In this document: piece after piece, positions 1 to 60,650 of the stretch
How positions within the stretch are numbered: position 1 is the first letter of the stretch
Layout of the letters: every line of letters starts with the position of its first letter
From: Anaerolineales bacterium
GTDB lineage: Bacteria; Chloroflexota; Anaerolineae; Anaerolineales; E44-bin32
Assembly: GCA_041554155.1 (NCBI GenBank)
Contig: JBFFMI010000002.1
Coordinates: 1-60,650, forward strand
DNA: 60,650 bases
Direction: 5' to 3'
Made by a program: the position numbers and the translations under genes
Notes under the pieces: model-generated
What the model saw: only the letters and a program-made list of their open reading frames with translations
Databases searched by the model: none
What the model was told of the DNA's origin: nothing

Positions 1-1
1 C

Positions 2-586
2 TCCGATGGCGTGATGAAATTGATCCAGGAGGGCGTCATCAATAATGAAAAAAAGACCCTCCATCCCGGTAAAATCGTCGCCGGATTTATCCTCGGCTCT
101 AACACGCTTTATGATTTTGTTGACGATAATCCGATCGTCGAGTTGCACCCAACAGAATACGTGAACGACCCCTTCATCATCTCCCAGAACGATAAGATGG
201 TCTCCATAAATTCAGCAATCGAAGTTGACCTAACGGGACAGGTTTGCGCCGACAGTATCGGACCGAGGCTCTACTCCGGTGTTGGAGGCCAGCTGGATTT
301 CGTCTACGGTGCTTCTCGTAGTAAGGGAGGCAAACCGATCATCGCGCTTCCTTCCACAGCAACACCGGGAGGCGGGGAACCTGTGAGCCGCATTGTGTCT
401 ATGCTCAAACCCGGGGCAGGCGTGGTGACAACTCGCAACCATGTTCACTATGTCGCGACTGAATTCGGCATCGCCCATCTTTATGGCAAGACCATCAAGG
501 AACGCGCTAAGGCATTAATATCCATCGCACATCCTGACTTCAGGGATGAACTGGTATCCCGCGCAAAGGAATTAAATTATTTATGA
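2..586 (+). CDS. acetyl-CoA hydrolase/transferase family CoA-transferase (4-hydroxybutyrate or succinyl-CoA:acetate type), C-terminal part; 5' end off-window
   Basis: Frame is open from the window edge. The tail ([18 protein letters not shown]...[12 protein letters not shown]...[11 protein letters not shown]) matches the conserved C-terminal domain of this family. The stop overlaps the pyk start (ATGA at 583-586). Confidence 0.8.
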
Positions 587-2007
587 TCAGGCGTTCTAAA
601 ATCATAGCTACGGTCGGTCCAGCCAGCGCAGAGCGAAGTATGCTCAAGCAGCTGCTCGAAGCAGGCATGGATGTGGCCAGATTGAACTTCTCCCATGGGG
701 ACCATCAAGGTCAGTTAGCGGTCCTGCAAAACCTGCGTTCTCTGAGCGATGAACTTAATCGTCCCATCGCCATCCTGCAGGATTTACAGGGACCCAAGCT
801 GCGCACCGGCATCCTGCCTGGTGCTGGAAAGGTACAAGTTGAAGAGGGACAAACGGTTGTGCTCACTACCGAAAAAACACCGAAGGACAGCTCGCATATC
901 CCGGTAACCTACAGCCGACTCGCAAAAGAAGTAGGCCCTGGCGATACGATCCTGATCAACGACGGGCGTATCGAGCTGCGGGTCCAGGACTGCGATGGGG
1001 ATCAGGTAAAGGCAGAGGTCATCGTTGGCGGGGAGATTGGTTCACGCAAGGGCATCAATGTCCCCCACGTGGCACTTTCAGCCGCATCCATTACAGAAAA
1101 AGACAGACGCGACTTGGCCTTTGGCCTGGCGCAAGGGGTAGACGCGATCGCGCTTTCCTTCGTACGACATGCGGATGATATCGTTAAGCTTCGAAAGCTG
1201 ATCACTGATACGCCTGATCAGGCTCAGTTTCCACTGCTCATTGCAAAACTGGAAAGACCTGAGTCAATCGATAACCTGGATGCGATCCTACAGGTGTGTG
1301 ATGGCGTGATGGTCGCACGCGGTGACCTCGGGGTCGAGGTTTCCCCGGAGCGAGTTCCCTCCCTGCAGAAGCAAATCATTCAAGAAGCGCTTGCGCGTCA
1401 GCGCTTTGTCATCACCGCAACACAGATGCTGGAATCGATGATCTCAAATCCTAAACCGACGCGCGCCGAGGCTTCCGATGTCGCAAATGCAGTCTTCGAT
1501 GGAAGCGACGTCCTGATGCTCTCCGGGGAAACGGCGGTTGGCCAGTATCCGAAAGCGGCCGTTTCCACTATGCACCGAATCATTGTTGACGCCGAGCAGC
1601 ACGCGTCTGAATGGGGGCAACAGCGTAAAGTTCGAAGCAGCACCGACGATGATGCCGTGGCAACGACGCATGCAGCCAGAGCTCTGGCACATGACCGCCA
1701 GGTAGCTGCGTTGGCAGTCTTCACACGTTCAGGTCGATCTGCCCACCTCCTTTCGAGTGTTCGTCCCAACGTGCCAATCCTGGCTTTCACCCCCGAAGTT
1801 CGGACATACCACCAGCTCTCCCTAGCATGGGGTGTCATACCCTATTTGATCGAAAAGGCACGCTCGGTCGAAGAGATGATCGCGCTTGTCCGGAAGGCTT
1901 GCCTTGAATCCGATTTTGTCTCGAAAGGTCAGCAGGTGGTTATGGTCGCAAGCTTACCGGTCGGCGAAATGGGACCACCAAACTTCACCCTCCTGCAGAA
2001 AGTCTGA
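583..2007 (+). CDS. pyk: pyruvate kinase
   Basis: 474 aa. Contains [29 protein letters not shown] and TQMLESM motifs plus a C-terminal regulatory domain. Confidence 0.93.
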
Positions 2008-2119
2008 AACCAGCACGGTTGAGCTCTTAGGCGTTGACAGAGATCAACCGAGTGTACCCCGGCGTGTTGAATGCCTTATTCACCAAAATTGTCAGTGTCG
2101 AAGCGTGGCTTTGGTTAGA

Positions 2120-2920
2120 TCAACGAAGATAGGGCTCAAGAATATCGACCAACTCCTTGGCGACACTCTCGATATTTCCTTCAAGCCGCTGCCGCCGGCG
2201 ATCACGTATGGCGGCCTCTCGCATTCCTGTAACTCTCGTCGGGGATCCTTGAAGTCCTATGCGTCCATCCTCTGTTCCCAGATCTTTGGGTCCCCAGACC
2301 GTTACGGGCACCGTGTCAAATGCCTGTTCTTTAATCTCGTAGTCCATAAAACGGGGTTGATTGGCCGCGCTCTTCACGCTGAGCACTGCTGGCAGCGGGG
2401 TGCGTACGGTGGATCGACCACGTGAATCGCGTATGACTCTGATCCCCTCGATGTCGTCATCTTCAAATTGTGCTTTAACAGCCAAAGTCACTACCGGCCA
2501 AGCCAACCACTCTGCCAAGCCAGGTGGAACCTGTCCTGTCGCGCCATCGCTCGATTCTTCTCCACAAACGACGAGATCCACATCTCCCAGTTGTTGCACG
2601 GCTCTCGCGAGAACGTAGGTTGTAGCCAGGGGATCCGCGCCTGCAAAAGCTCGATCGCTCAGCAAGTAGAGCGCATCTGCCCCCATGGCTAGCCCCACTC
2701 GTAAAAAGGGCTCGAAAAACGCCGGGCCCATGGAGATGATGGAAAGTCTTGCACCGGATTGATCTTTCAACTGCAGGGCTAATTCAATCGCATTCATATC
2801 GGGCGGATTAATCTCGGAGCGAGCTTGTTCACGCTGAATTAGCATGGTTTCTGGATCGACCTGGATTTCTTCTGGCTTGGGTGTGACTTTCATGCAAACG
2901 ACGATGTGGCGATCAGACAT
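2120..2920 (-). CDS. etfB: electron transfer flavoprotein beta subunit (EtfB/FixA-like)
   Basis: The ORF 2120-3010 was trimmed to the internal ATG at 2918-2920 (MSDRHIVVCMKVTPKPEE...), which overlaps the etfA stop by 8 nt. Carries the typical EtfB NPxDxxAxE segment (EINPPDMNAIELAL). Confidence 0.85.
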   Translation of the reverse strand: MSDRHIVVCMKVTPKPEEIQVDPETMLIQREQARSEINPPDMNAIELALQLKDQSGARLSIISMGPAFFEPFLRVGLAMGADALYLLSDRAFAGADPLATTYVLARAVQQLGDVDLVVCGEESSDGATGQVPPGLAEWLAWPVVTLAVKAQFEDDDIEGIRVIRDSRGRSTVRTPLPAVLSVKSAANQPRFMDYEIKEQAFDTVPVTVWGPKDLGTEDGRIGLQGSPTRVTGMREAAIRDRRRQRLEGNIESVAKELVDILEPYLR

Positions 2921-3959
2921 GCGCCTTCTCCCTGCGCTCTTCCAAGGCGAGCATGAACGCCTGGAGGAACGCATTCGCGTCAGCGACAATGCCATAATCG
3001 GCGTATTCAAAGATCTGCGCCGCCGGGTCGCTATTTACCGCAATCACAAGATCTGCTTTTTCAATCCCAACTACAAAGTGAAAAGCACCGCTGATACCCA
3101 GGCAAAGTGCGATTTTCGGATTGCATACGACGCCTGTCTGACCGACCTGACGTTCCCGCTCGATATAGCCATCATCGACCGGAGGGCGTGTCGCGCCCAC
3201 CTCACCACTGAGTACATCCGCCAGCGCCCTCAATGATTCAAAGTCCCCTTCGATCCCTCGGCCCCCACAGATCAGGACTTCAGCCTGGGTTAGATCAATA
3301 GCCACATGATGATCTTGTTCGAGGATCTGCGTCCGAAAAGACTCATCGCTCATTCGGGCCTTCATCGGCACAATCTTGCCTTCACGGCTCAGGTCCGAAG
3401 TCGGGAGTGAGAAAACCCCGGGACGCACGGTGGAGATTTGAGGGCGATGGGAAGGGCATTCAAGCAGAGCCACGATCCCCCCTCCAAAGCCGGTTACCTC
3501 ACTAACCAGCAGCTTAGTTTCAGGATCGAGCAGAAGGTCCGTGCAATCGGCGTTTAACCCGGTCTGAAGGCGAACAGCCAGACGCCCAGCTAAGTCCCGT
3601 CCATCATGTGTCGCCCCGACCAGCAGCATACTCGGTTTCTCAGCGAGAATTGCATGTGTTGCGACTTCAGTGTACGCCTCTACATTAAAGGATGAGAGTC
3701 GCTCATCCTCGATGATCACGGCTTCATCAACACCATAGGTAAAAGCATGTCGTGCAAGTTCCTCGATCGAATGGCCAATCAGCAAGGCCGTCAAACTGGA
3801 CTGCGATTCGTCTGCCAGACTGCGTGCTTTTCCTAGCAATTCAAGTGAGACATTCGCCAGCCCTGCCTCGTTATGCTCGAGATAAACCCAGAGTGACGGA
3901 TTTTCTTCTGCCAGGGTGTATCCAGGTCCTGGCATGGCGTGCTTACTTTTCACTGTCAT
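2913..3959 (-). CDS. etfA: electron transfer flavoprotein alpha subunit (EtfA/FixB-like)
   Basis: 348 aa. The C-terminal FAD domain reads GGRGI...ATRPPVDDGY...QVGQTG..V.P.LY...GISGA.QH-like. No N-terminal ferredoxin domain. The start overlaps the stop of the upstream gene by 4 nt. Confidence 0.88.
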   Translation of the reverse strand: MTVKSKHAMPGPGYTLAEENPSLWVYLEHNEAGLANVSLELLGKARSLADESQSSLTALLIGHSIEELARHAFTYGVDEAVIIEDERLSSFNVEAYTEVATHAILAEKPSMLLVGATHDGRDLAGRLAVRLQTGLNADCTDLLLDPETKLLVSEVTGFGGGIVALLECPSHRPQISTVRPGVFSLPTSDLSREGKIVPMKARMSDESFRTQILEQDHHVAIDLTQAEVLICGGRGIEGDFESLRALADVLSGEVGATRPPVDDGYIERERQVGQTGVVCNPKIALCLGISGAFHFVVGIEKADLVIAVNSDPAAQIFEYADYGIVADANAFLQAFMLALEERREKAHV

Positions 3960-5122
3960 TCATGCTCCAGGTGCGCATACACGACTTCGATAACATCAAG
4001 GACAGGCAAACTTTCACCTTCCACAACCTTCATGCTGTCTTCGAGGCAAGCGATGCATAGTGGACATGCGGTAACAAGCATGCTTGCCCCCGTCCGACGG
4101 GCTTGCTCCACCCGGATATCACCAAACCTCTCGCCGGGTAGTGTTTCTAAGTACATCCTTCCACCACCGCCTCCGCAACATAGCGCATCATCCCTTTCTT
4201 GCTCCATAGGGATGAGTTCAACGCCGGGAATGGCCTGTAAGATCTTGCGCGGTGCGTCGTATTCTCCACTGCCCCGGCCAAGCAAGCACGGGTCGTGGTA
4301 GGTCAGGCAAAGATCATCTCTGGCGGTAAGATTCAACCTCCCGCTGTCGGTCAGGTCGGCTACGAACTGGGTTATGTGTGTCACCTCGATGCTGTCAATC
4401 AACCCATCATACTGGTGCCGGAACACATCAAAGCAGTGTGGAGAAAGCACGATCATTTGCTGTACCCGATTTTGCTTAAATATCGTCTTCGCCAGATTGG
4501 CCATGTCCTCAAAGAAAGGCCTATGCCCCAGGCGCAGCACACTTTCCCCACAGCAAGGTTCATCCAGCCCAAGGATGCCAAATCGAATGCCAGCCGAGCC
4601 GAGAATTTTCACAGCAGCTCTTGCGACGGCTTGAGCCCGACGGTCATAGGATGCCGTGCAGCCGATATATAAAAGCCAATCATGCTGTGCGGCATCGAAT
4701 GCTGGGATGTCCAGGTCAACTGCCCAATCCAGGCGAGCCGAAGGGGGTTGACCCAGGGGGTTATTATTCCAATAGCAAGACCATAGTGTGCTGGGTAGCG
4801 CGTGCAGTTGATCGCGAGCTTTCCAGAGCAAGTAGCGCAAATTGCTGATGACCTCGCTGATGGGAACACCGCGTGGACAGGAAGCTTCACATTGGAGGCA
4901 GCCGCTACAAAGCCATAAAGTATCCAATTCTTGCATGTTTCCTAATTGAGCTGCCCGCAGGATGCCGCGTACATCGAAGCCCCCTTCTCTGGTCTCTCCC
5001 CAGGGGCACATCGCTGTACAAACCCCGCATTGAAAACAGGGGGCCGCTGCCCCATTGGTGAGTGTGTGGATTTCTTGCCACAACACATCATCCAGGAGGA
5101 TGATCTCGCTGTCTTCAATCAT
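3956..5122 (-). CDS. HdrD-like (fused HdrC/HdrB-type) Fe-S oxidoreductase with two CCG domains
   Basis: 388 aa. Two CxxCxxCxxxCP motifs (CFQCGVCTAMCP, CSGCLQCEASCP), followed by cysteine-rich CCG motifs (EPCCG..., HDPC, LCCGGGGG, TACPLC). No obvious transmembrane helices. Confidence 0.8.
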   Translation of the reverse strand: MIEDSEIILLDDVLWQEIHTLTNGAAAPCFQCGVCTAMCPWGETREGGFDVRGILRAAQLGNMQELDTLWLCSGCLQCEASCPRGVPISEVISNLRYLLWKARDQLHALPSTLWSCYWNNNPLGQPPSARLDWAVDLDIPAFDAAQHDWLLYIGCTASYDRRAQAVARAAVKILGSAGIRFGILGLDEPCCGESVLRLGHRPFFEDMANLAKTIFKQNRVQQMIVLSPHCFDVFRHQYDGLIDSIEVTHITQFVADLTDSGRLNLTARDDLCLTYHDPCLLGRGSGEYDAPRKILQAIPGVELIPMEQERDDALCCGGGGGRMYLETLPGERFGDIRVEQARRTGASMLVTACPLCIACLEDSMKVVEGESLPVLDVIEVVYAHLEHE

Positions 5123-5167
5123 AGGTTTTATCCAGAATCTGCATACCGCGTTCTGCCTCTCTCATCA

Positions 5168-8100
5168 TCATTCGATAACTGTGGAAGCTTTTTGCAGATT
5201 GGCGCGCAGAATTTCATCCATCTCACTGATCTTCTCAGCAAACTCCTTGCCTTCTGCTGCAGATATCCAGCGAAGCTGAAGGCGCTCCGGTGCAATTCCT
5301 TTACGCTCGTACTTTCGACTCCAATGCTTAAAACGCTTATCGGTGAGCCGATTGGCATAGTTGTAATGACAATCAGATCCCGTTTCCGTAAGCCGACAAC
5401 CTGTTATGAGTACCGCACCTGCGCTCCTTTCGAATGCGCGCTCGATAAAGGATTCCTCGAAGCGCGCAGAGCACATCGTGCGAATGATCCTGGCAGATGA
5501 TGGGTATTGACGTTTTTCAATCCCTGCAAGGTCGGCACCGGCATACGAGCACCAGTTGCAGGTGAAAACAAGGCACTTTTCAGCCGGTCGGTCTTCAAGC
5601 GCAGCATCCACCTGGGCTAATATTTGATCCTTTGTAAAATAGGGCATGTCGATGGCGGAGAAATTGCATTCCGCTGCGCATGTACCACATCCCATGCAAG
5701 CCGCCTCGTGGATCCGGACCACGCCCTCCTTCACAGGTCCCGTCGGTTCAATTGCGCCAAAGGGGCAAACTTTTACGCAGCGCATGCAACCGATACAAAG
5801 CTCTTCATCAACAATAGCTGTAAGAGGCTCCTTGGAGATCACCCCATGCGCCAGGAGTGCGCCGGCCTTACCGGCGGATGCCAATGCTTGCGCGATCGAC
5901 TCGCGCACATCCTTGGCTCCCTGGGCTGCACCTGCCAGGTAAATTCCCTGGCTTGCAGTCTCAGCAGGGCCCAGTTTTGGATGCAGCTCCATATAAAAAC
6001 CATCTTCGCTGCGCGATAGCTTGAGCTGCTCATCAAGGTTGTCGGTCGTTGGTTCTAGACCCACAACGAGGACGAGAAGATCTGTCGGGATCTGAATTCT
6101 TGCTCGCGAGAGTTCGTCCAATACCTCAAGACTCCCATCCTGATACTTGAGCACGGATTGGGGCGTTTGTTCAGAGTCGTAGCGGAAGAATTGCACCCCG
6201 GCCCGCGCCGCTTCTTCAAACAGTTCTTCAGCCTGCCGGCTATAGGTACGGATGTCCTTCGATACGACCCGGACAGATTTTCCAGTCTGACGGAGCCGTA
6301 GCGCCTGGTCGATCATGGATGTGCAACAATAGCGCGAACAACCCATGGTTCCCGCTCGTGAACCCACGCAAGAGATGAAGGTAATATGATCTGCATCCAG
6401 TTTGCGGGAAGTTAGCAAAGTTTCCAATTCAAGGTTCGTAATAACGGTCGGATCATCGCCATAACCAAATTCGTCTGGCTGATAGGTTTTAGATCCGGTT
6501 GCGACTACCAGCGCGCCTGCTTCGATATCCGCGCCATCGCTAAGCCTTGCCTTGAAACTCCCGACTATCCCACCGATCGTTTCCACCTCGGTTCCGAGGT
6601 GAAGTTTAACTTTCGCCTGTTTGAGTTCACGCTTTTTTGCTCGTAGCAAATCTTTGGCTTTGATCCCGGATGGCGACAGGACATCTAATTGCCGCAACAT
6701 ACCACCCAGTTCAGAATCTCGCTCTACTAGATCAGTCTTGAAGCCCTGGCGGGATAGTGCAACTGCTGCATTCATGCCCGCCACGCCACCACCGATGACC
6801 AGCACGCTTTGGTTAAGTGGAAGTTCACGGATTTCTAGTGGCTCAAGCCTGCGTGCTTTTTCGACCGCCATCGCCACCATATCCTTGGCTTTCGCAGTGG
6901 CTTCCTCTTTCTCGTGTTTATGAACCCAGGAATCCATATTCCGGATATTGGCCATCTCAAGCAGGAAAGGGTTTAGCCCAGCACGTTGCATTACGCCTCG
7001 AAATATGGACTCATGCGTCTTGGGAGAACAGGCTGCGATCACCACCCGGTTGATGCGATGTTCCCGAATCGAATCTTCAATTTCCTTCTGCGTATTCCCT
7101 GCGCAGGAGAACATCTGATCGGACACGTACATTACATCGGGTAGGGTCCTGGCATAGGTGACGAGTTCTTGAATATCGATAACCCCAGCGATATTCGAAC
7201 CACAATGACAGACAAAGACGCCAACGCGAGCAGTATCGATGTCTTCCATAGGTTCGACTTCAGGCGGCGCCTGCCATTGCCTTTCATCGACAAAGGCCAT
7301 TGCCAGGGCTGCCGCACCACTGCCTTCTGCTACACTGTCCGGTATGTCCTTTGGTCCACTCGCACATCCGGCAGCGAATATGCCCGGTCGAGTCGTTGAA
7401 ATTAACCCGGATATTTCTTCATGCGCCAACAGGAAACCATCTTGATCCAGCGCAATACCAAGCTTTTCCGCAAGCGTCTGTAACCCTTCCTGGGGCAATA
7501 CGGCATTGGCCAGTACAACCATGTCGTACGCATCTGTACGCCTTATGCCGACCTTTGTATCTTCATAGGAGACAGCCAGGGAACCATTCCCATTCGGAGT
7601 TATGCGCGCGGGACGCCCTCGAATATAGGTGGCGCCCTCTGCCTGTGTGCGCTCCTTGAAGCCGTCGAACCCCTTCCCATATGCGCGCAAATCCATATAC
7701 ATGATATGCACATCCTCAACACCATGATCTAGCGCTTGATAGGCGTGTTTGAGAGAGTACATACAGCAGAAGCGGGAGCAGTAGCGCGCGTAGCGCCGGT
7801 CACGGGAACCTACGCAAAGGACAAATAAGAGTTTGTGAGGATGCTCGCCATCGGATGGACGCAGGATCTCACCACCGGTCGGTCCAGCTGAATTGACCAA
7901 TCGCTCAAATTCGAGCGCAGTGAGAATATCTGGATGCTGGCCGTAACCCCACGTTGTTAAGTGGCGCGGATCGAAGCTGTCGTAGCCGACAGCAACGATC
8001 ACCGCGCCAACCCTTCGCGCCAGGATTTGCTCTTCAGGCTGCATAAAATCGATGGCGCCAGGAGGGCAAACATCGACGCAGCGATTACAGGGAATGTAAT

Positions 8101-8569
8101 TCGGGGGTTGGTTTAAACATTGCTCGATATCAATCAGGTATTCACCCGGTACGCTCTGCGGGATAGGAGTATAAATAGCCTTGCGAGCCGCCATCCCTGA
8201 ATCAAATTCATTGGGCACAACAATAGAGCAAACCGGTGTACAATCACCGCAGCGCGTACAAGCGTCAGTGACATACCGACCTCTTTGACGAATGGTTGCG
8301 GTGAAGTCACCGACATCCCCCTCTAATTTATCCAACTCTGCAAGAGAGATCACTTCGATGTTGGGGTGTAGATCGACTTCCGACATCTTGGGTGCCTCAA
8401 TGCAGATGGAACAATCCAGTGTGGGGAAGTTTTTATCGAGTACAGCCATGATCCCACCGATGGTTGGCTGTTTCTCAACGAGAACGACCTGTGCACCTGC
8501 ATGTGCAAGGTCAAGCGAAGCCTGGATGCCTGCTATGCCTCCACCCAAAACCAGTACTGAATCACTCAT
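5168..8569 (-). CDS. tandem HdrA-like flavoprotein fused to an MvhD/FlpD domain (heterodisulfide reductase subunit A-like)
   Basis: 1133 aa. Module 1: GGGIAGIQASLDLA, LDKNFPTLDCSIC, inserted Cys clusters, CVGSRDRRYARYCSRFCC. Module 2 (from about 6815): IGGGVAGMNAA, CVGSRAGTMGCSRYCC, 2x CxxCxxCxxxCP. The C-terminal FTCNWCSYAGADLAG...ITGC (about 5168-5580) is an MvhD-type domain. Confidence 0.85.
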   Translation of the reverse strand: MSDSVLVLGGGIAGIQASLDLAHAGAQVVLVEKQPTIGGIMAVLDKNFPTLDCSICIEAPKMSEVDLHPNIEVISLAELDKLEGDVGDFTATIRQRGRYVTDACTRCGDCTPVCSIVVPNEFDSGMAARKAIYTPIPQSVPGEYLIDIEQCLNQPPNYIPCNRCVDVCPPGAIDFMQPEEQILARRVGAVIVAVGYDSFDPRHLTTWGYGQHPDILTALEFERLVNSAGPTGGEILRPSDGEHPHKLLFVLCVGSRDRRYARYCSRFCCMYSLKHAYQALDHGVEDVHIMYMDLRAYGKGFDGFKERTQAEGATYIRGRPARITPNGNGSLAVSYEDTKVGIRRTDAYDMVVLANAVLPQEGLQTLAEKLGIALDQDGFLLAHEEISGLISTTRPGIFAAGCASGPKDIPDSVAEGSGAAALAMAFVDERQWQAPPEVEPMEDIDTARVGVFVCHCGSNIAGVIDIQELVTYARTLPDVMYVSDQMFSCAGNTQKEIEDSIREHRINRVVIAACSPKTHESIFRGVMQRAGLNPFLLEMANIRNMDSWVHKHEKEEATAKAKDMVAMAVEKARRLEPLEIRELPLNQSVLVIGGGVAGMNAAVALSRQGFKTDLVERDSELGGMLRQLDVLSPSGIKAKDLLRAKKRELKQAKVKLHLGTEVETIGGIVGSFKARLSDGADIEAGALVVATGSKTYQPDEFGYGDDPTVITNLELETLLTSRKLDADHITFISCVGSRAGTMGCSRYCCTSMIDQALRLRQTGKSVRVVSKDIRTYSRQAEELFEEAARAGVQFFRYDSEQTPQSVLKYQDGSLEVLDELSRARIQIPTDLLVLVVGLEPTTDNLDEQLKLSRSEDGFYMELHPKLGPAETASQGIYLAGAAQGAKDVRESIAQALASAGKAGALLAHGVISKEPLTAIVDEELCIGCMRCVKVCPFGAIEPTGPVKEGVVRIHEAACMGCGTCAAECNFSAIDMPYFTKDQILAQVDAALEDRPAEKCLVFTCNWCSYAGADLAGIEKRQYPSSARIIRTMCSARFEESFIERAFERSAGAVLITGCRLTETGSDCHYNYANRLTDKRFKHWSRKYERKGIAPERLQLRWISAAEGKEFAEKISEMDEILRANLQKASTVIE

Positions 8570-9102
8570 GAAGCTTGCTCCAGCTGGACTTGCTGATAAC
8601 CAAGTTCTAATGCCTCCAGATTCAGCTTAAGCACCGATTCTTTCACGGTTGTACGGATAGCCTGTTCAAGCGCCTCACGCTGCACGACCTTTGTGGAACC
8701 GCACAAAAAACCGAGCATAACCACGTTCGCCACGATCCTGCGACCGAGACCTTCGGCAAGATCGGTTGCTCGAATCGCGAGTGCGCGATCACCTTGCCGT
8801 GGCGATACCAATCCGCTATCGATCAAAACCGTAGCTTGTTCGACAGTCTGCACCCGGTAGCGATGGTATGCCTCTTGCGAGAGTGCCACGAAAATGTCTG
8901 CCTTCTGGACAAACGGGTAGGCGATACTGCGATCTGCCACGACGATATTGGAAGAGGAAGCGCCGCCTCTAGCCTCGGGACCGTAGGACTGGGTCATCAC
9001 AGCTTCCAAACCCTGGTAAAGGGCAAAGGCTTTTCCAAGCAGATACCCGGCGAGCACCACACCCTGCCCGCCAAATCCGGAGATGCGAATTTCATGTCGC
9101 AT
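8566..9102 (-). CDS. 2-oxoacid:ferredoxin oxidoreductase gamma subunit (set 1)
   Basis: 178 aa. Carries the [14 protein letters not shown] motif typical of Por/Kor gamma. The stop overlaps the HdrA-like start by 4 nt. Confidence 0.85.
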   Translation of the reverse strand: MRHEIRISGFGGQGVVLAGYLLGKAFALYQGLEAVMTQSYGPEARGGASSSNIVVADRSIAYPFVQKADIFVALSQEAYHRYRVQTVEQATVLIDSGLVSPRQGDRALAIRATDLAEGLGRRIVANVVMLGFLCGSTKVVQREALEQAIRTTVKESVLKLNLEALELGYQQVQLEQAS

Positions 9103-9928
9103 TCCCCAGCTCCAGTCTTACGGGTGCATAGGGTGGGGCTTCGCGATCCACGAACCGACCCACGAAGATGGGTTGATCACCATGCAGATCAATTCCGAGT
9201 TGATCCAGTGAGACTCCCTCGGCGATCTCACAGCGATCACGATAGAGCTGTAACTCGTCGATCGCGTCGGCCAATTGATTGGATCGTCCAAAACCAATGG
9301 GGCAAGGGACAAGCGCTTCGATGAAAGAAAATCCTGGTTTTTGAAAAGCATACAGGATGTCCTGGCGGATCTCGCGCACATGAATGGATGTCCAACGCGA
9401 TACAAAATTCGCACCAGCAGCCCAGAGCAAGTTAACGAGATTGAACGGCAATTCAGGACAACCATAGGGGGTGGTGGAAGTCCTCGCCCCTGGCGGAGTC
9501 GTCGGGCCGGATTGGCCACCCGTCATGCCGTAATTAAAATTGTTCGTACATATAACCGTCAGATCCACATTCCGACGTGCAGCGTGGATCAAGTGATTGC
9601 CGCCAATCGCGGCCAGATCGCCGTCCCCGCTGAAGACTGTGACGTGTAGATCGGGATTTGCTAACTTCAGACCAATGGCGAAAGGAATCGCACGCCCATG
9701 GGTCGTGTGATAGGAATCAATATTCATATAGCCGGCCACCCGGCCAGAGCACCCGATCCCGGAAACCACCACATGCCGATCCGCTGAATCGCCGAACATT
9801 TGGATCGCATGGGCGTAGCAGCGCATGACAACTCCGATGCCACAGCCCGGGCACCAAATATGTGGCATTCGATCAGCACGGATGAGAGTATCCAGCGGAT
9901 GAGTCTCTACCTGGATCGGAGCGACCAT
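9092..9928 (-). CDS. 2-oxoacid:ferredoxin oxidoreductase beta subunit (TPP-binding, set 1)
   Basis: 278 aa. WCPGCG near the N-terminus and a GDGD...NN..YGMTGGQ TPP motif. Confidence 0.88.
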   Translation of the reverse strand: MVAPIQVETHPLDTLIRADRMPHIWCPGCGIGVVMRCYAHAIQMFGDSADRHVVVSGIGCSGRVAGYMNIDSYHTTHGRAIPFAIGLKLANPDLHVTVFSGDGDLAAIGGNHLIHAARRNVDLTVICTNNFNYGMTGGQSGPTTPPGARTSTTPYGCPELPFNLVNLLWAAGANFVSRWTSIHVREIRQDILYAFQKPGFSFIEALVPCPIGFGRSNQLADAIDELQLYRDRCEIAEGVSLDQLGIDLHGDQPIFVGRFVDREAPPYAPVRLELGNAT

Positions 9929-9929
9929 A

Positions 9930-11078
9930 CTAGCTGACCTCTCGGATCGCAGCGAAAATTGGATCGGGCGACATCATTTCTCCACCCGCGTGGTTTACAC
10001 CAACAATTGGTTTCATAACATACCGCTGCACTTCTGTAATTAACTGACCTAAGTTCATCTCCGGGATGACGTAGGCTTTTGCCGTTTGATCAATCGTTTT
10101 CAACAGTGTGGCTGGAAACGGCCATATGGAGATTAACCGCAGAAATCCCACAGGGATCCCTTGCTCGCGAGCTTCTCGCACCGCCCTTAATGCAGATCTC
10201 GCTGTGCTTCCGAATGCAATCACCACAATCTCCGCATCATCCATGAAATGCGTTTCGGTGCGAATGATTTGCTCTGCATTGTCCTGAACTTTTTTCACCA
10301 GACGGGTTACCAGTTGATGATGTGTCTCGGGAGACATGTCTGGATAGCCCTGCTCGTCATGTGTCAATCCGGTGAAATGGAGTTTGTACCCCTCGCCAGC
10401 ATAGGCCATCGGCGGGACCAAATCATCCTGGTCAGCCTGAAAGGGTTGAAAAGCTTCTTTGGAAGAGCCATTCGGTCGCTTCCGCCCCCAACGGGTTATC
10501 CCCGAGGCATCAGGGATCACGACTCGCTCAACCATATGGCCCACGACTTCATCCGCCATTATAAGCACCGGGATACGAAATCGATCGGCGACATTAAAGG
10601 CATGCACAGTCAAGTTAAAAAGCTCCTGGGGCGACCATGGGGAGTAGGCTGCGATGCCATAATCCCCGTGAGAACCCCAACGCGCCTGCATAATGTCGGA
10701 TTGGCCTGGCAAAGTCGGCAGGCCTGTACTTGGGGAGCCTCGTTGCACATTCACGATGACACAGGGCAGCTCCATCATGACACCCAGACCCAGGTTTTCC
10801 ATCATCAAACTGAATCCAGGACCGGACGTGGCCGTCATCACCCTCGCTCCAGCAGCAGATGCTCCTAAGATGGAGGCCATACTGGCCATCTCATCCTCCA
10901 TCTGTATGAAAACACCACCGACTTCCGGCAAACGCAAGGCTAATCGCTCGGCGATCTCAGTTGAGGGTGTTATTGGATAGCCGCCGAAGAAGGTGCAGCC
11001 TGCCGCCAGGGCGCCTTCCGCGCAGGCGTGATCACCATGCATGAAATGATCCCCGGAAAGTACAGCCGGTCGACTCAT
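9930..11078 (-). CDS. 2-oxoacid:ferredoxin oxidoreductase alpha subunit (set 1)
   Basis: 382 aa. GYPITPSTEI and TSGPGFSLMMENLG motifs. Confidence 0.88.
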   Translation of the reverse strand: MSRPAVLSGDHFMHGDHACAEGALAAGCTFFGGYPITPSTEIAERLALRLPEVGGVFIQMEDEMASMASILGASAAGARVMTATSGPGFSLMMENLGLGVMMELPCVIVNVQRGSPSTGLPTLPGQSDIMQARWGSHGDYGIAAYSPWSPQELFNLTVHAFNVADRFRIPVLIMADEVVGHMVERVVIPDASGITRWGRKRPNGSSKEAFQPFQADQDDLVPPMAYAGEGYKLHFTGLTHDEQGYPDMSPETHHQLVTRLVKKVQDNAEQIIRTETHFMDDAEIVVIAFGSTARSALRAVREAREQGIPVGFLRLISIWPFPATLLKTIDQTAKAYVIPEMNLGQLITEVQRYVMKPIVGVNHAGGEMMSPDPIFAAIREVS

Positions 11079-11344
11079 CCCTGGCCCTCCAACGTATATA
11101 TCGCAAACTCAGGACAGATCATCGTGCAGAATTCGCAATGCACGCATGCGGTTTCCATACCAGGAATGATTTCTGGGAGGTGGTACCCCTTTTCATTTGT
11201 GATCTCGGAAGACCGCAGCACACCGCGAGGGCAGAGCTCGACGCATAGCTTACATCCTTTGCATCGAGCGGGAATAAGGTAAACCTGCCCAAAAGGAACA
11301 GGCAGATCGTCGAGGTTGATCGGTTTACGGGCGAAGACCTTCAT
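11075..11344 (-). CDS. 2-oxoacid:ferredoxin oxidoreductase delta subunit (2x[4Fe-4S] ferredoxin, set 1)
   Basis: 89 aa. CKGCKLCVELCP and CVHCEFCTMICP motifs. 4-nt overlap with the alpha subunit. Confidence 0.85.
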   Translation of the reverse strand: MKVFARKPINLDDLPVPFGQVYLIPARCKGCKLCVELCPRGVLRSSEITNEKGYHLPEIIPGMETACVHCEFCTMICPEFAIYTLEGQG

Positions 11345-11626
11345 TGTCGCCTGTCACAAACAAAAGTCTAGCCTTGAACAGGGTTCGCCAATCCAAGCAG
11401 GTACGCTCAAAGCTGACCTTGATCGGATCAGCCAAAGCGTAGGGGCACCCTCCGCTCGCCACAAGTACTAACTGTCATCTCGCGCTTGGTAAATCTTCGT
11501 TTTATTGCGATTATTATGATTAATCGGGTAATACAGGGGCGGGCACGCCATGGAGCGGGTATCGCTTGTGCACTTGCTAGCTTCTAGGGCGTTGCCGAAT
11601 CGCTGAGAAATGCGGACGAACATCCA

Positions 11627-11655
11627 TTGAGCCATTTTGCCTACCACCCTATAAT
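11627..11655 (+). promoter_or_regulatory. candidate sigma70-type promoter for the ccs-like operon
   Basis: TTGAGC (11627-11632), 17-nt spacer, TATAAT (11650-11655). This would give a 5' UTR of about 170 nt. Confidence 0.35.
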
Positions 11656-11834
11656 CGGGTAAGTGCCGGAGCGCAGCATGCCATGAATCGAACATTCAAT
11701 GAAGGTGCTCTCAACTGCTGCCCATTTCTCATAATCCATCCCCCCCCTACGCCCTGTATACCTGCACGGCTGAAAAAAGTATGCAATATAAACACACTGT
11801 CGAACCCTCTAGATCCACGCGCTAAAGGAATTTG

Positions 11835-13379
11835 ATGGCCAAATTGCACGAATACCAGGGCAAGCAACTTCTCGAGGCTGGCAAGATACCCATCCCACCC
11901 GGCGGTCCAGCAACATCACCCCAAGAAGCTGCTGATCTGGCGCGTGAGTGTAATGGCCCTGTGGTTGTAAAGGGTCAGATCTGGCTAACCAGTCGGGCGA
12001 GCCTGGGTTTGATCCGATTCGCTGAAACGCCCGAGCAGGCTGCGGAGGCCGCAGAATCAATGCTGGGACGCAGCATTAAGGGCTTCGCGGTGGATACCGT
12101 GCTTGTCGAAGCCCGGCTTGATATTGAACGAGAATTTTATGCGGGGATCATCATCGATGATCAAATCCAGTCGCCAGTGCTGATCTTCAGCGCCATCGGA
12201 GGGAGCGGGATCGAGGAACTCGCTGAAAAGCACCCCGAGTCCATCGTCCGTACCCCCATTGATGTCGTGCGCGGTTTCTACGATTATCAGGCTCGAGAGC
12301 TCGTCCGTCAGACCGGCATTCAAGGCAAATTGCTACTTAAAATCGGGGGGCTTCTGCCACGCTTGGTCGATGTCGCTCGAGAATATGATGCTCGCGCAGC
12401 TGAGATCAATCCCCTGGTTCTCACTGTCGATGGCAAACTAATCGCTGCAGATTGCCGCATCACGATTGATGATTACGCCACCTATCGACATCCTGAATTG
12501 GGAATCGAGGTCGCCCGAGAATTTGATCGACCGCCGACGGATCTTGAAAAAATTGCCTGGCAGGTCGAAAAAAATGATTACCGGGGAACCTTCTATTTCA
12601 TCCAGATGCGCGAGCAGTTTAAACATGGAGACAAGGTGATTGGATTCCATGGTGCGGGTGGTGGTGGATCGATGATGAGCATGGATGCCATCCTGAACCG
12701 TGGGTACTCGCTCGCAAATTTCGTCGATACGAGCGGAAATCCACCGGCTTCAAAAGTCTATCGAGCTGCAAGGATCATCATGGCACAAGGTCCGATCGAT
12801 GGCTACTTCGCTTCTGGCTCGGGGGTTGCTTCCCAGGAACAGTTTCATTCTGCCAGGGGACTGGTTAAAGCCTTTATGGAAGCACCCCTGATGGTACCCG
12901 CTGTAATCCGCTTGGGGGGCAACGCCGAGGAGCAGGCGATTGACATCCTCAAGAGAGCCGAGGACGTCATACCTGCACCAGTTCAAGCCTTTGGAAAGGA
13001 TGACAATCCAGCATACTGCGCCGAACGCTTGGATCTCTTGATCCAATCCTACGCTAAGCCCACATCAGCCGCCGAACCTAAGATCCCGCCACCTCCAGCT
13101 GCTGCTTATTCGTTCGAAACAGTGACTGGTGGGTGCGTCTCGTTCGATCACACCCTCTGCCTTGATTGTGAGAGCAACATCTGTGTGGAGCGTTGCGTTC
13201 CCCAAATCATAAAACTCGAGAATGATGTACCCGTTCTCAATATCACACATGACGAAGCCATGAAAGGCGGTTGCACGGAATGCCTCGCCTGCCAGATAGA
13301 TTGCTATTTTGAAGGCAACCAGGGTGGCTTTGTCGATCTTCCGATACCCGGTTTAGATGGCTATGCGCAAGGCATTTAG
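11835..13379 (+). CDS. SucC-like ATP-grasp CoA ligase beta-type subunit with C-terminal di-cluster-like Cys domain; candidate citryl-CoA synthetase large subunit
   Basis: KLHEYQGKQLL N-terminus, EINPL, GAGGGGSMMSMDAI and ANFVDTSG segments as in SucC. ATG at 11835 follows AAAGGA (the track started at the TTG at 11832). The last ~80 aa carry CLDCESNICVERC and CTECLACQIDC. Confidence 0.7.
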   Translation: MAKLHEYQGKQLLEAGKIPIPPGGPATSPQEAADLARECNGPVVVKGQIWLTSRASLGLIRFAETPEQAAEAAESMLGRSIKGFAVDTVLVEARLDIEREFYAGIIIDDQIQSPVLIFSAIGGSGIEELAEKHPESIVRTPIDVVRGFYDYQARELVRQTGIQGKLLLKIGGLLPRLVDVAREYDARAAEINPLVLTVDGKLIAADCRITIDDYATYRHPELGIEVAREFDRPPTDLEKIAWQVEKNDYRGTFYFIQMREQFKHGDKVIGFHGAGGGGSMMSMDAILNRGYSLANFVDTSGNPPASKVYRAARIIMAQGPIDGYFASGSGVASQEQFHSARGLVKAFMEAPLMVPAVIRLGGNAEEQAIDILKRAEDVIPAPVQAFGKDDNPAYCAERLDLLIQSYAKPTSAAEPKIPPPPAAAYSFETVTGGCVSFDHTLCLDCESNICVERCVPQIIKLENDVPVLNITHDEAMKGGCTECLACQIDCYFEGNQGGFVDLPIPGLDGYAQGI

Positions 13380-13394
13380 GAGACCCGTTTTACG

Positions 13395-14306
13395 ATGTCA
13401 ATTTTGATCGATGAGACCAAGCGCGTACTGATACAGGGTATCACCGGTCGGGAGGGTCAAGCACGCGCCCGCCTGATGCAGGGCTATGGCACCCAAATCG
13501 TCGCCGGTGTTACGCCCGGAAAAGGCGGTCTCGAAGTACTTGGCGTTCCTGTATTCGATAGTGTTCGTGAGGCCCGGGATAACTGTGGTCCTCTAGATAT
13601 CAGCGTGCTGTTCATCCCCGCGCCACTGGTAAAAAGCGCAGCTCTGGAAGCAATCGAGGCCGGGATCCAATTGCTCGTATTAATCCCCGATCGAGTTCCT
13701 ATCTATGATGTGCTCGTCATTGCCCAGGCCGCCAAAACCTATGGCGCCCGGTTTATCGGACCAAATACTCTCGGAGTCTTGTCCCCTGAGAAAGCCGTCC
13801 TCGGGATGATCGGCGGCCGTGCTGCATCGGCGCGGTCCTGGTTCATCCCTGGTCCTGTGGGCATAAGCTCTCGCTCCGGTGGCATCACCTCCGCCATGGC
13901 TTATTATCTAGCTCAGAAGGGGATTGGCGCTACGACTCTCGTGCACGTCGGCGGTGATGTCGTGGTGGGCCTGCCCCACCCGGAAGTTGCGCTGCTCTTC
14001 GAGCACGATCCCGAGACAAAAGCCATGGTCTTGTTCGGTGAGATCGGCGGTTCACAGGAAGAACGCCTGGCAGACCTGGTAGAGGCAGGCGAGGTGACCA
14101 AACCCATTGTGGCGTTCATTGGAGGTAAAGCGGCCAAAAGCGGGACACGTTTCAGCCATGCAGGGGCGATCGTGGAAGGTGGCCGCGGGACGCATGAAGG
14201 CAAGGTGACTCGTTTGCGCCAGGTCGGCGTAACCGTCGTGGAAGAATTTGGCGACCTGCCATCCGCCACCCAAAACGTCTTGAAGGAGCATGGGATCCCA
14301 ACATGA
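13395..14306 (+). CDS. SucD-like CoA ligase alpha-type subunit; candidate citryl-CoA synthetase small subunit
   Basis: 303 aa. Contains IQGITGREG, SRSGG, GEIGGSQEE and SHAGAIV (the phosphohistidine loop). Confidence 0.75.
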   Translation: MSILIDETKRVLIQGITGREGQARARLMQGYGTQIVAGVTPGKGGLEVLGVPVFDSVREARDNCGPLDISVLFIPAPLVKSAALEAIEAGIQLLVLIPDRVPIYDVLVIAQAAKTYGARFIGPNTLGVLSPEKAVLGMIGGRAASARSWFIPGPVGISSRSGGITSAMAYYLAQKGIGATTLVHVGGDVVVGLPHPEVALLFEHDPETKAMVLFGEIGGSQEERLADLVEAGEVTKPIVAFIGGKAAKSGTRFSHAGAIVEGGRGTHEGKVTRLRQVGVTVVEEFGDLPSATQNVLKEHGIPT

Positions 14307-15091
14307 GCCAAGAAAAATGGTCGACGAGCATTACAGCAGTCCAGCCCAATGAAGTTCGCCTAAGGGGTTACCGTATCGATGATTTGATGGGAGAAACATC
14401 CTTCAGCGATGGAATTTATCTCGCGCTCATCGGGGAACTCCCAACACCCACTGTTTCGAAGATGATCGAGGCGATCCTGATCTCGTCGATCGATCATGGG
14501 CCCACTCCCCCATCGGCACTTGCGGCACGTACGGCTGCTTCCACTGGTGCACCGCTGAATGCTGCGGTCGCCTGTGGATTGCTTTCCATTAACCGCTTCC
14601 ACGGCGGTGCGATCGAGGGTTGCATGCAGATGCTTGCGTCGGCGATCGAAACGCAAACAGAGGATGGTTCAGACATCGAGCAGATCGCGAACCAGACCAT
14701 CGACGCTTACCAGGAGAGCAAACAACGCCTGCCTGGCCTTGGTCATAGGCTGCACAACGACGATCCCCGGGCTGCCAAATTATTTGCTCTTGCCACAGAA
14801 ACCGGGATTCGTGGACCTGCGATCGAGCTTCTTCAAGCACTGCGATCAGGGCTTGCAACCAGGGGGGTTGACCTTCCGATCAATGTTGACGGAGCGATCG
14901 CTGCGATCCTTGTCGATCTCAAGGTCCCTTCGCCCCTGGCCAACGCATTTTTCCTTATCTCCCGCTTGCCGGGATTGGTTGCGCATGTGTACGAGGAACA
15001 GACAGAACAACGCCCCATGCGGCCTATCGATCCCAGTGCACATGTGTATCATGGACCCAACCCTCGATCGATTGATGTGAAAAAGGCCTAG
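14303..15091 (+). CDS. citrate synthase-like short protein; candidate citryl-CoA lyase
   Basis: 262 aa. FHGGA, GLGHRLHNDDPRA (compare the GHRVY..DPR of citrate synthases) and NVDG segments. 4-nt overlap with the upstream gene. Confidence 0.7.
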   Translation: MSQEKWSTSITAVQPNEVRLRGYRIDDLMGETSFSDGIYLALIGELPTPTVSKMIEAILISSIDHGPTPPSALAARTAASTGAPLNAAVACGLLSINRFHGGAIEGCMQMLASAIETQTEDGSDIEQIANQTIDAYQESKQRLPGLGHRLHNDDPRAAKLFALATETGIRGPAIELLQALRSGLATRGVDLPINVDGAIAAILVDLKVPSPLANAFFLISRLPGLVAHVYEEQTEQRPMRPIDPSAHVYHGPNPRSIDVKKA

Positions 15092-15100
15092 GAGATCCAT

Positions 15101-15649
15101 ATGACAAAAACACTTGAAGGGCTCATCCCCGAAATCGAGCTCATCAGCGAAAATACGTTGCGTGAACAGGTCGTTGCAGTCTGGGAAGACGCCCTTCACC
15201 AGGCTGGATGGGAATTAGAAGATCTGGCTTCCATGCCCTACACCCTCCTTGTTGAAAATGTGACCATCAGTTTCCCCGAGCACGTGAGTGTTGTCGCACG
15301 CCTTTGTCTGGCGATCGAATCGGTCCTACGCGAGTCCTACGCAGATCGCTATGAGATCAACCGGGACACGCTGCTAGCGGGGGCTCTCCTCGCAGATGTG
15401 GGTAAGTTGCTTGAATTTAAGAAATCCGGGGATGGGTATGCTTGGGCTAGCATGTATCGATATTTACGGCACCCTTTTACTGGGGTTGGGCTATGCTTCA
15501 AGCACGGCCTCCCCGAGGCGGTCATGCATATTGTCGCCACGCATTCCTGGGAAGGCGAGAAATTCACCCGGCTGCCCGAATCAATCATCTTCCATCACGC
15601 TGACTTTATTGATTTTGACCTGACCAAGTTTGAAGCGAAACAAGGTTAA
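15101..15649 (+). CDS. HD-domain-like protein (degenerate HD dyad)
   Basis: 182 aa. EH...LLADVGK...H...H...D spacing resembles the HD superfamily, but the HD dyad reads AD. Confidence 0.5.
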
Positions 15650-15657
15650 GATCAGCT

Positions 15658-16914
15658 ATGGGTCAAACATTCGCTGAGAAAGCGCTCGCCCGGCACGCTG
15701 GTCTGACAGAAGCAAGGCCAGGGACGATCGTGCAGGTTAGGCCAAATACCGCCTTATCACACGATAATACGGCTGCGATCGCCGACATCTTTCACGAGAT
15801 GGGTGGAAAGCATGTCTTCGACCCTGAAATGCATGCCATAATTCTCGACCACGCGACGCCGGCGCCCACCACCAAGCATGCGGAGAACCACCGTCAGATT
15901 CGAGAGTTCGTCCAAACGCAGGGTATCCCCCATTTTTATGACATTGGACGCGGAATCTGCCATCAGGTACTCGTCGAGGAGGGCCTGGCACTTCCGGGCG
16001 AACTTGTACTGGGCTCCGATTCGCATACACCACACGCGGGCGTTATGGGTGCCTTCGCCGCTGGAATCGGGCGCAGTGAAATGGCGTCCGTCTGGGCTCT
16101 TGGCAGCCTTTGGCTCAGGGTGCCCGAGAGCATCAAGATTACCCTGCATGGCACGTTCCCGCCCTGGGTTACAACCAAGGATTTAGCCTTGAAGATTATC
16201 GGCCAACTCGGTTCTGATGGGGCGCTCTATCAGTCAGTTGAGTGGCATGGTGAAGCGCTGGAAAGGTTATCGCTCAGCGAACGCGCGACGCTTCCCAACA
16301 TGATGGCTGAAATGGGAGCGAAAAACAGCTACCTATGGCCGGACGCTACCGTTGAAGAGTATCTCGAAGGCCGGGCGAAACGCGAATACGCACCGATTTA
16401 CCCTGACAGGGATGCTACATACACCAGCCAGATCAGCTTCGATCTAGGCACCCTTACCCCACAAGTCGCATGCCCGCACAACGTTGATAACGTCCATGCG
16501 CTTGAAAGCCTGGTTGGTATTCCTATTCAACAAGCTTTTCTCGGAACATGCACCAATGGTCGGCTTGAGGATCTGATCGCAGCTGCGGATATCCTGCGAG
16601 GGCGAACGCTTGCAACCGGAACCCGCATGATTGTGATTCCCGCGTCCTCTGAAGTTTACCTAGCTGCCGATGAGATGGGATTACTGGCTGATTTCGTCCG
16701 TGCAGGAGCGGTTGTGGAGAGTCCCGGATGTGGTCCCTGTATGGGTAACCATATGGGCGCTCCAGCGCAAGGTGAAGTCTCCATAAGCACGGCAAATCGC
16801 AATTTTCGGGGTCGTATGGGCACAAAGGATAGCGAAATCTACCTGGCCAATCCGCATATCGTGGCAGCCTCCGCAGTTGCGGGGAAAATCGTTTCTCCGG
16901 AAAGTTTGAAGTGA
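15658..16914 (+). CDS. aconitase-family dehydratase large subunit (LeuC/HacA type)
   Basis: 418 aa. Contains SHDNT, GSDSHT, CTNGR and GCGPCMG motifs, which include the Fe-S ligands. Confidence 0.85.
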
Positions 16915-17426
16915 GTGTGTTTATGGAAGCGATAGAAGGTCGGATATGGAAGTATGGTGACAACATTAATACCGATGTGATCTTCCCCGGGAAATATACC
17001 TACACGATAACCGACCCGGAGCAGATGCGCCGACATGCACTGGAGGATTTAGACCCGGCATTTTCCGAAGGCGTGCAAGAAGGTGATGTCATCATCGCCG
17101 GGACCAACTGGGGCTGTGGTTCCTCCCGAGAGCAGGCCGTCACATGCTTAAAGGCAGCGGGTGTCGGCGCAATCATCGCCAAAAGCTATGCAAGAATTTA
17201 CTATCGTAATTGTCTTAACGCTGCCCTACCTGCGCTCACCTGCCCAGAATTGATCGATCAGGTCGCTCATGGCGATAGCATCCACATTGATTTGGAGCAG
17301 GGTCAGATCCTGCACGCGGGGGAAACCTTCGACTTTCCCGCGCTGCCTGAAGCGCTTCAATCGCTATTTGCCGCTGGGGGATTGATACCGTATACCCGCC
17401 AACGACTTGAAGAAACGAAGCCATGA
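16911..17426 (+). CDS. aconitase-family dehydratase small subunit (LeuD/HacB type)
   Basis: 171 aa. [12 protein letters not shown] and GCGSSREQA motifs. GTG at 16911 overlaps the large-subunit stop. An alternative ATG lies at 16923. Confidence 0.85.
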
Positions 17427-17594
17427 TGGATTGTCGCGTGGAGCGTTGAGCCGTCCATAGATGCGCAGCCCTGGTCCTGACAACCATCGAGACCAGGGCC
17501 GTATATCGATGCATGCACACAAGCATCACCAAAATGAAAACAATGGGTGTTTTACCTCCCTTGAGTCGACACAACAAGCCTTAGGAGAGCAAGT

Positions 17595-18713
17595 ATGGCG
17601 AATTATCGTATAGCATGGATGCCCGGAGATGGCGTTGGGGTTGAGGTGATGGATGCCACACGCCTCGTCCTTGATGCATTACATTTTGACGCAGATTACA
17701 TTCCCGCCGACATAGGTTGGGAATTCTGGTGCAAGGAGGGCGAAGCGTTACCCGAGAGGACCCTCACACTCTTAGAGGATTGCTCTTGCGGCCTTTTCGG
17801 AGCGATCACCTCCAAACCCAAGGAAGAAGCCGAGTTGGAGCTCGCTCCTGAACTCCAGGGTAAGGGGCTTACCTACAGAAGTCCGATCGTCCGCTTGCGC
17901 CAGCATTTCGATCTCTACACCAACCTGCGACCCTGCAAGGCGTACAGCGGCAACCCCCTGAATTATCGAGAGGGGATTGATCTTGTCGTCTTTAGGGAGA
18001 ACACCGAGGGGTTGTACAGTGGTGTCGAGTTCCATCCAATGCCTCAAACACTGCGCGATTCCATCAGCGCGCACAATGCTGCCATGAATCGCTTTGATCA
18101 TGTTGAGAATAATGACATGGCCGTCAGCTTGCGAGTCATCACACGACAAGGTGCACGTCGCATTGTGCGCCAGGCTTTTGAGTATGCCAAGCGGTTTAAC
18201 TACCCCTCGGTAACTGTTGTTGAGAAGCCCAATGTTCTGCGTGAGACCAGCGGGTTGATGATGAGAGAGGCGCGTGGCGTTGCAAAGTCCTATCCAGAGA
18301 TTGAGTTATGGGAGACCAACATCGACGCGCAGGCCATGTGGCTGCTGAAAAATCCCGAAAATTATGGCGTGCTCGTCACAAGCAACATGTTCGGGGATAT
18401 CCTGTCAGACCTGGCAGCGCAATTGATCGGGGGACTGGGATTCGCCTCGAGCGGAAATATCGGTGATTCCTTTGCGGTTTTTGAACCCACCCATGGGTCG
18501 GCGCCGAAATACGCTGGCCAAAACAAAGTCAACCCTATCGCCATGATGTTAGCCGCAAAACTGATGCTCGATTGGCTGGGTGAGCAGCATGTAGCCTCAC
18601 GTCTTGAAAAGGCTCTCGCTGCAGTGATAGCGGAAGGGACTGTGCGTACCTATGACATGGGCGGGGATGATTCGACGCTAGACATGGCACAAGCCGTAAT
18701 TACCAATCTCTAA
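17595..18713 (+). CDS. isocitrate/homoisocitrate/isopropylmalate dehydrogenase family protein
   Basis: 372 aa. GDGVGVEV, YRSPIVRLRQHFDLYTNLRP, RENTEGLYSG and NMFGDILSD motifs. Confidence 0.85.
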   Translation: MANYRIAWMPGDGVGVEVMDATRLVLDALHFDADYIPADIGWEFWCKEGEALPERTLTLLEDCSCGLFGAITSKPKEEAELELAPELQGKGLTYRSPIVRLRQHFDLYTNLRPCKAYSGNPLNYREGIDLVVFRENTEGLYSGVEFHPMPQTLRDSISAHNAAMNRFDHVENNDMAVSLRVITRQGARRIVRQAFEYAKRFNYPSVTVVEKPNVLRETSGLMMREARGVAKSYPEIELWETNIDAQAMWLLKNPENYGVLVTSNMFGDILSDLAAQLIGGLGFASSGNIGDSFAVFEPTHGSAPKYAGQNKVNPIAMMLAAKLMLDWLGEQHVASRLEKALAAVIAEGTVRTYDMGGDDSTLDMAQAVITNL

Positions 18714-18738
18714 CACCAGCTTTAGGAGGATGCGATCG

Positions 18739-20109
18739 ATGAGTTCGCTGAGCCGGAGAATGGCTGAATTTGCACTCGGATTAAATTATGCGGACATACC
18801 ACAAACAGCCAGGGAAGAGGCTAAACGCTTCCTGCTCGATAGCCTTGGCTGCGCGCTTGCTGCAGTACAGAACGATGATATGCAGGCGATGTATCGCTTC
18901 ACACAAAAGTTAGGTGGGGTTGAACGGGCGACAATTATTGGAGTCGATTGGCGTACAAATGCGCCCAATGCGGCCTTGATGAATGGGTTGCTCATCCGAG
19001 CTCTGGATTACAACGATATTTACTGGGTTCAAGATCCCAGTCACCCATCTGACCTTTTGGGAACTGCGTTGGCAGCAGCTGAGGTGAATCGCTGCAGCGG
19101 CGAAGAGCTTATTACCGCAATCGTGCTTGCCTATGAACTGGAAATGCGCTGGTGTCATGCTGCGCATCCTGGTATTCGTGAAGTGGGTTGGCATCATGCC
19201 ACACTCACGCAATTCGTCAGCCCACTGGTGGCAGGAATACTTTACCGCCTTGATCTGGATCAAATGGTCGCTGCGATAGGGATCAGCGGCAGCAGCCATT
19301 TTACCCTTGGCGGGGTCGTTGCAGGGCATCTTACCAATATGAAGAATACCGCAGATCCCCTCGCTGCCCAGGCGGGTGTCTATGCAGCGCTGATGGCACG
19401 AGAAGGCTATAGCGGGCCAGTCGAAGTCCTGGAAGGCAAGGAAGGTTTATTTGAAGTGTTGAGCAATGTGCGCTGGGATGCCAATGAGCTTTTTAAAGGT
19501 CTTGGTGACGAGTTCCTGATCACGAACTGTTCCTATAAAGCATTCCCAACCGAAGCGCTCACCCACCAACCGATCAGTGCAGTGCTGCACCTACGGGAGA
19601 AGAACCAGATTGATCCCGATATGATCGAAGAGATACTGGTTGAAACTACCACGCGTGGGGCTGACATTCTCTCTGATCCCACCAAATACCAGCCTGATAC
19701 CAAGGAGACCGCTGACCACAGCCTGCCCTATGTCGTAGCGGCTGCAGCTGCAGATGGGCATGTCCTACCAGAGTCTTTTGACGAACAGAAACTATTCGAT
19801 CCGAAGATCCGTGCCCTGCTGCCCAAGATCAAGGTTGTGGCCGACAAGGAAATTGATAGCCTCTTTCCGAAGGTAAAACGGGCTCGCGTGAGGATAAGGA
19901 CAACCGACGGTCAGAATTACCAGCATCAGACCGATATCGCCAAAGGTGATCCGGCTGACCCCATGAGCGATGAAGACTTGGAGGCGAAATTCTTTGCTAA
20001 TGGCCGCAAAGTCCTCCCGGAAAGCCGCCTTGAATCCATCATACAGGCAACGAAAGAGCTAGAGACCGTGGCAGAAATCGAAGACTATATGGCTTTGCTC
20101 ACCAGTTAA
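18739..20109 (+). CDS. MmgE/PrpD family dehydratase (2-methylcitrate dehydratase-like)
   Basis: About 456 aa with family-typical N-terminal and C-terminal lobes (LLDSLGCALAA, YKAFPTE). The ATG at 18739 was preferred because it lies 9 nt after AGGAGG; the track start at 18730 abuts the SD. Confidence 0.82.
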   Translation: MSSLSRRMAEFALGLNYADIPQTAREEAKRFLLDSLGCALAAVQNDDMQAMYRFTQKLGGVERATIIGVDWRTNAPNAALMNGLLIRALDYNDIYWVQDPSHPSDLLGTALAAAEVNRCSGEELITAIVLAYELEMRWCHAAHPGIREVGWHHATLTQFVSPLVAGILYRLDLDQMVAAIGISGSSHFTLGGVVAGHLTNMKNTADPLAAQAGVYAALMAREGYSGPVEVLEGKEGLFEVLSNVRWDANELFKGLGDEFLITNCSYKAFPTEALTHQPISAVLHLREKNQIDPDMIEEILVETTTRGADILSDPTKYQPDTKETADHSLPYVVAAAAADGHVLPESFDEQKLFDPKIRALLPKIKVVADKEIDSLFPKVKRARVRIRTTDGQNYQHQTDIAKGDPADPMSDEDLEAKFFANGRKVLPESRLESIIQATKELETVAEIEDYMALLTS

Positions 20110-20131
20110 TGGTGCAGCTTTCCGTCCATTT

Positions 20132-20168
20132 AAAACCCGGTTGGTGAGCAGAACCCAACCGGGTTTTT
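20132..20168. terminator. bidirectional intrinsic terminator
   Basis: 10-bp stem ACCCGGTTGG/CCAACCGGGT with a 10-nt loop, an A-run upstream and T-run 20164-20168. It lies between convergent genes. Confidence 0.7.
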
Positions 20169-20223
20169 CATTTGTACCAGTGCGGGAGCGCATTGCTATG
20201 CGCATGTTCAAAAGGTAGGCCAC

Positions 20224-21405
20224 TCACCCAAAGATCCCGGATGGAGGCTCTCCCGTTTCCTCATCTTCGAGATCTGGAATCTCCGGTTCGAGAATTTTTG
20301 TATCCACTTGTTGTGTACGGGGGGATTCGGCAGGCGCAGATGCTCCCTTTGAACGCGACCTTCGGCTGATCCACCAAAGCAATAGGGCAAGCGCGATAAT
20401 TACCACGCTCTGCAGCCATAGGGGTCGTAATCCGGCGGTATATAAAGCCTCCAGAATATCGCGCACCAGGTCTTGAAAAATCGTTCCTGGAGCGACGCTC
20501 CCTGCCCAAGTCGATACGAGATCCTCCCGACCAACCCCTAATAACATCGCTAAAAAGAATGTGCCCACCCCACCCAGTAAGAGCGGAAGGCCCCACCAAC
20601 GTCCGAAGTCCCGCCAGTGTCGAATGGCAAACGCCATAATCAAGCCCAACAACGAGAGCGGCAGCATCCAACCCCAGAGTGTAATCGCCCGGTAGAACCT
20701 CAACTGCTCTTTTAGCGCAAGCATATCTTCAGGAGCAGCATCAGGCTCAATCAACGGGATCGTACCCGGGAGTAAGCGTACTTGTTCCTCAAAACCAATA
20801 GAGGCCAGATCTACCACGCGGCTTCTCATTGGTTCGGGGGGTTCACACAATTCCTGGGGCAGTACTCCACGCTCGAAAAACGATTGCTGCATCCTATCAA
20901 CTTGATCCGGCTTGCAGCTTGGCCAAGAATCGACGATGACATCCACAAAGGTGGTGATCCCACCACGGAGGAGCTTTGCCTTCAGGGGTGAAACCTCAAG
21001 AGCTAGTTGCGGGTAGGCTCGATCGTCATCAAGCCAATGGAAGAAATCCAGCAAGAGTTGTGCAAATTGGTTTTCCAGCCAGTCCTGCGGTAGTAAAGCC
21101 CTAAAAATCTCATCCCTCTCACCAGGCGATAGGTATTCAAAATACCTTCCAATCTCATCCTCACCATCGGATATCAAGCCAAAAAACTCACGGCTCAATT
21201 GATTTTCCTGGACAGCGTCTTCAAGCACAGGCGAAGATAAAATACTTTGCCGGAGCACTTCCGTAAGAATTGCAGGTCGAAACAACACCCGGCCAAAGGA
21301 GCGGGCTCCCAGCGCTAGCGGAATCGACAGGATAAGCACAATGGCCATGAGTACGGCAATTGCTTTCAAACCTGTCTCGAAGCACCCACGTCGATCCTGG
21401 CTCAT
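20224..21405 (-). CDS. hypothetical membrane protein (paralog of 34930-36072)
   Basis: 393 aa. N-terminal TM helix, a large acidic middle domain and C-terminal TM helices with RHWRDFGRWWGLPLLLGG. The start overlaps the EamA stop by 4 nt. Confidence 0.6.
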   Translation of the reverse strand: MSQDRRGCFETGLKAIAVLMAIVLILSIPLALGARSFGRVLFRPAILTEVLRQSILSSPVLEDAVQENQLSREFFGLISDGEDEIGRYFEYLSPGERDEIFRALLPQDWLENQFAQLLLDFFHWLDDDRAYPQLALEVSPLKAKLLRGGITTFVDVIVDSWPSCKPDQVDRMQQSFFERGVLPQELCEPPEPMRSRVVDLASIGFEEQVRLLPGTIPLIEPDAAPEDMLALKEQLRFYRAITLWGWMLPLSLLGLIMAFAIRHWRDFGRWWGLPLLLGGVGTFFLAMLLGVGREDLVSTWAGSVAPGTIFQDLVRDILEALYTAGLRPLWLQSVVIIALALLLWWISRRSRSKGASAPAESPRTQQVDTKILEPEIPDLEDEETGEPPSGIFG

Positions 21406-22313
21406 AGCTCCATTCCCTTTCGTTTTCTCGCCCTACTACCCGAAGCATATTGTTCATGTGCCGCTAGAAGCAAGCCAGCGCCTATTAGAGCGGCTCCAAT
21501 CCAGAAACCCAGGTCCAACGTCTCTCCCAGGAATACAGCCCCTAAACTGGCGCCTACGATCGGTTGCGCGAAGAACAATACTGAGACAATTCCTGCATCG
21601 ACTCTGGCCAGCGAGCTGTTCCACAGAAACATCGCCAGAGCCGTTGAGATAATACCCAGATAAAGCACCCCCAAGATGACAGGTGCATTGATAGCATGCC
21701 ACAGGATCAAATCCAGCTCAAATCCCCCGGCAGTCATACTCAGGGGAAGTCCACCCAGAAAGGCGAACAAGCTGATCTCAACTATCGATCCTTCGGTCGA
21801 TAGCATCTTGATTAGTACCGAATATAGACCCCAGCTCAGCGCCGCAGCCAATAGAATGGCGTTCCCCATGAGCTCTTCCCCGCCAATGAACAACTTCCTC
21901 GGGTCAACTACCGCCACCACCCCAAGACTTGCCAGTACCAGCGCCAGCAGTCGAGTCGCATTAACCCGTTCCTTCAGGATCCAGGCTCCAAACAGTAGGA
22001 TAAAGACAGGGGAAGCGGAAGTCACCAGCGCTGCATTCGAGGCGGTTGACAGCTTGGTGCCGGTAAATTGAAAACCCAATGAAATGCCATAACCCACAAA
22101 GCCGATGAGAAGCGCTTGAAGCCTCGCTCGTCTGGATAGCTTGCGCCTTTTGCGGGCCACCAGGATCGGGATCAGACTTAGCGCACCGAGCCACAATCGC
22201 AGGCTCAACAGCACAAAGGGAGGGATAATATCTAGCACAGCTTTACTAACAACATACATACCGCCCCAGATTCCCGCTGCTACGATCCCCGCAATAATGC
22301 CGTATACATCCAT
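21402..22313 (-). CDS. EamA/DMT family transporter
   Basis: 303 aa. Ten predicted hydrophobic helices with a duplicated EamA-like architecture. Confidence 0.82.
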   Translation of the reverse strand: MDVYGIIAGIVAAGIWGGMYVVSKAVLDIIPPFVLLSLRLWLGALSLIPILVARKRRKLSRRARLQALLIGFVGYGISLGFQFTGTKLSTASNAALVTSASPVFILLFGAWILKERVNATRLLALVLASLGVVAVVDPRKLFIGGEELMGNAILLAAALSWGLYSVLIKMLSTEGSIVEISLFAFLGGLPLSMTAGGFELDLILWHAINAPVILGVLYLGIISTALAMFLWNSSLARVDAGIVSVLFFAQPIVGASLGAVFLGETLDLGFWIGAALIGAGLLLAAHEQYASGSRARKRKGMEL

Positions 22314-22357
22314 GACTGCTCCCAGGCGGTGCTCATTATACGCAGATACAGGGATTC

Positions 22358-22390
22358 AAAAAGCGGAGATCGGTAAATTCCGATCTCCGC
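22358..22390 (-). terminator. intrinsic terminator after the OFOR beta gene
   Basis: 11-bp stem GCGGAGATCGG/CCGATCTCCGC with a 6-nt loop, followed on the minus strand by a U-run (A-run 22358-22362 on plus). Confidence 0.7.
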
Positions 22391-22411
22391 CATAATCTGT
22401 GCAATAGGAGA

Positions 22412-23461
22412 TTAGCGGAAGGACTGCATCAGCTCCAGCAGGCTCTCTTCCGACGGCCGCATTTGATCCTGCGTCAGACGTGCCAAAGGCGTCGAGACCA
22501 GGTTTTCGACCTCGTTCAGAGGAGGTTGCTCTTCGCTCAAGTAGATTAATCCTGTAACGAGAATACCCCCACAGCAGGTTTCCGCCAGCATATTCAAAGC
22601 CTCCATGCGATCCGTGGGGTCGTAATCTTGTTCAAGTTTTTTCAACACCAGCATGGAGCCATCATGCATTTCAACTTCGGCCAGCTTGCCTGGTTCCATC
22701 TCAATCATGATCTCTTCACGTTTTGGCACCCATGTCACATCGTGCAAGGGCGCTTCGAACTTCTTCCCCCAGGCATAGCTTTTGGTCGATTCATCTCGAT
22801 TGTTGAATGTAACGCAGGGGCTGATGATATCCAGCACTGCCGTACCCTTGAAACTTAGCGCAGCTTTGAGCAGCTCTTTCACCTGCTTGGGGTCGCCAGC
22901 GAAAGAGCGGGCGACAAAACCAGCGTTTGCAGTCAGCGCTTCCATGCAGATATCCACTGGCATGAAAGGATTAATACCAATTTTCTTCAGCTCCTGGTCT
23001 TTATCCGCTGTGGCCGAAAATTGCCCCTTCGTCAGACCATAGACCCCATTGTTCTCGACAATGTACACCATAGGGACATTGCGCCGGACCAGATGAATAA
23101 AATGGGAGAGACCGATACTGGCCGTATCACCATCGCCCGAAACCCCAATCGCTTTGAGTGAGGTGTTGGCCATCACTGCACCCGTCGAGGTCGTGGGCAT
23201 ACGCCCATGCAATGCGTTGAAACCATGCGAGCGGCTCATAAAGTATGCCGGACTCTTCGAAGAGCAGCCGATTCCCGACATCTTCACAATTCGCTCGGGA
23301 GGGATCGACATTTCGTACATGGCAGCGATAATCTGGCTTGAGATCGAATTGTGACCACAACCCTGGCAGAGCGTTGTTTCGCGCCCCTTGTAATCTGCCT
23401 TGGTTAACCCTACCGAGTTTTGGTTCGCGCTGCTGAGTTTATCTTTTACCTCCGTGCTCAT
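22412..23461 (-). CDS. 2-oxoacid:ferredoxin oxidoreductase beta subunit, two-subunit (KorB-like) type (set 2)
   Basis: 349 aa. CQGCGH and a GDGD...NNGVYGLTKGQ TPP motif. Confidence 0.88.
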   Translation of the reverse strand: MSTEVKDKLSSANQNSVGLTKADYKGRETTLCQGCGHNSISSQIIAAMYEMSIPPERIVKMSGIGCSSKSPAYFMSRSHGFNALHGRMPTTSTGAVMANTSLKAIGVSGDGDTASIGLSHFIHLVRRNVPMVYIVENNGVYGLTKGQFSATADKDQELKKIGINPFMPVDICMEALTANAGFVARSFAGDPKQVKELLKAALSFKGTAVLDIISPCVTFNNRDESTKSYAWGKKFEAPLHDVTWVPKREEIMIEMEPGKLAEVEMHDGSMLVLKKLEQDYDPTDRMEALNMLAETCCGGILVTGLIYLSEEQPPLNEVENLVSTPLARLTQDQMRPSEESLLELMQSFR

Positions 23462-23462
23462 C

Positions 23463-25295
23463 CTACCGTCCCTCCTGCTTCAAAACCGACACAGTGATCC
23501 AACGTGCGCTTAAAGGTAATCCATGGTTAAGGTTCAGCTTCGACAATTTCAGCGCATTTTCAGGAGCTGCCAGCTGCAGCAACTGGTACATCTGTCCATC
23601 TGTATTCATCTCGATCACATATGAGCGTTCATGCGCATCGATGAACTGTGGGACTTCATCGGAGAAGGGCACCGCCCGTATCCTCAGGTAATCTACGAGC
23701 ATGCCTTCATCTTTGAGCCTATCGATAGCTTCCACGATCGCCGGATCTGAGGAGCCAAACCCGATTAAACCAATCCTGGCACCATCTTGGGTCGAGATAA
23801 CCGGAGCTGGCAAATTTACCCGTGCCGTCTCGAGCTTTCGGGCAATCCTCTCCATATTTTCTACGTAATGTTCCGGCCTTTCACTGTAAACTGCCGCATC
23901 ATCGTGGCCGGTGCCACGCGTGAAATAAGCCGCCTTCGGGTGATCGGTCCCAGGCAGGGTGCGATACGCGATCCCATCACCATCAACATCCCGGTAGCGA
24001 GCAAATTCACCGATCTCGTCGAGATCCTCTGCGGATAGCATCTTTCCACGATCCATCGGCTCATCCGGGTAGCGAAACTGTGCCGACATCCATAAGTTCA
24101 TACCAAGATCGAGATCGCTAAGGACGAAGATTGGTGTCTGGTATCGTTCGGCCAAATCAAATGCCCGCCAACCAAACTCGAAGCACTCCTCCAGATTGCC
24201 AGGCAACAACATGATCTGCTGCGTGTCGCCATGCCCCAGGAAGCGAACGAAGAGCAGGTCCCCCTGAGAGGTACGCGTTGGCAACCCTGTGCTGGGTCCC
24301 ATCCTTTGCACGTCCCAGATGACAATTGGGATTTCGGCAAAGAAAGCAAGTCCAACGAATTCCGCCATCAACGATATGCCAGGCCCAGAAGTCGAGGTCA
24401 TGGCTCGTGCGCCAGCCCAGGCGGCACCCACGGTCATACCTGCCGCTGCAAGCTCATCTTCCGCCTGGATCACAGCGTAGGTCTGCTTGCCCTCCTCGTC
24501 ACGACGCAAGCGTGGAAGATATCCTTTCAAGGCATCAGAAAGACTGGAAGCAGGGGTGATGGGATACCAGGCTGTGAACGAGAGTCCACCATAAATTGCA
24601 CCTAATGCAGCTGCAGTGTTTCCGTCGAGCAGGATGAGATCATCGGTTTGATCACCTGCCTGCACGTAATAGTGGTCCTCTTTGACCAGATTCTCGGAGG
24701 CCCAGTTAGCCGCATCTTCAATAATCGACATATTCATGTTGATTGGCTTCTCACGACCCTTGAAGTGCGATTCGAGAGCGCCGCGGATGGCCTCGATCTC
24801 AATCCCGATCATCTGAGATACAACCCCGACATAGACCATATTGGACATATAATCACGTAGCTCGCGCGGCGGATCGTTGGCCTTGATAATCTCCCGGACT
24901 GGCATGGGATAGAAAACCACGTCGTCCCGTAAATCCGGTTTGGCAATATGATCGGGGTAAAAGCAAACACCACCCCCAACTAGACCTTCCAGATCTTCCA
25001 GGAAAGTTGCATGGTTCATGGCCACAAGGATCTCGGTCGTTTCGCGGCGGGCGGTGTAGCCCTCCTGGCTAGCACGGATCGTAAACCAGGTTGGGAGTCC
25101 CTGAATATTCGAAGGGAAAAGGTTTTTCCCACTTATCGGGATGCCCATGCTGAATAAAGCCCGGATGAGTGCCATGTTTGAGGTCTGGCTACCCGATCCA
25201 TTGACCGTCGCCACAACCATCGAGAAATCGTTAATAACGGCTTCGGGATCATCCTCAGGGTTTGACGCAACCAGGGTCAGCTGCTTTTCTGCCAT
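23463..25295 (-). CDS. 2-oxoacid:ferredoxin oxidoreductase alpha subunit, fused gamma-alpha (KorA-like) type (set 2)
   Basis: 610 aa. N-terminal gamma-like domain (GSGSQTSN), then WYPITPASS and TSGPGISLMAEF. Confidence 0.88.
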   Translation of the reverse strand: MAEKQLTLVASNPEDDPEAVINDFSMVVATVNGSGSQTSNMALIRALFSMGIPISGKNLFPSNIQGLPTWFTIRASQEGYTARRETTEILVAMNHATFLEDLEGLVGGGVCFYPDHIAKPDLRDDVVFYPMPVREIIKANDPPRELRDYMSNMVYVGVVSQMIGIEIEAIRGALESHFKGREKPINMNMSIIEDAANWASENLVKEDHYYVQAGDQTDDLILLDGNTAAALGAIYGGLSFTAWYPITPASSLSDALKGYLPRLRRDEEGKQTYAVIQAEDELAAAGMTVGAAWAGARAMTSTSGPGISLMAEFVGLAFFAEIPIVIWDVQRMGPSTGLPTRTSQGDLLFVRFLGHGDTQQIMLLPGNLEECFEFGWRAFDLAERYQTPIFVLSDLDLGMNLWMSAQFRYPDEPMDRGKMLSAEDLDEIGEFARYRDVDGDGIAYRTLPGTDHPKAAYFTRGTGHDDAAVYSERPEHYVENMERIARKLETARVNLPAPVISTQDGARIGLIGFGSSDPAIVEAIDRLKDEGMLVDYLRIRAVPFSDEVPQFIDAHERSYVIEMNTDGQMYQLLQLAAPENALKLSKLNLNHGLPLSARWITVSVLKQEGR

Positions 25296-25308
25296 GCACT
25301 ACTCTCCA

Positions 25309-26031
25309 TTATTCCGCAGTTTCTAAGTACGTACGTGTTTGCATCAATTCATCACTCAAACCCCGACTACCAGCAGGTCGTTTGGCGAGGATGCCAAAAT
25401 GGTTCACCAGCGCTTCAAATCCCTGGTCGTAATCTCCAGAAACGATCGCCCTCACCATCATCTCGTGCTGTGTCCAAACATCCTCTAGATATGAATAATC
25501 GGTGTACATGTTCAACCCGATGATTTCATAGGCGTCCCAATAGGCTTCAAGGAGGCCATGCACAAAAGTGTTATCTAGTCTTGAGAATATTGTGAGATGC
25601 AACTCACGATGCTCGGTATGGGGGATCTGGATCGGATTGCCGCGCAGCATTTTCCATGTCTTCTGGATCAACTGCTCTAACTTTTCCTTATCTTCCGAGG
25701 TAAGGGCATGCACTGCATCCTTCCAAAAACTCATTTCAAGATGCTCACGCAGGTCCTTGATCTCTTGAAAGCTCGCCAGGCCGGTTGAGAGCGCATAACG
25801 CATGCTTGTACGCAAACCTGGAAACAACGAATAGGGCTGCGTCTGAATCCCGGTGCGCGGTCGAATCTCAACCAGACCCAATGCCCGCGCCACTTCCATC
25901 TGCTCCCGCAGCTTGCTGATGCTGATCCCCAGCGTCTGGGACAGCTCTGTCAGGGGTGGAAGCTGAGAACCAGGCTCCCCTGCGTTCTCTGCCACGTAGC
26001 GTATAAAATCATTCTCAATTTGAATGCTCAT
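25309..26031 (-). CDS. GntR family (FadR/FCD subfamily) transcriptional regulator
   Basis: 240 aa. N-terminal winged HTH (LPPLTELSQTLGISISKLREQMEVARALGLVEIRPRTG) and a helical C-terminal domain. It lies 13 nt upstream of the KorA-like gene. Confidence 0.85.
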   Translation of the reverse strand: MSIQIENDFIRYVAENAGEPGSQLPPLTELSQTLGISISKLREQMEVARALGLVEIRPRTGIQTQPYSLFPGLRTSMRYALSTGLASFQEIKDLREHLEMSFWKDAVHALTSEDKEKLEQLIQKTWKMLRGNPIQIPHTEHRELHLTIFSRLDNTFVHGLLEAYWDAYEIIGLNMYTDYSYLEDVWTQHEMMVRAIVSGDYDQGFEALVNHFGILAKRPAGSRGLSDELMQTRTYLETAE

Positions 26032-26165
26032 CGCTCAACGCTTTCCTCATAATCATCAGATAATTATGATTGTTGGCAGTGTACCACTCGCAGATTCGAC
26101 TGTCAACGTGGCAAGTGCTACCTCCTACCCGTCGAGCTTTGGTAGAATGTCTCACTGGAGTCGTT

Positions 26166-26792
26166 ATGTTCAAATTCAGTCGCCTTTTCATCTTATTGAC
26201 CCTGGTCGCTGCGATTATCACATTGCCGCGCTGGGTTTTGAACCTGCATTATGCTGAGCGTATTAGCGATCCCGATGATGCACCTACCGGTCCTGTCGCT
26301 ATCGTCTTCGGTGCAGGATTACGCCGTGATGGCCGCCCCACAACCGTGCTCGCCGATCGAGTTCAGACGGCGGTGCTGCTTTTTCAACAGGGCAAAGTGG
26401 ACAGGCTGCTCTTGAGCGGGTCTACCCGCGGCGAAACGTACGATGAGACCAAGGCCATGTTTGAATATGCGATTTCGCTCGGCATGAATCAAGAGGATCT
26501 CTTGCTCGATCCACACGGGGACCGCACATTCCTCACATGCCGCAACGCCGTGGAAGCTCTCGGTATCGATCAAGCTATACTCGTCTCTCAGCGCTACCAT
26601 CTGCCGCGTGCTCTCGTCCTCTGCGAGAGCCTCGGATTGGAAGCCCAGGGCGTCGCCAGCGACCTGCATACCTATCGTGCACAATCCTTCTGGAACACAC
26701 GCGAATCCTTCGCGACCTTACGTGCTTTGTGGGATGCAGGTAAGTACAAGCTTGATTCTGTTTTCAATCCGCCTGCCCAACCACTTACATAG
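26166..26792 (+). CDS. DUF218/SanA-like (YdcF family) membrane-anchored protein
   Basis: Trimmed to the ATG at 26166 (MFKFSRLFILL...). N-terminal TM helix, then IVFGAGL...LLLSG...YE and VSQRYHLPRA motifs. Confidence 0.72.
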   Translation: MFKFSRLFILLTLVAAIITLPRWVLNLHYAERISDPDDAPTGPVAIVFGAGLRRDGRPTTVLADRVQTAVLLFQQGKVDRLLLSGSTRGETYDETKAMFEYAISLGMNQEDLLLDPHGDRTFLTCRNAVEALGIDQAILVSQRYHLPRALVLCESLGLEAQGVASDLHTYRAQSFWNTRESFATLRALWDAGKYKLDSVFNPPAQPLT

Positions 26793-26799
26793 ACTTCCT

Positions 26800-27351
26800 A
26801 TGGAACGTACTCGTGCCCTAAACCTCATGCAGGAATATGTTGCGAACGTTAACCTGCAGCGCCATATGCTGGCGGTTGAAGCAGCCATGCGCGATTATGC
26901 CCTCCGCTTCAATGAGGATCCGGATCTCTGGGGTCTGGCGGGAATACTCCATGATTTTGATTGGGAAATCCACCCGACACTTGAAAAACACCCCCAGGCT
27001 GGCGAGCCCATCCTGAGGGAACGAGGTGTTCCGGAAGTCGTCATCCGTTGCATCCTGAGCCATGCCGACCATACTGGGGTGCCTCGGGAGAGCATCATGG
27101 AAAAAGCACTCTATGCCTGTGATGAGATCACAGGGTTGATCACTGCGGTTGCGCTCGTACGTCCTTCACGATCGTTAGAAGACCTCAAGGTAAAGAGTGT
27201 GCGCAAAAAGTGGAAAGATGCCCGCTTCGCTGCTAACGTCAGCCGTGAGGAAATCGAGCACGCGGTTGATGAGCTGGGCATTGAGTTATGGGAACATGTC
27301 GCTAACGTCATTGTCTCGATGCAGGGCATCAGCTCCTCGCTGGGCTTGTAA
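26800..27351 (+). CDS. HD/HDIG domain phosphohydrolase
   Basis: Trimmed to the ATG at 26800 (MERTRALN...). Canonical H...HD pattern (LQRHMLAVE, GILHDFDWE). Confidence 0.75.
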   Translation: MERTRALNLMQEYVANVNLQRHMLAVEAAMRDYALRFNEDPDLWGLAGILHDFDWEIHPTLEKHPQAGEPILRERGVPEVVIRCILSHADHTGVPRESIMEKALYACDEITGLITAVALVRPSRSLEDLKVKSVRKKWKDARFAANVSREEIEHAVDELGIELWEHVANVIVSMQGISSSLGL

Positions 27352-27450
27352 GGAATCGGGTGCCCATACCCGCCCCGGCCCTGTGCTTCAAGCCGGTTAA
27401 AAGTGCTGGTATAATGCCAAATCCTCGAGGAGGGAAGTAGCTAAATTCCC

Positions 27451-28596
27451 ATGGCAAAGAAATCTGAGAAACCTGTACCAAAGCCAGTAATTTGCGCGAC
27501 CTGTGGATCGAAGAATGCAGAAGACAGCTCTCGCTGTGCGGTCTGTGGGGCCTCGCTTAGGGGCCAGTCTGCATCTGGTAGAGCTCGCCGAACGAGCCCT
27601 GAAGTTACGCTCTCGCTCCCGATAGCCCTGATAATCCTGGCGGTATTGATCGTGTTATCAGTAGGCCTGACGTACCTTCTCACGCGTGGTTTGGGAGCAG
27701 GCGTTGCGGCTGAGCCTGAAGCGACGATCACGCTCACGCCCACCGAGACGATCACGCCTTCAGCGACCCCTACCGAGACCCAGGTTCCTTCGCCAACTCC
27801 TTTGCCAACGCTTGAATATTTTGTGGTTGAGAATGATAGCTTGCTCGCAATTGCAGTGCGTTACGATGTCTCGATTCAATCCATCTTGCAGATGAACCCA
27901 GGATTAAACAGTCAATCGATCCTCACCGTTGGGCAGAGGCTCTTGCTTCCACAACCCACACCCTCGCCATCACCCGAGCCGACCGCAACCTTGCCCCCTG
28001 AGGAAGCGACGCGAGCGGCTTGCGATACCATCATCTACACTGTCGAAGCCAATGACACTCTCGGTGGAATTGCCGATAATTACAACGTCAATTTGCGGGC
28101 GATTATGGATTTCAACGGCATGAGTTCCGAGACGGTGTTTCTCGGTCAGGTGTTGATCATCCCGCTGTGTGAACGCAACCCCACACCGGGCCCTTCGCCA
28201 ACACCCACCCCACCCCCGCCTTATCCGGCTGCGAACTTACTGCTGCCACAAGATGGCGCAGCATTCTCCCTTGCTGATGACAGCGTCACCTTGCAGTGGG
28301 CTGCCGTTGGTGAGCTGCGGGAGAATGAATTTTATGAAGTAACCGTCGAAGATATTACTGAAGGCACGGGCACGCGCAAACTCGTCGATTACGTCAAAGA
28401 CACAAAGTATATTATTTCGAGTGACTTCCGCCCGAGCGAATCGCTTCCCCATATCTTGCGCTGGTGGATTGAAGTCGTACGGCAAACTGGTATAAGCGCA
28501 GGTGGCGAAGCGATCTATGTGAGCGGGGGCGCTGCCTCTATCAAGCGTGATTTCACCTGGTCTGGCGCTGCACCCGATTCCACACCTACGCCTTAG
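27451..28596 (+). CDS. LysM domain protein with N-terminal zinc ribbon and TM anchor
   Basis: 381 aa. CATCGS...CAVCG, a TM helix, Pro/Thr-rich linkers and two LysM repeats (YFVVENDSLLAIAVRY..., YTVEANDTLGGIADNY...). Confidence 0.8.
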   Translation: MAKKSEKPVPKPVICATCGSKNAEDSSRCAVCGASLRGQSASGRARRTSPEVTLSLPIALIILAVLIVLSVGLTYLLTRGLGAGVAAEPEATITLTPTETITPSATPTETQVPSPTPLPTLEYFVVENDSLLAIAVRYDVSIQSILQMNPGLNSQSILTVGQRLLLPQPTPSPSPEPTATLPPEEATRAACDTIIYTVEANDTLGGIADNYNVNLRAIMDFNGMSSETVFLGQVLIIPLCERNPTPGPSPTPTPPPPYPAANLLLPQDGAAFSLADDSVTLQWAAVGELRENEFYEVTVEDITEGTGTRKLVDYVKDTKYIISSDFRPSESLPHILRWWIEVVRQTGISAGGEAIYVSGGAASIKRDFTWSGAAPDSTPTP

Positions 28597-28620
28597 CCCT
28601 CAATTCAGTCCGCTACATCA

Positions 28621-28654
28621 AGCGAGCGGTTCAAATACCGCTCGCTTTTTCTTT
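28621..28654 (+). terminator. intrinsic terminator after the LysM gene
   Basis: 10-bp stem AGCGAGCGGT/ACCGCTCGCT with a 6-nt loop, followed by a T-run. Confidence 0.75.
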
Positions 28655-28753
28655 GGAAACACTGTGCTGCCGGGAAGCTCGCAATTGTTTGCATGCTCAT
28701 CGAACGCATGCCGAGGCGAGCATGATCTAACAGCGCGCAATAGGACTGGCGAT

Positions 28754-28778
28754 AAAAAAAGACCGGGCATAGCCGGTC
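28754..28778 (-). terminator. intrinsic terminator after mdh
   Basis: 6-bp GC-rich stem GACCGG/CCGGTC followed on the minus strand by seven U (A-run 28754-28760 on plus). Confidence 0.6.
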
Positions 28779-28805
28779 CTTTTCGTTGAATATGCATCCA
28801 GGTCC

Positions 28806-29729
28806 CTAATATTTCAAAGCTTCGATCGTCTCCCTCACATGGTTTGCCGATTCCACGAGTGCTTTTTGCTCGTCAGCGCTGAGGGAGTACTCGATCACCT
28901 TCTCAAGTCCACCGCGACCAAGTTGGGCAGGTACGCCGAAGAAGATACCTTCTTGGCCGTACTCACCTTCAAGATGTACGGAGGCTGGCACAACGAGGTG
29001 TCGATCCAGCAGGATGGCCTCAACCATCTGGGCCAGGGCAGCTGCCGGGGCATAAAAGGCACTTCCCGTCTTTAGAAGGCCCACAATCTCACCCCCGCCT
29101 TTGCGCGTACGCTCTACGATCGCAGCCAGCCTTTCTGCCGGGAGGATTTCGTCCAACGGCACCCCGGCCACATTCGAGTGATGGGTCAGTGGCACCATAT
29201 CATCGCCATGTCCCCCCAGTACATAGCAATGGACATTTTGCACACTGATATCCAGCTCCATCGCCACGAAAGCCCGCATACGGGCCGAATCCAGAATGCC
29301 GGCTTGTCCGATCACGCGCTCGCGCGGCAGTCCCCCGATCTTCATCGCAAGATAGCTCATGGCATCAAGCGGATTGGTGAGCACAATCAGGATTGCATCC
29401 GGAGAATGCTCGAGCGCTCCTTCCACTGAGGCTCTCATGATCCTGGTATTCGCTTCCAGAAGATCATCACGACTCATCCCGGGTTTACGTGGGAGGCCAG
29501 CAGTTATGACGACAATATCGGATCCCGCTGTAGTTGCGTAATCATTTGTACCTTCAATGTATGCATCCGAACCGATCACCGGCATAGCTTCGGTCAGGTC
29601 CAAACCCTTCCCCTGCGGCATACCTTCAACGATATCGATCAGGACCACATCGGTGAAATCTTTCATCGCAAGAAAATGAGCTGTCGTAGCGCCTGTTTGA
29701 CCGGCGCCTACAATGGTTACTTTTGGCAT
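28806..29729 (-). CDS. mdh: malate dehydrogenase (LDH-like family)
   Basis: 307 aa. VTIVGAGQTG Rossmann motif, and GLPRKPGMSRDDL with the MDH-diagnostic Arg. Confidence 0.92.
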   Translation of the reverse strand: MPKVTIVGAGQTGATTAHFLAMKDFTDVVLIDIVEGMPQGKGLDLTEAMPVIGSDAYIEGTNDYATTAGSDIVVITAGLPRKPGMSRDDLLEANTRIMRASVEGALEHSPDAILIVLTNPLDAMSYLAMKIGGLPRERVIGQAGILDSARMRAFVAMELDISVQNVHCYVLGGHGDDMVPLTHHSNVAGVPLDEILPAERLAAIVERTRKGGGEIVGLLKTGSAFYAPAAALAQMVEAILLDRHLVVPASVHLEGEYGQEGIFFGVPAQLGRGGLEKVIEYSLSADEQKALVESANHVRETIEALKY

Positions 29730-29754
29730 CCTGCCTCCAAGAATTTGATTAAAA

Positions 29755-30906
29755 TTAGCTTATGAAGATTAAACCTTCGTTTTGCTCCCTGGTCGATTGT
29801 GGGCTCTCAGGAAGATGATGATGAACATAAATGCCCTCGCGATCTACAGCCTGCCCAACCACCCAGGCGGGTTGCCCCGCAGCGGCAGCAAGCTCCAAGA
29901 ATCGCTCGAGCTTGCTGGGGGATACGGCTAATAGCAATCCGCCCGAAGTTTGGGCATCAAAGAGCAGCATCTGGCTATAGTCGTCTATCGCGCTATCAAA
30001 CGATACTTGATCCCTGAAATACCGGGTGTTATCCGCACTACCACCAGGGAATTGCCCTTCCCTGGCATAGTCTAAAGCGCCCCGAAGGAAGGGGATCGCT
30101 GGCAACCAGAAATCGAAACCTACATGGGATGCATTGGCCAACTCTAACGCGTGGCCAAGATATCCAAAGCCAGTGATGTCGGTTCCCGACACGACACCTA
30201 CGTCTGTGGCAATCCTGGCAGCCTGACTGTTCAACTGGCTCATCCAGGCGATCACCTGCTCTTCGTCTTCGGGGGAACACTTGCCATTCTTCAAGGCAGT
30301 TGTGGTGACACCCGATCCCAGCGGTTTGGTCAGGACCAGTTTATCTCCCAGCTGTACAGCGTTTTTAGTGATCAAGCGCTCCTGCTGGGCCAACCCGATA
30401 GCCACCAACCCATACTTTGGCTCGTCATCCTGAACCGTATGGCCGCCGGCGATGACAGCCCCTGCTTCGCGCACCTTTTCAGCGCCGCCGCGCATAATTT
30501 CTCGCACCACAGCGGCGGGAAGTGTCGCCGGCATCGCAGCGACATTCAAAGCAAATATCGGTTTTGCACCCATTGCATACAGGTCGGAAAGCGCATTTGA
30601 CGCGGCAATAGCACCGTACTCGTATGGCGTATCGACAACAGGGGTGAAGAAATCCACCGTCACCACGAGAGCCTGGTGATCGTCAATCCGCCAAACAGCG
30701 GCATCGTCAGGCTTGCCCAAACCAACAAGCAAGTCTGGATATTCCTCCTGCGGGAATAAATCCTGGAGCGGCCGCAATACCTGCGCCAGCGCTTCCGCGC
30801 TTAACTTAGACGCTCAACCCGCACAGCTGGAGAGACTGGTAAGACGTATTTGTCTTCCCGACGTCCCCTGGATCTCTCCATGGACGCCATCTGCCTCTAC
30901 GTTCAT
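29755..30906 (-). CDS. selD: selenide, water dikinase (selenophosphate synthetase), selenocysteine-containing
   Basis: The track ORF (29755-30777) starts at a TTG inside the gene. Reading upstream in the same frame gives MNVEADGVHGEIQGTSGRQIRLTSLSSCAGU(TGA 30814-30816)ASKLSAEALAQVL. This aligns with the E. coli SelD N-terminus [25 protein letters not shown], with U at the Cys17 position and the Lys conserved. ATG at 30904-30906 is preceded by GAGGAG. The upstream in-frame stop is at 30943-30945. Confidence 0.85.
30788..30816 (-). promoter_or_regulatory. UGA(Sec) codon plus candidate SECIS-like hairpin
   Basis: On the mRNA: UGA GCGUCUAAGUUA then AGCGC-GGAA-GCGCU, a 5-bp stem with a GGAA loop (30788-30801) starting 13 nt after the UGA. 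The structure is small and the assignment is tentative. Confidence 0.35.
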
Positions 30907-31062
30907 AATCTCCTCACGATCGACTGCACAACATAATGGATTCTATGGGTCGAGATTGGCCCTGTCAACCAATTGGATCCAAGTGGATCATTTTGATCGC
31001 GCCCGCAACAGCTGGCTTTGCGCTGTTGAACTACATCAGGGCCTATGGTAGAGTTCCACGCG

Positions 31063-31830
31063 ATGATTTTGCGAAAGAAGATGCGCTACTCGATATTCGC
31101 CCTTGCCATGGCCACAATCAGTCTCTCCTGTTCGGTTGAGAGGCCATACAAGGAGCTCCATGTTGCCGCTGCAACTAGTCTCACACGTGTGTTTCAGGAA
31201 TTAGCCGCCGCATTCGAAGTAGAAACCGGTATCTCGGTTATCGCCTCCTTTGCATCCACCGGACAGCTTGCACAACAAATACGAAACGGCGCGCCCTTTG
31301 ACATCTTTGCTGCGGCGGATGCCCGTCATATCGACGACCTGATAGATAGCGGTCACCTGACAATCGAATCCCGCACAGAGTACGCTCTCGGCGCACTCGT
31401 TCTCGTGCAACCTCGCCAACCAGCACCAGCACTTCACTCGCTCAGCGACCTGACCCAGGCCAGCGTGAAGCGAATCGCCATAGCTAATCCCGAACATGCA
31501 CCCTATGGAATCGCGGCACAACAAACCCTGGCATCGCTTGGCTACTTAGAAGAGCTGCAACCGAAAATCATATACGGTGAGACGGTCAGACAGGCTGCCG
31601 TGATGGTGGGAACAGGAAATGCCGAAGCAGGCCTCATCGCGCGTTCGGTGCTGGATGAATCCCTCGCACCCGTGATGGATATTGGCGCAGACCTTCACCA
31701 GCCCATTCTCCACGTTGCAGCAATGCTTACCGAAGCGGATGATAACGCGAGTGCAAAAGCATTCCTGGCGTTTCTGGTTTCTCCTCAATCCAGGGACATC
31801 TTTCAAGCCTATGGTTTAATGACGCCATGA
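31063..31830 (+). CDS. modA: molybdate ABC transporter substrate-binding protein
   Basis: Signal-peptide-like N-terminus (alternative starts at 31045 and 31081). AAATSL...FE..TGI.V..SF.STGQLAQQI..GAPFD.F.AAD is typical of ModA. Confidence 0.85.
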   Translation: MILRKKMRYSIFALAMATISLSCSVERPYKELHVAAATSLTRVFQELAAAFEVETGISVIASFASTGQLAQQIRNGAPFDIFAAADARHIDDLIDSGHLTIESRTEYALGALVLVQPRQPAPALHSLSDLTQASVKRIAIANPEHAPYGIAAQQTLASLGYLEELQPKIIYGETVRQAAVMVGTGNAEAGLIARSVLDESLAPVMDIGADLHQPILHVAAMLTEADDNASAKAFLAFLVSPQSRDIFQAYGLMTP

Positions 31831-32492
31831 CCAGCATGCTAATCCCGCTTGTATTGTCCTTGCGCGTTGCGCTTGTGGCGACAGGGTTATCTTTGTTGCT
31901 AGGGATACCGATTGCGACAGTGCTCGCACGAAAAGAACATTGGTACAACAACATCTTAGACGCAGCGGCCAATCTCCCATTGGTCCTTCCCCCGACAGTT
32001 TTAGGCTATTACCTGTTAGTGTTGCTCGGGTCACGTTCGCCTATTGGATCGATTTTTGATGCTCTCGGCTTATCGCTGACCTTTACCTGGTATGGAGCTG
32101 CGCTTGCAGCCTCACTCGTGGCATTGCCGCTGGTCGTACAATCTACCCGCGCAGCTCTTGAGGCAGTCGATCCGGACCTGGAAGACGTTGCACGCACGTT
32201 AGGTCGCAGCAACCTGAAGATCTGGCTCACGATATCGCTACCGCTCGCATGGCGAGGTGTGCTCGCTGGAACAATGCTGGCTTTCTCACGCGCCTTGGGG
32301 GAATTCGGGGCTACTTTATTAATCGCCGGGAATATCCCTGGACGTACACAAACCTTACCTATCGCGATCTATGACGCAGTTCAGAGTGGCAATCAACCCC
32401 TGGCGAACGCAATGGCGCTGGTGCTCACACTTGTCGCCTTGATCATCCTTCTTGCGATTCGCCAACTGGGACAGGGTGTTAGCCGGCGATGA
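31827..32492 (+). CDS. modB: molybdate ABC transporter permease
   Basis: 221 aa. EAA-loop region (ARTLG...LPLAWRG) and 5 TM helices. 4-nt overlaps with both neighbours. Confidence 0.88.
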   Translation: MTSMLIPLVLSLRVALVATGLSLLLGIPIATVLARKEHWYNNILDAAANLPLVLPPTVLGYYLLVLLGSRSPIGSIFDALGLSLTFTWYGAALAASLVALPLVVQSTRAALEAVDPDLEDVARTLGRSNLKIWLTISLPLAWRGVLAGTMLAFSRALGEFGATLLIAGNIPGRTQTLPIAIYDAVQSGNQPLANAMALVLTLVALIILLAIRQLGQGVSRR

Positions 32493-33607
32493 TGAGCCAC
32501 TCGGGTGCCTACTTCTCAGCAGAAATCAAACTTGCATTGGAAGGATTCGATTTATCCGTAGAGATGCAGCTGGGAAATGAGCTTGGCGTGGTATTTGGCC
32601 CATCAGGTTCTGGAAAGTCGCTATTGCTGCGAACGATCGCCGGGTTATTGACCCCGGATCAGGGCCGTATTGAAATTGGGGATCGCGTCCTCCTGGATAC
32701 CAACGCAGGTGTAAATCTCGCTCCCCAAGAGCGTCAAATCGGTTATATGCCACAGAAATATGCGTTATTCCCTCACCTGAATGTTACCGAGAATATCTGT
32801 TTCGGGCTCTTTGGTTGGGATAGCAAAGAACGGGAAAAGCGCCTACGAGAGCTCATCGAGGTCATGCGCCTCGATCCTGTACGTGACCGCTTCCCAAACG
32901 AACTCTCTGGGGGTGAGCAACAGCGTACCGCACTAGCACGAGCCATCGCCCCGCGCCCATCCATCCTGCTCATGGATGAGCCTTTCGCAGCCCTGGATGA
33001 GATTCTGCGTGAACACCTGCGAGAGGAACTGGTTCGCATCCAGCGCCGATTTCAGATCCCCGTTTTACTCGTGACCCACAATCTAGCCGAAGCATATACA
33101 CTCGCGGATCGGGTCATGATCTTCGAAGCAGGGTCACTCACGCAGCAAGGATCGCGTGACGATGTATTCCGACGACCCGCAACCCCACAGATCGCTCGAC
33201 TCATGGCAATGGAAAATGTCATCTCTGTACCTGTTCGGGAGGCAGCCCAGGACCAAGTTCATATCAACTGGTGGGGCCAAGAAGTGGTGCTTGGAGATGT
33301 AGCACATTTCCCCTCTGGAGAGTCACTTACAATCGGCATTCGCCCGGAAGACATCATGATCGTCCGCAAAGCAAGTAAACCGTTACGGCGGGAAGGGGAT
33401 ATCTTCTTTAATGGAAAGTTGGTGAAGGATCAAGCGCGTGGCTTCGATCATCAATTGACGTTCCACATTCAAGGGACGGATGATCCAGAAGCGAAGATAA
33501 TTGTCCGGGTTCCACACCCCACTTTTTTGCGATTAGAACTTAACCTTGATGAGCTGCGCACACTCGTGATCAGGCCCAAGGTCCTGCACCTTTTTAACCT
33601 TGGATAA
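32489..33607 (+). CDS. modC: molybdate ABC transporter ATP-binding protein with C-terminal TOBE-like domain
   Basis: 372 aa. Walker A GPSGSGKS, signature LSGGEQQR, Walker B LLMDEP. Confidence 0.85.
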   Translation: MMSHSGAYFSAEIKLALEGFDLSVEMQLGNELGVVFGPSGSGKSLLLRTIAGLLTPDQGRIEIGDRVLLDTNAGVNLAPQERQIGYMPQKYALFPHLNVTENICFGLFGWDSKEREKRLRELIEVMRLDPVRDRFPNELSGGEQQRTALARAIAPRPSILLMDEPFAALDEILREHLREELVRIQRRFQIPVLLVTHNLAEAYTLADRVMIFEAGSLTQQGSRDDVFRRPATPQIARLMAMENVISVPVREAAQDQVHINWWGQEVVLGDVAHFPSGESLTIGIRPEDIMIVRKASKPLRREGDIFFNGKLVKDQARGFDHQLTFHIQGTDDPEAKIIVRVPHPTFLRLELNLDELRTLVIRPKVLHLFNLG

Positions 33608-33624
33608 AGGTCGATAGGAGAACG

Positions 33625-33659
33625 ATGAGAGCCGGTGGGTAAGCCCCACCGGCTCTCAT
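33625..33659. terminator. strong hairpin between convergent genes (no clear U-tract)
   Basis: Perfect 15-bp stem ATGAGAGCCGGTGGG/CCCACCGGCTCTCAT with a 5-nt loop. Confidence 0.55.
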
Positions 33660-33692
33660 GATGCCACATGATGACACAGGAAATGGGGATAA

Positions 33693-33887
33693 TTAACGCT
33701 CGGGTAACAACCCGTAGGCTAGTGCCACACCGAAACCAGCACCCATAACTGCAGAGGCTCCTATCCAGATAAAGAACTCCAGAGAAAGGAAATCGGCAGC
33801 CAGCCCTCCCATAATCCCACCGAAGAGAGCACCGACCAAACCGGTGACAATGATGGCGAGTACGATTTTCTTAATTTCAGGAAGCAT
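33693..33887 (-). CDS. small hypothetical membrane protein (about 64 aa)
   Basis: Trimmed to the ATG at 33885-33887, preceded by GGAGAGG. Two Gly-rich hydrophobic helices. The longer track ORF would overlap the upstream gene. Confidence 0.45.
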   Translation of the reverse strand: MLPEIKKIVLAIIVTGLVGALFGGIMGGLAADFLSLEFFIWIGASAVMGAGFGVALAYGLLPER

Positions 33888-33955
33888 ATCCACTACCTCT
33901 CCACTGACGTAGAGTGATTGTACCGAGTTGAGAAGAGACGTCAAGGGCAGACTTC

Positions 33956-34930
33956 CTAAGACCTCCGCTCGTCTAGAATCGCTTGCAGCATGGGCAAGCT
34001 CAAATTGCCACCTGATATGATGCACACGACGGTTCGATCCTTCCAGTCCTCACCCTTTTTAACAAGTGGGTGCGTACTGATTGCACCGGAGGGTTCAGCA
34101 AGGATCGACTCGTGCTTCAGCAAATCATATACCGCATCTCTGAGTTGTTGTTCATCTGCAAGTTCTATCCGGTCAATTAGAGTCCGTGCGAGTGCAAAGG
34201 GGATGGCGCCAAAACCACCCGCCAGACCATCCGCAATGGTCGGAGCATGATCGAAGGGATCATAAGCTTGACCATCCCTGAGACTCAACCGACCAGATGG
34301 GCTTGCGGCAGCCTGGACGCCAACAACCTGAATCGTCGGGCGGATCTGCTTCATCACACTGGCTATGCCCGCGATGAGCCCACCCCCACCTACCGGGACC
34401 ACCACAATATCAGCTCTGGGAATCTCTGCTACTACCTCTAAACCTATCGTTCCCTGGCCTGCGATAATATCCAAATCATCGTATGCGGAGATATAGGTCC
34501 ATCCCCGGTCTGCTGCCAGCTGCAGAGCTGCTTGATGTGCCTGCTCATAAGAAAATCCTTGCTCAACCAACTCAAGCGAAAAGCGCTCCAGCTTCTCTTT
34601 TTTAGGTTGAGGGGCATTTTCAGGAATGACAATCGCGACGGGTTGAATGCCGAGTGACTCCGCAGCGAAGGCAACACCCAACCCGTGATTGCCAGCAGAA
34701 CCAGTGACTACACCCTTTAAGTTACCTGCCCGCTGGAGAGCCAACATCTTATTAAGTGCCCCCCGAACCTTAAAGGATCCCGTAGGTTGGTAGCTCTCCA
34801 GTTTCAGCCATACTTCTGCGCAAAAAATGTCAGAAAAGGCTCGGCTATGGATCAGAGCTGTCGGTTGAAGATAATCATGTATCCCATCGGCAGCTTCCTG
34901 AATCACCGCTATGTCGAGAGCTGCGGTCAT
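33956..34930 (-). CDS. threonine ammonia-lyase / serine-threonine dehydratase (PLP fold type II)
   Basis: 324 aa. PLP-lysine motif SFKVRGALNKM and GSAGNHG. Confidence 0.85.
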   Translation of the reverse strand: MTAALDIAVIQEAADGIHDYLQPTALIHSRAFSDIFCAEVWLKLESYQPTGSFKVRGALNKMLALQRAGNLKGVVTGSAGNHGLGVAFAAESLGIQPVAIVIPENAPQPKKEKLERFSLELVEQGFSYEQAHQAALQLAADRGWTYISAYDDLDIIAGQGTIGLEVVAEIPRADIVVVPVGGGGLIAGIASVMKQIRPTIQVVGVQAAASPSGRLSLRDGQAYDPFDHAPTIADGLAGGFGAIPFALARTLIDRIELADEQQLRDAVYDLLKHESILAEPSGAISTHPLVKKGEDWKDRTVVCIISGGNLSLPMLQAILDERRS

Positions 34931-36072
34931 CAGAATTCAGATCTCGGTTGTGGAAGTGGAGCTCCGATCTGACGTTTCGATTGATCCTTAAAGAAGTATC
35001 GCGCAACCAACATGAGCAATCCAAGACCGAGCACAATAGCCGAAGTAACCATAATACGGGACGAAAAACCATTCGTGATATTAGTGGCTACACGCAGCCC
35101 GGTGTTAACGAGTCCAGGTGATAAGCCTCCCCCTTGCTGTAATTGCAGCACGCGCTCCATACCCCACACGGATAACGGTCTTAGCGCCAAACCTGCGCCG
35201 ATAGTTGTTAAACCAGTGAGGACTAAACCACTGCCCCACCACCCCAACCAGCCCCGAATATCTCGCACTACCAGGACTGTAATCAACACGAGCCAGAACA
35301 AGCTTACCCAGGGAGCGTACTGGAGTGCGCTCCTTACCAGATTCAACCCTAATCCAACGGGGCCCTCTGGATTCAACAACTGGGAAGGGAGTGCAATTTC
35401 CACGTTGGCTGGCAAATCTTGTACAACCACAGCTACACCGGATCGGATAAAAGGTTCCGCCTGTGCCATTAATTCAGCCGGAGGATTGCAGCGGATGATC
35501 GCATCGCTCAACCCTCTGGTAATCAATACTTGGGTCAACTCGGCAACCTGCTCAAGCGTGCAATCCGGCTGCGCTTGCATCACCTCTAAGATCGCGTTAT
35601 ATCCAGCATCGCTATCCACACGATCCTTAATCTCTTGGAGCGAAATAACGATCGAGTCCGGGATCCCTTCTCCGGTGTATAAACCAAAGATCTGGGCGAG
35701 GACTGCCTCCGTTTGCTCCTCCAACCAGAGCGGATCAACTAGTGCTGAGATCACGGTCTCCCAGCTCTGCTCCGGTAAGTTCGCAAAGTAGCCAGGAAGG
35801 CCGCCTTCAAGGCTTTCGGGTTGTTCAGATGGTCCCTCTCCCTCGCACCTGCTTGGATCCTCCTGGCAGGGATTGTAGGTCATGCTAAATAGCATTTGAT
35901 CCGCGGCTAGGGCTGGCAGCTCCTGGTATACACCTTCCTGTCTAAACGCCTCTGAATATGTCTCTGGGGCGAGGAGAAATAGTCGCACGTTGAGAACCAT
36001 GATGGTAAGCGCCGCGCTGATGACGAACAACAACAGTGCGATCCCTGCAAGGATTCGGGCACAACCCTTCAT
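34930..36072 (-). CDS. hypothetical membrane protein (paralog of 20224-21405)
   Basis: Start set to the ATG at 36070-36072, which lies 7 nt after AGGAGG. Same architecture as the paralog and shared motifs (VRDIRGWLGWWGSGLVLTG versus IRHWRDFGRWWGLPLLLGG). Confidence 0.6.
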   Translation of the reverse strand: MKGCARILAGIALLLFVISAALTIMVLNVRLFLLAPETYSEAFRQEGVYQELPALAADQMLFSMTYNPCQEDPSRCEGEGPSEQPESLEGGLPGYFANLPEQSWETVISALVDPLWLEEQTEAVLAQIFGLYTGEGIPDSIVISLQEIKDRVDSDAGYNAILEVMQAQPDCTLEQVAELTQVLITRGLSDAIIRCNPPAELMAQAEPFIRSGVAVVVQDLPANVEIALPSQLLNPEGPVGLGLNLVRSALQYAPWVSLFWLVLITVLVVRDIRGWLGWWGSGLVLTGLTTIGAGLALRPLSVWGMERVLQLQQGGGLSPGLVNTGLRVATNITNGFSSRIMVTSAIVLGLGLLMLVARYFFKDQSKRQIGAPLPQPRSEF

Positions 36073-36134
36073 GCTGCTTCCTCCTGTTTGTACAGTCTCT
36101 GTTGGTGCCGCTCTCACGCTCGATTATGCGATCA

Positions 36135-37109
36135 TCATAACTGCAGTTGTGTGCCAATCTTCATCTTCCTGGCCCTTTGATAAATCTCAGGAGCCACGGC
36201 CATATCGTCAATCGCAAGGCCCAGATTGATCGCAATTACACGCTCATCATCATGTTCACGTCGGGGTACAGTCCCCAAGACGATCTCCCCCAGATCGGCG
36301 TAGGGTTCTGGAGTGTCCTGGAAGTAACCAATCGAGCGATAATACTCGAACTGCGCGTGGTCATCGGTGGAGATTTTATCCATTTCCGCTAAAGCATCTG
36401 CTGTCCAATAGGAATCAAAATCGACCGCACTCGCAAATCCACCCGGACGCAACCAACCGGCGCCGATCGTTGGATCGGGATGCTTAAGAATCGGCCCCGA
36501 GGTCACCACAATATCGCATTCCTGCACTGCTTCGAGCGGCGTTTCAACCGCGATAATCTCAAGCCCCAGCTTGCCTGACATCTCCTCGGTATAGGCACTG
36601 AGCACTTCAGGCACAATATCGTACGCCCAGACTTTTTCCAGCGGGAAGAGCGCATTGATGGCCTCCAGATTTGTGCGTCCTTGCACACCACAGGCCAATA
36701 TACCCACTTTGCAGCTCTTGGGATCTGCCAGGTATTTTGCAGCGATCGCCGTTGCGGCAGCCGTACGGTACGCAGTGATCCAAACACAATCCATGATGGC
36801 ATAAGGAAGGCCCGTCTCTACATCGTTCAAGATCAGCAAACCACTGATGTAGGGAAGGCCTTTCGTTTGATTTTCGGGGTATCCGCTCACCCACTTGATC
36901 CCTGCTGATCGCATCGCAGGGATATATGCTGGCATGGCGTGAATGAACGCATCCGGTTGCGTGTGGATACCCGGTTTCGGCGGCATCTCCACTCGTTGAT
37001 TGCCTTTTTCATGAAAGGCCTTCTCAACCAGCTCGATGATGCTCTTGATGTCCAAGCCAACATCGATGACGTCGCGTTGTGATAAATACAATAGCTCGGG
37101 CAATTGCAT
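36135..37109 (-). CDS. ornithine cyclodeaminase/mu-crystallin family protein
   Basis: Trimmed to MQLPELLYLSQRDV. Central Rossmann motif GILACGVQGR. Overall pattern fits the OCD/alanine dehydrogenase (archaeal-type) family. Confidence 0.78.
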   Translation of the reverse strand: MQLPELLYLSQRDVIDVGLDIKSIIELVEKAFHEKGNQRVEMPPKPGIHTQPDAFIHAMPAYIPAMRSAGIKWVSGYPENQTKGLPYISGLLILNDVETGLPYAIMDCVWITAYRTAAATAIAAKYLADPKSCKVGILACGVQGRTNLEAINALFPLEKVWAYDIVPEVLSAYTEEMSGKLGLEIIAVETPLEAVQECDIVVTSGPILKHPDPTIGAGWLRPGGFASAVDFDSYWTADALAEMDKISTDDHAQFEYYRSIGYFQDTPEPYADLGEIVLGTVPRREHDDERVIAINLGLAIDDMAVAPEIYQRARKMKIGTQLQL

Positions 37110-37327
37110 CGTGATTGTCCTTTCTGCAAGTGACAGCGTGATTGTGCATTTAAAAACTCTTCGTCGCAAACTTTGAACAATTGAGATTGAGGGCTACACG
37201 AGAATTGAACTTCATCAAGGACGACCAGTTGCTCAATATCTGGTAGCCCGGTTTGGTTCCAATACTCGATATTGCAACCAGTGGACTGGTGAGATCGATG
37301 ATTTTAAAGATCTGCTTGGAGAGGAGA

Positions 37328-39439
37328 TCAAGCGCGAAACGGCTTGCCTGCCACCCTGGTTTTCAACAACCTTGAAGAGTTAATCAGGATTCCTACATCG
37401 GGTAGGGATTGAGACGCGGCTGCTAATGCCGGTGGTAATAAACCGAAGGAAGCCAGGCCGATACCGATAAGGTTATAAACCGCAGTAAAGATCAGGTTGA
37501 GACGCACTACCCGCATCGTTCGCTTTGCTAATGCAAAAAGAGTTGGGATCGCAATCCACTCATCACCCATCAGGGCGATATCAGCGGCATGGATAGCGAC
37601 ATCAGTTCCCGCTGCGCCCATTGCAATGCCAACATCTGCCTGCGCCAGAGCTGGGGCATCATTAATCCCATCACCGATCATTGCAACGCAGTGTCCTTCG
37701 GCTTGGAGTTCTTTCACGATGGCAATTTTTTCTTCCGGCAGTAAAGCAGCCTGGAAGGGGACCCCGAGTTTCTCCGCAATCGGTAACGTGGCAGACGTAT
37801 GATCGCCTGTAAGCAAACGAATGTCCTTATAACCCAGATCACGTAAATCTTGCAACGCATTCCCAATGTCTGGACGCAATTGATCCGCAAGGCCAATTAC
37901 CCCCGAAACAGCCCCATCTACTTCGATGTAGATATGCGTTTGACCACTGTTGAGCTGCTCTCCTATCTCTGGAGCAATGGGCTTGCTCATAAAAGGGGCA
38001 TTCCCAATCCTGATTTGGTGATCTCTGACTCGGGCTTCCACCCCTTGTCCGGGAAACGATTTATACGCTGAGATTTCGGGGAGTTTTAAATCGGATGCTG
38101 CAGCATGACGGCGAATCGCCGCACCCAAAGGGTGTTCGGAAAAACGCTCGACCGCTGCAGCGTAGGTGATAATCTCCTCGGGAGAATGCTCACTGACCGA
38201 GAGAATATGTTCTACCTCCGGGATACCCATCGTAAGCGTCCCAGTTTTATCGAGCAGAATGACATCGATATTTGGCAGGATCTCAAGGTATCGTCCCCCT
38301 TTAATCACCAGACCTTGTTTGCCCGCTGCCCCAATCGACGCCAGCATCGCGATGGGTGTGGCGAGGGCGATCGCACAGGAACACACTACGACCAGAACCG
38401 CTACTGCCGCTAGCACATCTCGCCGAAGCAGGAGGGTCAGGCCAGCGATACCTAAAACTACCGGCAAGTAGTAGGCAGAAAATTTATCCGCAAACCGCTG
38501 CACACGGCCCTTATTTGCCTCCGCTTGTTCGACAAGCTGCATAATCCGGCTGATAGTCGTCTCCTGCCCTACACGTGTGGCTTCCAGCCTGAAACCACCT
38601 TCTAACACAACCGAACCGGAATAGATGGAAGATCCAGGACCGGCACCTGACGGGATCGATTCGCCCGTGATACTCGATACATCAAGCACGGCGTGTCCGT
38701 CAAGGATTTCCCCATCCACCACGACCGTCATCCCTGTACGACAGATTACAACGTCGCCTGAGTTGATTTGACCAACTTCAATAATTTGCTCTTGGCCATC
38801 CCTTTCAACAGTTGCAACATCAGGTACGAGACCAGCTAGTGCGCGAATCGACTCACGTGCACCTTCCGTTGTGAAGCGTTCGACCCAATCACCAATCCTC
38901 ATGAACAAGACAATGACCACGGCAGTTGCCCACTCCCCTACGATCAGAGCCGCGATCACACCGATTGTCATCAGCGTGTGGGACGTTATCTGACGCTGAG
39001 CAAGAGCCTGCACTACTGGTTTGAAAACAGGCAAGCCTCCAATAAGGATTAAAAGCAAGTAAACCCATCCTGGAACCAGGGTACTGATCTGCTGAAACCA
39101 CCCGAGCCACTCCCCAACGATGACAATGAAAAGCACCAGGCCAACTACTGCGAAAAAAGACCATGACCAGCGCCCGATTGACCTTCCCGGCCTATCGCGA
39201 TCGCTTGTCTCTATATCCGGTACGGCGTAACCAGCTTGCTCAACCGCTCGCGCCAATGCCGAACGTTCCACCGGTAGATTAAGATGGAGGATCGCCTTTT
39301 CAGCCGCCAGGAGAACCGTCGCAGCCTGGACGCCTGGAACTTCCTCGAGCGCTTTTTGCACATGCTGTGTGCATTCATAGCAATCCATACCCCGAATGGG
39401 CAAAGTCAATTGAGTCCCGTCCTGCACTCGATCTACCAA
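37328..39439 (-). CDS. heavy-metal translocating P1B-type ATPase (atypical CSC transmembrane motif)
   Basis: 703 aa. N-terminal HMA domain (GMDCYEC), TGES, DKTGTLT and GDGINDAPAL. The TM6 motif reads CSC (38375-38383) instead of CPC. Confidence 0.9.
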   Translation of the reverse strand: MVDRVQDGTQLTLPIRGMDCYECTQHVQKALEEVPGVQAATVLLAAEKAILHLNLPVERSALARAVEQAGYAVPDIETSDRDRPGRSIGRWSWSFFAVVGLVLFIVIVGEWLGWFQQISTLVPGWVYLLLILIGGLPVFKPVVQALAQRQITSHTLMTIGVIAALIVGEWATAVVIVLFMRIGDWVERFTTEGARESIRALAGLVPDVATVERDGQEQIIEVGQINSGDVVICRTGMTVVVDGEILDGHAVLDVSSITGESIPSGAGPGSSIYSGSVVLEGGFRLEATRVGQETTISRIMQLVEQAEANKGRVQRFADKFSAYYLPVVLGIAGLTLLLRRDVLAAVAVLVVVCSCAIALATPIAMLASIGAAGKQGLVIKGGRYLEILPNIDVILLDKTGTLTMGIPEVEHILSVSEHSPEEIITYAAAVERFSEHPLGAAIRRHAAASDLKLPEISAYKSFPGQGVEARVRDHQIRIGNAPFMSKPIAPEIGEQLNSGQTHIYIEVDGAVSGVIGLADQLRPDIGNALQDLRDLGYKDIRLLTGDHTSATLPIAEKLGVPFQAALLPEEKIAIVKELQAEGHCVAMIGDGINDAPALAQADVGIAMGAAGTDVAIHAADIALMGDEWIAIPTLFALAKRTMRVVRLNLIFTAVYNLIGIGLASFGLLPPALAAASQSLPDVGILINSSRLLKTRVAGKPFRA

Positions 39440-39537
39440 TTCTCACCTCGTACCAATAGCTTGAAAAAGGTCAGTAGCAACCGCTTGGTAAGATATACCA
39501 TAAGTTTACAGCGTGGAACATTGGCAAAAGGGAAAGC

Positions 39538-40206
39538 CTACGATGAAAGCCAACTACGCCCAAGGATGATAGCCGGTGGTGGTGTCCCCCAGAGATCTAC
39601 TTCGCCAGCTGGGCCAAGGGCTAATGTTGCGCCCTCAACCAGATTGAGCGCATAGCTAAAAGGCTTATTTTGCAAAATATCCTGCACTGGCATAAGATCT
39701 TCCAGATCCCCCTCTTCATGAAGGACAAGGCACCCTGGAAGCCATTCTACACCCGCTTGATAGGTGTTCTGCTGCAGGTCGAATATCCATTCCCCCATGG
39801 GTAGGGCTGCATCACCAACAAACCAGCACACCCGATTTCGATCGTCCCTGAACTCGTTGAGGATAGGAAGTGCTATCTGGCTGAATGAAGGCAACCACGG
39901 GTCTAGGTTAGCGCTGGCGCACAGAAGCAGATCCGAATCACGTAGATATTTCTCGAACTCGGTTGGTTGTAAGCTTTTCAGATCGACATGGTCAATTTCG
40001 ATCTCCAGCAATGCACTCAGGTCCTCGGTCCACGGTCCAACAATAGCGTAATGCTCCCCCGTTGCGAGGATTAATCCACGGCTGCTTGGATTGGTGATTT
40101 CTAAAAGACGTTCCAGCGCCCTCTCTTCGATTGCTGGAGAGGGGCCTGAAAACAGCAGCCACCCGTGGGCGTTCGAACGTCGAAATACACTCGATAACAG
40201 GTTCAT
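39538..40206 (-). CDS. hypothetical protein (possibly class I glutamine amidotransferase-like / peptidase S51-like fold)
   Basis: 222 aa. No firm motif recognised. The start overlaps the M20 gene stop by 4 nt. Confidence 0.45.
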   Translation of the reverse strand: MNLLSSVFRRSNAHGWLLFSGPSPAIEERALERLLEITNPSSRGLILATGEHYAIVGPWTEDLSALLEIEIDHVDLKSLQPTEFEKYLRDSDLLLCASANLDPWLPSFSQIALPILNEFRDDRNRVCWFVGDAALPMGEWIFDLQQNTYQAGVEWLPGCLVLHEEGDLEDLMPVQDILQNKPFSYALNLVEGATLALGPAGEVDLWGTPPPAIILGRSWLSS

Positions 40207-41387
40207 GCTTCCATTAAGGCAAGTGCCGCCTGCACGCAGAGATATACGGCCTCGCTCAGGACAGACTCGTCAAAATCGAATCCGGGATTGTGATGTGCAG
40301 CATCCAATCCTTTCTCGGGGTTAGATGAACCTAAGAAGAAATGAAATCCCGGGATTTGCTCCATAAAAAAAGCCATATCTTCAGAACCCAAGACCTGGAA
40401 ATCTGGGTCCACAGCGAGGTCTGGCGCGCATCGGGCAAAGTGATCCAGAATACAATCTACCGCGTGTGGGTCATTCACCAAGGGAGGGGATATCTCTTTG
40501 ACAACCATCTCGGCCTGACAATTGAAACTCTCCGCTTGCTTCTTGATAATCTGTTCGACATCGTTGAGGATGCTTTCACGCCTCTCCCGCGAAAAGGTAC
40601 GGATCGTTCCATGCATATCTACTTGATCGGGAATGACATTGAACGCATCACCAGCGTGAATCTGAGTGATACTTAGCACAGCGGGTTCCAGGGGATCTAC
40701 TCTCCGAGAGACAACCGTTTGCAACGCTGTGATCAAATGGGCGGCCGCAAGGATAGGATCATGCGCCAGATGTGGTTGCGCACCATGACCGCCTTTACCA
40801 GATAGCTTAATGTAAATGCGATCTGCACCGGCCATACTGGCGGATCTGGAACTGCCGAGCCAACCAAGCGGTCGTTCGTTCCATAGATGAAACCCCACAG
40901 CATAATCAGCACTGACGCTATCAAGCACCCCTTCCGAGATCATGCGTAGGGCGCCCCCCGCCCCCTCCTCGGCCGGCTGAAAGAGCAACACCGCTGAGCC
41001 AGGCAACTCATCCTGGATTTCCTTTAACGCACGCGCAACACCCAACCCGATCGCCATGTGCCCATCGTGTCCACAAGCATGCATCACCCCATCAATCTGG
41101 GAGGCGTAGGCTGCACCCGTCGACTCCTTAATAGGCAGAGCGTCCATATCGAAGCGCAGCATCACGCGCGGCCTTTTTTGCAAGCCCTCGATCGATGCAA
41201 CGACCCCGGTTTGTGCGATCCCGGTTATCGGGTCGTACTGGCTACGTTTCAGAGCCTCCACGATCTGCGCTGCGCTTCGCTCTTCTTGGAAAGCCAATTC
41301 CGGGAATTGATGGAAGTCACGGCGCCAGGATACAAGTTGAGGTTGTAAATTTTGCGCAATCCTGCGCAATGTATGAGGATCTATCAT
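40203..41387 (-). CDS. M20 family amidohydrolase (N-acyl-L-amino acid amidohydrolase/hippuricase-like)
   Basis: 394 aa. HQFPELAF.E, DMDALP, HACGHDGH and QPAEE motifs. Confidence 0.88.
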   Translation of the reverse strand: MIDPHTLRRIAQNLQPQLVSWRRDFHQFPELAFQEERSAAQIVEALKRSQYDPITGIAQTGVVASIEGLQKRPRVMLRFDMDALPIKESTGAAYASQIDGVMHACGHDGHMAIGLGVARALKEIQDELPGSAVLLFQPAEEGAGGALRMISEGVLDSVSADYAVGFHLWNERPLGWLGSSRSASMAGADRIYIKLSGKGGHGAQPHLAHDPILAAAHLITALQTVVSRRVDPLEPAVLSITQIHAGDAFNVIPDQVDMHGTIRTFSRERRESILNDVEQIIKKQAESFNCQAEMVVKEISPPLVNDPHAVDCILDHFARCAPDLAVDPDFQVLGSEDMAFFMEQIPGFHFFLGSSNPEKGLDAAHHNPGFDFDESVLSEAVYLCVQAALALMEA

Positions 41388-41393
41388 GCTCGA

Positions 41394-42122
41394 TTATCGC
41401 AGGGCTATGTGACGGAAGCGCTCGATGTAGCGTGGTTCTTGGGGAGGGCTATCAGGGTCGAGCATAGAGGACCGCAGGCGCTCCTCCAACGCATGGATAT
41501 CTTTAATCTGGCTCTGGTGCTTGCTTAAGGCTTCCAATTTCAGGCTGAATGAATCTGTGATATCAATCGTCAGATTTGGATGCTGCGCGCCAGCAACGTA
41601 GACCTGGTGCACTTTATGCGGCTCCAGCCCCTCTTCCTCTAACAGCGCAGGAAAATACAGCGCTGAGCGGGCAGCCGGAAAGACGGCATCCAGCGTAACC
41701 TGCCCAGCAGCGCGATGATCGGCGTGGTTTATATAGCGATTGCTGGGGAAGAAATTCGTCGGATCACACGTGATGACAATATCGGGTCGTACCCGGCGGA
41801 TAACCCGCACAATCTTTTCTCGAAGCTCAAGGCTGGGCATAAGGTAGCCATCAGGCTCGTCGAGGAATTGAACCTCCTTCACCCCCAGTACCGCCGCAGC
41901 TTCTTTCTGTTCTCCTTCTCGTATCCGTGCGAGCTCTTCTGGCGGTTTGAGATTGTCATCCGATCCTTTATCCCCCCTGGTCAATAGACAATAATGAACC
42001 TCGCATCCGCTGCTTATCCAGCGTGCAACTGTACCCCCACAAAAAAATTCTGGATCGTCCGGATGGGCTAAGACGACCAGAACAATGCCGATGGCATCCT
42101 GCTGGTCGTCAGCCAGAGTCAT
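41394..42122 (-). CDS. PIG-L/LmbE family deacetylase
   Basis: 242 aa. AHPDDPEFFCGG and HADH motifs. Confidence 0.85.
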   Translation of the reverse strand: MTLADDQQDAIGIVLVVLAHPDDPEFFCGGTVARWISSGCEVHYCLLTRGDKGSDDNLKPPEELARIREGEQKEAAAVLGVKEVQFLDEPDGYLMPSLELREKIVRVIRRVRPDIVITCDPTNFFPSNRYINHADHRAAGQVTLDAVFPAARSALYFPALLEEEGLEPHKVHQVYVAGAQHPNLTIDITDSFSLKLEALSKHQSQIKDIHALEERLRSSMLDPDSPPQEPRYIERFRHIALR

Positions 42123-43057
42123 TTGGATTGATCCTGGCGGTTGCAGTTACAACCGCCTTCACCATGACGTTCACAGGGTGCTTCCGCCTTTTCCTGCAAT
42201 TTTTTAAGTTCATCATAAGGCTGGATCTCATGCAGATAGAACTCAACCCTGCGGTCATCTTCCAGTAATACCAGCACGGCTTTCTTCAACGGGATTACAT
42301 CAACAACTTTCCCAACACCTCGGGGCGTAACTACTTTCTTCTTGCGTTTTGGCAGCTGCTTCCGAGCCTCAGCGTATTGCTCATATTCATAAATCAAGCA
42401 ACATCGTAACCGCCCGCACATACCGGTGATCTCCTGAGGGTTCAACGAGATCCCCTGAGCCTTCGCCATCTTAATCGAGATCGGGCTAAACTCGGTCAGG
42501 AACTTGGAGCAACAACGCTCCTCTAAGCCGCAAGCGCCCATGCCGCTGAGTATCTTCGCAACATCACGTGGACCGATCTGACGCATTTCGATTTTTGTCT
42601 TGCTGAACGCCCGTTCCATCTCACGTGTAAGCTCGCTCAAATCAGGCTTTTCATCGCCCTCGCTGCTGTATAGGAATACGAGTGAAGATCCGTCGTAAGA
42701 ATATTCCGCCCGGACGATCTTTATAGCGTCCAATCCAAGCTTGGAAGCTGCCGCGCGGCATTCGATCATGGTCTCGAGTTCCTTGCGGCGCCAAGTACGC
42801 TGTAACACGAGCTCGCGCGCGGTCGCCCGGCGCTCGATCGGTTTGTACGTGGCATCTTTTCCGTGTTCACCGTTCTCAGGGAACCCAACCACCTCACCCA
42901 ATTCACGGCCACGCGCTGTCACGACGATCACGTAGTCTCCCACCTGCAGGTCAGCCACGCGGGACGCATTGAAGTGGTAGAGTTTGCCGACGGGTTGGAA
43001 GCGAACTGATGCAATACGTTTTATAGCAGTACTATCAACCATACCTATCATCCTCAA
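42119..43057 (-). CDS. PSP1 domain protein (YaaT/RicT-like)
   Basis: 312 aa. VRFQPVGKLYHF N-terminus, PSP1 C-terminal segment with CGRLRCCLIYE, and a Cys-rich tail. Confidence 0.78.
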   Translation of the reverse strand: MRMIGMVDSTAIKRIASVRFQPVGKLYHFNASRVADLQVGDYVIVVTARGRELGEVVGFPENGEHGKDATYKPIERRATARELVLQRTWRRKELETMIECRAAASKLGLDAIKIVRAEYSYDGSSLVFLYSSEGDEKPDLSELTREMERAFSKTKIEMRQIGPRDVAKILSGMGACGLEERCCSKFLTEFSPISIKMAKAQGISLNPQEITGMCGRLRCCLIYEYEQYAEARKQLPKRKKKVVTPRGVGKVVDVIPLKKAVLVLLEDDRRVEFYLHEIQPYDELKKLQEKAEAPCERHGEGGCNCNRQDQSK

Positions 43058-43147
43058 AGCTATCGCTAATACACCATATTAATCGATGCTACGACGAGTT
43101 GCCAAGTGTGGATACCGGGAGAAAACTGCTGTTTGATGATGGTTAGT

Positions 43148-43945
43148 TTAATCAGTGATCTCGATGTTCGGGGCGGCAGAAGTGGCCTGAGCACCAAGTT
43201 CGGCTGATAGCCGATCAAGGATCGCCTTGAAACTCATCCCAACGCTGCTCTCGGGGTTGGTGAGGACGATCGGTTTCCCTTGATCACCACCCTCCCGAAC
43301 TGTGGGATCCATCGGGATTGCACCCAGGAATGGGACATCACTCTCCTGAGCGAGTTCTTCTCCACCTCCCTGGCCAAACACATCCATTACTTCACCATCG
43401 GGGAGTTCTAGATAGCTCATGTTCTCGATAACGCCCAGGATGGGGACTTCCATCGATCGAAACATTTCCAGTCCTCGGACTGCATCCTCACGCGAGACCT
43501 TTTGGGGTAAAGTAACGATGATCCCACCTGTTAATGCAAGGTTTTGTGCCAGGCTCAGCTGGGCATCTCCCGTCCCAGGTGGTAAGTCAATAATGAGATA
43601 ATCGAGCTCTCCCCAGAGCACATCCTGGACAAATTGCCGGATCGCACTGTGAAGCATGGGACCGCGCCAGATCAGTGGTTGCTTCTGCGGAACCATAAAT
43701 CCAATCGACATCACCTTGACACCATGCGCTTGCGCAGGAATTAGCCCCTCCTCAGATTGGGTTGGCATTTCTGCGACCCCCATCATGGTGGGAACATTCG
43801 GACCGTAGATATCAGCGTCCAACAATCCGACCTTCGCTCCAGTTTGAGCCAATGAGACTGCGAGATTAACCGCAACCGTTGATTTGCCTACACCGCCTTT
43901 GCCTGAGGCGACAGCGATGGCAGATTTTATGTCATTTTTTGTCAT
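43148..43945 (-). CDS. Mrp/NBP35 (ApbC) family Fe-S cluster carrier ATPase
   Basis: 265 aa. Deviant Walker A SGKGGVGKST, and DLPPGTGD. Confidence 0.9.
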   Translation of the reverse strand: MTKNDIKSAIAVASGKGGVGKSTVAVNLAVSLAQTGAKVGLLDADIYGPNVPTMMGVAEMPTQSEEGLIPAQAHGVKVMSIGFMVPQKQPLIWRGPMLHSAIRQFVQDVLWGELDYLIIDLPPGTGDAQLSLAQNLALTGGIIVTLPQKVSREDAVRGLEMFRSMEVPILGVIENMSYLELPDGEVMDVFGQGGGEELAQESDVPFLGAIPMDPTVREGGDQGKPIVLTNPESSVGMSFKAILDRLSAELGAQATSAAPNIEITD

Positions 43946-43970
43946 AGGGGTGGGAAAGGGTTGCCCTTCT

Positions 43971-44291
43971 TCAGGCTATCTCAAGGTGTGCAATGATCTC
44001 ATTCAGCGATCGATGATACTGTGCGAGAAGTTCGTCGTCCGTACCATCGAAGCGGCGAACCGTATGGATCGCACAGGTTGTGCAACCACGCATAGCCCGA
44101 TAGGAATGTGTATGACAGGATAAACAATTGGCGAGACGGATCAACAGGAGGTTAAAAGCCAGCCGGGATGGAGAGTCTTCTGGGCTGGCACAGATCATGT
44201 CAACGAGTTTGCACCATTCTCCCCCCCGTAAATCCCGCAGTTGAGGGGTGATGCGCATGGGAAACAAGAGCTCCGTATCCGCCTGGTACAT
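43971..44291 (-). CDS. hypothetical Cys-rich protein
   Basis: 106 aa. CLSCHTHSYRAMRGCTTC (CxxC-x10-CxxC) plus two further Cys. Lies between nuoI and mrp on the same strand. Confidence 0.45.
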   Translation of the reverse strand: MYQADTELLFPMRITPQLRDLRGGEWCKLVDMICASPEDSPSRLAFNLLLIRLANCLSCHTHSYRAMRGCTTCAIHTVRRFDGTDDELLAQYHRSLNEIIAHLEIA

Positions 44292-44309
44292 TCCTGTCTC
44301 GGATCCTGA

Positions 44310-44921
44310 CTATTCTTTCTTTTTCTTCGCTGCTTTGGCAGCTTCTTTTTCTGCCCGTATAGCTTCCTCGCGCGCGTAATTTTCAGGGCGTATTTTTGCG
44401 TAATAACTGACCGGTTTGCTGAGTCTTTCCTTGTCGAAAATGTGCGCTTCGTGACGATCATAGGAGGCCAACTCATAGTCATGATCCATCTTGATCGCGT
44501 CAAAAGGACAGTACTCTGCACACAGACCACAGTTCATGCAAATATCGATGTCAATGAAAAAGTCTGTGGGTTCGGGGATCGGGCGACCAGTTTCAGGGTC
44601 ATTGGATCGCACGATCCAAATACATTGTGGAGGGCAGACCTTGGCGCAAATACCGCAGGAAGTGCAGCGATCTTGTTTTACACCGTTCTCGTCCTCTTCA
44701 TACAGAAGGAACGGAATGTAGCGAAATTCCTCAGGTACCTGCAACTTCTCCTCAGGATATTGAACCGTGAAAATCCCGCGCGTATCCGCAGCTTGTCGTG
44801 CTTCAACAGCTTCTTCGTTGAAATAGCGCCGTTTACCTAACCAGCGGATATCTTCAATATACGTCTCAACGAAATGCATCAGCGTGACGCCTAAACCCTT
44901 AATCAAGCCCTTACCGTACAT
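44310..44921 (-). CDS. nuoI: NADH-quinone oxidoreductase subunit I
   Basis: 203 aa. CTSCGICAKVCP and CMNCGLCAEYCP motifs, with a Lys-rich C-terminal tail. Confidence 0.9.
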   Translation of the reverse strand: MYGKGLIKGLGVTLMHFVETYIEDIRWLGKRRYFNEEAVEARQAADTRGIFTVQYPEEKLQVPEEFRYIPFLLYEEDENGVKQDRCTSCGICAKVCPPQCIWIVRSNDPETGRPIPEPTDFFIDIDICMNCGLCAEYCPFDAIKMDHDYELASYDRHEAHIFDKERLSKPVSYYAKIRPENYAREEAIRAEKEAAKAAKKKKE

Positions 44922-44953
44922 ACACTTCTCCCCATCTCGCTCGCATACGAACT

Positions 44954-46702
44954 CTAGCGATCGGTTTCACCTAAAACGATATCGATCGAACCGAGGATAG
45001 CCACAACGTCGGCGATCTTCTGGCCAAGACACATTTTTTCCATAGCGGTCAGATTGATGAATGAAGGCGCGCGCACGTGATAGCGCCATGGGTTAGGCTG
45101 GCCATTGGAGACGACATAGTAACCCAACTCACCCTTGGGATTTTCCACCCGACCGTAGGCCTCGCCGGCAGGAACGCGTACTTGGTATTGCGGCTTACCA
45201 GTCTGAATTTCACCTTGTGGGATGCGCTCGACTGCCTGTTGTAGGATCCGGAGGCTCTGACGAATTTCGTCTACCCGGATCAGGTAGCGATCGTAGACAT
45301 CACCGTTGTAGCGCACAGCCACATCAAAATCGAATTGGTCATAGATCGAGTATGGATCAGCCTTACGAACATCATATGCAACGCCCGATGCGCGCAGAAC
45401 TGGCCCGCCCGCTGTATAGGCGATGGCATCCTCTTTTGAGAGCACTCCCACACCAACACCTCGCGAGCGGATGATCTCATTTTCTGTTAGGTAGCGATCA
45501 AGTTCATCGATCTTATCTGGCAATCGATCGTTCACCAGTAGTTTAATCTTGTCAAGTACCGGAGTAGAGATGTCCCGGGAGACACCTCCAAAACGGAAGT
45601 AATTGCACATCATGCGTGAGCCTGAAACCGCTTCGAAAATATCCAGGACCAGCTCACGCTCCTTGATGGCATACAATGCGGGGGTGAAGAAAGCACCCAT
45701 ATCATTAAGCAGGAAGCCGATCGCCCAGAAGTGATTCACAACGCGTGTCAGCTCTGCCATGATCACACGAATATACTCAGTACGCTCCGGGGGCTGGATC
45801 CCCATTAGTTTTTCTACAGCCAGCGCATAACCGAAGTTATTTCCCATCGAACAGATGTAATCCAGTCGATCCGTGAATGGCATATTCATCAGGAAGGTGT
45901 TGCGTTCACCGATCTTTTCATGGTTGCGATGCAGATAGCCCATGACCGGTTTCAAGCTGACGATGGTTTCACCATCGAGCGAAACAACCATGCGGAAGAC
46001 GCCATGGGTCGATGGATGCTGGGGTCCCAGGTTCACGACAATCTGGTCAGTATCGATATTCTGCTTTTCACGCTCATTGCTCTTCATCTGGCCCAGGCTG
46101 GCGTACAGCATTGCTTCGCCCTCGGGGACCCACCCCTCGGGTGAAAATCCCTGAGGATATTGAACGTTTTTCCCAAATGGATGTTCATCCTCAATGCGCA
46201 GAACCTCACCGCCTGGCCAGCGGCTCTTGAACGGCTTGCCCTCTTCTTCGAAATAGGCTTCCTGCCAATCCTTGCGCAAGGGGTGTCCCTCGAAGCCATC
46301 CCACATCAAGATGCGGCGCAAATCCGGGTGGTCTTGAAATTTAATGCCCAGCAGATCCCAAGCTTCCCGCTCCTGAAAGTCAGCACCGGGGTAAACAGAA
46401 ACCAGGCTGGGAACGACGCTGTTTTCACGGGGTGTTTGCACCTTAAACACCAGGGCCGGGCCACCGGCAGACTTATAGGCGTGGTAAACAACTTCCATCA
46501 CGTCGTCCGGTAAATAATCGACACCGGTGACGGATGAAAGGTAATCGTACCCGAGCTCATCGCGCACACTCAGGGCGAATTCGACAAGTTTATCGGCTGG
46601 TACCAGATACCCCTCGTAGCCAGGCCGGCTATCGCGAGTGGCAACGCCTTCAAATTTCTTCTCGATCTCGTCCAGGACTTTTACATCTTCATTTTCTGTC
46701 AT
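44954..46702 (-). CDS. nuoCD: NADH-quinone oxidoreductase fused subunits C/D
   Basis: 582 aa. N-terminal NuoC-like 30-kDa domain, then NuoD ([14 protein letters not shown]...). C-terminal IVLGETDR. No NiFe CxxC ligand pairs. Confidence 0.9.
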
Positions 46703-46736
46703 CTTGAAATCGGCCTATCCATTGGATTCTGAGCGA

Positions 46737-47384
46737 TTAAGCTTCGGATTCGTCAGTCGCGGGCGTCTTTTTCGCCGCAGCCAGCGTTTTCGTGAATTCT
46801 GGAATATCGCGAGGATCGATCAGGTCAGGGCCCAGAACGGGTATGGGGATAGGTTCTGATGCTTCTTGCTTATACCAGCGGACCTCGCTTATGGATTGCT
46901 TATCGATTTTTTCCTGGAGCTTTATCAAACCATTCAGTAATGCCTGTGGTGTCGGCGGGCAACCGGGGATGTATACGTCTACGGGCACAAACTTATCGAT
47001 GCCCGAAACAACGCTATAGCCCTCTTTGAAGGGACCGCCACCCGAAGCGCATGCACCCATCGCCAGGACGTATTTTGGCTCGGGCATCTGGTTATAAAGA
47101 CGCACGATTTGCGGAACCATCTTTTTGGTGACGGTGCCCGAGACGATCATAAGATCGGCTTGTCGCGGGCTGGCGCGCATCACCTCCATACCAAATCGAG
47201 AAAAATCATAGCGGCTTGCTGCAACTCCGATCATTTCGATCGCACAACAAGCCAGACCAAACATCATGGGCCAAACCGAGTTTCGGCGACCCCAGTTATA
47301 AAGTTTATCGATCGTTGTAATTGAAACTTGCCCCTGAAGCTCTTGCGGGATCTCGATTTCGGAATTATTGAGTTCGTCAGCCAT
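46737..47384 (-). CDS. nuoB: NADH-quinone oxidoreductase subunit B
   Basis: Start set to the ATG at 47382-47384, 5 nt after [25 protein letters not shown] and IPGCPP cluster N2 ligand motifs. Confidence 0.9.
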
Positions 47385-47559
47385 CCACACCTCCACGCGA
47401 AAAGGCCTGCCGCCACTAGGTCGCCAGACCTGAACCCACGCAAATTATACTTCTGAGAAGGGCTGTGTCAAGACGAGAACCGTTTACGACAGTGAATCAC
47501 CGGAAAAACGGTGGCTGGAGACGGTTCCAGCTCTCGATAGCCTGCACCTTCGTAGCCTT

Positions 47560-47587
47560 TTGACAGAAACTTTATATATGATAAACT
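47560..47587 (+). promoter_or_regulatory. candidate promoter for the iscA-like gene
   Basis: TTGACA (47560-47565), 16-nt spacer, TAAACT (47582-47587). Confidence 0.3.
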
Positions 47588-47638
47588 AGACCCAGTTACA
47601 TAGTCTTAGGCTACTCACTCATTTACGGAGGTCAGGTC

Positions 47639-48055
47639 ATGACCGAGTCGAATATTCAACTTGAAGCGGTAGAAACACTTACGATCACCCCTAACGCAGC
47701 CAAGCGTATACATCAATTGATGGAGGAGCGAGAACTTCAGGGGCACGCACTACGAGTTTTCGTTTCCGGCGGCGGATGTTCGGGCTTTCAATATGGAATG
47801 GCTTTCGAACCAGAACCACGTGAATCAGATTCCCGCTTCAACCACGAAAATGTCGATGTCGTGATTGATCCAGTGTCACTTGGCTATATGACAGGCGCTA
47901 TCATTGACTACGTGGATGATTTGATGGGTGGAGGTTTCAGTATCAAGAACCCGAATGCGGTCTCTTCTTGCGGTTGTGGCAACTCTTTCCGCACGGAAGG
48001 TGCCGCTCCCCATGCGGACCATGCTCCGGCAGCCGGTGGCTGTGGTTGCCACTAA
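47639..48055 (+). CDS. A-type Fe-S cluster carrier (IscA/ErpA/HesB family) with C-terminal Cys-containing extension
   Basis: 138 aa. GGGCSGFQY and CGCGNSF motifs, plus an extra ~20-aa tail ending GGCGCH. SD GGAGG lies upstream. Confidence 0.85.
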   Translation: MTESNIQLEAVETLTITPNAAKRIHQLMEERELQGHALRVFVSGGGCSGFQYGMAFEPEPRESDSRFNHENVDVVIDPVSLGYMTGAIIDYVDDLMGGGFSIKNPNAVSSCGCGNSFRTEGAAPHADHAPAAGGCGCH

Positions 48056-48115
48056 ATTACAGCTTCCCCGACGAAGCGAACCATTCGTGTACGTAGCTGC
48101 ATATGCTAGAATGAG

Positions 48116-48146
48116 ACAGCAGGTCATTACCGACCTGCTGTTTAGT
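48116..48146 (+). terminator. hairpin after the iscA-like gene
   Basis: 10-bp stem ACAGCAGGTC/GACCTGCTGT with a 6-nt loop, followed by TTTAGTT. It ends 2 nt before the next start codon. Confidence 0.45.
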
Positions 48147-48147
48147 T

Positions 48148-48531
48148 ATGGATAGCTACCCACGTTACTTCTCACTAGAACAAGCGAATCAATTGCTTGA
48201 AATCATTTCTCCGCTCGTTGCCGAGATGCTTGCCACTCGGGAAATAATCCTTGAACTACAGCCCAAATTAGAACCTGTTCTACAAAAAGCCGTGCATAAC
48301 GGCGGCAGCCTGATCTCAGCAGAGGCGCTAAAAGCCTTCGGGAAACTGAAAGATATCCTTTACCAAATTCAACAATATGATGTTTTTGTCAAGGATGTAA
48401 ACAGCGGTTTGATCGACTTCCCTTCCATTCGAGAGGGCGAAGTCATCTTCTTATGCTGGCAGTTTGGCGAGAAAGAGGTGGGGTTCTGGCACGAGCTCGA
48501 AGATGGCTTCCAGGGACGAAGGCCTGTTTAA
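48148..48531 (+). CDS. DUF2203-like protein
   Basis: 127 aa. The N-terminal YFSLEQANQLLEIISPLV pattern and size match my recollection of DUF2203. No SD is visible. Confidence 0.55.
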   Translation: MDSYPRYFSLEQANQLLEIISPLVAEMLATREIILELQPKLEPVLQKAVHNGGSLISAEALKAFGKLKDILYQIQQYDVFVKDVNSGLIDFPSIREGEVIFLCWQFGEKEVGFWHELEDGFQGRRPV

Positions 48532-48537
48532 GTGAGA

Positions 48538-49143
48538 TTAACCCCCGCGTAGAACCGAAATGATCGTCCCAACAACCCCGATCACAAGCAGTGCCAAAAT
48601 GGCGAGAATGGGCGGGAAACCCCCAGACCCTGCTGTATCAACTGCTTCGAAGGTTGGTATGGAGACTGGCTCTGCGGGGGTGAAGGTCGGCAACCGCGTT
48701 GCGGGGGCTTCACCAATATTGAATTGGGCTGCTAAAGTCGGATCGATCGTGGCAGTCACACGTGGGGTTGGTGTTGGAGGCGGTTCAATGATCGGTAAAA
48801 GGCGCTGACCGGTTTCCAGCACAACAAAGGGCGCATATACCCAGGCGATATTTCCTGGCACACCGGCATAGAAAATCTGGATCCATTCCCCGCCGGGTGA
48901 GCGGCCAAGCGCCGGAGCTGTCTGGCCAGCGATAAGGACGCCGACCTTCTCATAGTCCGTGCTCGGCCCGAGTCGAACGTTGACTTGCTCGGGTACAAGG
49001 ATGGTGGGACCTTCTGGTGTACCGGTCACCGTCGCGTCTTGCAAGCGTGGGGAAGCCCAGGCACCCGTAGTGGTGCTCAGGTTGAGAACCACCACACCTG
49101 CCAGGAGTATGATTGAAAATATTCGCGCAAAACGCTGTGTCAT
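48538..49143 (-). CDS. SH3b-domain protein with signal peptide and C-terminal TM anchor
   Basis: ATG at 49141-49143 preferred over the TTG at 49155. VNVRLGPSTDYEKVGVL..G..A...GRSPGGEWIQI is a bacterial SH3-like segment. Pro/Thr linker and a C-terminal hydrophobic helix. Confidence 0.6.
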   Translation of the reverse strand: MTQRFARIFSIILLAGVVVLNLSTTTGAWASPRLQDATVTGTPEGPTILVPEQVNVRLGPSTDYEKVGVLIAGQTAPALGRSPGGEWIQIFYAGVPGNIAWVYAPFVVLETGQRLLPIIEPPPTPTPRVTATIDPTLAAQFNIGEAPATRLPTFTPAEPVSIPTFEAVDTAGSGGFPPILAILALLVIGVVGTIISVLRGG

Positions 49144-49204
49144 TGCACCACCCAATCCGGCGGATTATACTACACCCTCCAATTCACGCAGGAGCAGCAT
49201 ACGC

Positions 49205-49816
49205 ATGCCAAAAGCAGCTATGGATCAAAAAACCTTTTACGGGGATATCAGCCCGGAAGATTTCGCCCGCGCTCTGATAGCCGAATTTAATCAGGGCAAT
49301 CTCATCGCCCGATCCATAGGAAGAGGTGCGCAACGGATCGTCCAGATCGCCTCACCCTCTGCGCCGTCTTCAGGAGGCCGCACCGCGATTACCGTTCACC
49401 TGACTGCAGTGGAAGATGGGGTCCATGTCCGTCTGGGCCAGCAGGATTGGTTTGGGGTGGCTGCGAGCCTGGGAATCAGCGCCCTGGCTACGCTACGGCG
49501 CCCCCTCAACCTGCTGCACCGATTGGATGACATCGCGCAAGACATCTCCTCCATGCAATTGACTATGCGCATCTGGCAGGCGATCTCCAACGCGGCCGAA
49601 GCATTGGGTGTTTCCCATGAGCTCTCCGACCGCCTGCGCCGGCTATCCTGTGACTACTGCCTCACTGCAAATCCGGTCGGCAACCCCCACTGCATCGCAT
49701 GTGGCGCACCGCTCGGGCCCAATCAGCCGGTGTCCTGCATCGAATGCGGCTTTTTACTCGAGGCGGACGACACACGCTGCCCCCAGTGCGGCACCACCCA
49801 GAATCATCCGCGCTAA
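49205..49816 (+). CDS. hypothetical protein with C-terminal double zinc ribbon
   Basis: Trimmed to the ATG at 49205 (alternative 49220), because the longer ORF is antisense to the SH3 gene. C-terminal CDYC...CIACG...CIECG...CPQCG. Confidence 0.55.
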   Translation: MPKAAMDQKTFYGDISPEDFARALIAEFNQGNLIARSIGRGAQRIVQIASPSAPSSGGRTAITVHLTAVEDGVHVRLGQQDWFGVAASLGISALATLRRPLNLLHRLDDIAQDISSMQLTMRIWQAISNAAEALGVSHELSDRLRRLSCDYCLTANPVGNPHCIACGAPLGPNQPVSCIECGFLLEADDTRCPQCGTTQNHPR

Positions 49817-49825
49817 CTTAAACGA

Positions 49826-49867
49826 AAACAACCCCAGAGCTGGAATGACCCCGGGGTTGCATTTTTC
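49826..49867. terminator. possible terminator between convergent genes
   Basis: CAACCCC...GGGGTTG arms followed by a T-run at 49862-49866, with an A-rich stretch upstream. The loop is long, so the call is weak. Confidence 0.4.
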
Positions 49868-49885
49868 GTAGACTACAAAGGCCAG

Positions 49886-50440
49886 CTACGCTGCCTGCAG
49901 CTGTGACTGTGCCAATTCCGCACCCTTTGCCAGCGCCTTCAAATTCGCGCCGAGTAAATTCCGGCGGTGTTCGGGTATGTGCCGACCCAGAGCATCCCCA
50001 ATCTGTTCGATCGTGAGGGGACCCATCCTGTCCATCAGTGCGCCCAGCAATACCAGATTGGCCATGCGCTTATCGCCTAGCTCTTCAGCGATGTCGATGG
50101 CTGGCACCAGGATGGTTTGAATATCTTCCCTCTCGGGATTGCGGTCGACGAGTGAAGTGTTCACCACCAAGTATCCATTGTCTCGAACCAGGTTCTCATA
50201 GCGCTCCAAGGAGGGGATGTTCATCACGATGATACCGCTTGGATTCTTTACGATGGGTGACCCGATCTCTTCATCGCCGAGAATCACCGTGCAGTGGGCG
50301 GTACCTCCGCGCATTTCCGGCCCGTAGGAGGGGAACCAGGTCACATGCAATCCCTGCTCCAACGCCGTGTAGGCCAGCAGCTGACCCGCAAATAAAGCCC
50401 CCTGACCTCCAAATCCGGAGATGATGATCTCTTTTTGCAT
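49886..50440 (-). CDS. 2-oxoacid:ferredoxin oxidoreductase gamma subunit (set 3)
   Basis: 184 aa. [14 protein letters not shown] motif. Confidence 0.85.
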
Positions 50441-50445
50441 GCTTC

Positions 50446-51228
50446 CTAGCCTTTACGCCCGTTCCCATCGGCACCCAGCACCTTGTAATCACCGAGCGGG
50501 TACATGGGGAGCATCTTATCCTTGATGAAATCCAACGATTCTTCTGGGGTAATTCCCCAATTTATTGGACAGCTCGATAGCAGTTCGACCATCGAGAAAC
50601 CCATACCTTTCACCTGAACCTCGAAAGCCTCTCGCACTGCTTTTTTGGCTTTGCGGATGTGCGCTACATCGTGCAAGCTGCGCCGGACAACATAGGCGGC
50701 ACCGTCCAACTGGGAAAGAATTTCAGCCATCTTCAGGGGAAAACCATGAGATTCGATATCCCTCCCCAGCGGCGTTGAAGTGGTTTTTTGGCCGGGGAGC
50801 GTCGTCGGCGCCATCTGCCCCCCGGTCATGCCATAAATCGCATTATTGATGAAGATCACCGTTATGTTTTCACCCCGGCCTGCCGCATGAAGAATCTCTC
50901 CCGCTCCAATAGAGGCGAGATCACCGTCACCTTGGTAGGTGAAGATGATTGAATCCGGGCTCACCCGTTTCAGTCCGGTAGCCATAGCAGGTGCGCGGCC
51001 ATGCGCCGCTTCGGCAAAATCCATGTTGAAGTATTTATAGGCGAATACAGAACAACCTACCGGGGCGACACCAATCGACTTTTCCCGCAAGCCCATTTCA
51101 TCCAGAACCTCTGCGACGAGGCGATGAGCGGTTCCATGCGTACAGCCGGGGCAGTAATGTGTGCCTATGGTGGTGAGAGCTTCCGGTTTGCTATAAATCA
51201 GCGTTTCGACGAGCGATTCTTCCGTCAT
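50446..51228 (-). CDS. 2-oxoacid:ferredoxin oxidoreductase beta subunit (TPP-binding, set 3)
   Basis: 260 aa. YCPGCTHG and GDGD...[11 protein letters not shown] motifs. Confidence 0.88.
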
Positions 51229-51248
51229 CTATGCACTCCTAAAGCGCA

Positions 51249-52313
51249 CTATCCCATCTTTTCAAATGTGAGCTGGATCTGTTCAAGGACCTCATCAGGT
51301 AGAGGGACTACGCCCCCCATACGGCCATAAAAATCAACGGGGACTCTACCTTCTACTGCCAGGCGAACGTCCTCCAGCATTTGTCCGCCATTCATCTCCA
51401 CAACGAGGATGCGTTTAACTTTGCCGGCGACGTCAGCAATCGCTTGCTCAGGGAACGGGTACAGCGAGATCGGGCGCAGCAAACCAACTTTCAACCCATC
51501 TGCCCGAGCCTGGCGGATTGCGGATTGTGCGATCCGACCGGCTGTACCAAAAGCGATAATCGCCATGTCTGCATCCTCCAGATCACTTTCCTTGTAACGC
51601 AATTCACTGGCCTCGATTTGCTTCTGCTTTTCCACCAACTTGAGGTTGAATACTTCTTCTTCTACGGGGTCTATGTAGATCGAGGAGATCACATTCGGGT
51701 CACGATCCTTTGCTCCCGTGAGTGCCCAATCCGGTCGATCTTCCAGTTTACGGACTTCCTTCATCGGTGGGAGCTCAGCCGGTTCCATCATCTGACCCAG
51801 GCAACCATCTGCTAAAACGACAACGATACAGCGGTATTTCTCAGCAATATCGAAAGCCTCGACAGTAAGATCGATCAACTCCTGGATCGTTGCCGGTGCA
51901 AGGACCACCTGGCGGTAATCTCCATGCCCCCCACCCTTAACCATCTGGAAGTAATCTCCCTGAGATGGCGCGATATTACCCAGACCAGGGCCACCGCGCA
52001 TGATATCCACCAATACAACCGGGACTTCAGAACCGGCAATATAGGAAAGACCCTCCATCATCAAGCTCACACCTGGGCTGGAGGAGGATGACATCACCCT
52101 TACGCCAGCACAGGCAGCACCATAGACCATATTGACTGCTGCAACTTCGCTTTCAGCCTGCAAAAAAACCCGCCCAAGTTCTGGCATCCGGGCGGACATG
52201 TGCTCCAGCGCTTCAGTTTGGGGGGTAATGGGATAACCAAAGTAGGCTTCGCATCCCGCCCGTATCGCTGCTTCCGCAAACGCGACATTGCCTTTAAGTA
52301 GTTCCTTGGCCAA
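51249..52313 (-). CDS. 2-oxoacid:ferredoxin oxidoreductase alpha subunit (set 3)
   Basis: Start set to the TTG at 52311-52313, 6 nt after AGGAGG ([12 protein letters not shown]...). The track extension to 52424 would overlap the delta gene. GYPITPQTE and [13 protein letters not shown] motifs. Confidence 0.85.
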
Positions 52314-52324
52314 ACCTTGCCTCC

Positions 52325-52576
52325 TTATGCAATTGCGGCAACTGCTTTTCCTTCTTGCACCCAACGATACACGGTAATCGCCGCATCTGGACAAATTACG
52401 GCACAGATAGCACAACCTGTACATTCACCATCAGGATCGATTAACGCAGCAGGATGGTAGCCTTTCGGCGTAAAGCGATCCATCGCCATCTCAATTAGAT
52501 CTTTTGGGCAGACGCTGGTACATAATTCGCAGCCTTTGCAAAGATCCTCACTAATAACTATCCTGCCTCTGGCCAT
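52325..52576 (-). CDS. 2-oxoacid:ferredoxin oxidoreductase delta subunit (2x[4Fe-4S], set 3)
   Basis: 83 aa. [12 protein letters not shown] and [12 protein letters not shown] motifs. Confidence 0.85.
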
Positions 52577-52818
52577 ACAACCTCCTCACATTTCAATAGT
52601 TACGATAACTTTGGTTGCTGGTTGCTTCCAGTGCAAACCGTCATAAGCCTACGGGTCAATCTTCCTATAATCGGAGATGTTCTGTCCAGTTCAGGTTCCA
52701 TGGAGAATGGCCCGATGCTCATTATGGTACGTCATCGGCATCTTTTTTCCAATTCCAGCCCTCCTTGCTACCAGGAATCCTGAATGGCTATAGCTATATT
52801 GGGTATGGGTAAAGATGA

Positions 52819-54285
52819 TTATGAGGGTGGATTGAAGTAGTTGTAGGCTGCGCGAGAAAGGTCGGCCACCAGTCGTGATGTGGGTTCCCATATCATCTCC
52901 TGCTCATTCCACAGGAATATCGAGAGCGTATAGTCCCCACCCGGCGTGAAGACGATGCCAGCATCCCCAATCATATCCAGGGGTGAACTCCGCCAACCAT
53001 GCTTGTGCGCAACCCGGGTGCCTTCCGGAACACCACCTTTAAGCAGCGTGCCCAGAACGTTTGCTGAGAGCAGATCGAGCATGCGACTACACTCCGCCGG
53101 CGTAATTTCGTCTGGAAAACGGGCCAAGAGCGCGCCCCCGCCTTGGGCACAGGCATAGATATCCGTGAGCAGCATACTGATGTCTGAAGCCGTTGTCTGG
53201 GTATACGGGTCCGGGCTGGTATCGATATCAAAGCGCTGGTTAGCTGGCGTCCGATAGATTTGTAGGATCGGCGCGCCCGGGAAGTAGTACCCCGCAAGGA
53301 AGGTGTTCTCAAAACCGAGCTCTCTCAGCGTTTCCGTGACGACCAATGGCCCGCGCTGGAGATCGATCTGCTCCATCAACCAATCAGAGGGGTCGTTTCC
53401 GGATTCTTCGATCATCTCTTCAACCCAGCGGGCGGGTTCTGGTGCGAGGGGTTCATCAAAGTAGCGATAGAAGGCCGTAAGTATGCTGATCTTATTGATC
53501 GATGCACCGGAGAACGCGATATCCGGCTCAAGATCGACCTCCTGCCCCCCAAGAGTGCCAAAATGTAGCGTTTCTCCTGTACGCAGGTCTGTGAGGTAGA
53601 GCACCACAAGACCATTGAAGTCGGTAACTTCAATTACCTGCTTGAAGAGGATTTCGAGTGTTTCGAGGGTTGGCTTCGCCGGACCTTCGTTGACGATCGG
53701 CAGGTTAGCACTGCGCCGGGATGCCGACTGAAGAACCGCCGCCACCAGGTTTACCCCCCGGCCAATATCTAAAACTCGCCCTTGCGTGCCAGGTTGGAAA
53801 TTCGGGGTACCGGGGATCGGCTCTGAACTGGTTGGCGGCGTATCGTACCTCGCAGCGATATCACTCAGCGCGTTTTCGAGCTGACTGCTCGAAAATTCCG
53901 ACTTGAGCGGAATGCTCACGGCCTGTCCCGGCCGATTCCATAGAAAATCCCAGAAGCCCGTCCAGAACGATTTTTCTGTTCGTTCAAGCTCTGCCGCGGC
54001 CAACATCACATCCGTATCCAGGCGGAAGCCCACATTGGCAGGATTGAGCAGGATAATCTGATCTTCGTAATAAAGTTCGACCGGGGTGCTGAAGGTCTGG
54101 AGCAGCCTTTCACGGGCTTCGGCTTGTGTCGTATTGCCTACTGCGATCCCTGCGATCGACATCTGATCAGGTAGCAGTGCCCGATCGCGACTATAGGAAA
54201 ACAATTCAAAGAAGAACAGCGACGCGGCTGCCAATAAGAACGCGATCGAAATCCATCGCTGAATATTAGATCCCCTTCGCCGCAT
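52819..54285 (-). CDS. membrane-anchored serine hydrolase (class A beta-lactamase-related) with N-terminal YoaR/VanW-like segment
   Basis: 488 aa. N-terminal TM helix. SxxK-like SINK and KTG-like KHG motifs in the C-terminal half. Confidence 0.55.
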   Translation of the reverse strand: MRRRGSNIQRWISIAFLLAAASLFFFELFSYSRDRALLPDQMSIAGIAVGNTTQAEARERLLQTFSTPVELYYEDQIILLNPANVGFRLDTDVMLAAAELERTEKSFWTGFWDFLWNRPGQAVSIPLKSEFSSSQLENALSDIAARYDTPPTSSEPIPGTPNFQPGTQGRVLDIGRGVNLVAAVLQSASRRSANLPIVNEGPAKPTLETLEILFKQVIEVTDFNGLVVLYLTDLRTGETLHFGTLGGQEVDLEPDIAFSGASINKISILTAFYRYFDEPLAPEPARWVEEMIEESGNDPSDWLMEQIDLQRGPLVVTETLRELGFENTFLAGYYFPGAPILQIYRTPANQRFDIDTSPDPYTQTTASDISMLLTDIYACAQGGGALLARFPDEITPAECSRMLDLLSANVLGTLLKGGVPEGTRVAHKHGWRSSPLDMIGDAGIVFTPGGDYTLSIFLWNEQEMIWEPTSRLVADLSRAAYNYFNPPS

Positions 54286-54350
54286 GAAGCCTCCAAGCGC
54301 AGGAGTATATCATATCGAGCACACACCCCTGCGACTGCACCACTTGCCCC

Positions 54351-54980
54351 TTAGACGAACACGAGCAGCGGAAGCACATTCGCAAACGCATGTGCAGCCC
54401 AGGCTGACCAGAGATTATCGAATCGAAATTGAAGCCACCCAGCGAGCAGACCAAATCCAAAGACGCTGACCAGTGAAATCGCACCCTGTCCCAGATGGAC
54501 AGGATGCAGGCTGAACAGCAACGCCTGGAGCAGCGTACCCGGCCAGAGACCTAGCTTGCTGATGAGTGATCGCCCCAGATAGCCTCGGAAGAACGTTTCC
54601 TCGAGCAGGGGCACCCAAATCACAGCGCCGATGAGTCTGGTCATCCACGGATCGAGACTCGCTCCCAAGCTTAGTCCCCAGAGATTGAAGAGCAGGCTAA
54701 AGATGCGCCATAGACCACCTGCAACCATGCCCCATCCAACCGTTTTAAGGAATCGCTCGCGCCGATATCCCAAGCTACGTATTTGCCCGCGAGAGACCAA
54801 CAAGGTGACCCATGGCAGCAGGAGCAATACCATGGAGAACGCCGTATTAAGACCGGGCGCGGCGGGCCAGAACCCGAGAATGGCAAGGAGATCTACCAGC
54901 AGGATGATCACCAACCCCGGGATCACCGCTCGCAAAGGAAGAGATTGTTGTGGATTTCTTTGTGCCATCATCCGACTCAA
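54351..54980 (-). CDS. CPBP family intramembrane glutamic endopeptidase (CAAX protease-like)
   Basis: 209 aa. Multi-TM protein with an EETFFRGYL motif and a distal H motif. Confidence 0.8.
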   Translation of the reverse strand: MSRMMAQRNPQQSLPLRAVIPGLVIILLVDLLAILGFWPAAPGLNTAFSMVLLLLPWVTLLVSRGQIRSLGYRRERFLKTVGWGMVAGGLWRIFSLLFNLWGLSLGASLDPWMTRLIGAVIWVPLLEETFFRGYLGRSLISKLGLWPGTLLQALLFSLHPVHLGQGAISLVSVFGFGLLAGWLQFRFDNLWSAWAAHAFANVLPLLVFV

Positions 54981-55011
54981 TTTATCGGTTTATCGATGAA
55001 TTACCGTCGCC

Positions 55012-57690
<2,679 letters not shown>

Positions 57691-57740
57691 GCAAACCTCT
57701 CCATCCTTGTGTCTCACACAGATTTTCAAAGCATTTAAAC

Positions 57741-57768
57741 AAAAAACCTCCGTCCTTGAGGACGAAGG
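57741..57768 (-). terminator. intrinsic terminator of the valS T-box leader
   Basis: On the RNA: CCUUCGUCC-UCAA-GGACGGAGG (9 bp) followed by UUUUUU. Confidence 0.85.
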
Positions 57769-58018
57769 GCTGCAAACCTCCGCGGTACCACCTCATTACG
57801 TCACACATCACAGTGTGATCGCTCTCTGGTGCCTACTCGGCATGGCTATAACGGGCTCTCCCGCGCCGATCTACTACCGAAATTCGGGTTCTGCGGCGGG
57901 CGCACCGGGTGACGTTCGGCAGCTGCAACTGTGGGGGCTCTCAACCCATGGCCGCTCCGTCTCTGTCAGCGCTTGGCAGCCTACTCTTCCCAGTGATTTA
58001 CGCTCTCGTATGAAATTG
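57741..58018 (-). promoter_or_regulatory. T-box riboswitch leader, valine (GUC) specifier
   Basis: On the minus-strand RNA: stem I base CACUGGG/CCCGGUG; S-turn elements AGUA and GAA; specifier GUC followed by A (57911-57913); AGAGA-type distal motifs; F-box-like CCGUUA; T-box GGUGGUACCGCG (57781-57792) abutting the terminator. Confidence 0.85.
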
Positions 58019-58025
58019 TGCGTCG

Positions 58026-58055
58026 ATTATAGCAATAAGCCACTCAGGCCGTCAA
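58026..58055 (-). promoter_or_regulatory. candidate promoter of the valS T-box leader
   Basis: On the minus strand: TTGACG (58050-58055), 18-nt spacer, TATAAT (58026-58031). It overlaps the stop of the upstream kinase gene. Confidence 0.55.
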
Positions 58056-60650
58056 TTGTCAATCTCGTCAGGCTCACCATCGAAGGCTAACTGTTCAGGC
58101 TGTTCCTCCTGGTGTATCGGGAAGCGGATGGTGAATGTACTACCCTCACCCAGCCGGCTTTCTACGGTAACTTCACCACCATGCTGCTGCACGATCGATT
58201 TTACAATCGCCAATCCCAGGCCGCTGCCCTTAATATTCAAGGTTTCCTGCCTGCGTGCCCGGTAAAACCGTTCAAACAAACGCGCTTGATCTGTTGGCGC
58301 AATCCCTAAGCCATTATCTTTCACGGAGAGATACTGAATACCTCTCTGCTGATACGCGCTGATCATCACCTCACCACCGGCTGATGTGTACTTAACGGCG
58401 TTATCAACAAGATTGGCGATCGCCTGGCGAATCAGTGTTGGATCGATCTCGACCAGCTCTAACTCCTCTGCGATCGCTAGATCGAGTGTTATTTGCTTAT
58501 TCACAGCTTGCGGTCGATAAGATTGAATGACCGAGTCAACCAGGTCCAGCAGATTTACCCGCTCCAGGTCTAGGCCTACTCCAGCTTCAATCCGGCCCAG
58601 ATCCAGTAAATTCTCAATTAAATTCCCCATTTGATCAGCGCTTGTCAATATTTTGCTCACAAACTCTTTTTGCTGCTCGTTCATTGCGCCGACCATGGTA
58701 AGCATGGTTGCATACCCGCGCATCAGGGTTAGCGGTGCGCGCAAATCATGACTGACGGTTGAGACAAACTCGGACTTCAGAGTGTCTAGCTTTTTGTAGT
58801 GTGTGATGTCCCACAGGACGCAAACCCTACCAGCCGTATCCTTCTCTTCGGAGGCGATATCCGAGATCGATGCGAATAAGACCTGCCCGGTATCAAGCCG
58901 TATTTCGACCGTATGAGTCTCTGCCTGCTCATCGGCCAGCAGGTCGGTAAGTTCCTTCGCCTTGATGACATTATTCGCTTTGGCACCGATAACCTCGCTC
59001 GCGGAAGCCGTGAGCACACTCTCGGCTGCTGGGTTCGCGAGCGAGATACGATCGTCTTGATCGATCAGGATGACAGCGTCCGGGGTTGTTTCCAGGACGG
59101 CAGTGAGCCGAGACCGTTCTTGTTCCACCCGTTGATAAAGACGGGTGTTGGAAACTGCGATGCCCAACTGCCCGGTGAGAATGGTCAGCAGCCTAACTTC
59201 ATCCGGTGAAAAGACGTGTGACTGCTGATAGCCCAACCAGAGGGCTCCGACAAACTCATCTTCGTGGGAAAGCGGTACCGATGTCAGCGCCTCTAACGGT
59301 GATTCCAGCGCTGAGATCTCCAGCACCGCTTTCGCCCGGGTTGGATTTTCGAGTGTGAAACGACCTTTGGTACGGGTTAGGCTTAAGAGTTGTGAATCGA
59401 GAACAGCCCAATTACCAGGGTCAATACCAGCGCTGTACACTTCCGGCACCCGGCTATCGAGATCTTCCTTTTCGAGGGCCAGGTGGACCAAGTCTGCATC
59501 CGTGAGCTCCCTTAATCCCTCGAGTATCGGTGGTAGTGACTCAGCCAGATTGAAACTGCTCGCAACGCGCTGGCTGGCTTGCAGCAGCAAACCCATTTCA
59601 TCCAGTCGAGCTTTGAGCCGCCTGCGCATGCGTTCAAATGATGTGGCCAGCCGCCCAATTTCATCCTCCCCCTCCCCTTCGATGGGCTGAGCAAGATTGC
59701 CACGCGCAATCGATTGAGCCACTGTCGACATCATCCTGAGCGGTTGGGTGACTCTACGACTAATCAAGTAAATCGCTGCCAACACGATAACGCCGACTAC
59801 CATGATCACACCGATTAGATTTGCTGCGATTCGCAAAGCCAAGCGCTGGACTTCGCTCTGTGGTGTGAGCAACATAACCTTCCAGGCATAACCATTAATC
59901 GGGCGGTTGTAGAGCAAGCGTCGTGTTCCATCTGAAGCCCGATCAAGGACCACCGCCGCACCGCCATCATCCGGGCTTTCGAAAATTTCCATCAACCGAT
60001 TGGAATCGGGGTGGATTAAGATCCTATTAGATGCATCGGTGATAAAGGCTGAGCCGGGGTTAAAACCAACGAGGATTTCGAGTAACGGTTGAATGTAGGG
60101 GTTGTTGCTCATGTCAACCACACCTACAGCAACGCCCAGGATATCCTCTTCAATGGTTAACGGCGTGATAAAGGCCAGTCGCGCGGCATTGGCGCCGGGT
60201 CGAGGGATCAACACAATTTCTTGTGGAACGCCCAATAACGCTGCATTGACGGCAGCCCCTAATTCAAAACTGACCTCCTGATCTGGGAAATTTTCCTCGG
60301 GGTACTTCGCAAGGACGGAGGCCTCTCGATCATATAAAACCAGTGTTTGGTGGAATGCATAGAGGCGCAAAGTCTCCTGCAAGTCCTCGACACTGATATC
60401 GTTGGCCTGTACGATAGGCGCCAACTCATCCGCAATTTGCTGGTTCAATGATCTGCCAGCCTGAATAAAGTAGGGAATCGTACCAGCGGCTTGGTCGGCA
60501 GTTTGCAGCATTTGCCGCTCAAGCAGTTCTCGAGCAGAACGTTGCGCAAGGACCCAATCACCGGCAACGAGAACTACGCTGGCGATCAAACCAACCACAA
60601 TGAAAATAGACAGCAGTCTGGCTGCAAGCGAGCGGTTATAGGGGCCTGTC
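58052..60650 (-). CDS. sensor histidine kinase (extracytoplasmic sensor, HAMP, GAF, PAS, HisKA, HATPase_c); 5' end off-window
   Basis: The frame stays open beyond the track start (GTG 60598) to the window edge, within a TM helix. H-box SHDLRAPLT, N-box NLVDNAVKY and G-box GSGLGLAIV. Confidence 0.88.
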   Translation of the reverse strand, partial: TGPYNRSLAARLLSIFIVVGLIASVVLVAGDWVLAQRSARELLERQMLQTADQAAGTIPYFIQAGRSLNQQIADELAPIVQANDISVEDLQETLRLYAFHQTLVLYDREASVLAKYPEENFPDQEVSFELGAAVNAALLGVPQEIVLIPRPGANAARLAFITPLTIEEDILGVAVGVVDMSNNPYIQPLLEILVGFNPGSAFITDASNRILIHPDSNRLMEIFESPDDGGAAVVLDRASDGTRRLLYNRPINGYAWKVMLLTPQSEVQRLALRIAANLIGVIMVVGVIVLAAIYLISRRVTQPLRMMSTVAQSIARGNLAQPIEGEGEDEIGRLATSFERMRRRLKARLDEMGLLLQASQRVASSFNLAESLPPILEGLRELTDADLVHLALEKEDLDSRVPEVYSAGIDPGNWAVLDSQLLSLTRTKGRFTLENPTRAKAVLEISALESPLEALTSVPLSHEDEFVGALWLGYQQSHVFSPDEVRLLTILTGQLGIAVSNTRLYQRVEQERSRLTAVLETTPDAVILIDQDDRISLANPAAESVLTASASEVIGAKANNVIKAKELTDLLADEQAETHTVEIRLDTGQVLFASISDIASEEKDTAGRVCVLWDITHYKKLDTLKSEFVSTVSHDLRAPLTLMRGYATMLTMVGAMNEQQKEFVSKILTSADQMGNLIENLLDLGRIEAGVGLDLERVNLLDLVDSVIQSYRPQAVNKQITLDLAIAEELELVEIDPTLIRQAIANLVDNAVKYTSAGGEVMISAYQQRGIQYLSVKDNGLGIAPTDQARLFERFYRARRQETLNIKGSGLGLAIVKSIVQQHGGEVTVESRLGEGSTFTIRFPIHQEEQPEQLAFDGEPDEIDN

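Follow-up and report, generated by a model that had tools for sequence, protein, structure and literature searches.

A gene cluster in an Anaerolineales bacterium joins a 2-oxoacid:ferredoxin oxidoreductase (OFOR) to HdrA-, MvhD-, HdrD-, and Etf-like proteins. The window analyzed is a 60,650-nucleotide stretch of contig JBFFMI010000002.1, and eight co-directional genes, korD-A-B-G, a tandem hdrA with fused mvhD, hdrD-like, etfA, and etfB, occupy positions 2120-11344 of its minus strand. The question raised by this locus is whether the eight genes encode one electron-bifurcating system or separate enzymes in a common operon. The first-pass annotation knew of no characterized OFOR-Hdr-Etf assembly, and our literature search for an operon of OFOR, tandem HdrA, and EtfAB likewise found no description.

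Layout and conservation of the operon

The features of the locus are as follows.

11345-11831, no strand: divergent intergenic region of 487 bp upstream of korD, the presumed promoter region, with the ccsA cluster on its other side
11075-11344, minus: korD, OFOR delta subunit, a 2x[4Fe-4S] ferredoxin-like electron conduit (89 aa; Pfam Fer4_7/Fer4)
9930-11078, minus: korA, OFOR alpha subunit (382 aa; Pfam POR_N and PFOR_II)
9092-9928, minus: korB, OFOR beta subunit, TPP-binding (278 aa; TPP_enzyme_C)
8566-9102, minus: korG, OFOR gamma subunit (178 aa; POR domain)
7280-8569, minus: HdrA module I, residues 1-430 (aligns to HdrA residues 150-518 of 8rvu/5odc)
5579-7252, minus: HdrA module II, residues 440-997 (from alignments and comparison with module I)
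5168-5578, minus: MvhD-like domain, residues 998-1133, fused to HdrA (Pfam FlpD match, 9e-37)
3956-5122, minus: HdrD-like soluble Fe-S protein (388 aa; Pfam CCG twice and Fer4_8)
2913-3959, minus: etfA, Etf large subunit carrying the alpha-FAD (348 aa; Pfam ETF and ETF_alpha)
2120-2920, minus: etfB, Etf small subunit with a putative beta-FAD/NADH site (266 aa from ATG; ETF domain)

All eight reading frames and all junctions given by the first-pass annotation were found in the ORF list and the sequence. ATGA overlaps join korD to korA (11075-11078), korG to hdrA (8566-8569, the stop codon of korG running into the start codon of hdrA), and hdrD-like to etfA (3956-3959); korA and korB are 1 nt apart, korB and korG overlap by 11 nt (9092-9102), a 45-nt gap (5123-5167) separates hdrA from hdrD-like, and etfA and etfB share a ATGTCTGA overlap (2913-2920). 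The etfB ORF extends to 3010; homology favors the ATG at 2920, the start assumed earlier. Domain calls on all eight proteins recovered the OFOR, HdrA/MvhD, CCG, and ETF families, as first proposed, and the same eight genes appear in an independent set of gene predictions that carry precomputed Pfam matches. The cluster had been described as free of terminator-like hairpins; a consensus scan does find some, e.g., at 5053-5040. These carry no weight because their number (10) equals that expected from shuffles (10.0 +/- 3.0). In the intergenic region, the sole consensus promoter-like site (11627-11655) is oriented to the plus strand, and an Rfam search of its 487 bp gave no match.

Some 40 genomes at the species level, almost all of them from uncultured Anaerolineae, share this eight-gene order. 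Where a locus extends far enough upstream to tell, hdrA is directly preceded by korDABG (36 of 37 loci); where it extends far enough downstream, hdrA is followed by hdrD-etfAB (40 of 41 loci). Gene order and strand are kept in both cases. Of the two loci that deviate, L043 is interrupted by a scaffold gap, and L045 is an archaeal Mvh-type cluster unrelated to the others. In 29 of 43 loci, korG and hdrA share a start-stop overlap (-4 or -8 nt), one locus (L052) has overlaps at all seven junctions, and some loci have gaps of several hundred bases within the kor part or before hdrA. No conserved genes beyond these eight were found around hdrA in 51 species-level loci, and the flanks vary. The arrangement is conserved far beyond chance, and the eight genes behave as a single evolutionary unit; the adjacency of OFOR, HdrA, and Etf genes, on which the first-pass annotation built its proposal, is strongly conserved across loci. 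The carriers are mostly uncultured lineages of digesters, sediments, and soils, generally regarded as heterotrophs.

Features of the encoded proteins

By its sequence, the oxidoreductase belongs to the Kor/Oor lineage. KorA scored 549 bits against NF006412 (2-oxoacid:acceptor oxidoreductase subunit alpha; cutoff 411), and its top PDB matches were 1yd7 (1e-112), 8ys5 (2-oxoglutarate synthase alpha, 1e-77), and 6n2n. The top PDB match of KorB was 8ys5_C (9e-60). The substrate is probably 2-oxoglutarate. All 2-oxoglutarate-specific NCBIfam models scored below their cutoffs, including the best matches of KorD (OGOR_delta) and KorB (2-oxoglutarate ferredoxin oxidoreductase beta subunit); therefore, another 2-oxoacid is possible. 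KorD carries two CxxCxxCxxxC motifs (Cys28/31/34/38 and Cys67/70/73/77), and, at 89 aa, it is a delta subunit of the standard kind that lacks any additional docking domain.

The hdrA ORF (5168-8569, minus) encodes 1133 aa, which are HdrA-like in three stretches and match FlpD/MvhD at residues 1000-1122. It had been called a giant HdrA/MvhD fusion; the fusion to MvhD stands, and the single HdrA gives way to two HdrA units in tandem. Module I comprises a TrxR-like FAD domain with GGGIAG, a Cys53/Cys56 pair, an inserted 2x[4Fe-4S] ferredoxin domain, a CCMYSLK274 motif, and Cys402. All of its cysteines and Lys274 are invariant across 40 orthologs, and every Fe-S ligand is kept. Module I would hold the bifurcating flavin and the low-potential exit. 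Module II begins with the [4Fe-4S] domain known from the HdrA N terminus (Cys454/456/489/514), which is joined by a second TrxR-like FAD domain and a C-terminal 2x[4Fe-4S] ferredoxin domain. This FAD domain has neither the CxxC pair nor the ferredoxin insertion, and the lysine is missing; residue 754 is variable and Gln755 invariant. The modules share 29% identity over 244 residues and show complementary domain loss. The MvhD-like domain matches the MvhD chains of 9sw2/5odc (2e-30 to 8e-27), has invariant Cys1004/1007/1033/1058/1067, and is a putative [2Fe-2S] adaptor for a mid-potential arm. The AF2 model of the tandem protein is compact (pTM 0.77) and resembles HdrA chains (TM 0.70-0.71).

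The HdrD-like protein has two cubane motifs and two CCG domains. CCG2 is complete (C279, C315, C316, C353, C356) and is accompanied by His229; CCG1 is degenerate, with serine for cysteine at position 227 (C155, C190, C191, S227, C230). Among the orthologs, CCG2 and His229 are invariant, and CCG1 is always short of one ligand and lost in about 10 of 42. The top PDB match was M. smegmatis EtfD (9ojn, 7e-48), and the best NCBIfam match was TfrB-like. No hydrophobic segment was found in this protein (maximum KD19 1.45), which by its sequence is soluble.

The top PDB matches of both Etf subunits are bifurcating Etfs: 5ol2, 6fah, 7koe, 4kpu, and 7qh2 for EtfA (4e-71 to 2e-55), and 7koe, 7qh2, 6fah, 4kpu, and 5ol2 for EtfB (6e-43 to 1e-39). 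Matches to non-bifurcating Etfs were 1e-23 to 4e-31 for EtfA (full-length proteins) and 7e-18 to 2e-13 for EtfB, and both subunits are much nearer bifurcating Etfs than the Geobacter carrier ETF 5ow0. The EtfB segment GEESSDGATGQVP is essentially invariant across 39 orthologs, and the FAD-type segment is retained. This Etf thus resembles bifurcating, NADH-linked Etfs. EtfB has DGAT at the position of DGDT in characterized bifurcating Etfs; hence, NADH-dependent bifurcation by this Etf is not assured. With the lysine that marks bifurcation and the Fe-S ligands kept in module I, and with bifurcating Etfs as the nearest among structurally characterized ones, the earlier flavin-bifurcation framing was reasonable.

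Candidate electron routes and alternatives

Our leading candidate, held with a confidence somewhat short of even, is one soluble system, most likely a supercomplex, of a Kor oxidoreductase (probably for 2-oxoglutarate), an Hdr bifurcation/confurcation center, and NADH-linked EtfAB. Such a system would probably allow the cell to exchange electrons between NADH and a carbon reaction of very low potential. By analogy with known complexes, the branch point would be the FAD of module I (Lys274). The low-potential arm would run from the inserted 2x[4Fe-4S] domain through KorD to the TPP site of the oxidoreductase. The high-potential arm would run from the CCMY-motif cluster to the HdrD-like protein, a putative Fe-S wire that would bind Etf at its alpha-FAD domain; electrons would pass between the beta-FAD of Etf and NAD(H). 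In the mid-potential arm, the C-terminal ferredoxin domain of HdrA and the fused MvhD would lead to a partner not encoded in the operon, at a guess free ferredoxin. No hydrogenase was found within 10 kb of the operon, and neither an electron donor nor an acceptor for the MvhD arm is encoded in or near it; therefore, the scheme needs an additional partner. Module II may act as a structural pseudo-partner, substituting for the second protomer of the usual HdrA homodimer.

Each flavin module would treat the other as the "high-potential" side, so that one would bifurcate and the other confurcate. Direction is speculative; the oxidative one is preferred for the mostly heterotrophic Anaerolineae that carry the operon. 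Electrons of 2-oxoglutarate oxidation (about -520 mV) would then lift NADH electrons (-320 mV) to the ferredoxin level. An equally speculative stoichiometry, given solely as an energetically permitted example, is 2 NADH + 2-oxoglutarate + CoA + 6 Fd(ox) -> 2 NAD+ + succinyl-CoA + CO2 + 6 Fd(red).

It is unlikely that no supercomplex forms and that the operon serves only for joint expression of two enzymes, an ordinary four-subunit Kor and an independent HdrA-HdrD-EtfAB enzyme that re-oxidizes or supplies Kor ferredoxin, e.g., as a ferredoxin/NAD(H)-linked confurcating oxidoreductase. Near-absolute adjacency and a start-stop overlap right at the korG/hdrA boundary in most genomes argue against it, but tight linkage would also fit separate enzymes on a common ferredoxin pool. 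Free ferredoxin is the usual partner of four-subunit OFORs, and the standard KorD, the lack of Kor-Hdr gene fusions among the best 120 HdrA homologs, and the long gaps in some loci are consistent with such separation. More distant tandem HdrA proteins (34-46% identity) have other partners, never OFOR and Etf; hence, the pairing is clade-specific rather than a general ferredoxin-pool convenience.

The neighboring genes bear on a reductive reading, a bifurcation-boosted 2-oxoglutarate synthase serving a reductive TCA branch or CO2 fixation, to which we give a rather low probability. The mid-potential donor, for which reduced ferredoxin, F420H2, and NADH (by way of a partner whose gene lies elsewhere) are candidates, would enter via MvhD, the low-potential electron would pass from HdrA to KorD to carboxylate succinyl-CoA, and the high-potential electron would reach Etf. 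To our knowledge, in structurally known HdrA complexes (5odc/7bkb) it is always a low-potential acceptor (free ferredoxin, Fmd/Fwd, or BamBC) that sits at the inserted ferredoxin domain, which speaks for this direction. Citryl-CoA synthetase/lyase (CCS/CCL), aconitase-family, and IDH-family genes are divergently adjacent to the operon in the window, with malate dehydrogenase and two further OFORs within the same 60 kb; the three families are also divergent in L001, L002, L004, L005, L007, and L053-L056, and downstream in L015. Ccl passes NCBIfam cutoffs, and ccsA of L056 has a weak Citrate_bind match. The reductive-TCA-like neighbors of the first-pass annotation are thus present, but not as general companions: CCS/CCL occurs near 6 of 51 species loci, plus L053-L056, and is absent near most copies. 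Other copies adjoin glutamate dehydrogenase, malic enzyme, or ordinary citrate synthase, and one copy adjoins both citrate synthase, of the normal type, and glutamate dehydrogenase; across genomes, the neighbors are 2-oxoglutarate/TCA enzymes, and an acetyl-CoA hydrolase/transferase-family CoA-transferase also occurs, a setting in keeping with the leading candidate. ATP-citrate-lyase-type enzymes can also work oxidatively (as in Desulfobacter postgatei); therefore, CCS/CCL neighbors do not fix the direction. Further points against the reductive reading are that the conserved genes include no donor module, that ferredoxin as donor would cost several reduced ferredoxins per 2-oxoglutarate, and that the carriers are usually taken for heterotrophs. 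The earlier proposal, in which NADH via Etf yields reduced ferredoxin for carboxylation, also leaves HdrA without a role; its CO2-fixing reading is possible, but not favored.

Less probable still is a reading in which Etf is a plain carrier that receives its electrons not from NADH but from acyl-CoA dehydrogenases, or other flavin dehydrogenases, with genes outside the operon. These high-potential electrons would be confurcated with low-potential ones of a 2-oxoacid, which need not be 2-oxoglutarate. In a fermenter, such coupling would render the oxidation of acyl-CoA or amino acids feasible. The ETF docking on BamD in class II benzoyl-CoA reductase (BCRII) is such a non-bifurcating carrier, tied to acyl-CoA dehydrogenases and menaquinone, and DGAT in EtfB, the sub-cutoff 2-oxoglutarate models, and the homoaconitase/homoisocitrate family type of the neighboring aconitase/IDH genes are compatible with it. 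However, the conserved neighborhood of the operon contains no acyl-CoA dehydrogenase, both Etf subunits are closest to bifurcating Etfs, and 2-oxoglutarate enzymes are the nearest matches of KorA and KorB. A genuine disulfide reductase, bifurcating NADH or 2-oxoacid electrons to ferredoxin and a (hetero)disulfide, is very improbable and was rejected: the paired CCG domains and cubane motifs recall HdrD, and the TfrB-like match fits, but catalytic HdrB/HdrD has two complete non-cubane clusters, and the degenerate CCG1 beside an invariant CCG2 and histidine is the pattern of the non-catalytic, ETF-docking wires BamD and EtfD, so that this protein is no disulfide-reducing HdrD.

Comparison with class II benzoyl-CoA reductase and other Hdr complexes

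A precedent for the favored supercomplex is the Fdh-Hdr-Fmd complex (7bkb), in which a ferredoxin-dependent enzyme is wired directly onto the inserted ferredoxin domain of HdrA. The HdrD-like protein shares its CCG pattern, with a single degenerate cluster, both with BamD and with EtfD (9ojn), which takes electrons from ETF. The Hdr part as a whole appears to follow the BamE/BamF/BamD logic of BCRII, a likeness drawn not from alignment but from the motifs and residue numbering that a preprint gives (bioRxiv 10.64898/2026.04.10.717634). BamE is an HdrA dimer in fused form, whose inserted ferredoxin domain supplies the low-potential catalytic module, and BamD supplies ETF. In TrxR1 of BamE, Lys280 contacts the bifurcating FAD and a Cys59-Cys62 pair is present, which would correspond to Lys274 and Cys53/Cys56 of module I; in TrxR2, Gln768 contacts the non-bifurcating FAD, which would correspond to the invariant Gln755 of module II (bioRxiv 10.64898/2026.04.10.717634). 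The complementary domain loss of the two modules parallels that in the fused HdrA of ANME (PMC9012536).

Organization and conservation of the operon

Eight consecutive open reading frames (ORFs) occupy the minus strand from 2120 to 11344, and their coordinates are those assigned in the first-pass annotation. They encode the four subunits of a 2-oxoacid:ferredoxin oxidoreductase (OFOR), an HdrA-like protein, an HdrD-like protein, and the two subunits of an electron transfer flavoprotein.

Genes of the operon (products were assigned with Pfam and NCBIfam)
11075-11344, minus strand: korD, OFOR delta subunit
9930-11078, minus strand: korA, OFOR alpha subunit
9092-9928, minus strand: korB, OFOR beta subunit
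8566-9102, minus strand: korG, OFOR gamma subunit
5168-8569, minus strand: hdrA, HdrA-like protein with a terminal MvhD/FlpD domain (1133 aa)
3956-5122, minus strand: hdrD, HdrD-like protein (388 aa) with two cubane-cluster motifs and two CCG domains
2913-3959, minus strand: etfA, EtfA
2120-2920, minus strand: etfB, EtfB; the ATG start is backed by homology and the open frame reaches 3010

All junctions were read in the sequence. The korD/korA, korG/hdrA, and hdrD/etfA pairs overlap by ATGA, with the etfA start overlapping the hdrD stop. etfA and etfB overlap by ATGTCTGA, and korB and korG by 11 nt; gaps of 1 nt and 45 nt lie between korA and korB and between hdrA and hdrD, respectively. Most starts are preceded by GGAG-like ribosome-binding sequences. 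Promoter- and terminator-like consensus sites within the cluster were no more frequent than in shuffled sequences and hence are evidence in neither direction. One of the ten terminator-like matches (shuffle expectation, likewise ten) is a GC-rich hairpin, GGGGC-AGCG-GCCCC, with a weak T-run at 5040-5053 (minus strand), about 70 nt into hdrD. All eight proteins lack hydrophobic segments that could form a membrane helix.

Between korD and a divergent ccs cluster lies an intergenic region of 487 bp. Two pairs of direct repeats were observed in this region, TAATCGGGTAA at 11521-11531 and 11652-11662, and CGAACATYCAWTGA at 11617-11630 and 11689-11702. Because neither pair has a counterpart in the corresponding regions of related loci, the repeats are probably chance or strain-specific. 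Rfam matches and tRNAs were sought as regulatory clues, and none was found.

A species survey was carried out with one genome per prokaryotic species and yielded 51 loci. Most are metagenome-assembled genomes (MAGs) labelled Anaerolineales, Anaerolineaceae, Anaerolineae, Thermoflexia, or Chloroflexota; one MAG each is labelled Zixibacteria, Elusimicrobia, and Gammaproteobacteria, and labels were taken as given. A tblastn search with the window proteins revealed the eight-gene set, with conserved order and strand, in the surveyed loci. In this survey, which is skewed to relatives with at least about 60% HdrA identity and demonstrates conservation inside this clade, korDABG lies directly 5' of hdrA in 36/37 loci and hdrD-etfA-etfB directly 3' of hdrA in 40/41 loci (loci with at least 3.3 kb on the side concerned). 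In 29 of 43 loci the korG stop and the hdrA start share 4 or 8 nt, the 8-nt etfA/etfB overlap is kept in 24 of 32, and hdrA and hdrD either overlap or are separated by no more than 60 nt in 43 of 48. One locus, L052, has overlaps at all seven junctions. Further contigs, with independent gene calls and precomputed Pfam matches, gave the same eight-gene picture. When flanking ORFs of at least 90 aa from the 51 loci were clustered, only the eight genes were conserved. A conserved input module was absent from these flanks, and no MvhA or MvhG homologue was found within 10 kb.

Close relatives of the HdrA protein number in the hundreds, and the named ones come from uncultured Anaerolineales bacteria. 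The best 120 homologues of HdrA, and likewise of the HdrD-like protein, included no cultured carrier and were all from MAGs or metagenomes; therefore, no physiology can be transferred to the operon. When 1.8 billion proteins were clustered at 50%, a single representative stood for the entire clade. Collinear tandem HdrA proteins of about 1000 aa with 34-46% identity formed more than 100 clusters. The distant members that could be placed on contigs (39-44% identity) accompany FrhB-like and glutamate-synthase genes or belong to multi-Hdr clusters. None of them was beside OFOR and Etf genes, and they are uninformative on the function of the window operon. One of the compared loci, L057 (8001-14857, metagenome), encodes a 1162-aa tandem HdrA-MvhD protein (43% identity), followed by an FrhB-like protein and by glutamate-synthase GXGXG and FMN-domain genes. 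It is possibly an Hdr-coupled glutamate synthase and, if so, a further tie of this HdrA type to 2-oxoglutarate metabolism.

Several apparent exceptions to synteny were rejected. L043 seemed to lack kor genes; a 100-N scaffold gap at the junction (9899-9999) removes the kor genes and the HdrA N-terminus. L048 and L051, from MFD-labelled MAGs, contain the same operon fragmented by frameshifts. L045 (3126-11130, Bathyarchaeota) is a different system, an archaeal tandem-HdrA/MvhD/HdrB/NiFe-hydrogenase cluster. It encodes a 1000-aa tandem HdrA (42% identity), two separate MvhD proteins, an HdrB-like CCG protein, and an MvhG/MvhA NiFe hydrogenase; the tandem HdrA design thus serves hydrogenase-linked systems too.

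Domains and cofactor motifs of the encoded proteins

The korDABG products have the domains of a four-subunit OFOR of the Kor/For type, with Pfam matches in all four: POR_N and PFOR_II in alpha, a TPP-binding domain in beta, POR in gamma, and two [4Fe-4S] motifs in delta. KorD has eight cysteines in two CxxCxxCxxxC motifs. KorA scored 549 bits against the generic model NF006412 (cutoff 411). The 2-oxoglutarate-specific NCBIfam models ranked second and remained under their cutoffs (alpha 369/579, beta 239/364, delta 55/125), and pyruvate and 2-ketoisovalerate enzyme types scored far lower. The nearest structures are the Pyrococcus 2-keto acid enzyme (1yd7), 2-oxoglutarate synthase (8ys5), and the Magnetococcus 2-oxoglutarate enzyme (6n2n). 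Judged from these matches, the substrate is most likely 2-oxoglutarate.

The 60-kb window contains three different OFORs; the two others imply that the Hdr-linked OFOR is a specialised copy. The second is a two-subunit type (22412-25295, minus strand), composed of a 610-aa gamma-alpha fusion that passes TIGR03710 and a 349-aa beta subunit. A GntR/FCD-family regulator gene (25309-26031, minus strand) lies directly upstream of it. The third (49886-52424, minus strand) is Vor-type; its alpha subunit passes NF005507 (VorB), and the beta and gamma genes are adjacent.

The 1133-aa protein, as read from its motifs, comprises two HdrA units and MvhD rather than a single HdrA. Module I (residues 1-430) aligns to about 150-518 of methanogen HdrA. 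It has an FAD fold (GGGIAG), a Cys53-x2-Cys56 pair, an inserted ferredoxin domain (residues about 97-180) with two four-cysteine motifs, and the cluster motif C252...C264-x3-C268-C269 followed by Lys274 (CCMYSLK), with neither the N-terminal nor the C-terminal HdrA domain. Module II (residues 440-997) comprises the N-terminal cluster domain of HdrA (Cys454/456/489/514), another FAD fold (GGGVAG), and a C-terminal 2x[4Fe-4S] domain, with no CxxC pair, lysine, or inserted ferredoxin domain. Every element of HdrA is therefore present, though divided between the two halves. MvhD occupies residues 998-1122, and the protein scored 1170 bits (cutoff 1100) against NF040770, the MvhD being fused to HdrA as in HdrA2. 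Across 40 orthologues with 60-83% identity, Lys274 and all of the listed cysteines never vary; in the same set, the lysine-equivalent position of module II is variable, and the next residue, Gln755, is invariant. An AlphaFold2 model built from 27 sequences is compact (pTM 0.77, mean pLDDT 75) and weak only in the cluster-binding loops. Its best Foldseek matches are the HdrA chains of 5odc, 8rvu, and 7bkb, with TM 0.70-0.71 (on target) and 32-35% identity.

The best solved relative of the HdrD-like protein is Mycobacterium smegmatis EtfD (9ojn, E 7e-48), with the match covering the soluble part only (residues 393-738). CCG2 is complete (C279, C315, C316, C353, and C356) and, together with His229, invariant in 42 orthologues. 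In CCG1, the first cysteine of the CxxC is replaced by Ser227 (Ser in 36 and Asp in 6 of the 42 orthologues), and about ten of the 42 have lost most CCG1 cysteines. With only CCG2 complete, the operon does not pair HdrA with a catalytic HdrBC or HdrD of two complete non-cubane clusters. The EtfD-type membrane anchor (five transmembrane helices, haem b) is also missing from the 388-aa protein, whose maximum 19-residue Kyte-Doolittle hydropathy is 1.45. EtfD passes ETF electrons into the respiratory chain through one degenerate CCG cluster (a linear 3Fe-4S) and a non-cubane 4Fe-4S cluster with five cysteines and a histidine (PMC13083937). By analogy, the HdrD-like protein would be a wire to Etf.

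EtfA matched bifurcating Etfs (5ol2, 6fah, 7koe, 4kpu, and 7qh2) at 4e-71 to 2e-55 and full-length carrier types, which include the Geobacter ETF, at 1e-23 to 4e-31. The corresponding values for EtfB were 6e-43 to 1e-39 and 7e-18 to 2e-13. The pair is thus closer to bifurcating (group 2) Etfs than to AMP-containing carrier Etfs. The second-FAD and NADH motifs of bifurcating EtfB, which we take to be GxQxxDGDTxQVGP and DRxFxGADxxAT, correspond in the window EtfB to GEESSDGATGQVPP and SDRAFAGADPLATT; the second-FAD segment is largely kept. The Asp-to-Ala change within DGDT and a Gly-to-Pro change are fixed in 39 orthologues. A bifurcating, NADH-linked Etf is likely but unproven on these similarities.

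Metabolic context and proposed electron flow

The following genes lie divergent from korD.

Genes of the divergent cluster
11832-20109, plus strand: CcsA-like protein (515 aa) and CcsB-like protein (both citryl-CoA synthetase-like), citryl-CoA lyase
11832-20109, plus strand (remainder): two-subunit aconitase/homoaconitase-family enzyme, IDH/homoisocitrate-DH-family enzyme, PrpD/MmgE-family protein

The citryl-CoA lyase (Ccl) passes its NCBIfam cutoffs (246.5/245 and 243/212). The cluster could serve rTCA-type citrate cleavage, ATP-yielding citrate formation, or action on a citrate homologue. A 182-aa ORF inside it (15101-15649, plus strand) had no match in Pfam or NCBIfam; it is kept at the same position, with 65-68% identity, in L001, L002, L005, L007, and L015. 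A CCS/CCL-type neighbourhood adjoins six of the 51 species loci (L001, L002, L004, L005, L007, and L015) and also L053-L056, and is absent from most loci. Near the L052 operon there are instead genes for glutamate dehydrogenase, malic enzyme, and a conventional citrate synthase. On the other side of the operon (1-2007, plus strand), convergent with etfB, lie an AcetylCoA_hydro-family CoA-transferase, cut by the window edge, and pyruvate kinase. Pyruvate kinase is also downstream of the operon in L001, L002, L004, L005, L007, L008, and L053-L056, and the CoA-transferase in L053-L056. If the CoA-transferase acted on succinyl-CoA and acetate, this would match the OFOR product. These neighbours point to the 2-oxoglutarate node of central metabolism and leave the direction unfixed; ATP-citrate-lyase-type enzymes reportedly run oxidatively in Desulfobacter postgatei.

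Elsewhere in the window, NuoB-like, fused NuoCD-like, and NuoI-like (2x[4Fe-4S]) genes lie in a row (44310-47396, minus strand), and no NuoEFG or membrane subunit genes were identified among their annotated neighbours; they may form a partial complex-I-like or hydrogenase-derived module. Three minus-strand ORFs, 20224-21405, 34930-36117, and 39538-40206 (393, 395, and 222 aa), had no match in the family libraries searched.

Given the gene content, motifs, solubility, and conservation of the eight proteins, we tentatively favor a coupled system that leans toward 2-oxoglutarate oxidation, at somewhat below even probability; its wiring is inferred, and its direction, stoichiometry, and mid-potential partner are speculative. 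A scheme modelled on Hdr, Fdh-Hdr-Fmd, and the complex of class II benzoyl-CoA reductase (Bam) would place the branch point at the module I FAD. Three arms would leave it: a low-potential arm (about -520 mV) through the inserted ferredoxin domain to KorD and the OFOR, a high-potential arm from the CCMY cluster through the HdrD-like wire to the Etf alpha-FAD, and a mid-potential arm through the C-terminal ferredoxin domain and MvhD. Energetically, only the low arm or a donor role via MvhD is open to the OFOR. The low arm is preferred because OFORs normally face ferredoxin through KorD, and HdrA does so through the inserted domain. The Etf outlet to its alpha-FAD partner and the HdrA outlet to the HdrD side would each be the high-potential side of its module. 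Since the two outlets would face each other, one module would have to bifurcate while the other confurcates. If free ferredoxin is assumed, speculatively, as the mid-potential partner, an energetically permitted sum would be 2 NADH + 2-oxoglutarate + CoA + 6 Fd(ox) = 2 NAD+ + succinyl-CoA + CO2 + 6 Fd(red), with a mean donor potential of about -390 mV. The surplus drive of 2-oxoglutarate oxidation would lift NADH electrons to the ferredoxin level, an upgrading suited to fermenters that need NADH disposal.

In its fullest form, the coupled system would be a self-contained supercomplex of all eight proteins, with Etf-type and HdrA-type sites in series and the OFOR wired to HdrA without free ferredoxin; we regard this as unlikely. 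If it exists, the 2-oxoglutarate/succinyl-CoA + CO2 couple (about -520 mV) would be directly exchangeable with NAD(H). The operon would then encode an anaerobic, energy-conserving counterpart of 2-oxoglutarate dehydrogenase or, in reverse, NADH-linked CO2 fixation into 2-oxoglutarate.

A reductive role was proposed in the first-pass annotation, namely that NADH would yield reduced ferredoxin via Etf for CO2-fixing carboxylation. Run in reverse, or with another mid-potential donor, the assembly would be a boosted 2-oxoglutarate synthase; the citrate-type neighbours allow either direction, and we consider this role doubtful beside the oxidative one. An equally modest chance is given to separate enzymes that are merely co-expressed, a reading to be set against the overlapping junctions and the eight-gene order kept across the surveyed loci. 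Still less probable is that Etf is a plain carrier from acyl-CoA dehydrogenases or that the OFOR acts on a different 2-oxoacid: the E values place both Etf subunits nearer the bifurcating types, with the DGDT change on the other side, and the 2-oxoglutarate models ranked ahead of the pyruvate and 2-ketoisovalerate types while staying under cutoff. A true disulfide reductase is highly improbable for the HdrD-like protein, despite its complete CCG2; a thiol/disulfide function was rejected on the CCG1 pattern because a catalytic heterodisulfide site requires both non-cubane clusters.

Flavin-based electron bifurcation is the route of strict anaerobes to potentials beyond that of NADH. Before the 2026 structure of class II benzoyl-CoA reductase, no enzyme with two different bifurcation modules was known. 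A second pairing of this kind, HdrA-type with Etf-type, is predicted from the operon, on an enzyme of central metabolism rather than an exotic aromatic reductase. Anaerolineae abound in anaerobic digesters, sediments, aquifers, and soils, and the operon is widespread among them. If the prediction is true, the NADH/ferredoxin redox balance and the 2-oxoglutarate node of Anaerolineae need different modelling. The operon also offers a compact, all-soluble, eight-subunit target for the biochemistry of serial bifurcation and confurcation. Full-text searches of the literature yielded no description of an OFOR-Hdr-Etf operon; the nearest mention is a hydrogenase-Hdr-Etf association in a Chloroflexi survey.

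Comparison with known systems

The OFOR shares the delta-alpha-beta-gamma order and domain set of four- and five-subunit 2-oxoglutarate:ferredoxin oxidoreductases (KorDABG type; ForDABGE of Hydrogenobacter thermophilus; 8ys5, 1yd7) and differs in its translational coupling to Hdr and Etf genes. The HdrA fold, MvhD, and the three-armed flavin centre are common to methanogen HdrABC with Mvh or Fdh, with or without Fmd/Fwd (5odc, 7bkb, and 8rvu). As in Fdh-Hdr-Fmd, a ferredoxin-dependent CO2-converting enzyme is proposed to be wired straight to the inserted ferredoxin domain. Unlike the methanogen complexes, the operon has a single polypeptide in place of the HdrA homodimer, no HdrBC heterodisulfide site, and no hydrogenase or formate dehydrogenase, and is bacterial and Etf-linked. 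In the fused HdrA of ANME, complementary loss suggests a built-in heterodimer (PMC9012536). In the window protein, too, the N-terminal domain and the TrxR Cys ligand are lost in a complementary way from the two halves, which stand in the opposite order. Its fused MvhD resembles that of Methanosarcina HdrA2. The partners of ANME HdrA and HdrA2 are FrhB-like proteins, HdrBC, or hydrogenase; those in the operon are OFOR and Etf.

EtfAB resembles the bifurcating EtfAB of Bcd-EtfAB (5ol2), CarCDE (6fah), Ldh-EtfAB (7qh2), and EtfABCX (7koe) in score (E 4e-71 to 1e-39) and in the largely kept FAD-type EtfB segment, and alpha-FAD shuttling to a partner is expected. In contrast to these systems, the Etf would work with an HdrD-like Fe-S protein and not with an acyl-CoA or lactate dehydrogenase or EtfCX, the gene order is etfA-etfB, and EtfB has DGAT for DGDT. 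The HdrD-like protein shares with EtfD two cubane clusters, a degenerate CCG, a non-cubane site of five cysteines and a histidine, and probably an ETF partner; unlike EtfD, it is soluble, has no haem domain, and is proposed to exchange electrons with HdrA, not menaquinone. The solution in which a degenerate CCG protein docks ETF (BamD, EtfD) would thus recur in a third setting. Without a complete HdrB-type site, the operon falls outside the canonical heterodisulfide reductases; the missing anchor likewise excludes it from the membrane EtfD family.

Among known systems, the nearest is the BamDEF + ETF part of the class II benzoyl-CoA reductase of Geobacter metallireducens, for which the cryo-EM structure of Bam[(BC)2DEFGHI]2 with ETF (2026) was the comparison. 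BamE is a fused HdrA dimer in which the first TrxR domain holds the bifurcating FAD with Lys280, the second FAD is contacted by Gln768 and judged structural, and Cys59-Cys62 lies on the low-potential path (bioRxiv 10.64898/2026.04.10.717634). Its inserted ferredoxin domain supplies the low-potential catalytic module, and the MvhD-like BamF relays incoming electrons (bioRxiv 10.64898/2026.04.10.717634). By motif and position in unaligned sequences, Lys274, Gln755, and Cys53/Cys56 of the window protein correspond to these residues; the closeness of the numbers (274/280, 755/768, and 53-56/59-62), compared without alignment, is suggestive. BamD has a Cys-to-Ser replacement, a four-Cys distal cluster that is disrupted in most homologues, and a proximal cluster of five cysteines and a histidine; cryo-tomography and assays indicate that it delivers the high-potential electron to the ETF alpha-FAD (bioRxiv 10.64898/2026.04.10.717634). 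The HdrD-like protein matches BamD in the C-CC-S-H-C pattern of its CCG1, and the hdrD-etfAB adjacency in 40 of 41 loci makes Etf its putative redox partner.

The two systems share the fused HdrA dimer with a lysine at the first FAD, a glutamine at the second, and an N-terminal CxxC pair, as well as an MvhD-type adaptor, a soluble HdrD-like subunit with a Cys-to-Ser CCG, and ETF genes in the same cluster. The predicted placement of a low-potential catalytic module at the inserted ferredoxin domain and of two kinds of flavin-bifurcation module in one system would also be common to both. They differ in the catalytic partner, a TPP/Fe-S OFOR in the operon and the tungsten enzyme BamBC in Bam, and in the HydBC-like input module BamGHI, which the operon lacks; no genes for BamBC or BamGHI were found in the window cluster or the flanks of the 51 loci. 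MvhD is fused to HdrA in the operon and has no selenocysteine. The operon Etf is bifurcating-like, so that the second module would be Etf-type, whereas that of Bam is HydBC-type. Sequential confurcation and bifurcation have been reported for the Bam complex (bioRxiv 10.64898/2026.04.10.717634), a sequence that the proposed scheme of one bifurcating and one confurcating module in the operon would echo.

Follow-up and report, generated by a model that had tools for sequence, protein, structure and literature searches.

Among the closest described systems are enzymes of citrate metabolism. In Hydrogenobacter thermophilus, CcsA/CcsB and Ccl (6HXQ, 6HXP) are three separate proteins, the lyase having about 260 aa, and in ATP-citrate lyase (ACL; AclB/AclA of Chlorobium limicola, 6HXJ; human ACLY) the alpha subunit and the lyase are fused. 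Values of ΔG of −5.9, −2.1 and −8.0 kJ/mol have been given for citryl-CoA synthetase (CCS), citryl-CoA lyase (CCL) and ACL, respectively (PMC13147460). According to work cited in a preprint, ACL runs in both directions in Desulfobacter (bioRxiv 10.1101/831230).

Organization and conservation of the locus

The window, i.e. the whole stretch of 60,650 nucleotides analysed here, derives from an uncultured sediment bacterium of the class Anaerolineae, which, as the original prediction had pointed out, is not classically an rTCA (reductive TCA cycle) lineage. Its SucC-like, SucD-like and 262-aa citrate-synthase-like genes on the plus strand were confirmed by the ORF list and by motifs as the trio A-B-C at 11835-15091. 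Gene A (11835..13379, +) was classified by Pfam, NCBIfam, a distance tree and an AF2 model as a SucC/CcsA/AclB-like beta-type subunit of an ADP-forming acid-CoA ligase; B (13395..14306, +; 303 aa) as a SucD-like alpha-type subunit with CoA-binding and phosphohistidine domains (Pfam, NCBIfam, PDB); and C (14303..15091, +; 262 aa) as a citryl-CoA lyase-type protein with a short citrate-synthase fold (PDB, NCBIfam, invariant residues). Pfam searches over the trio matched ATP-grasp_2 in A, CoA_binding and Ligase_CoA in B and Citrate_synt in C with E values of 1e-14 to 1e-49. The ORF of A covers 11832-13379, with TTG at 11832 and ATG immediately next at 11835; since homologues begin with MARLHEYQ, the start at 11835 is likely, giving 514 aa identical to protein P0001, while residues are numbered here from the TTG (515 aa). 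A and B are separated by 15 nt, with AGGAG ahead of B, and the genes for B and C share 4 nt (ATGA). The motifs SHAGA, FHGGA and GLGHRLHNDDPRA are located at B 254-258, at C 99-103 and from C 145, respectively.

At least about 590 matching stretches were found in a one-genome-per-species collection, and Anaerolineae account for almost all of the 80 best loci. The pair A-B is kept in 71 of 72 informative loci and A-B-C in 61 of 65, nearly all of them Anaerolineae. Downstream of the trio most loci carry HD, aconitase-family, IDH-family and PrpD-family genes, and the closest relatives have a 2-oxoacid:ferredoxin oxidoreductase (OFOR) on the upstream side; the trio is a conserved unit among genes for the citrate/isocitrate/2-oxoglutarate/succinyl-CoA segment. 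Archaeal and other short-form relatives of A have a CitE-like lyase in place of the citrate-synthase-fold lyase, and citryl thioesters are a known substrate type for both lyase families. A functional link of A, B, C and their neighbours is suggested by synteny, the 4-nt overlap of B and C and this CitE-like substitution. Short-form A-type genes followed by a CitE-like lyase (Bathyarchaeia and another MAG; L082, L085) resemble acid thiokinases paired with a CitE/HpcH-type lyase (malate thiokinase MtkAB with malyl-CoA lyase; the citrate lyase beta subunit CitE). In contrast, the lyase in the window has the citrate-synthase fold, A reaches 174 bits on the MtkA model (cut-off 604), and the CitE-like partners have citrate lyase beta as their best model, which they match better than malyl-CoA lyase.

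Family and acid site of the A/B ligase

In A, Pfam detected ATP-grasp_2 (5.5e-49) and Citrate_bind (28.6-31.7 bits, cut-off 26.8) and no Ligase_CoA domain; the score against the NCBIfam SucC models was 242, below the cut-off of 375. B contains CoA_binding (2e-23) and Ligase_CoA (4.6e-14) and scored 284.5 against NCBIfam SucD, also below the cut-off (336). Its predicted phosphohistidine is H255 in T-R-F-S-H-A-G-A-I, a loop that is invariant in 73 orthologues. In a simple distance (NJ) tree of 109 sequences, A-type proteins formed their own clade (84% bootstrap) as sister to the ACL/CCS clade, and both, together with one related clade, were split from SucC with 89% bootstrap. The check proposed earlier, whether the pair groups with ordinary succinyl-CoA synthetases (SCS), placed A outside SucC. 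The SucC loops NGAGLxM, GGGA and NIFGGI are all replaced in A, the replacements being invariant, and a linker insertion (RPPTxxE...D[YH]RG) as well as the GGGGS and GNPP(A) loops are common to A and CcsA/AclB. Sub-cut-off SucC scores, Citrate_bind without Ligase_CoA, replaced loops, tree position and shared linker together argue that A is not SucC.

Only two of eight citrate contacts of Hydrogenobacter CcsA are kept in A (the equivalents of G297 and A327), the A-N-N-T loop of CcsA reads A-S-Q-E, and the equivalent of CcsA Arg363 is Leu, as in SucC, where this Leu likewise follows the conserved Arg of a V-x-R-L-x-G motif. ACL, too, differs from A in having the conserved citrate contacts. B is SucD-sized (303 aa, CcsB 353) and scores higher against SucD than against CcsB. 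The equation of A/B with CcsA/CcsB in the original prediction was not supported: the separate A clade, the 2/8 citrate contacts and the closeness of B to SucD speak against orthology. By its sequence, the A/B ligase belongs to a branch of the family that had not been described before, and we know of no characterised enzyme in the A-type clade. In the AF2 model of A (mean pLDDT 87.6) the acid-site loop was modelled with low confidence; the matching loop of ACLY is reportedly ordered only when citrate is bound. The acid-binding loops of A, which are not CcsA-like, had gone unmentioned in the earlier description.

In pairwise comparisons with PDB entries, A was closest to Thermus/archaeal SucC (220 bits; CcsA 121), mainly over the ATP-grasp domain (43% identity), and B to archaeal/Thermus SucD (271/247 bits; CcsB 173); a fold search with A ranked SCS beta first. 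Both these scores and the 2/8 contacts count against citrate as the substrate, although the scores are weakened as evidence because CcsA itself is nearer to Thermus SucC than to AclB. The scores would suit a reading in which A/B is the host's real, divergent SCS, paired with a 2-oxoglutarate OFOR, and C is a separate small citrate synthase or lyase. SucCD, like A/B, has two subunits and a phosphohistidine loop. The Leu at the Arg363 site, an OFOR divergently adjoining the trio here and in the closest relatives, and the lack of a second SucCD in the 60-kb window agree with this reading; an OFOR beside a SucCD-like pair is a classic arrangement for true SCS, which again counts against citrate. 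We regard this reading as improbable: neither A nor B reaches the curated cut-off for SucC or SucD, invariant replacements occupy all three acid-site loops of SucC, and the A clade stands apart from SucC. The extra linker and a C-terminal module of A are further differences from SucCD. Furthermore, A-type proteins are universally partnered by a C-C lyase, either Ccl-like or CitE-like, and not by an OFOR, and in Bathyarchaeia canonical SucC and A-type proteins are both present at class level.

Iron-sulfur-type module of A

Residues of about 426-504 of A (13107..13343, +) contain the cysteines C443-x2-C446-x4-C451-x3-C455 and C481-x2-C484-x2-C487-x3-C491, each of the eight being conserved to at least 97% across 82 orthologues. 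The module has a pLDDT of about 92 in the full-length model, a weak match to Fer4_9 (Pfam, E 0.012) and, among the solved superfamily structures in the fold search, no counterpart. In short-form relatives it is a separate ORF of 84-92 aa, whereas it is fused in A. This C-terminal domain is predicted to be a 2x[4Fe-4S]-type module, unexpected in the ligase family and not present in CcsA or ACL, and may serve redox sensing or docking; if A/B were an SCS, the ferredoxin-like domain might take or relay the electrons of the OFOR. The extension had been left out of the original prediction.

The citryl-CoA lyase-type protein C

The best PDB match of C was Hydrogenobacter Ccl (6hxp, 179.5 bits, 43% identity), followed by the CCL modules of ACL (about 75) and citrate synthases (about 62), and C scored above the NCBIfam citryl-CoA lyase cut-offs (246.5/245, 243.3/212 and 193.4/193). 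Across 61 orthologues there is no variation at H65, H100, H148, R156, D196, F217, R221 and R240; these residues include the equivalents of AclA H491 and D543, the citrate-synthase His/Arg set and all oxaloacetate-binding residues. The predicted assignment of C as a good citryl-CoA lyase candidate of the Ccl type was thereby upheld, and the catalytic His and Asp, whose loss had been named as a ground for rejecting it, are in place.

Neighbouring genes and the nature of the acid

C is followed in 43 loci by an HD/HDIG-like conserved protein with invariant His/Asp residues, here of 182 aa (15101..15649, +), which gave no Pfam match and an NCBIfam HDIG score of 26.3 (cut-off 27.6). Then come a two-subunit aconitase-family hydro-lyase (15658..17426, +; large subunit 15658-16914, small subunit 16911-17426) and a beta-decarboxylating dehydrogenase of the isocitrate/homoisocitrate type (17595..18713, +; Pfam Iso_dh 2.7e-84), both noted previously. 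NCBIfam scores for the hydro-lyase were 530.9/385 (aconitase/IPM dehydratase large subunit), 508.5/385.7 (hacA_fam) and 173/109 (LeuD/DmdB small subunit), and the pair is syntenic with the trio in most loci. The dehydrogenase was about equally close to NAD-IDH 6ltf (243 bits) and Thermus homoisocitrate dehydrogenase (239 bits) in the PDB and reached no NCBIfam equivalog cut-off. The last gene of the plus-strand run encodes a divergent MmgE/PrpD-family protein (18730..20109, +) with weak PrpD model scores (98 bits, cut-offs 458-950). It is syntenic in 20 loci and also occurs with A-type modules in L083, where PrpF, an ABC transporter and a GntR regulator accompany them, and in L085.

The PrpD-family gene hints at a substituted citrate as substrate, and the homoaconitase/homoisocitrate-like character of hydro-lyase and dehydrogenase, which is not C6-acid-specific, counts against citrate. 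In an alternative reading, the trio acts on a citrate analogue: 2-methylcitrate (propionyl-CoA + oxaloacetate, with the PrpD-family protein as dehydratase), homocitrate (made from 2-oxoglutarate) or another imported hydroxy-tricarboxylate. The acid-binding loops of A, which fit neither CcsA/ACL nor SucC, the top scores of hydro-lyase and dehydrogenase with homoaconitase/homoisocitrate dehydrogenase models, and the citrate-synthase catalytic set, which methylcitrate synthases share, are compatible with this. However, every oxaloacetate-binding Arg is present in C and its nearest characterised relative is a citryl-CoA lyase, making 2-oxoglutarate a poor candidate for the keto acid; 2-methylisocitrate, a tertiary alcohol, would not be usable by the dehydrogenase of the operon, and a methylisocitrate lyase is absent; the PrpD-family protein is far from true PrpD; and Thermus homoisocitrate dehydrogenase-type enzymes take isocitrate too, as reportedly found by Miyazaki et al. 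in 2003. An analogue is an improbable substrate.

Divergently from the trio, a four-subunit OFOR is encoded on the minus strand (8566..11344; delta 11075-11344, alpha 9930-11078, beta 9092-9928, gamma 8566-9102), an arrangement retained in the closest relatives L001, L004, L007, L018-L020 and L033. Its alpha subunit scored 549/411 (NCBIfam), and 2-oxoglutarate-specific beta and delta models were top-scoring, yet under their cut-offs; from these matches it is probably a 2-oxoglutarate enzyme. Directly behind it on the minus strand (2120..8569) lie genes for an HdrA2-like flavoprotein (5168-8569; NCBIfam HdrA2 1170/1100), a CCG-domain/TfrB-like Fe-S protein (3956-5122; TfrB 5e-41), EtfA (2913-3959) and EtfB (2120-3010; both Etf subunits by NCBIfam), in an order conserved in L001 and other loci. 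They form a candidate flavin-based electron-bifurcating unit that may be functionally tied to the trio. The other neighbours listed originally were recovered as well, namely mdh (28806-29729) and two further OFOR loci (22412-25295 and 49886-52424).

Proposed reaction and its direction

We give slightly better than even chances to a reversible variant system in which the trio interconverts citrate and acetyl-CoA + oxaloacetate with ATP, the predicted overall reaction being that of ACL. A and B, presumed to form a complex, would together with the Fe-S module constitute an ADP-forming acid-CoA ligase of the succinyl-CoA synthetase/citryl-CoA synthetase/ATP-citrate lyase superfamily. The ATP-grasp domain of A would bind ATP, which would phosphorylate His255 of B; the phosphoryl group would activate the acid held in the second domain of A, most likely citrate in view of the link to C and to the genes nearby; CoA on B would attack to give citryl-CoA; and C, with His148/Asp196 as catalytic pair, would cleave it to acetyl-CoA + oxaloacetate. 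With about −8 kJ/mol, the reaction as a whole lies close to equilibrium. All steps would be reversible, as the ΔG values given for CCS, CCL and ACL and the two-way operation of ACL in Desulfobacter support, and in reverse citrate would be formed from acetyl-CoA + oxaloacetate with the thioester energy saved as ATP. B and C would act as separate proteins, unlike in ACL, and the trio, unlike Hydrogenobacter CCS/CCL, lies in a single operon with the aconitase-like and IDH-like genes. Co-transcribed with these and facing the four-subunit OFOR, it would complete a locus spanning acetyl-CoA + oxaloacetate <-> citrate <-> isocitrate <-> 2-oxoglutarate <-> succinyl-CoA.

Two directions are about equally likely: formation of citrate, as part of an oxidative or branched cycle in anaerobes that are mostly heterotrophic, and its cleavage, either of the rTCA type or for citrate catabolism. 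The earlier label of an rTCA module fits the gene set, but so, equally well, does an ATP-conserving citrate-forming branch. A full rTCA cycle with autotrophic CO2 fixation in Anaerolineae, with A/B/C as its dedicated citrate-cleaving step, is a sub-case of the reversible citrate system that differs in direction only, and it appears unlikely. It would draw on the citrate-cleavage candidate, aconitase-family, IDH-family and OFOR genes in one locus, on mdh and two more OFORs in the window, and on the Hdr/Etf unit, which could supply low-potential ferredoxin. Against it, the window showed neither a fumarate reductase nor a fumarase, identical genes would serve a cycle of the oxidative or branched kind, and the wide spread of the matches in a class of mostly fermentative heterotrophs favours a housekeeping role. 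Moreover, a large survey with the Hydrogenobacter CCS/CCL markers has no Anaerolineae or other Chloroflexota among its named rTCA taxa (PMC9802188). Desulfobacter ACL is a precedent for citrate-ward, ATP-yielding operation in an anaerobe whose 2-oxoglutarate oxidoreductase depends on ferredoxin; it is a fused enzyme of a sulfate reducer, whereas the system in the window is two-step, belongs to another clade and may run in either direction.

Transcription signals and expression

A promoter-like site (11627..11655, +) with 10 of 12 consensus positions lies about 180 nt upstream of A, and a terminator-like hairpin (20150..20167, +) 40 nt past the PrpD-family gene, the gene beyond being on the opposite strand; neither type of signal is above chance here. 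RNA-labelled marine runs contain contigs that are at least 99% identical across the whole operon, some pieces spanning the B/C and C/HD junctions, which supports expression of the operon.

Sequence searches and tree construction

For the analysis of the SucC-like gene (A), the SucD-like gene (B) and the citrate-synthase-fold lyase gene (C), homologues of A were collected from 1.84 billion representative proteins and their acid-site loops were tabulated. A neighbor-joining distance tree with 200 bootstraps was calculated for 109 full-length sequences, the references being rebuilt from PDB alignments. Patterns specific for the A-type, i.e. the clade of A, were scanned across a collection holding one genome per species.

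Organization of the gene trio

The ORF listing and the Pfam assignments located the three genes on the plus strand at the positions of the original prediction: A at 11832/11835-13379 (ATP-grasp_2), B at 13395-14306 (303 aa, CoA_binding and Ligase_CoA) and C at 14303-15091 (262 aa, Citrate_synt). At the start of A a TTG codon is directly followed by ATG, and since the homologues open with MARLHEYQ, 11835 is the likely start; a 514-aa protein on record is identical to A. B and C lie in different frames as separate ORFs, with an overlap of 4 nt, and a Shine-Dalgarno-like AGGAG is present ahead of B and of the next gene. In ATP-citrate lyase (ACL) the alpha-type subunit is fused to the lyase module, whereas B and C are unfused, and a fused ACL was rejected for this reason. 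The motifs quoted previously were recovered as well (SHAGA at residues 254-258 of B, FHGGA at residues 99-103 of C and GLGHRLHNDDPRA from residue 145 of C), as were the neighbours, namely three loci for 2-oxoacid:ferredoxin oxidoreductases (OFOR), a malate dehydrogenase gene, a two-subunit aconitase-family enzyme and an IDH-family gene. Directly after C, an HD/HDIG-like protein of 182 aa with invariant His/Asp residues is encoded at 15101-15649; it was without a match in the Pfam search and occupies the same place in 43 related loci.

Lyase C

C is a short protein comprising the citrate-synthase catalytic region only, as residues 47-241 align to positions 162-356 of the 357 positions of the Citrate_synt profile. 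Among all solved structures its best match was the citryl-CoA lyase (Ccl) of Hydrogenobacter thermophilus (6hxp, 179.5 bits, 43% identity), while the same PDB search gave about 75 bits (75.7) for the lyase modules of ACL and about 62 bits (62.2) for citrate synthases. C exceeded the cut-offs of three NCBIfam citryl-CoA lyase models of the 'subfamily' type (NF004866, 246.5/245; NF004869, 243.3/212; NF004868, 193.4/193) and remained below both equivalog models that it matches best. Counted along the alignment, H148 and D196 of C are the equivalents of H491 and D543 of Chlorobium AclA, the two residues of 6HXJ that served as catalytic test in a recent survey (PMC13147460). Each of the two is retained in no fewer than 97% of 61 orthologues, and so is each of H65, H100, R156, F217, R221 and R240, which fall in the citrate-synthase motifs DHG, HGGA, DPR and FxxxSR. 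The arginines were assigned to the citrate-synthase numbering from knowledge of these motifs, and on this presumed assignment every oxaloacetate-binding Arg is retained, which argues for oxaloacetate as the keto-acid product of C. The loss of the catalytic His/Asp residues, which would have spoken against a Ccl-type lyase, was thus not found. C is the clearest of the three genes, and its sequence makes it most likely a Ccl-type enzyme cleaving citryl-CoA to acetyl-CoA and oxaloacetate. A malate thiokinase/malyl-CoA lyase pair was rejected on the basis of the MtkA model (174 against a cut-off of 604) and of the complete set of oxaloacetate-binding residues in C.

Comparison of the ligase A/B with SucCD and CcsAB

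A and B are subunits homologous to SucC and SucD, as had been proposed, with an invariant phosphohistidine loop (S-H255-A-G-A) in B. Both scored below the succinyl-CoA synthetase (SCS) cut-offs of NCBIfam, A with 242.3 against 375.55/370 for SucC and B with 284.5/283.9 against 336/353.2 for SucD. The second domain of A matched Pfam Citrate_bind above the gathering score, and Ligase_CoA was absent from A even at an E-value of 10. In place of the SucC loops NGAGLxM, D-x-G-G-G-A and N-I-F-G-G-I, A carries HGAGGGGS, DTSGNPPA and SGSGVASQ.

The best solved matches were Thermus SucC for A (220 bits, against 121 for CcsA, the citryl-CoA synthetase (CCS) subunit of Hydrogenobacter) and archaeal SucD for B (271 bits, against 173 for CcsB). 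The excess likeness of A to SucC is confined to the ATP-grasp half (43%), and the acid-binding half is equidistant from CcsA (34%) and SucC (33%). Pairwise similarity was dropped as a placement test because CcsA itself is nearer to Thermus SucC (37.6% identity) than to Chlorobium AclB (34%).

In CcsA citrate is contacted by eight residues, F270, G296, G297, A327, N328, N329, T330 and R363 (preprint bioRxiv 10.1101/2022.10.25.513756), and these positions were taken from chain B of 6HXQ. At the corresponding positions A carries A275, S301, G302, A333, S334, Q335, E336 and L361, so that two of the eight contacts are kept; A-S-Q-E replaces A-N-N-T of CcsA, and Leu stands at the Arg363 position as in SucC. 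The replacement residues are invariant throughout the A-type (HGAGGGGS, DTSGNPPASKVY and GVASQEQxHxARG). A linker insertion (RPPTxxE...D[YH]RG), the GGGGS loop and the GNPP loop are derived characters that the A-type has in common with CcsA/AclB and that are missing from SucC. By these characters A/B would be a third type beside CcsAB and SucCD, with an acid substrate that is not readable from the known contact residues. In the AlphaFold model the invariant G-V-A-S of the predicted acid-binding loop (residues 331-334, nt ~12822-12833) has a pLDDT below 50 and is the sole well-conserved low-pLDDT stretch in otherwise confident surroundings, which would fit a loop that may order only upon substrate binding.

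Phylogenetic position of A

A 66-aa fragment of Hydrogenobacter CcsA gave no match in a database of 5.8 billion proteins. In the tree, A fell inside a 37-member clade of its own (84% bootstrap), and CcsA grouped with AclB in another clade (89%); the original assignment of A to CcsA therefore did not hold. Together with a third, uncharacterised clade, these two clades split from canonical SucC including the Thermus and E. coli proteins (89%), and hence the grouping of A with ordinary SCS, named earlier as the main counter-evidence, was not observed.

The placement also bears on the reading of A/B as a true SCS located beside its 2-oxoglutarate oxidoreductase. Gene content was read in 60 kb of this genome and, for related genomes, in flanks reaching up to 10 kb, and no second SucCD-type pair was found within the 60-kb window; but the SucC loops are replaced in A, its clade stands apart from SucC, and the constant partner of the family is the lyase and not the OFOR, so that a true SCS is considered unlikely.

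A further uncharacterised clade of SucC-like proteins is represented at 7123-10113 of the related locus L084 (loops GGGGASL, ELGGNPP and SNTQVD), where the partners are a CitE/HpcH-type lyase, a GntR regulator and a TRAP transporter; this set looks like another catabolic module of acid thiokinase and lyase.

The putative iron-sulfur module

The C-terminus of A is extended by about 90 residues with the motifs C443-x2-C-x4-C-x3-C and C481-x2-C-x2-C-x3-C, and all eight cysteines are invariant among 82 orthologues. A ferredoxin-type dicluster domain (2x[4Fe-4S]) would have two motifs of the CX2CX2-4CX3C type some 25-35 residues apart; both motifs are present in A, and the family match is weak (Fer4_9, E-value 0.012, below the Pfam cut-off). 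A PDB sequence search with this domain gave no match, and none of the structural neighbours of A (SCS beta, the CCS large subunit and ACL) spans it. The AlphaFold model of full-length A has a mean pLDDT of 87.6, with about 92 in the Fe-S domain; modelled alone, the domain reached only low confidence (pLDDT 51.7).

In short-form members of the A-type (about 410-425 aa) the module is a separate ORF of 84-92 aa, and in each of the four readable short-form loci this ORF separates the beta-type from the alpha-type gene: L082 (4979-5257, Bathyarchaeia), L085 (3239-3517), L086 (1444-1698) and L087 (3845-4048, in a locus cut by the contig end). In L085 the second motif is without its first Cys, which suggests a predicted 3-Cys site. 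Since the module is a fused domain in some lineages and has a gene to itself in others, there is good reason to regard it as a genuine part of the enzyme. No electrons are needed for the ligase reaction or for the lyase reaction. The module could serve as a redox or oxygen gate or as a surface on which ferredoxin or the OFOR docks, or it could be purely structural. No precedent for an Fe-S module in the SCS/ACL superfamily was found in the literature.

Distribution and genomic context

At least 600 stretches of the one-genome-per-species collection matched the A-type patterns and at least 592 were confirmed. The best 80 of these are nearly all from Anaerolineae (Anaerolineales, Aggregatilineales, Ardenticatenia and Thermoflexia), with a few MAGs labelled Calditrichota, Marinimicrobia, Sumerlaeota and others. 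A was followed by B in 71 of the 72 loci with sufficient room and C came next in 61 of 65, the order being broken in L012, L017, L071 and at one contig end. This linkage and the B/C overlap are the genomic evidence in line with the earlier proposal that the ligase works with a citryl-CoA lyase. In L071, from a MAG labelled Sumerlaeota, a 4HBT-family thioesterase gene (3303-3725) stands in the place of the lyase gene after A and B.

Downstream, most loci contain the small HD-type protein, one or two aconitase-family pairs, an IDH-family gene and a PrpD-family gene. In one Anaerolineae sub-group (L027, L032, L037, L043, L044, L047, L049, L058-L060, L063, L068, L074 and L080) the HD gene is followed by two aconitase-family large/small pairs in succession, one with 33-41% and the other with 53-58% identity to the pair of the window.

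This context bears on whether the trio acts on a citrate analogue such as methylcitrate or homocitrate, for which the acid site of A unlike any known, the homoaconitase/homoisocitrate-like type of the hydro-lyase and dehydrogenase in the window, and the recurrence of the PrpD-family gene with the A-type module can be cited. Methylcitrate is opposed by the fact that 2-methylisocitrate is not oxidisable by the dehydrogenase and by the absence of a methylisocitrate lyase, homocitrate by the oxaloacetate site kept in C, and an analogue as substrate is accordingly given a low probability, citrate being preferred.

Distant members of the family also bear on the substrate. The more distant long-form locus L083 contains a Ccl-like gene with PrpD, PrpF, an aconitase-family pair, an ABC transporter and a GntR regulator. 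In the two archaeal/short-form loci with enough sequence, a CitE/HpcH-type lyase takes the place of the citrate-synthase-fold lyase; its best model was citrate lyase beta (247 bits, a score below the cut-off), and the models of the itaconate-pathway lyase and malyl-CoA lyase ranked lower. Both lyase families include enzymes that cleave citryl thioesters, and the association of two unrelated lyase families with one ligase family is the best indirect argument for citryl-CoA as the shared intermediate.

In the closest relatives, among them the complete 3.4-Mb genome CP070708.1 (L001), the upstream arrangement is exactly that of the window, with a four-subunit OFOR, an HdrA2-like protein, a CCG-domain protein and EtfAB. 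The HdrA2-like flavoprotein (1133 aa, MvhD-like end), the CCG-domain/TfrB-like Fe-S protein and EtfAB are encoded at 2120-8569 of the window (minus strand) and at 46-6577 of L001, directly behind the four-subunit OFOR and in an order kept in close relatives; the set resembles a flavin-based electron-bifurcating unit linked to the OFOR. In L027, L049, L058, L059 and L068, paralogous sets are located upstream of A. In CP070708.1 a gene for a 759-aa Tricorn/PD40 beta-propeller protein lies between A and B (11571-13850 of L001), and an MFS transporter gene separates the small aconitase-family subunit from the IDH-family gene.

Proposed reaction and direction

By analogy with Hydrogenobacter, a two-step scheme is most likely, in which the phosphoryl group would be transferred from ATP to His255 of B, the acid would be activated and converted to the thioester with CoA, and C would perform the retro-Claisen cleavage. 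The published standard energies (CCS -5.9, CCL -2.1 and ACL -8.0 kJ/mol; PMC13147460) place the citrate system near equilibrium, and bioRxiv 10.1101/831230 cites an ATP-citrate lyase run both ways in Desulfobacter. For these two reasons the gene set fits equally well citrate cleavage, in an rTCA-type or citrate-catabolic route, and ATP-conserving citrate formation feeding the oxidative branch to 2-oxoglutarate and succinyl-CoA. Of the genes related to the rTCA module of the original prediction, the window contains the OFORs and mdh; fumarate reductase and fumarase were not found within it. Cleavage would be in keeping with the Hdr/Etf unit beside the OFOR and with the contexts elsewhere that include a transporter. 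Anaerolineae are a mainly fermentative class, and the very wide occurrence of the system, mostly in this class, favours a housekeeping role.

Novelty and implications

As far as their sequences tell, the genes encode a Ccl-type lyase together with a lineage of the CCS/ACL/SCS superfamily that is new and bears an Fe-S module. No paper analysing these genes in Anaerolineae came up in full-text searches. Citryl-CoA lyase genes were mentioned in passing among Chloroflexota MAGs from the Guaymas Basin (PMC10681998), and a large carbon-fixation survey with Hydrogenobacter proteins as markers reported 10 rTCA2 MAGs and, among the taxa that it named for rTCA, had neither Anaerolineae nor any other Chloroflexota (PMC9802188). 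If at least 590 species-level genomes carry a citrate-cleaving or citrate-forming system that is coupled to ATP and unseen by KEGG ccsA/ccsB and aclAB, carbon-fixation surveys and metabolic models are incomplete, and carriers could reverse part of the TCA cycle or gain ATP in making citrate. A/B would add a third lineage beside CCS and ACL, which bears on the proposed evolution from SCS via CCS/CCL and ACL to citrate synthase, and the Fe-S module raises the testable question of a redox control of cycle direction.

A broader idea, which we regard as rather doubtful, is that the A-type is a new and widespread class of the SCS/ACL superfamily with an integral Fe-S subunit or domain by which the citrate node would be coupled to the ferredoxin pool's redox state. 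In anoxic sediments and digesters, Anaerolineae rank among the most abundant bacteria. If the idea were true, the coupling could operate by gating of activity or by docking to ferredoxin-dependent oxidoreductases; the node between citrate and acetyl-CoA plus oxaloacetate would be redox-tuned and would set the TCA direction in abundant sediment anaerobes (Anaerolineae, some Bathyarchaeia and others), and surveys using CCS/ACL marker genes would overlook the A-type genes.

Possible transcription of the locus and further genes of the window

The locus was present in DNA runs from sediment, estuary and soil. In several RNA-labelled marine metatranscriptome runs, contigs with at least 99% identity were found across 8000-20500, spanning both the OFOR genes and the run from A to the PrpD-family gene with an even, low depth and possible DNA carry-over. 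Some pieces bridge B and C, C and the HD gene, or the two aconitase-family genes, and lend weak support to transcription as a unit. The plus-strand run is bracketed by a promoter-like site (11627-11655) on its 5' side and a terminator-like hairpin (20150-20167) on its 3' side; the promoter and terminator scans were rejected as evidence because the numbers of such matches were not above chance.

The minus-strand stretch 22412-26031 encodes another OFOR, the second, which is of the two-gene type (a 610-aa alpha/gamma fusion and a 349-aa beta subunit) and has a GntR/FCD-type regulator beside it. The stretch 44310-47396 (minus strand) encodes a NuoB-like protein, a NuoC/NuoD-like fusion protein (582 aa) and a 2x[4Fe-4S] protein and lies a few kb from the third OFOR (49886-52424); this set may belong to a complex-I-like or energy-converting hydrogenase-like module.
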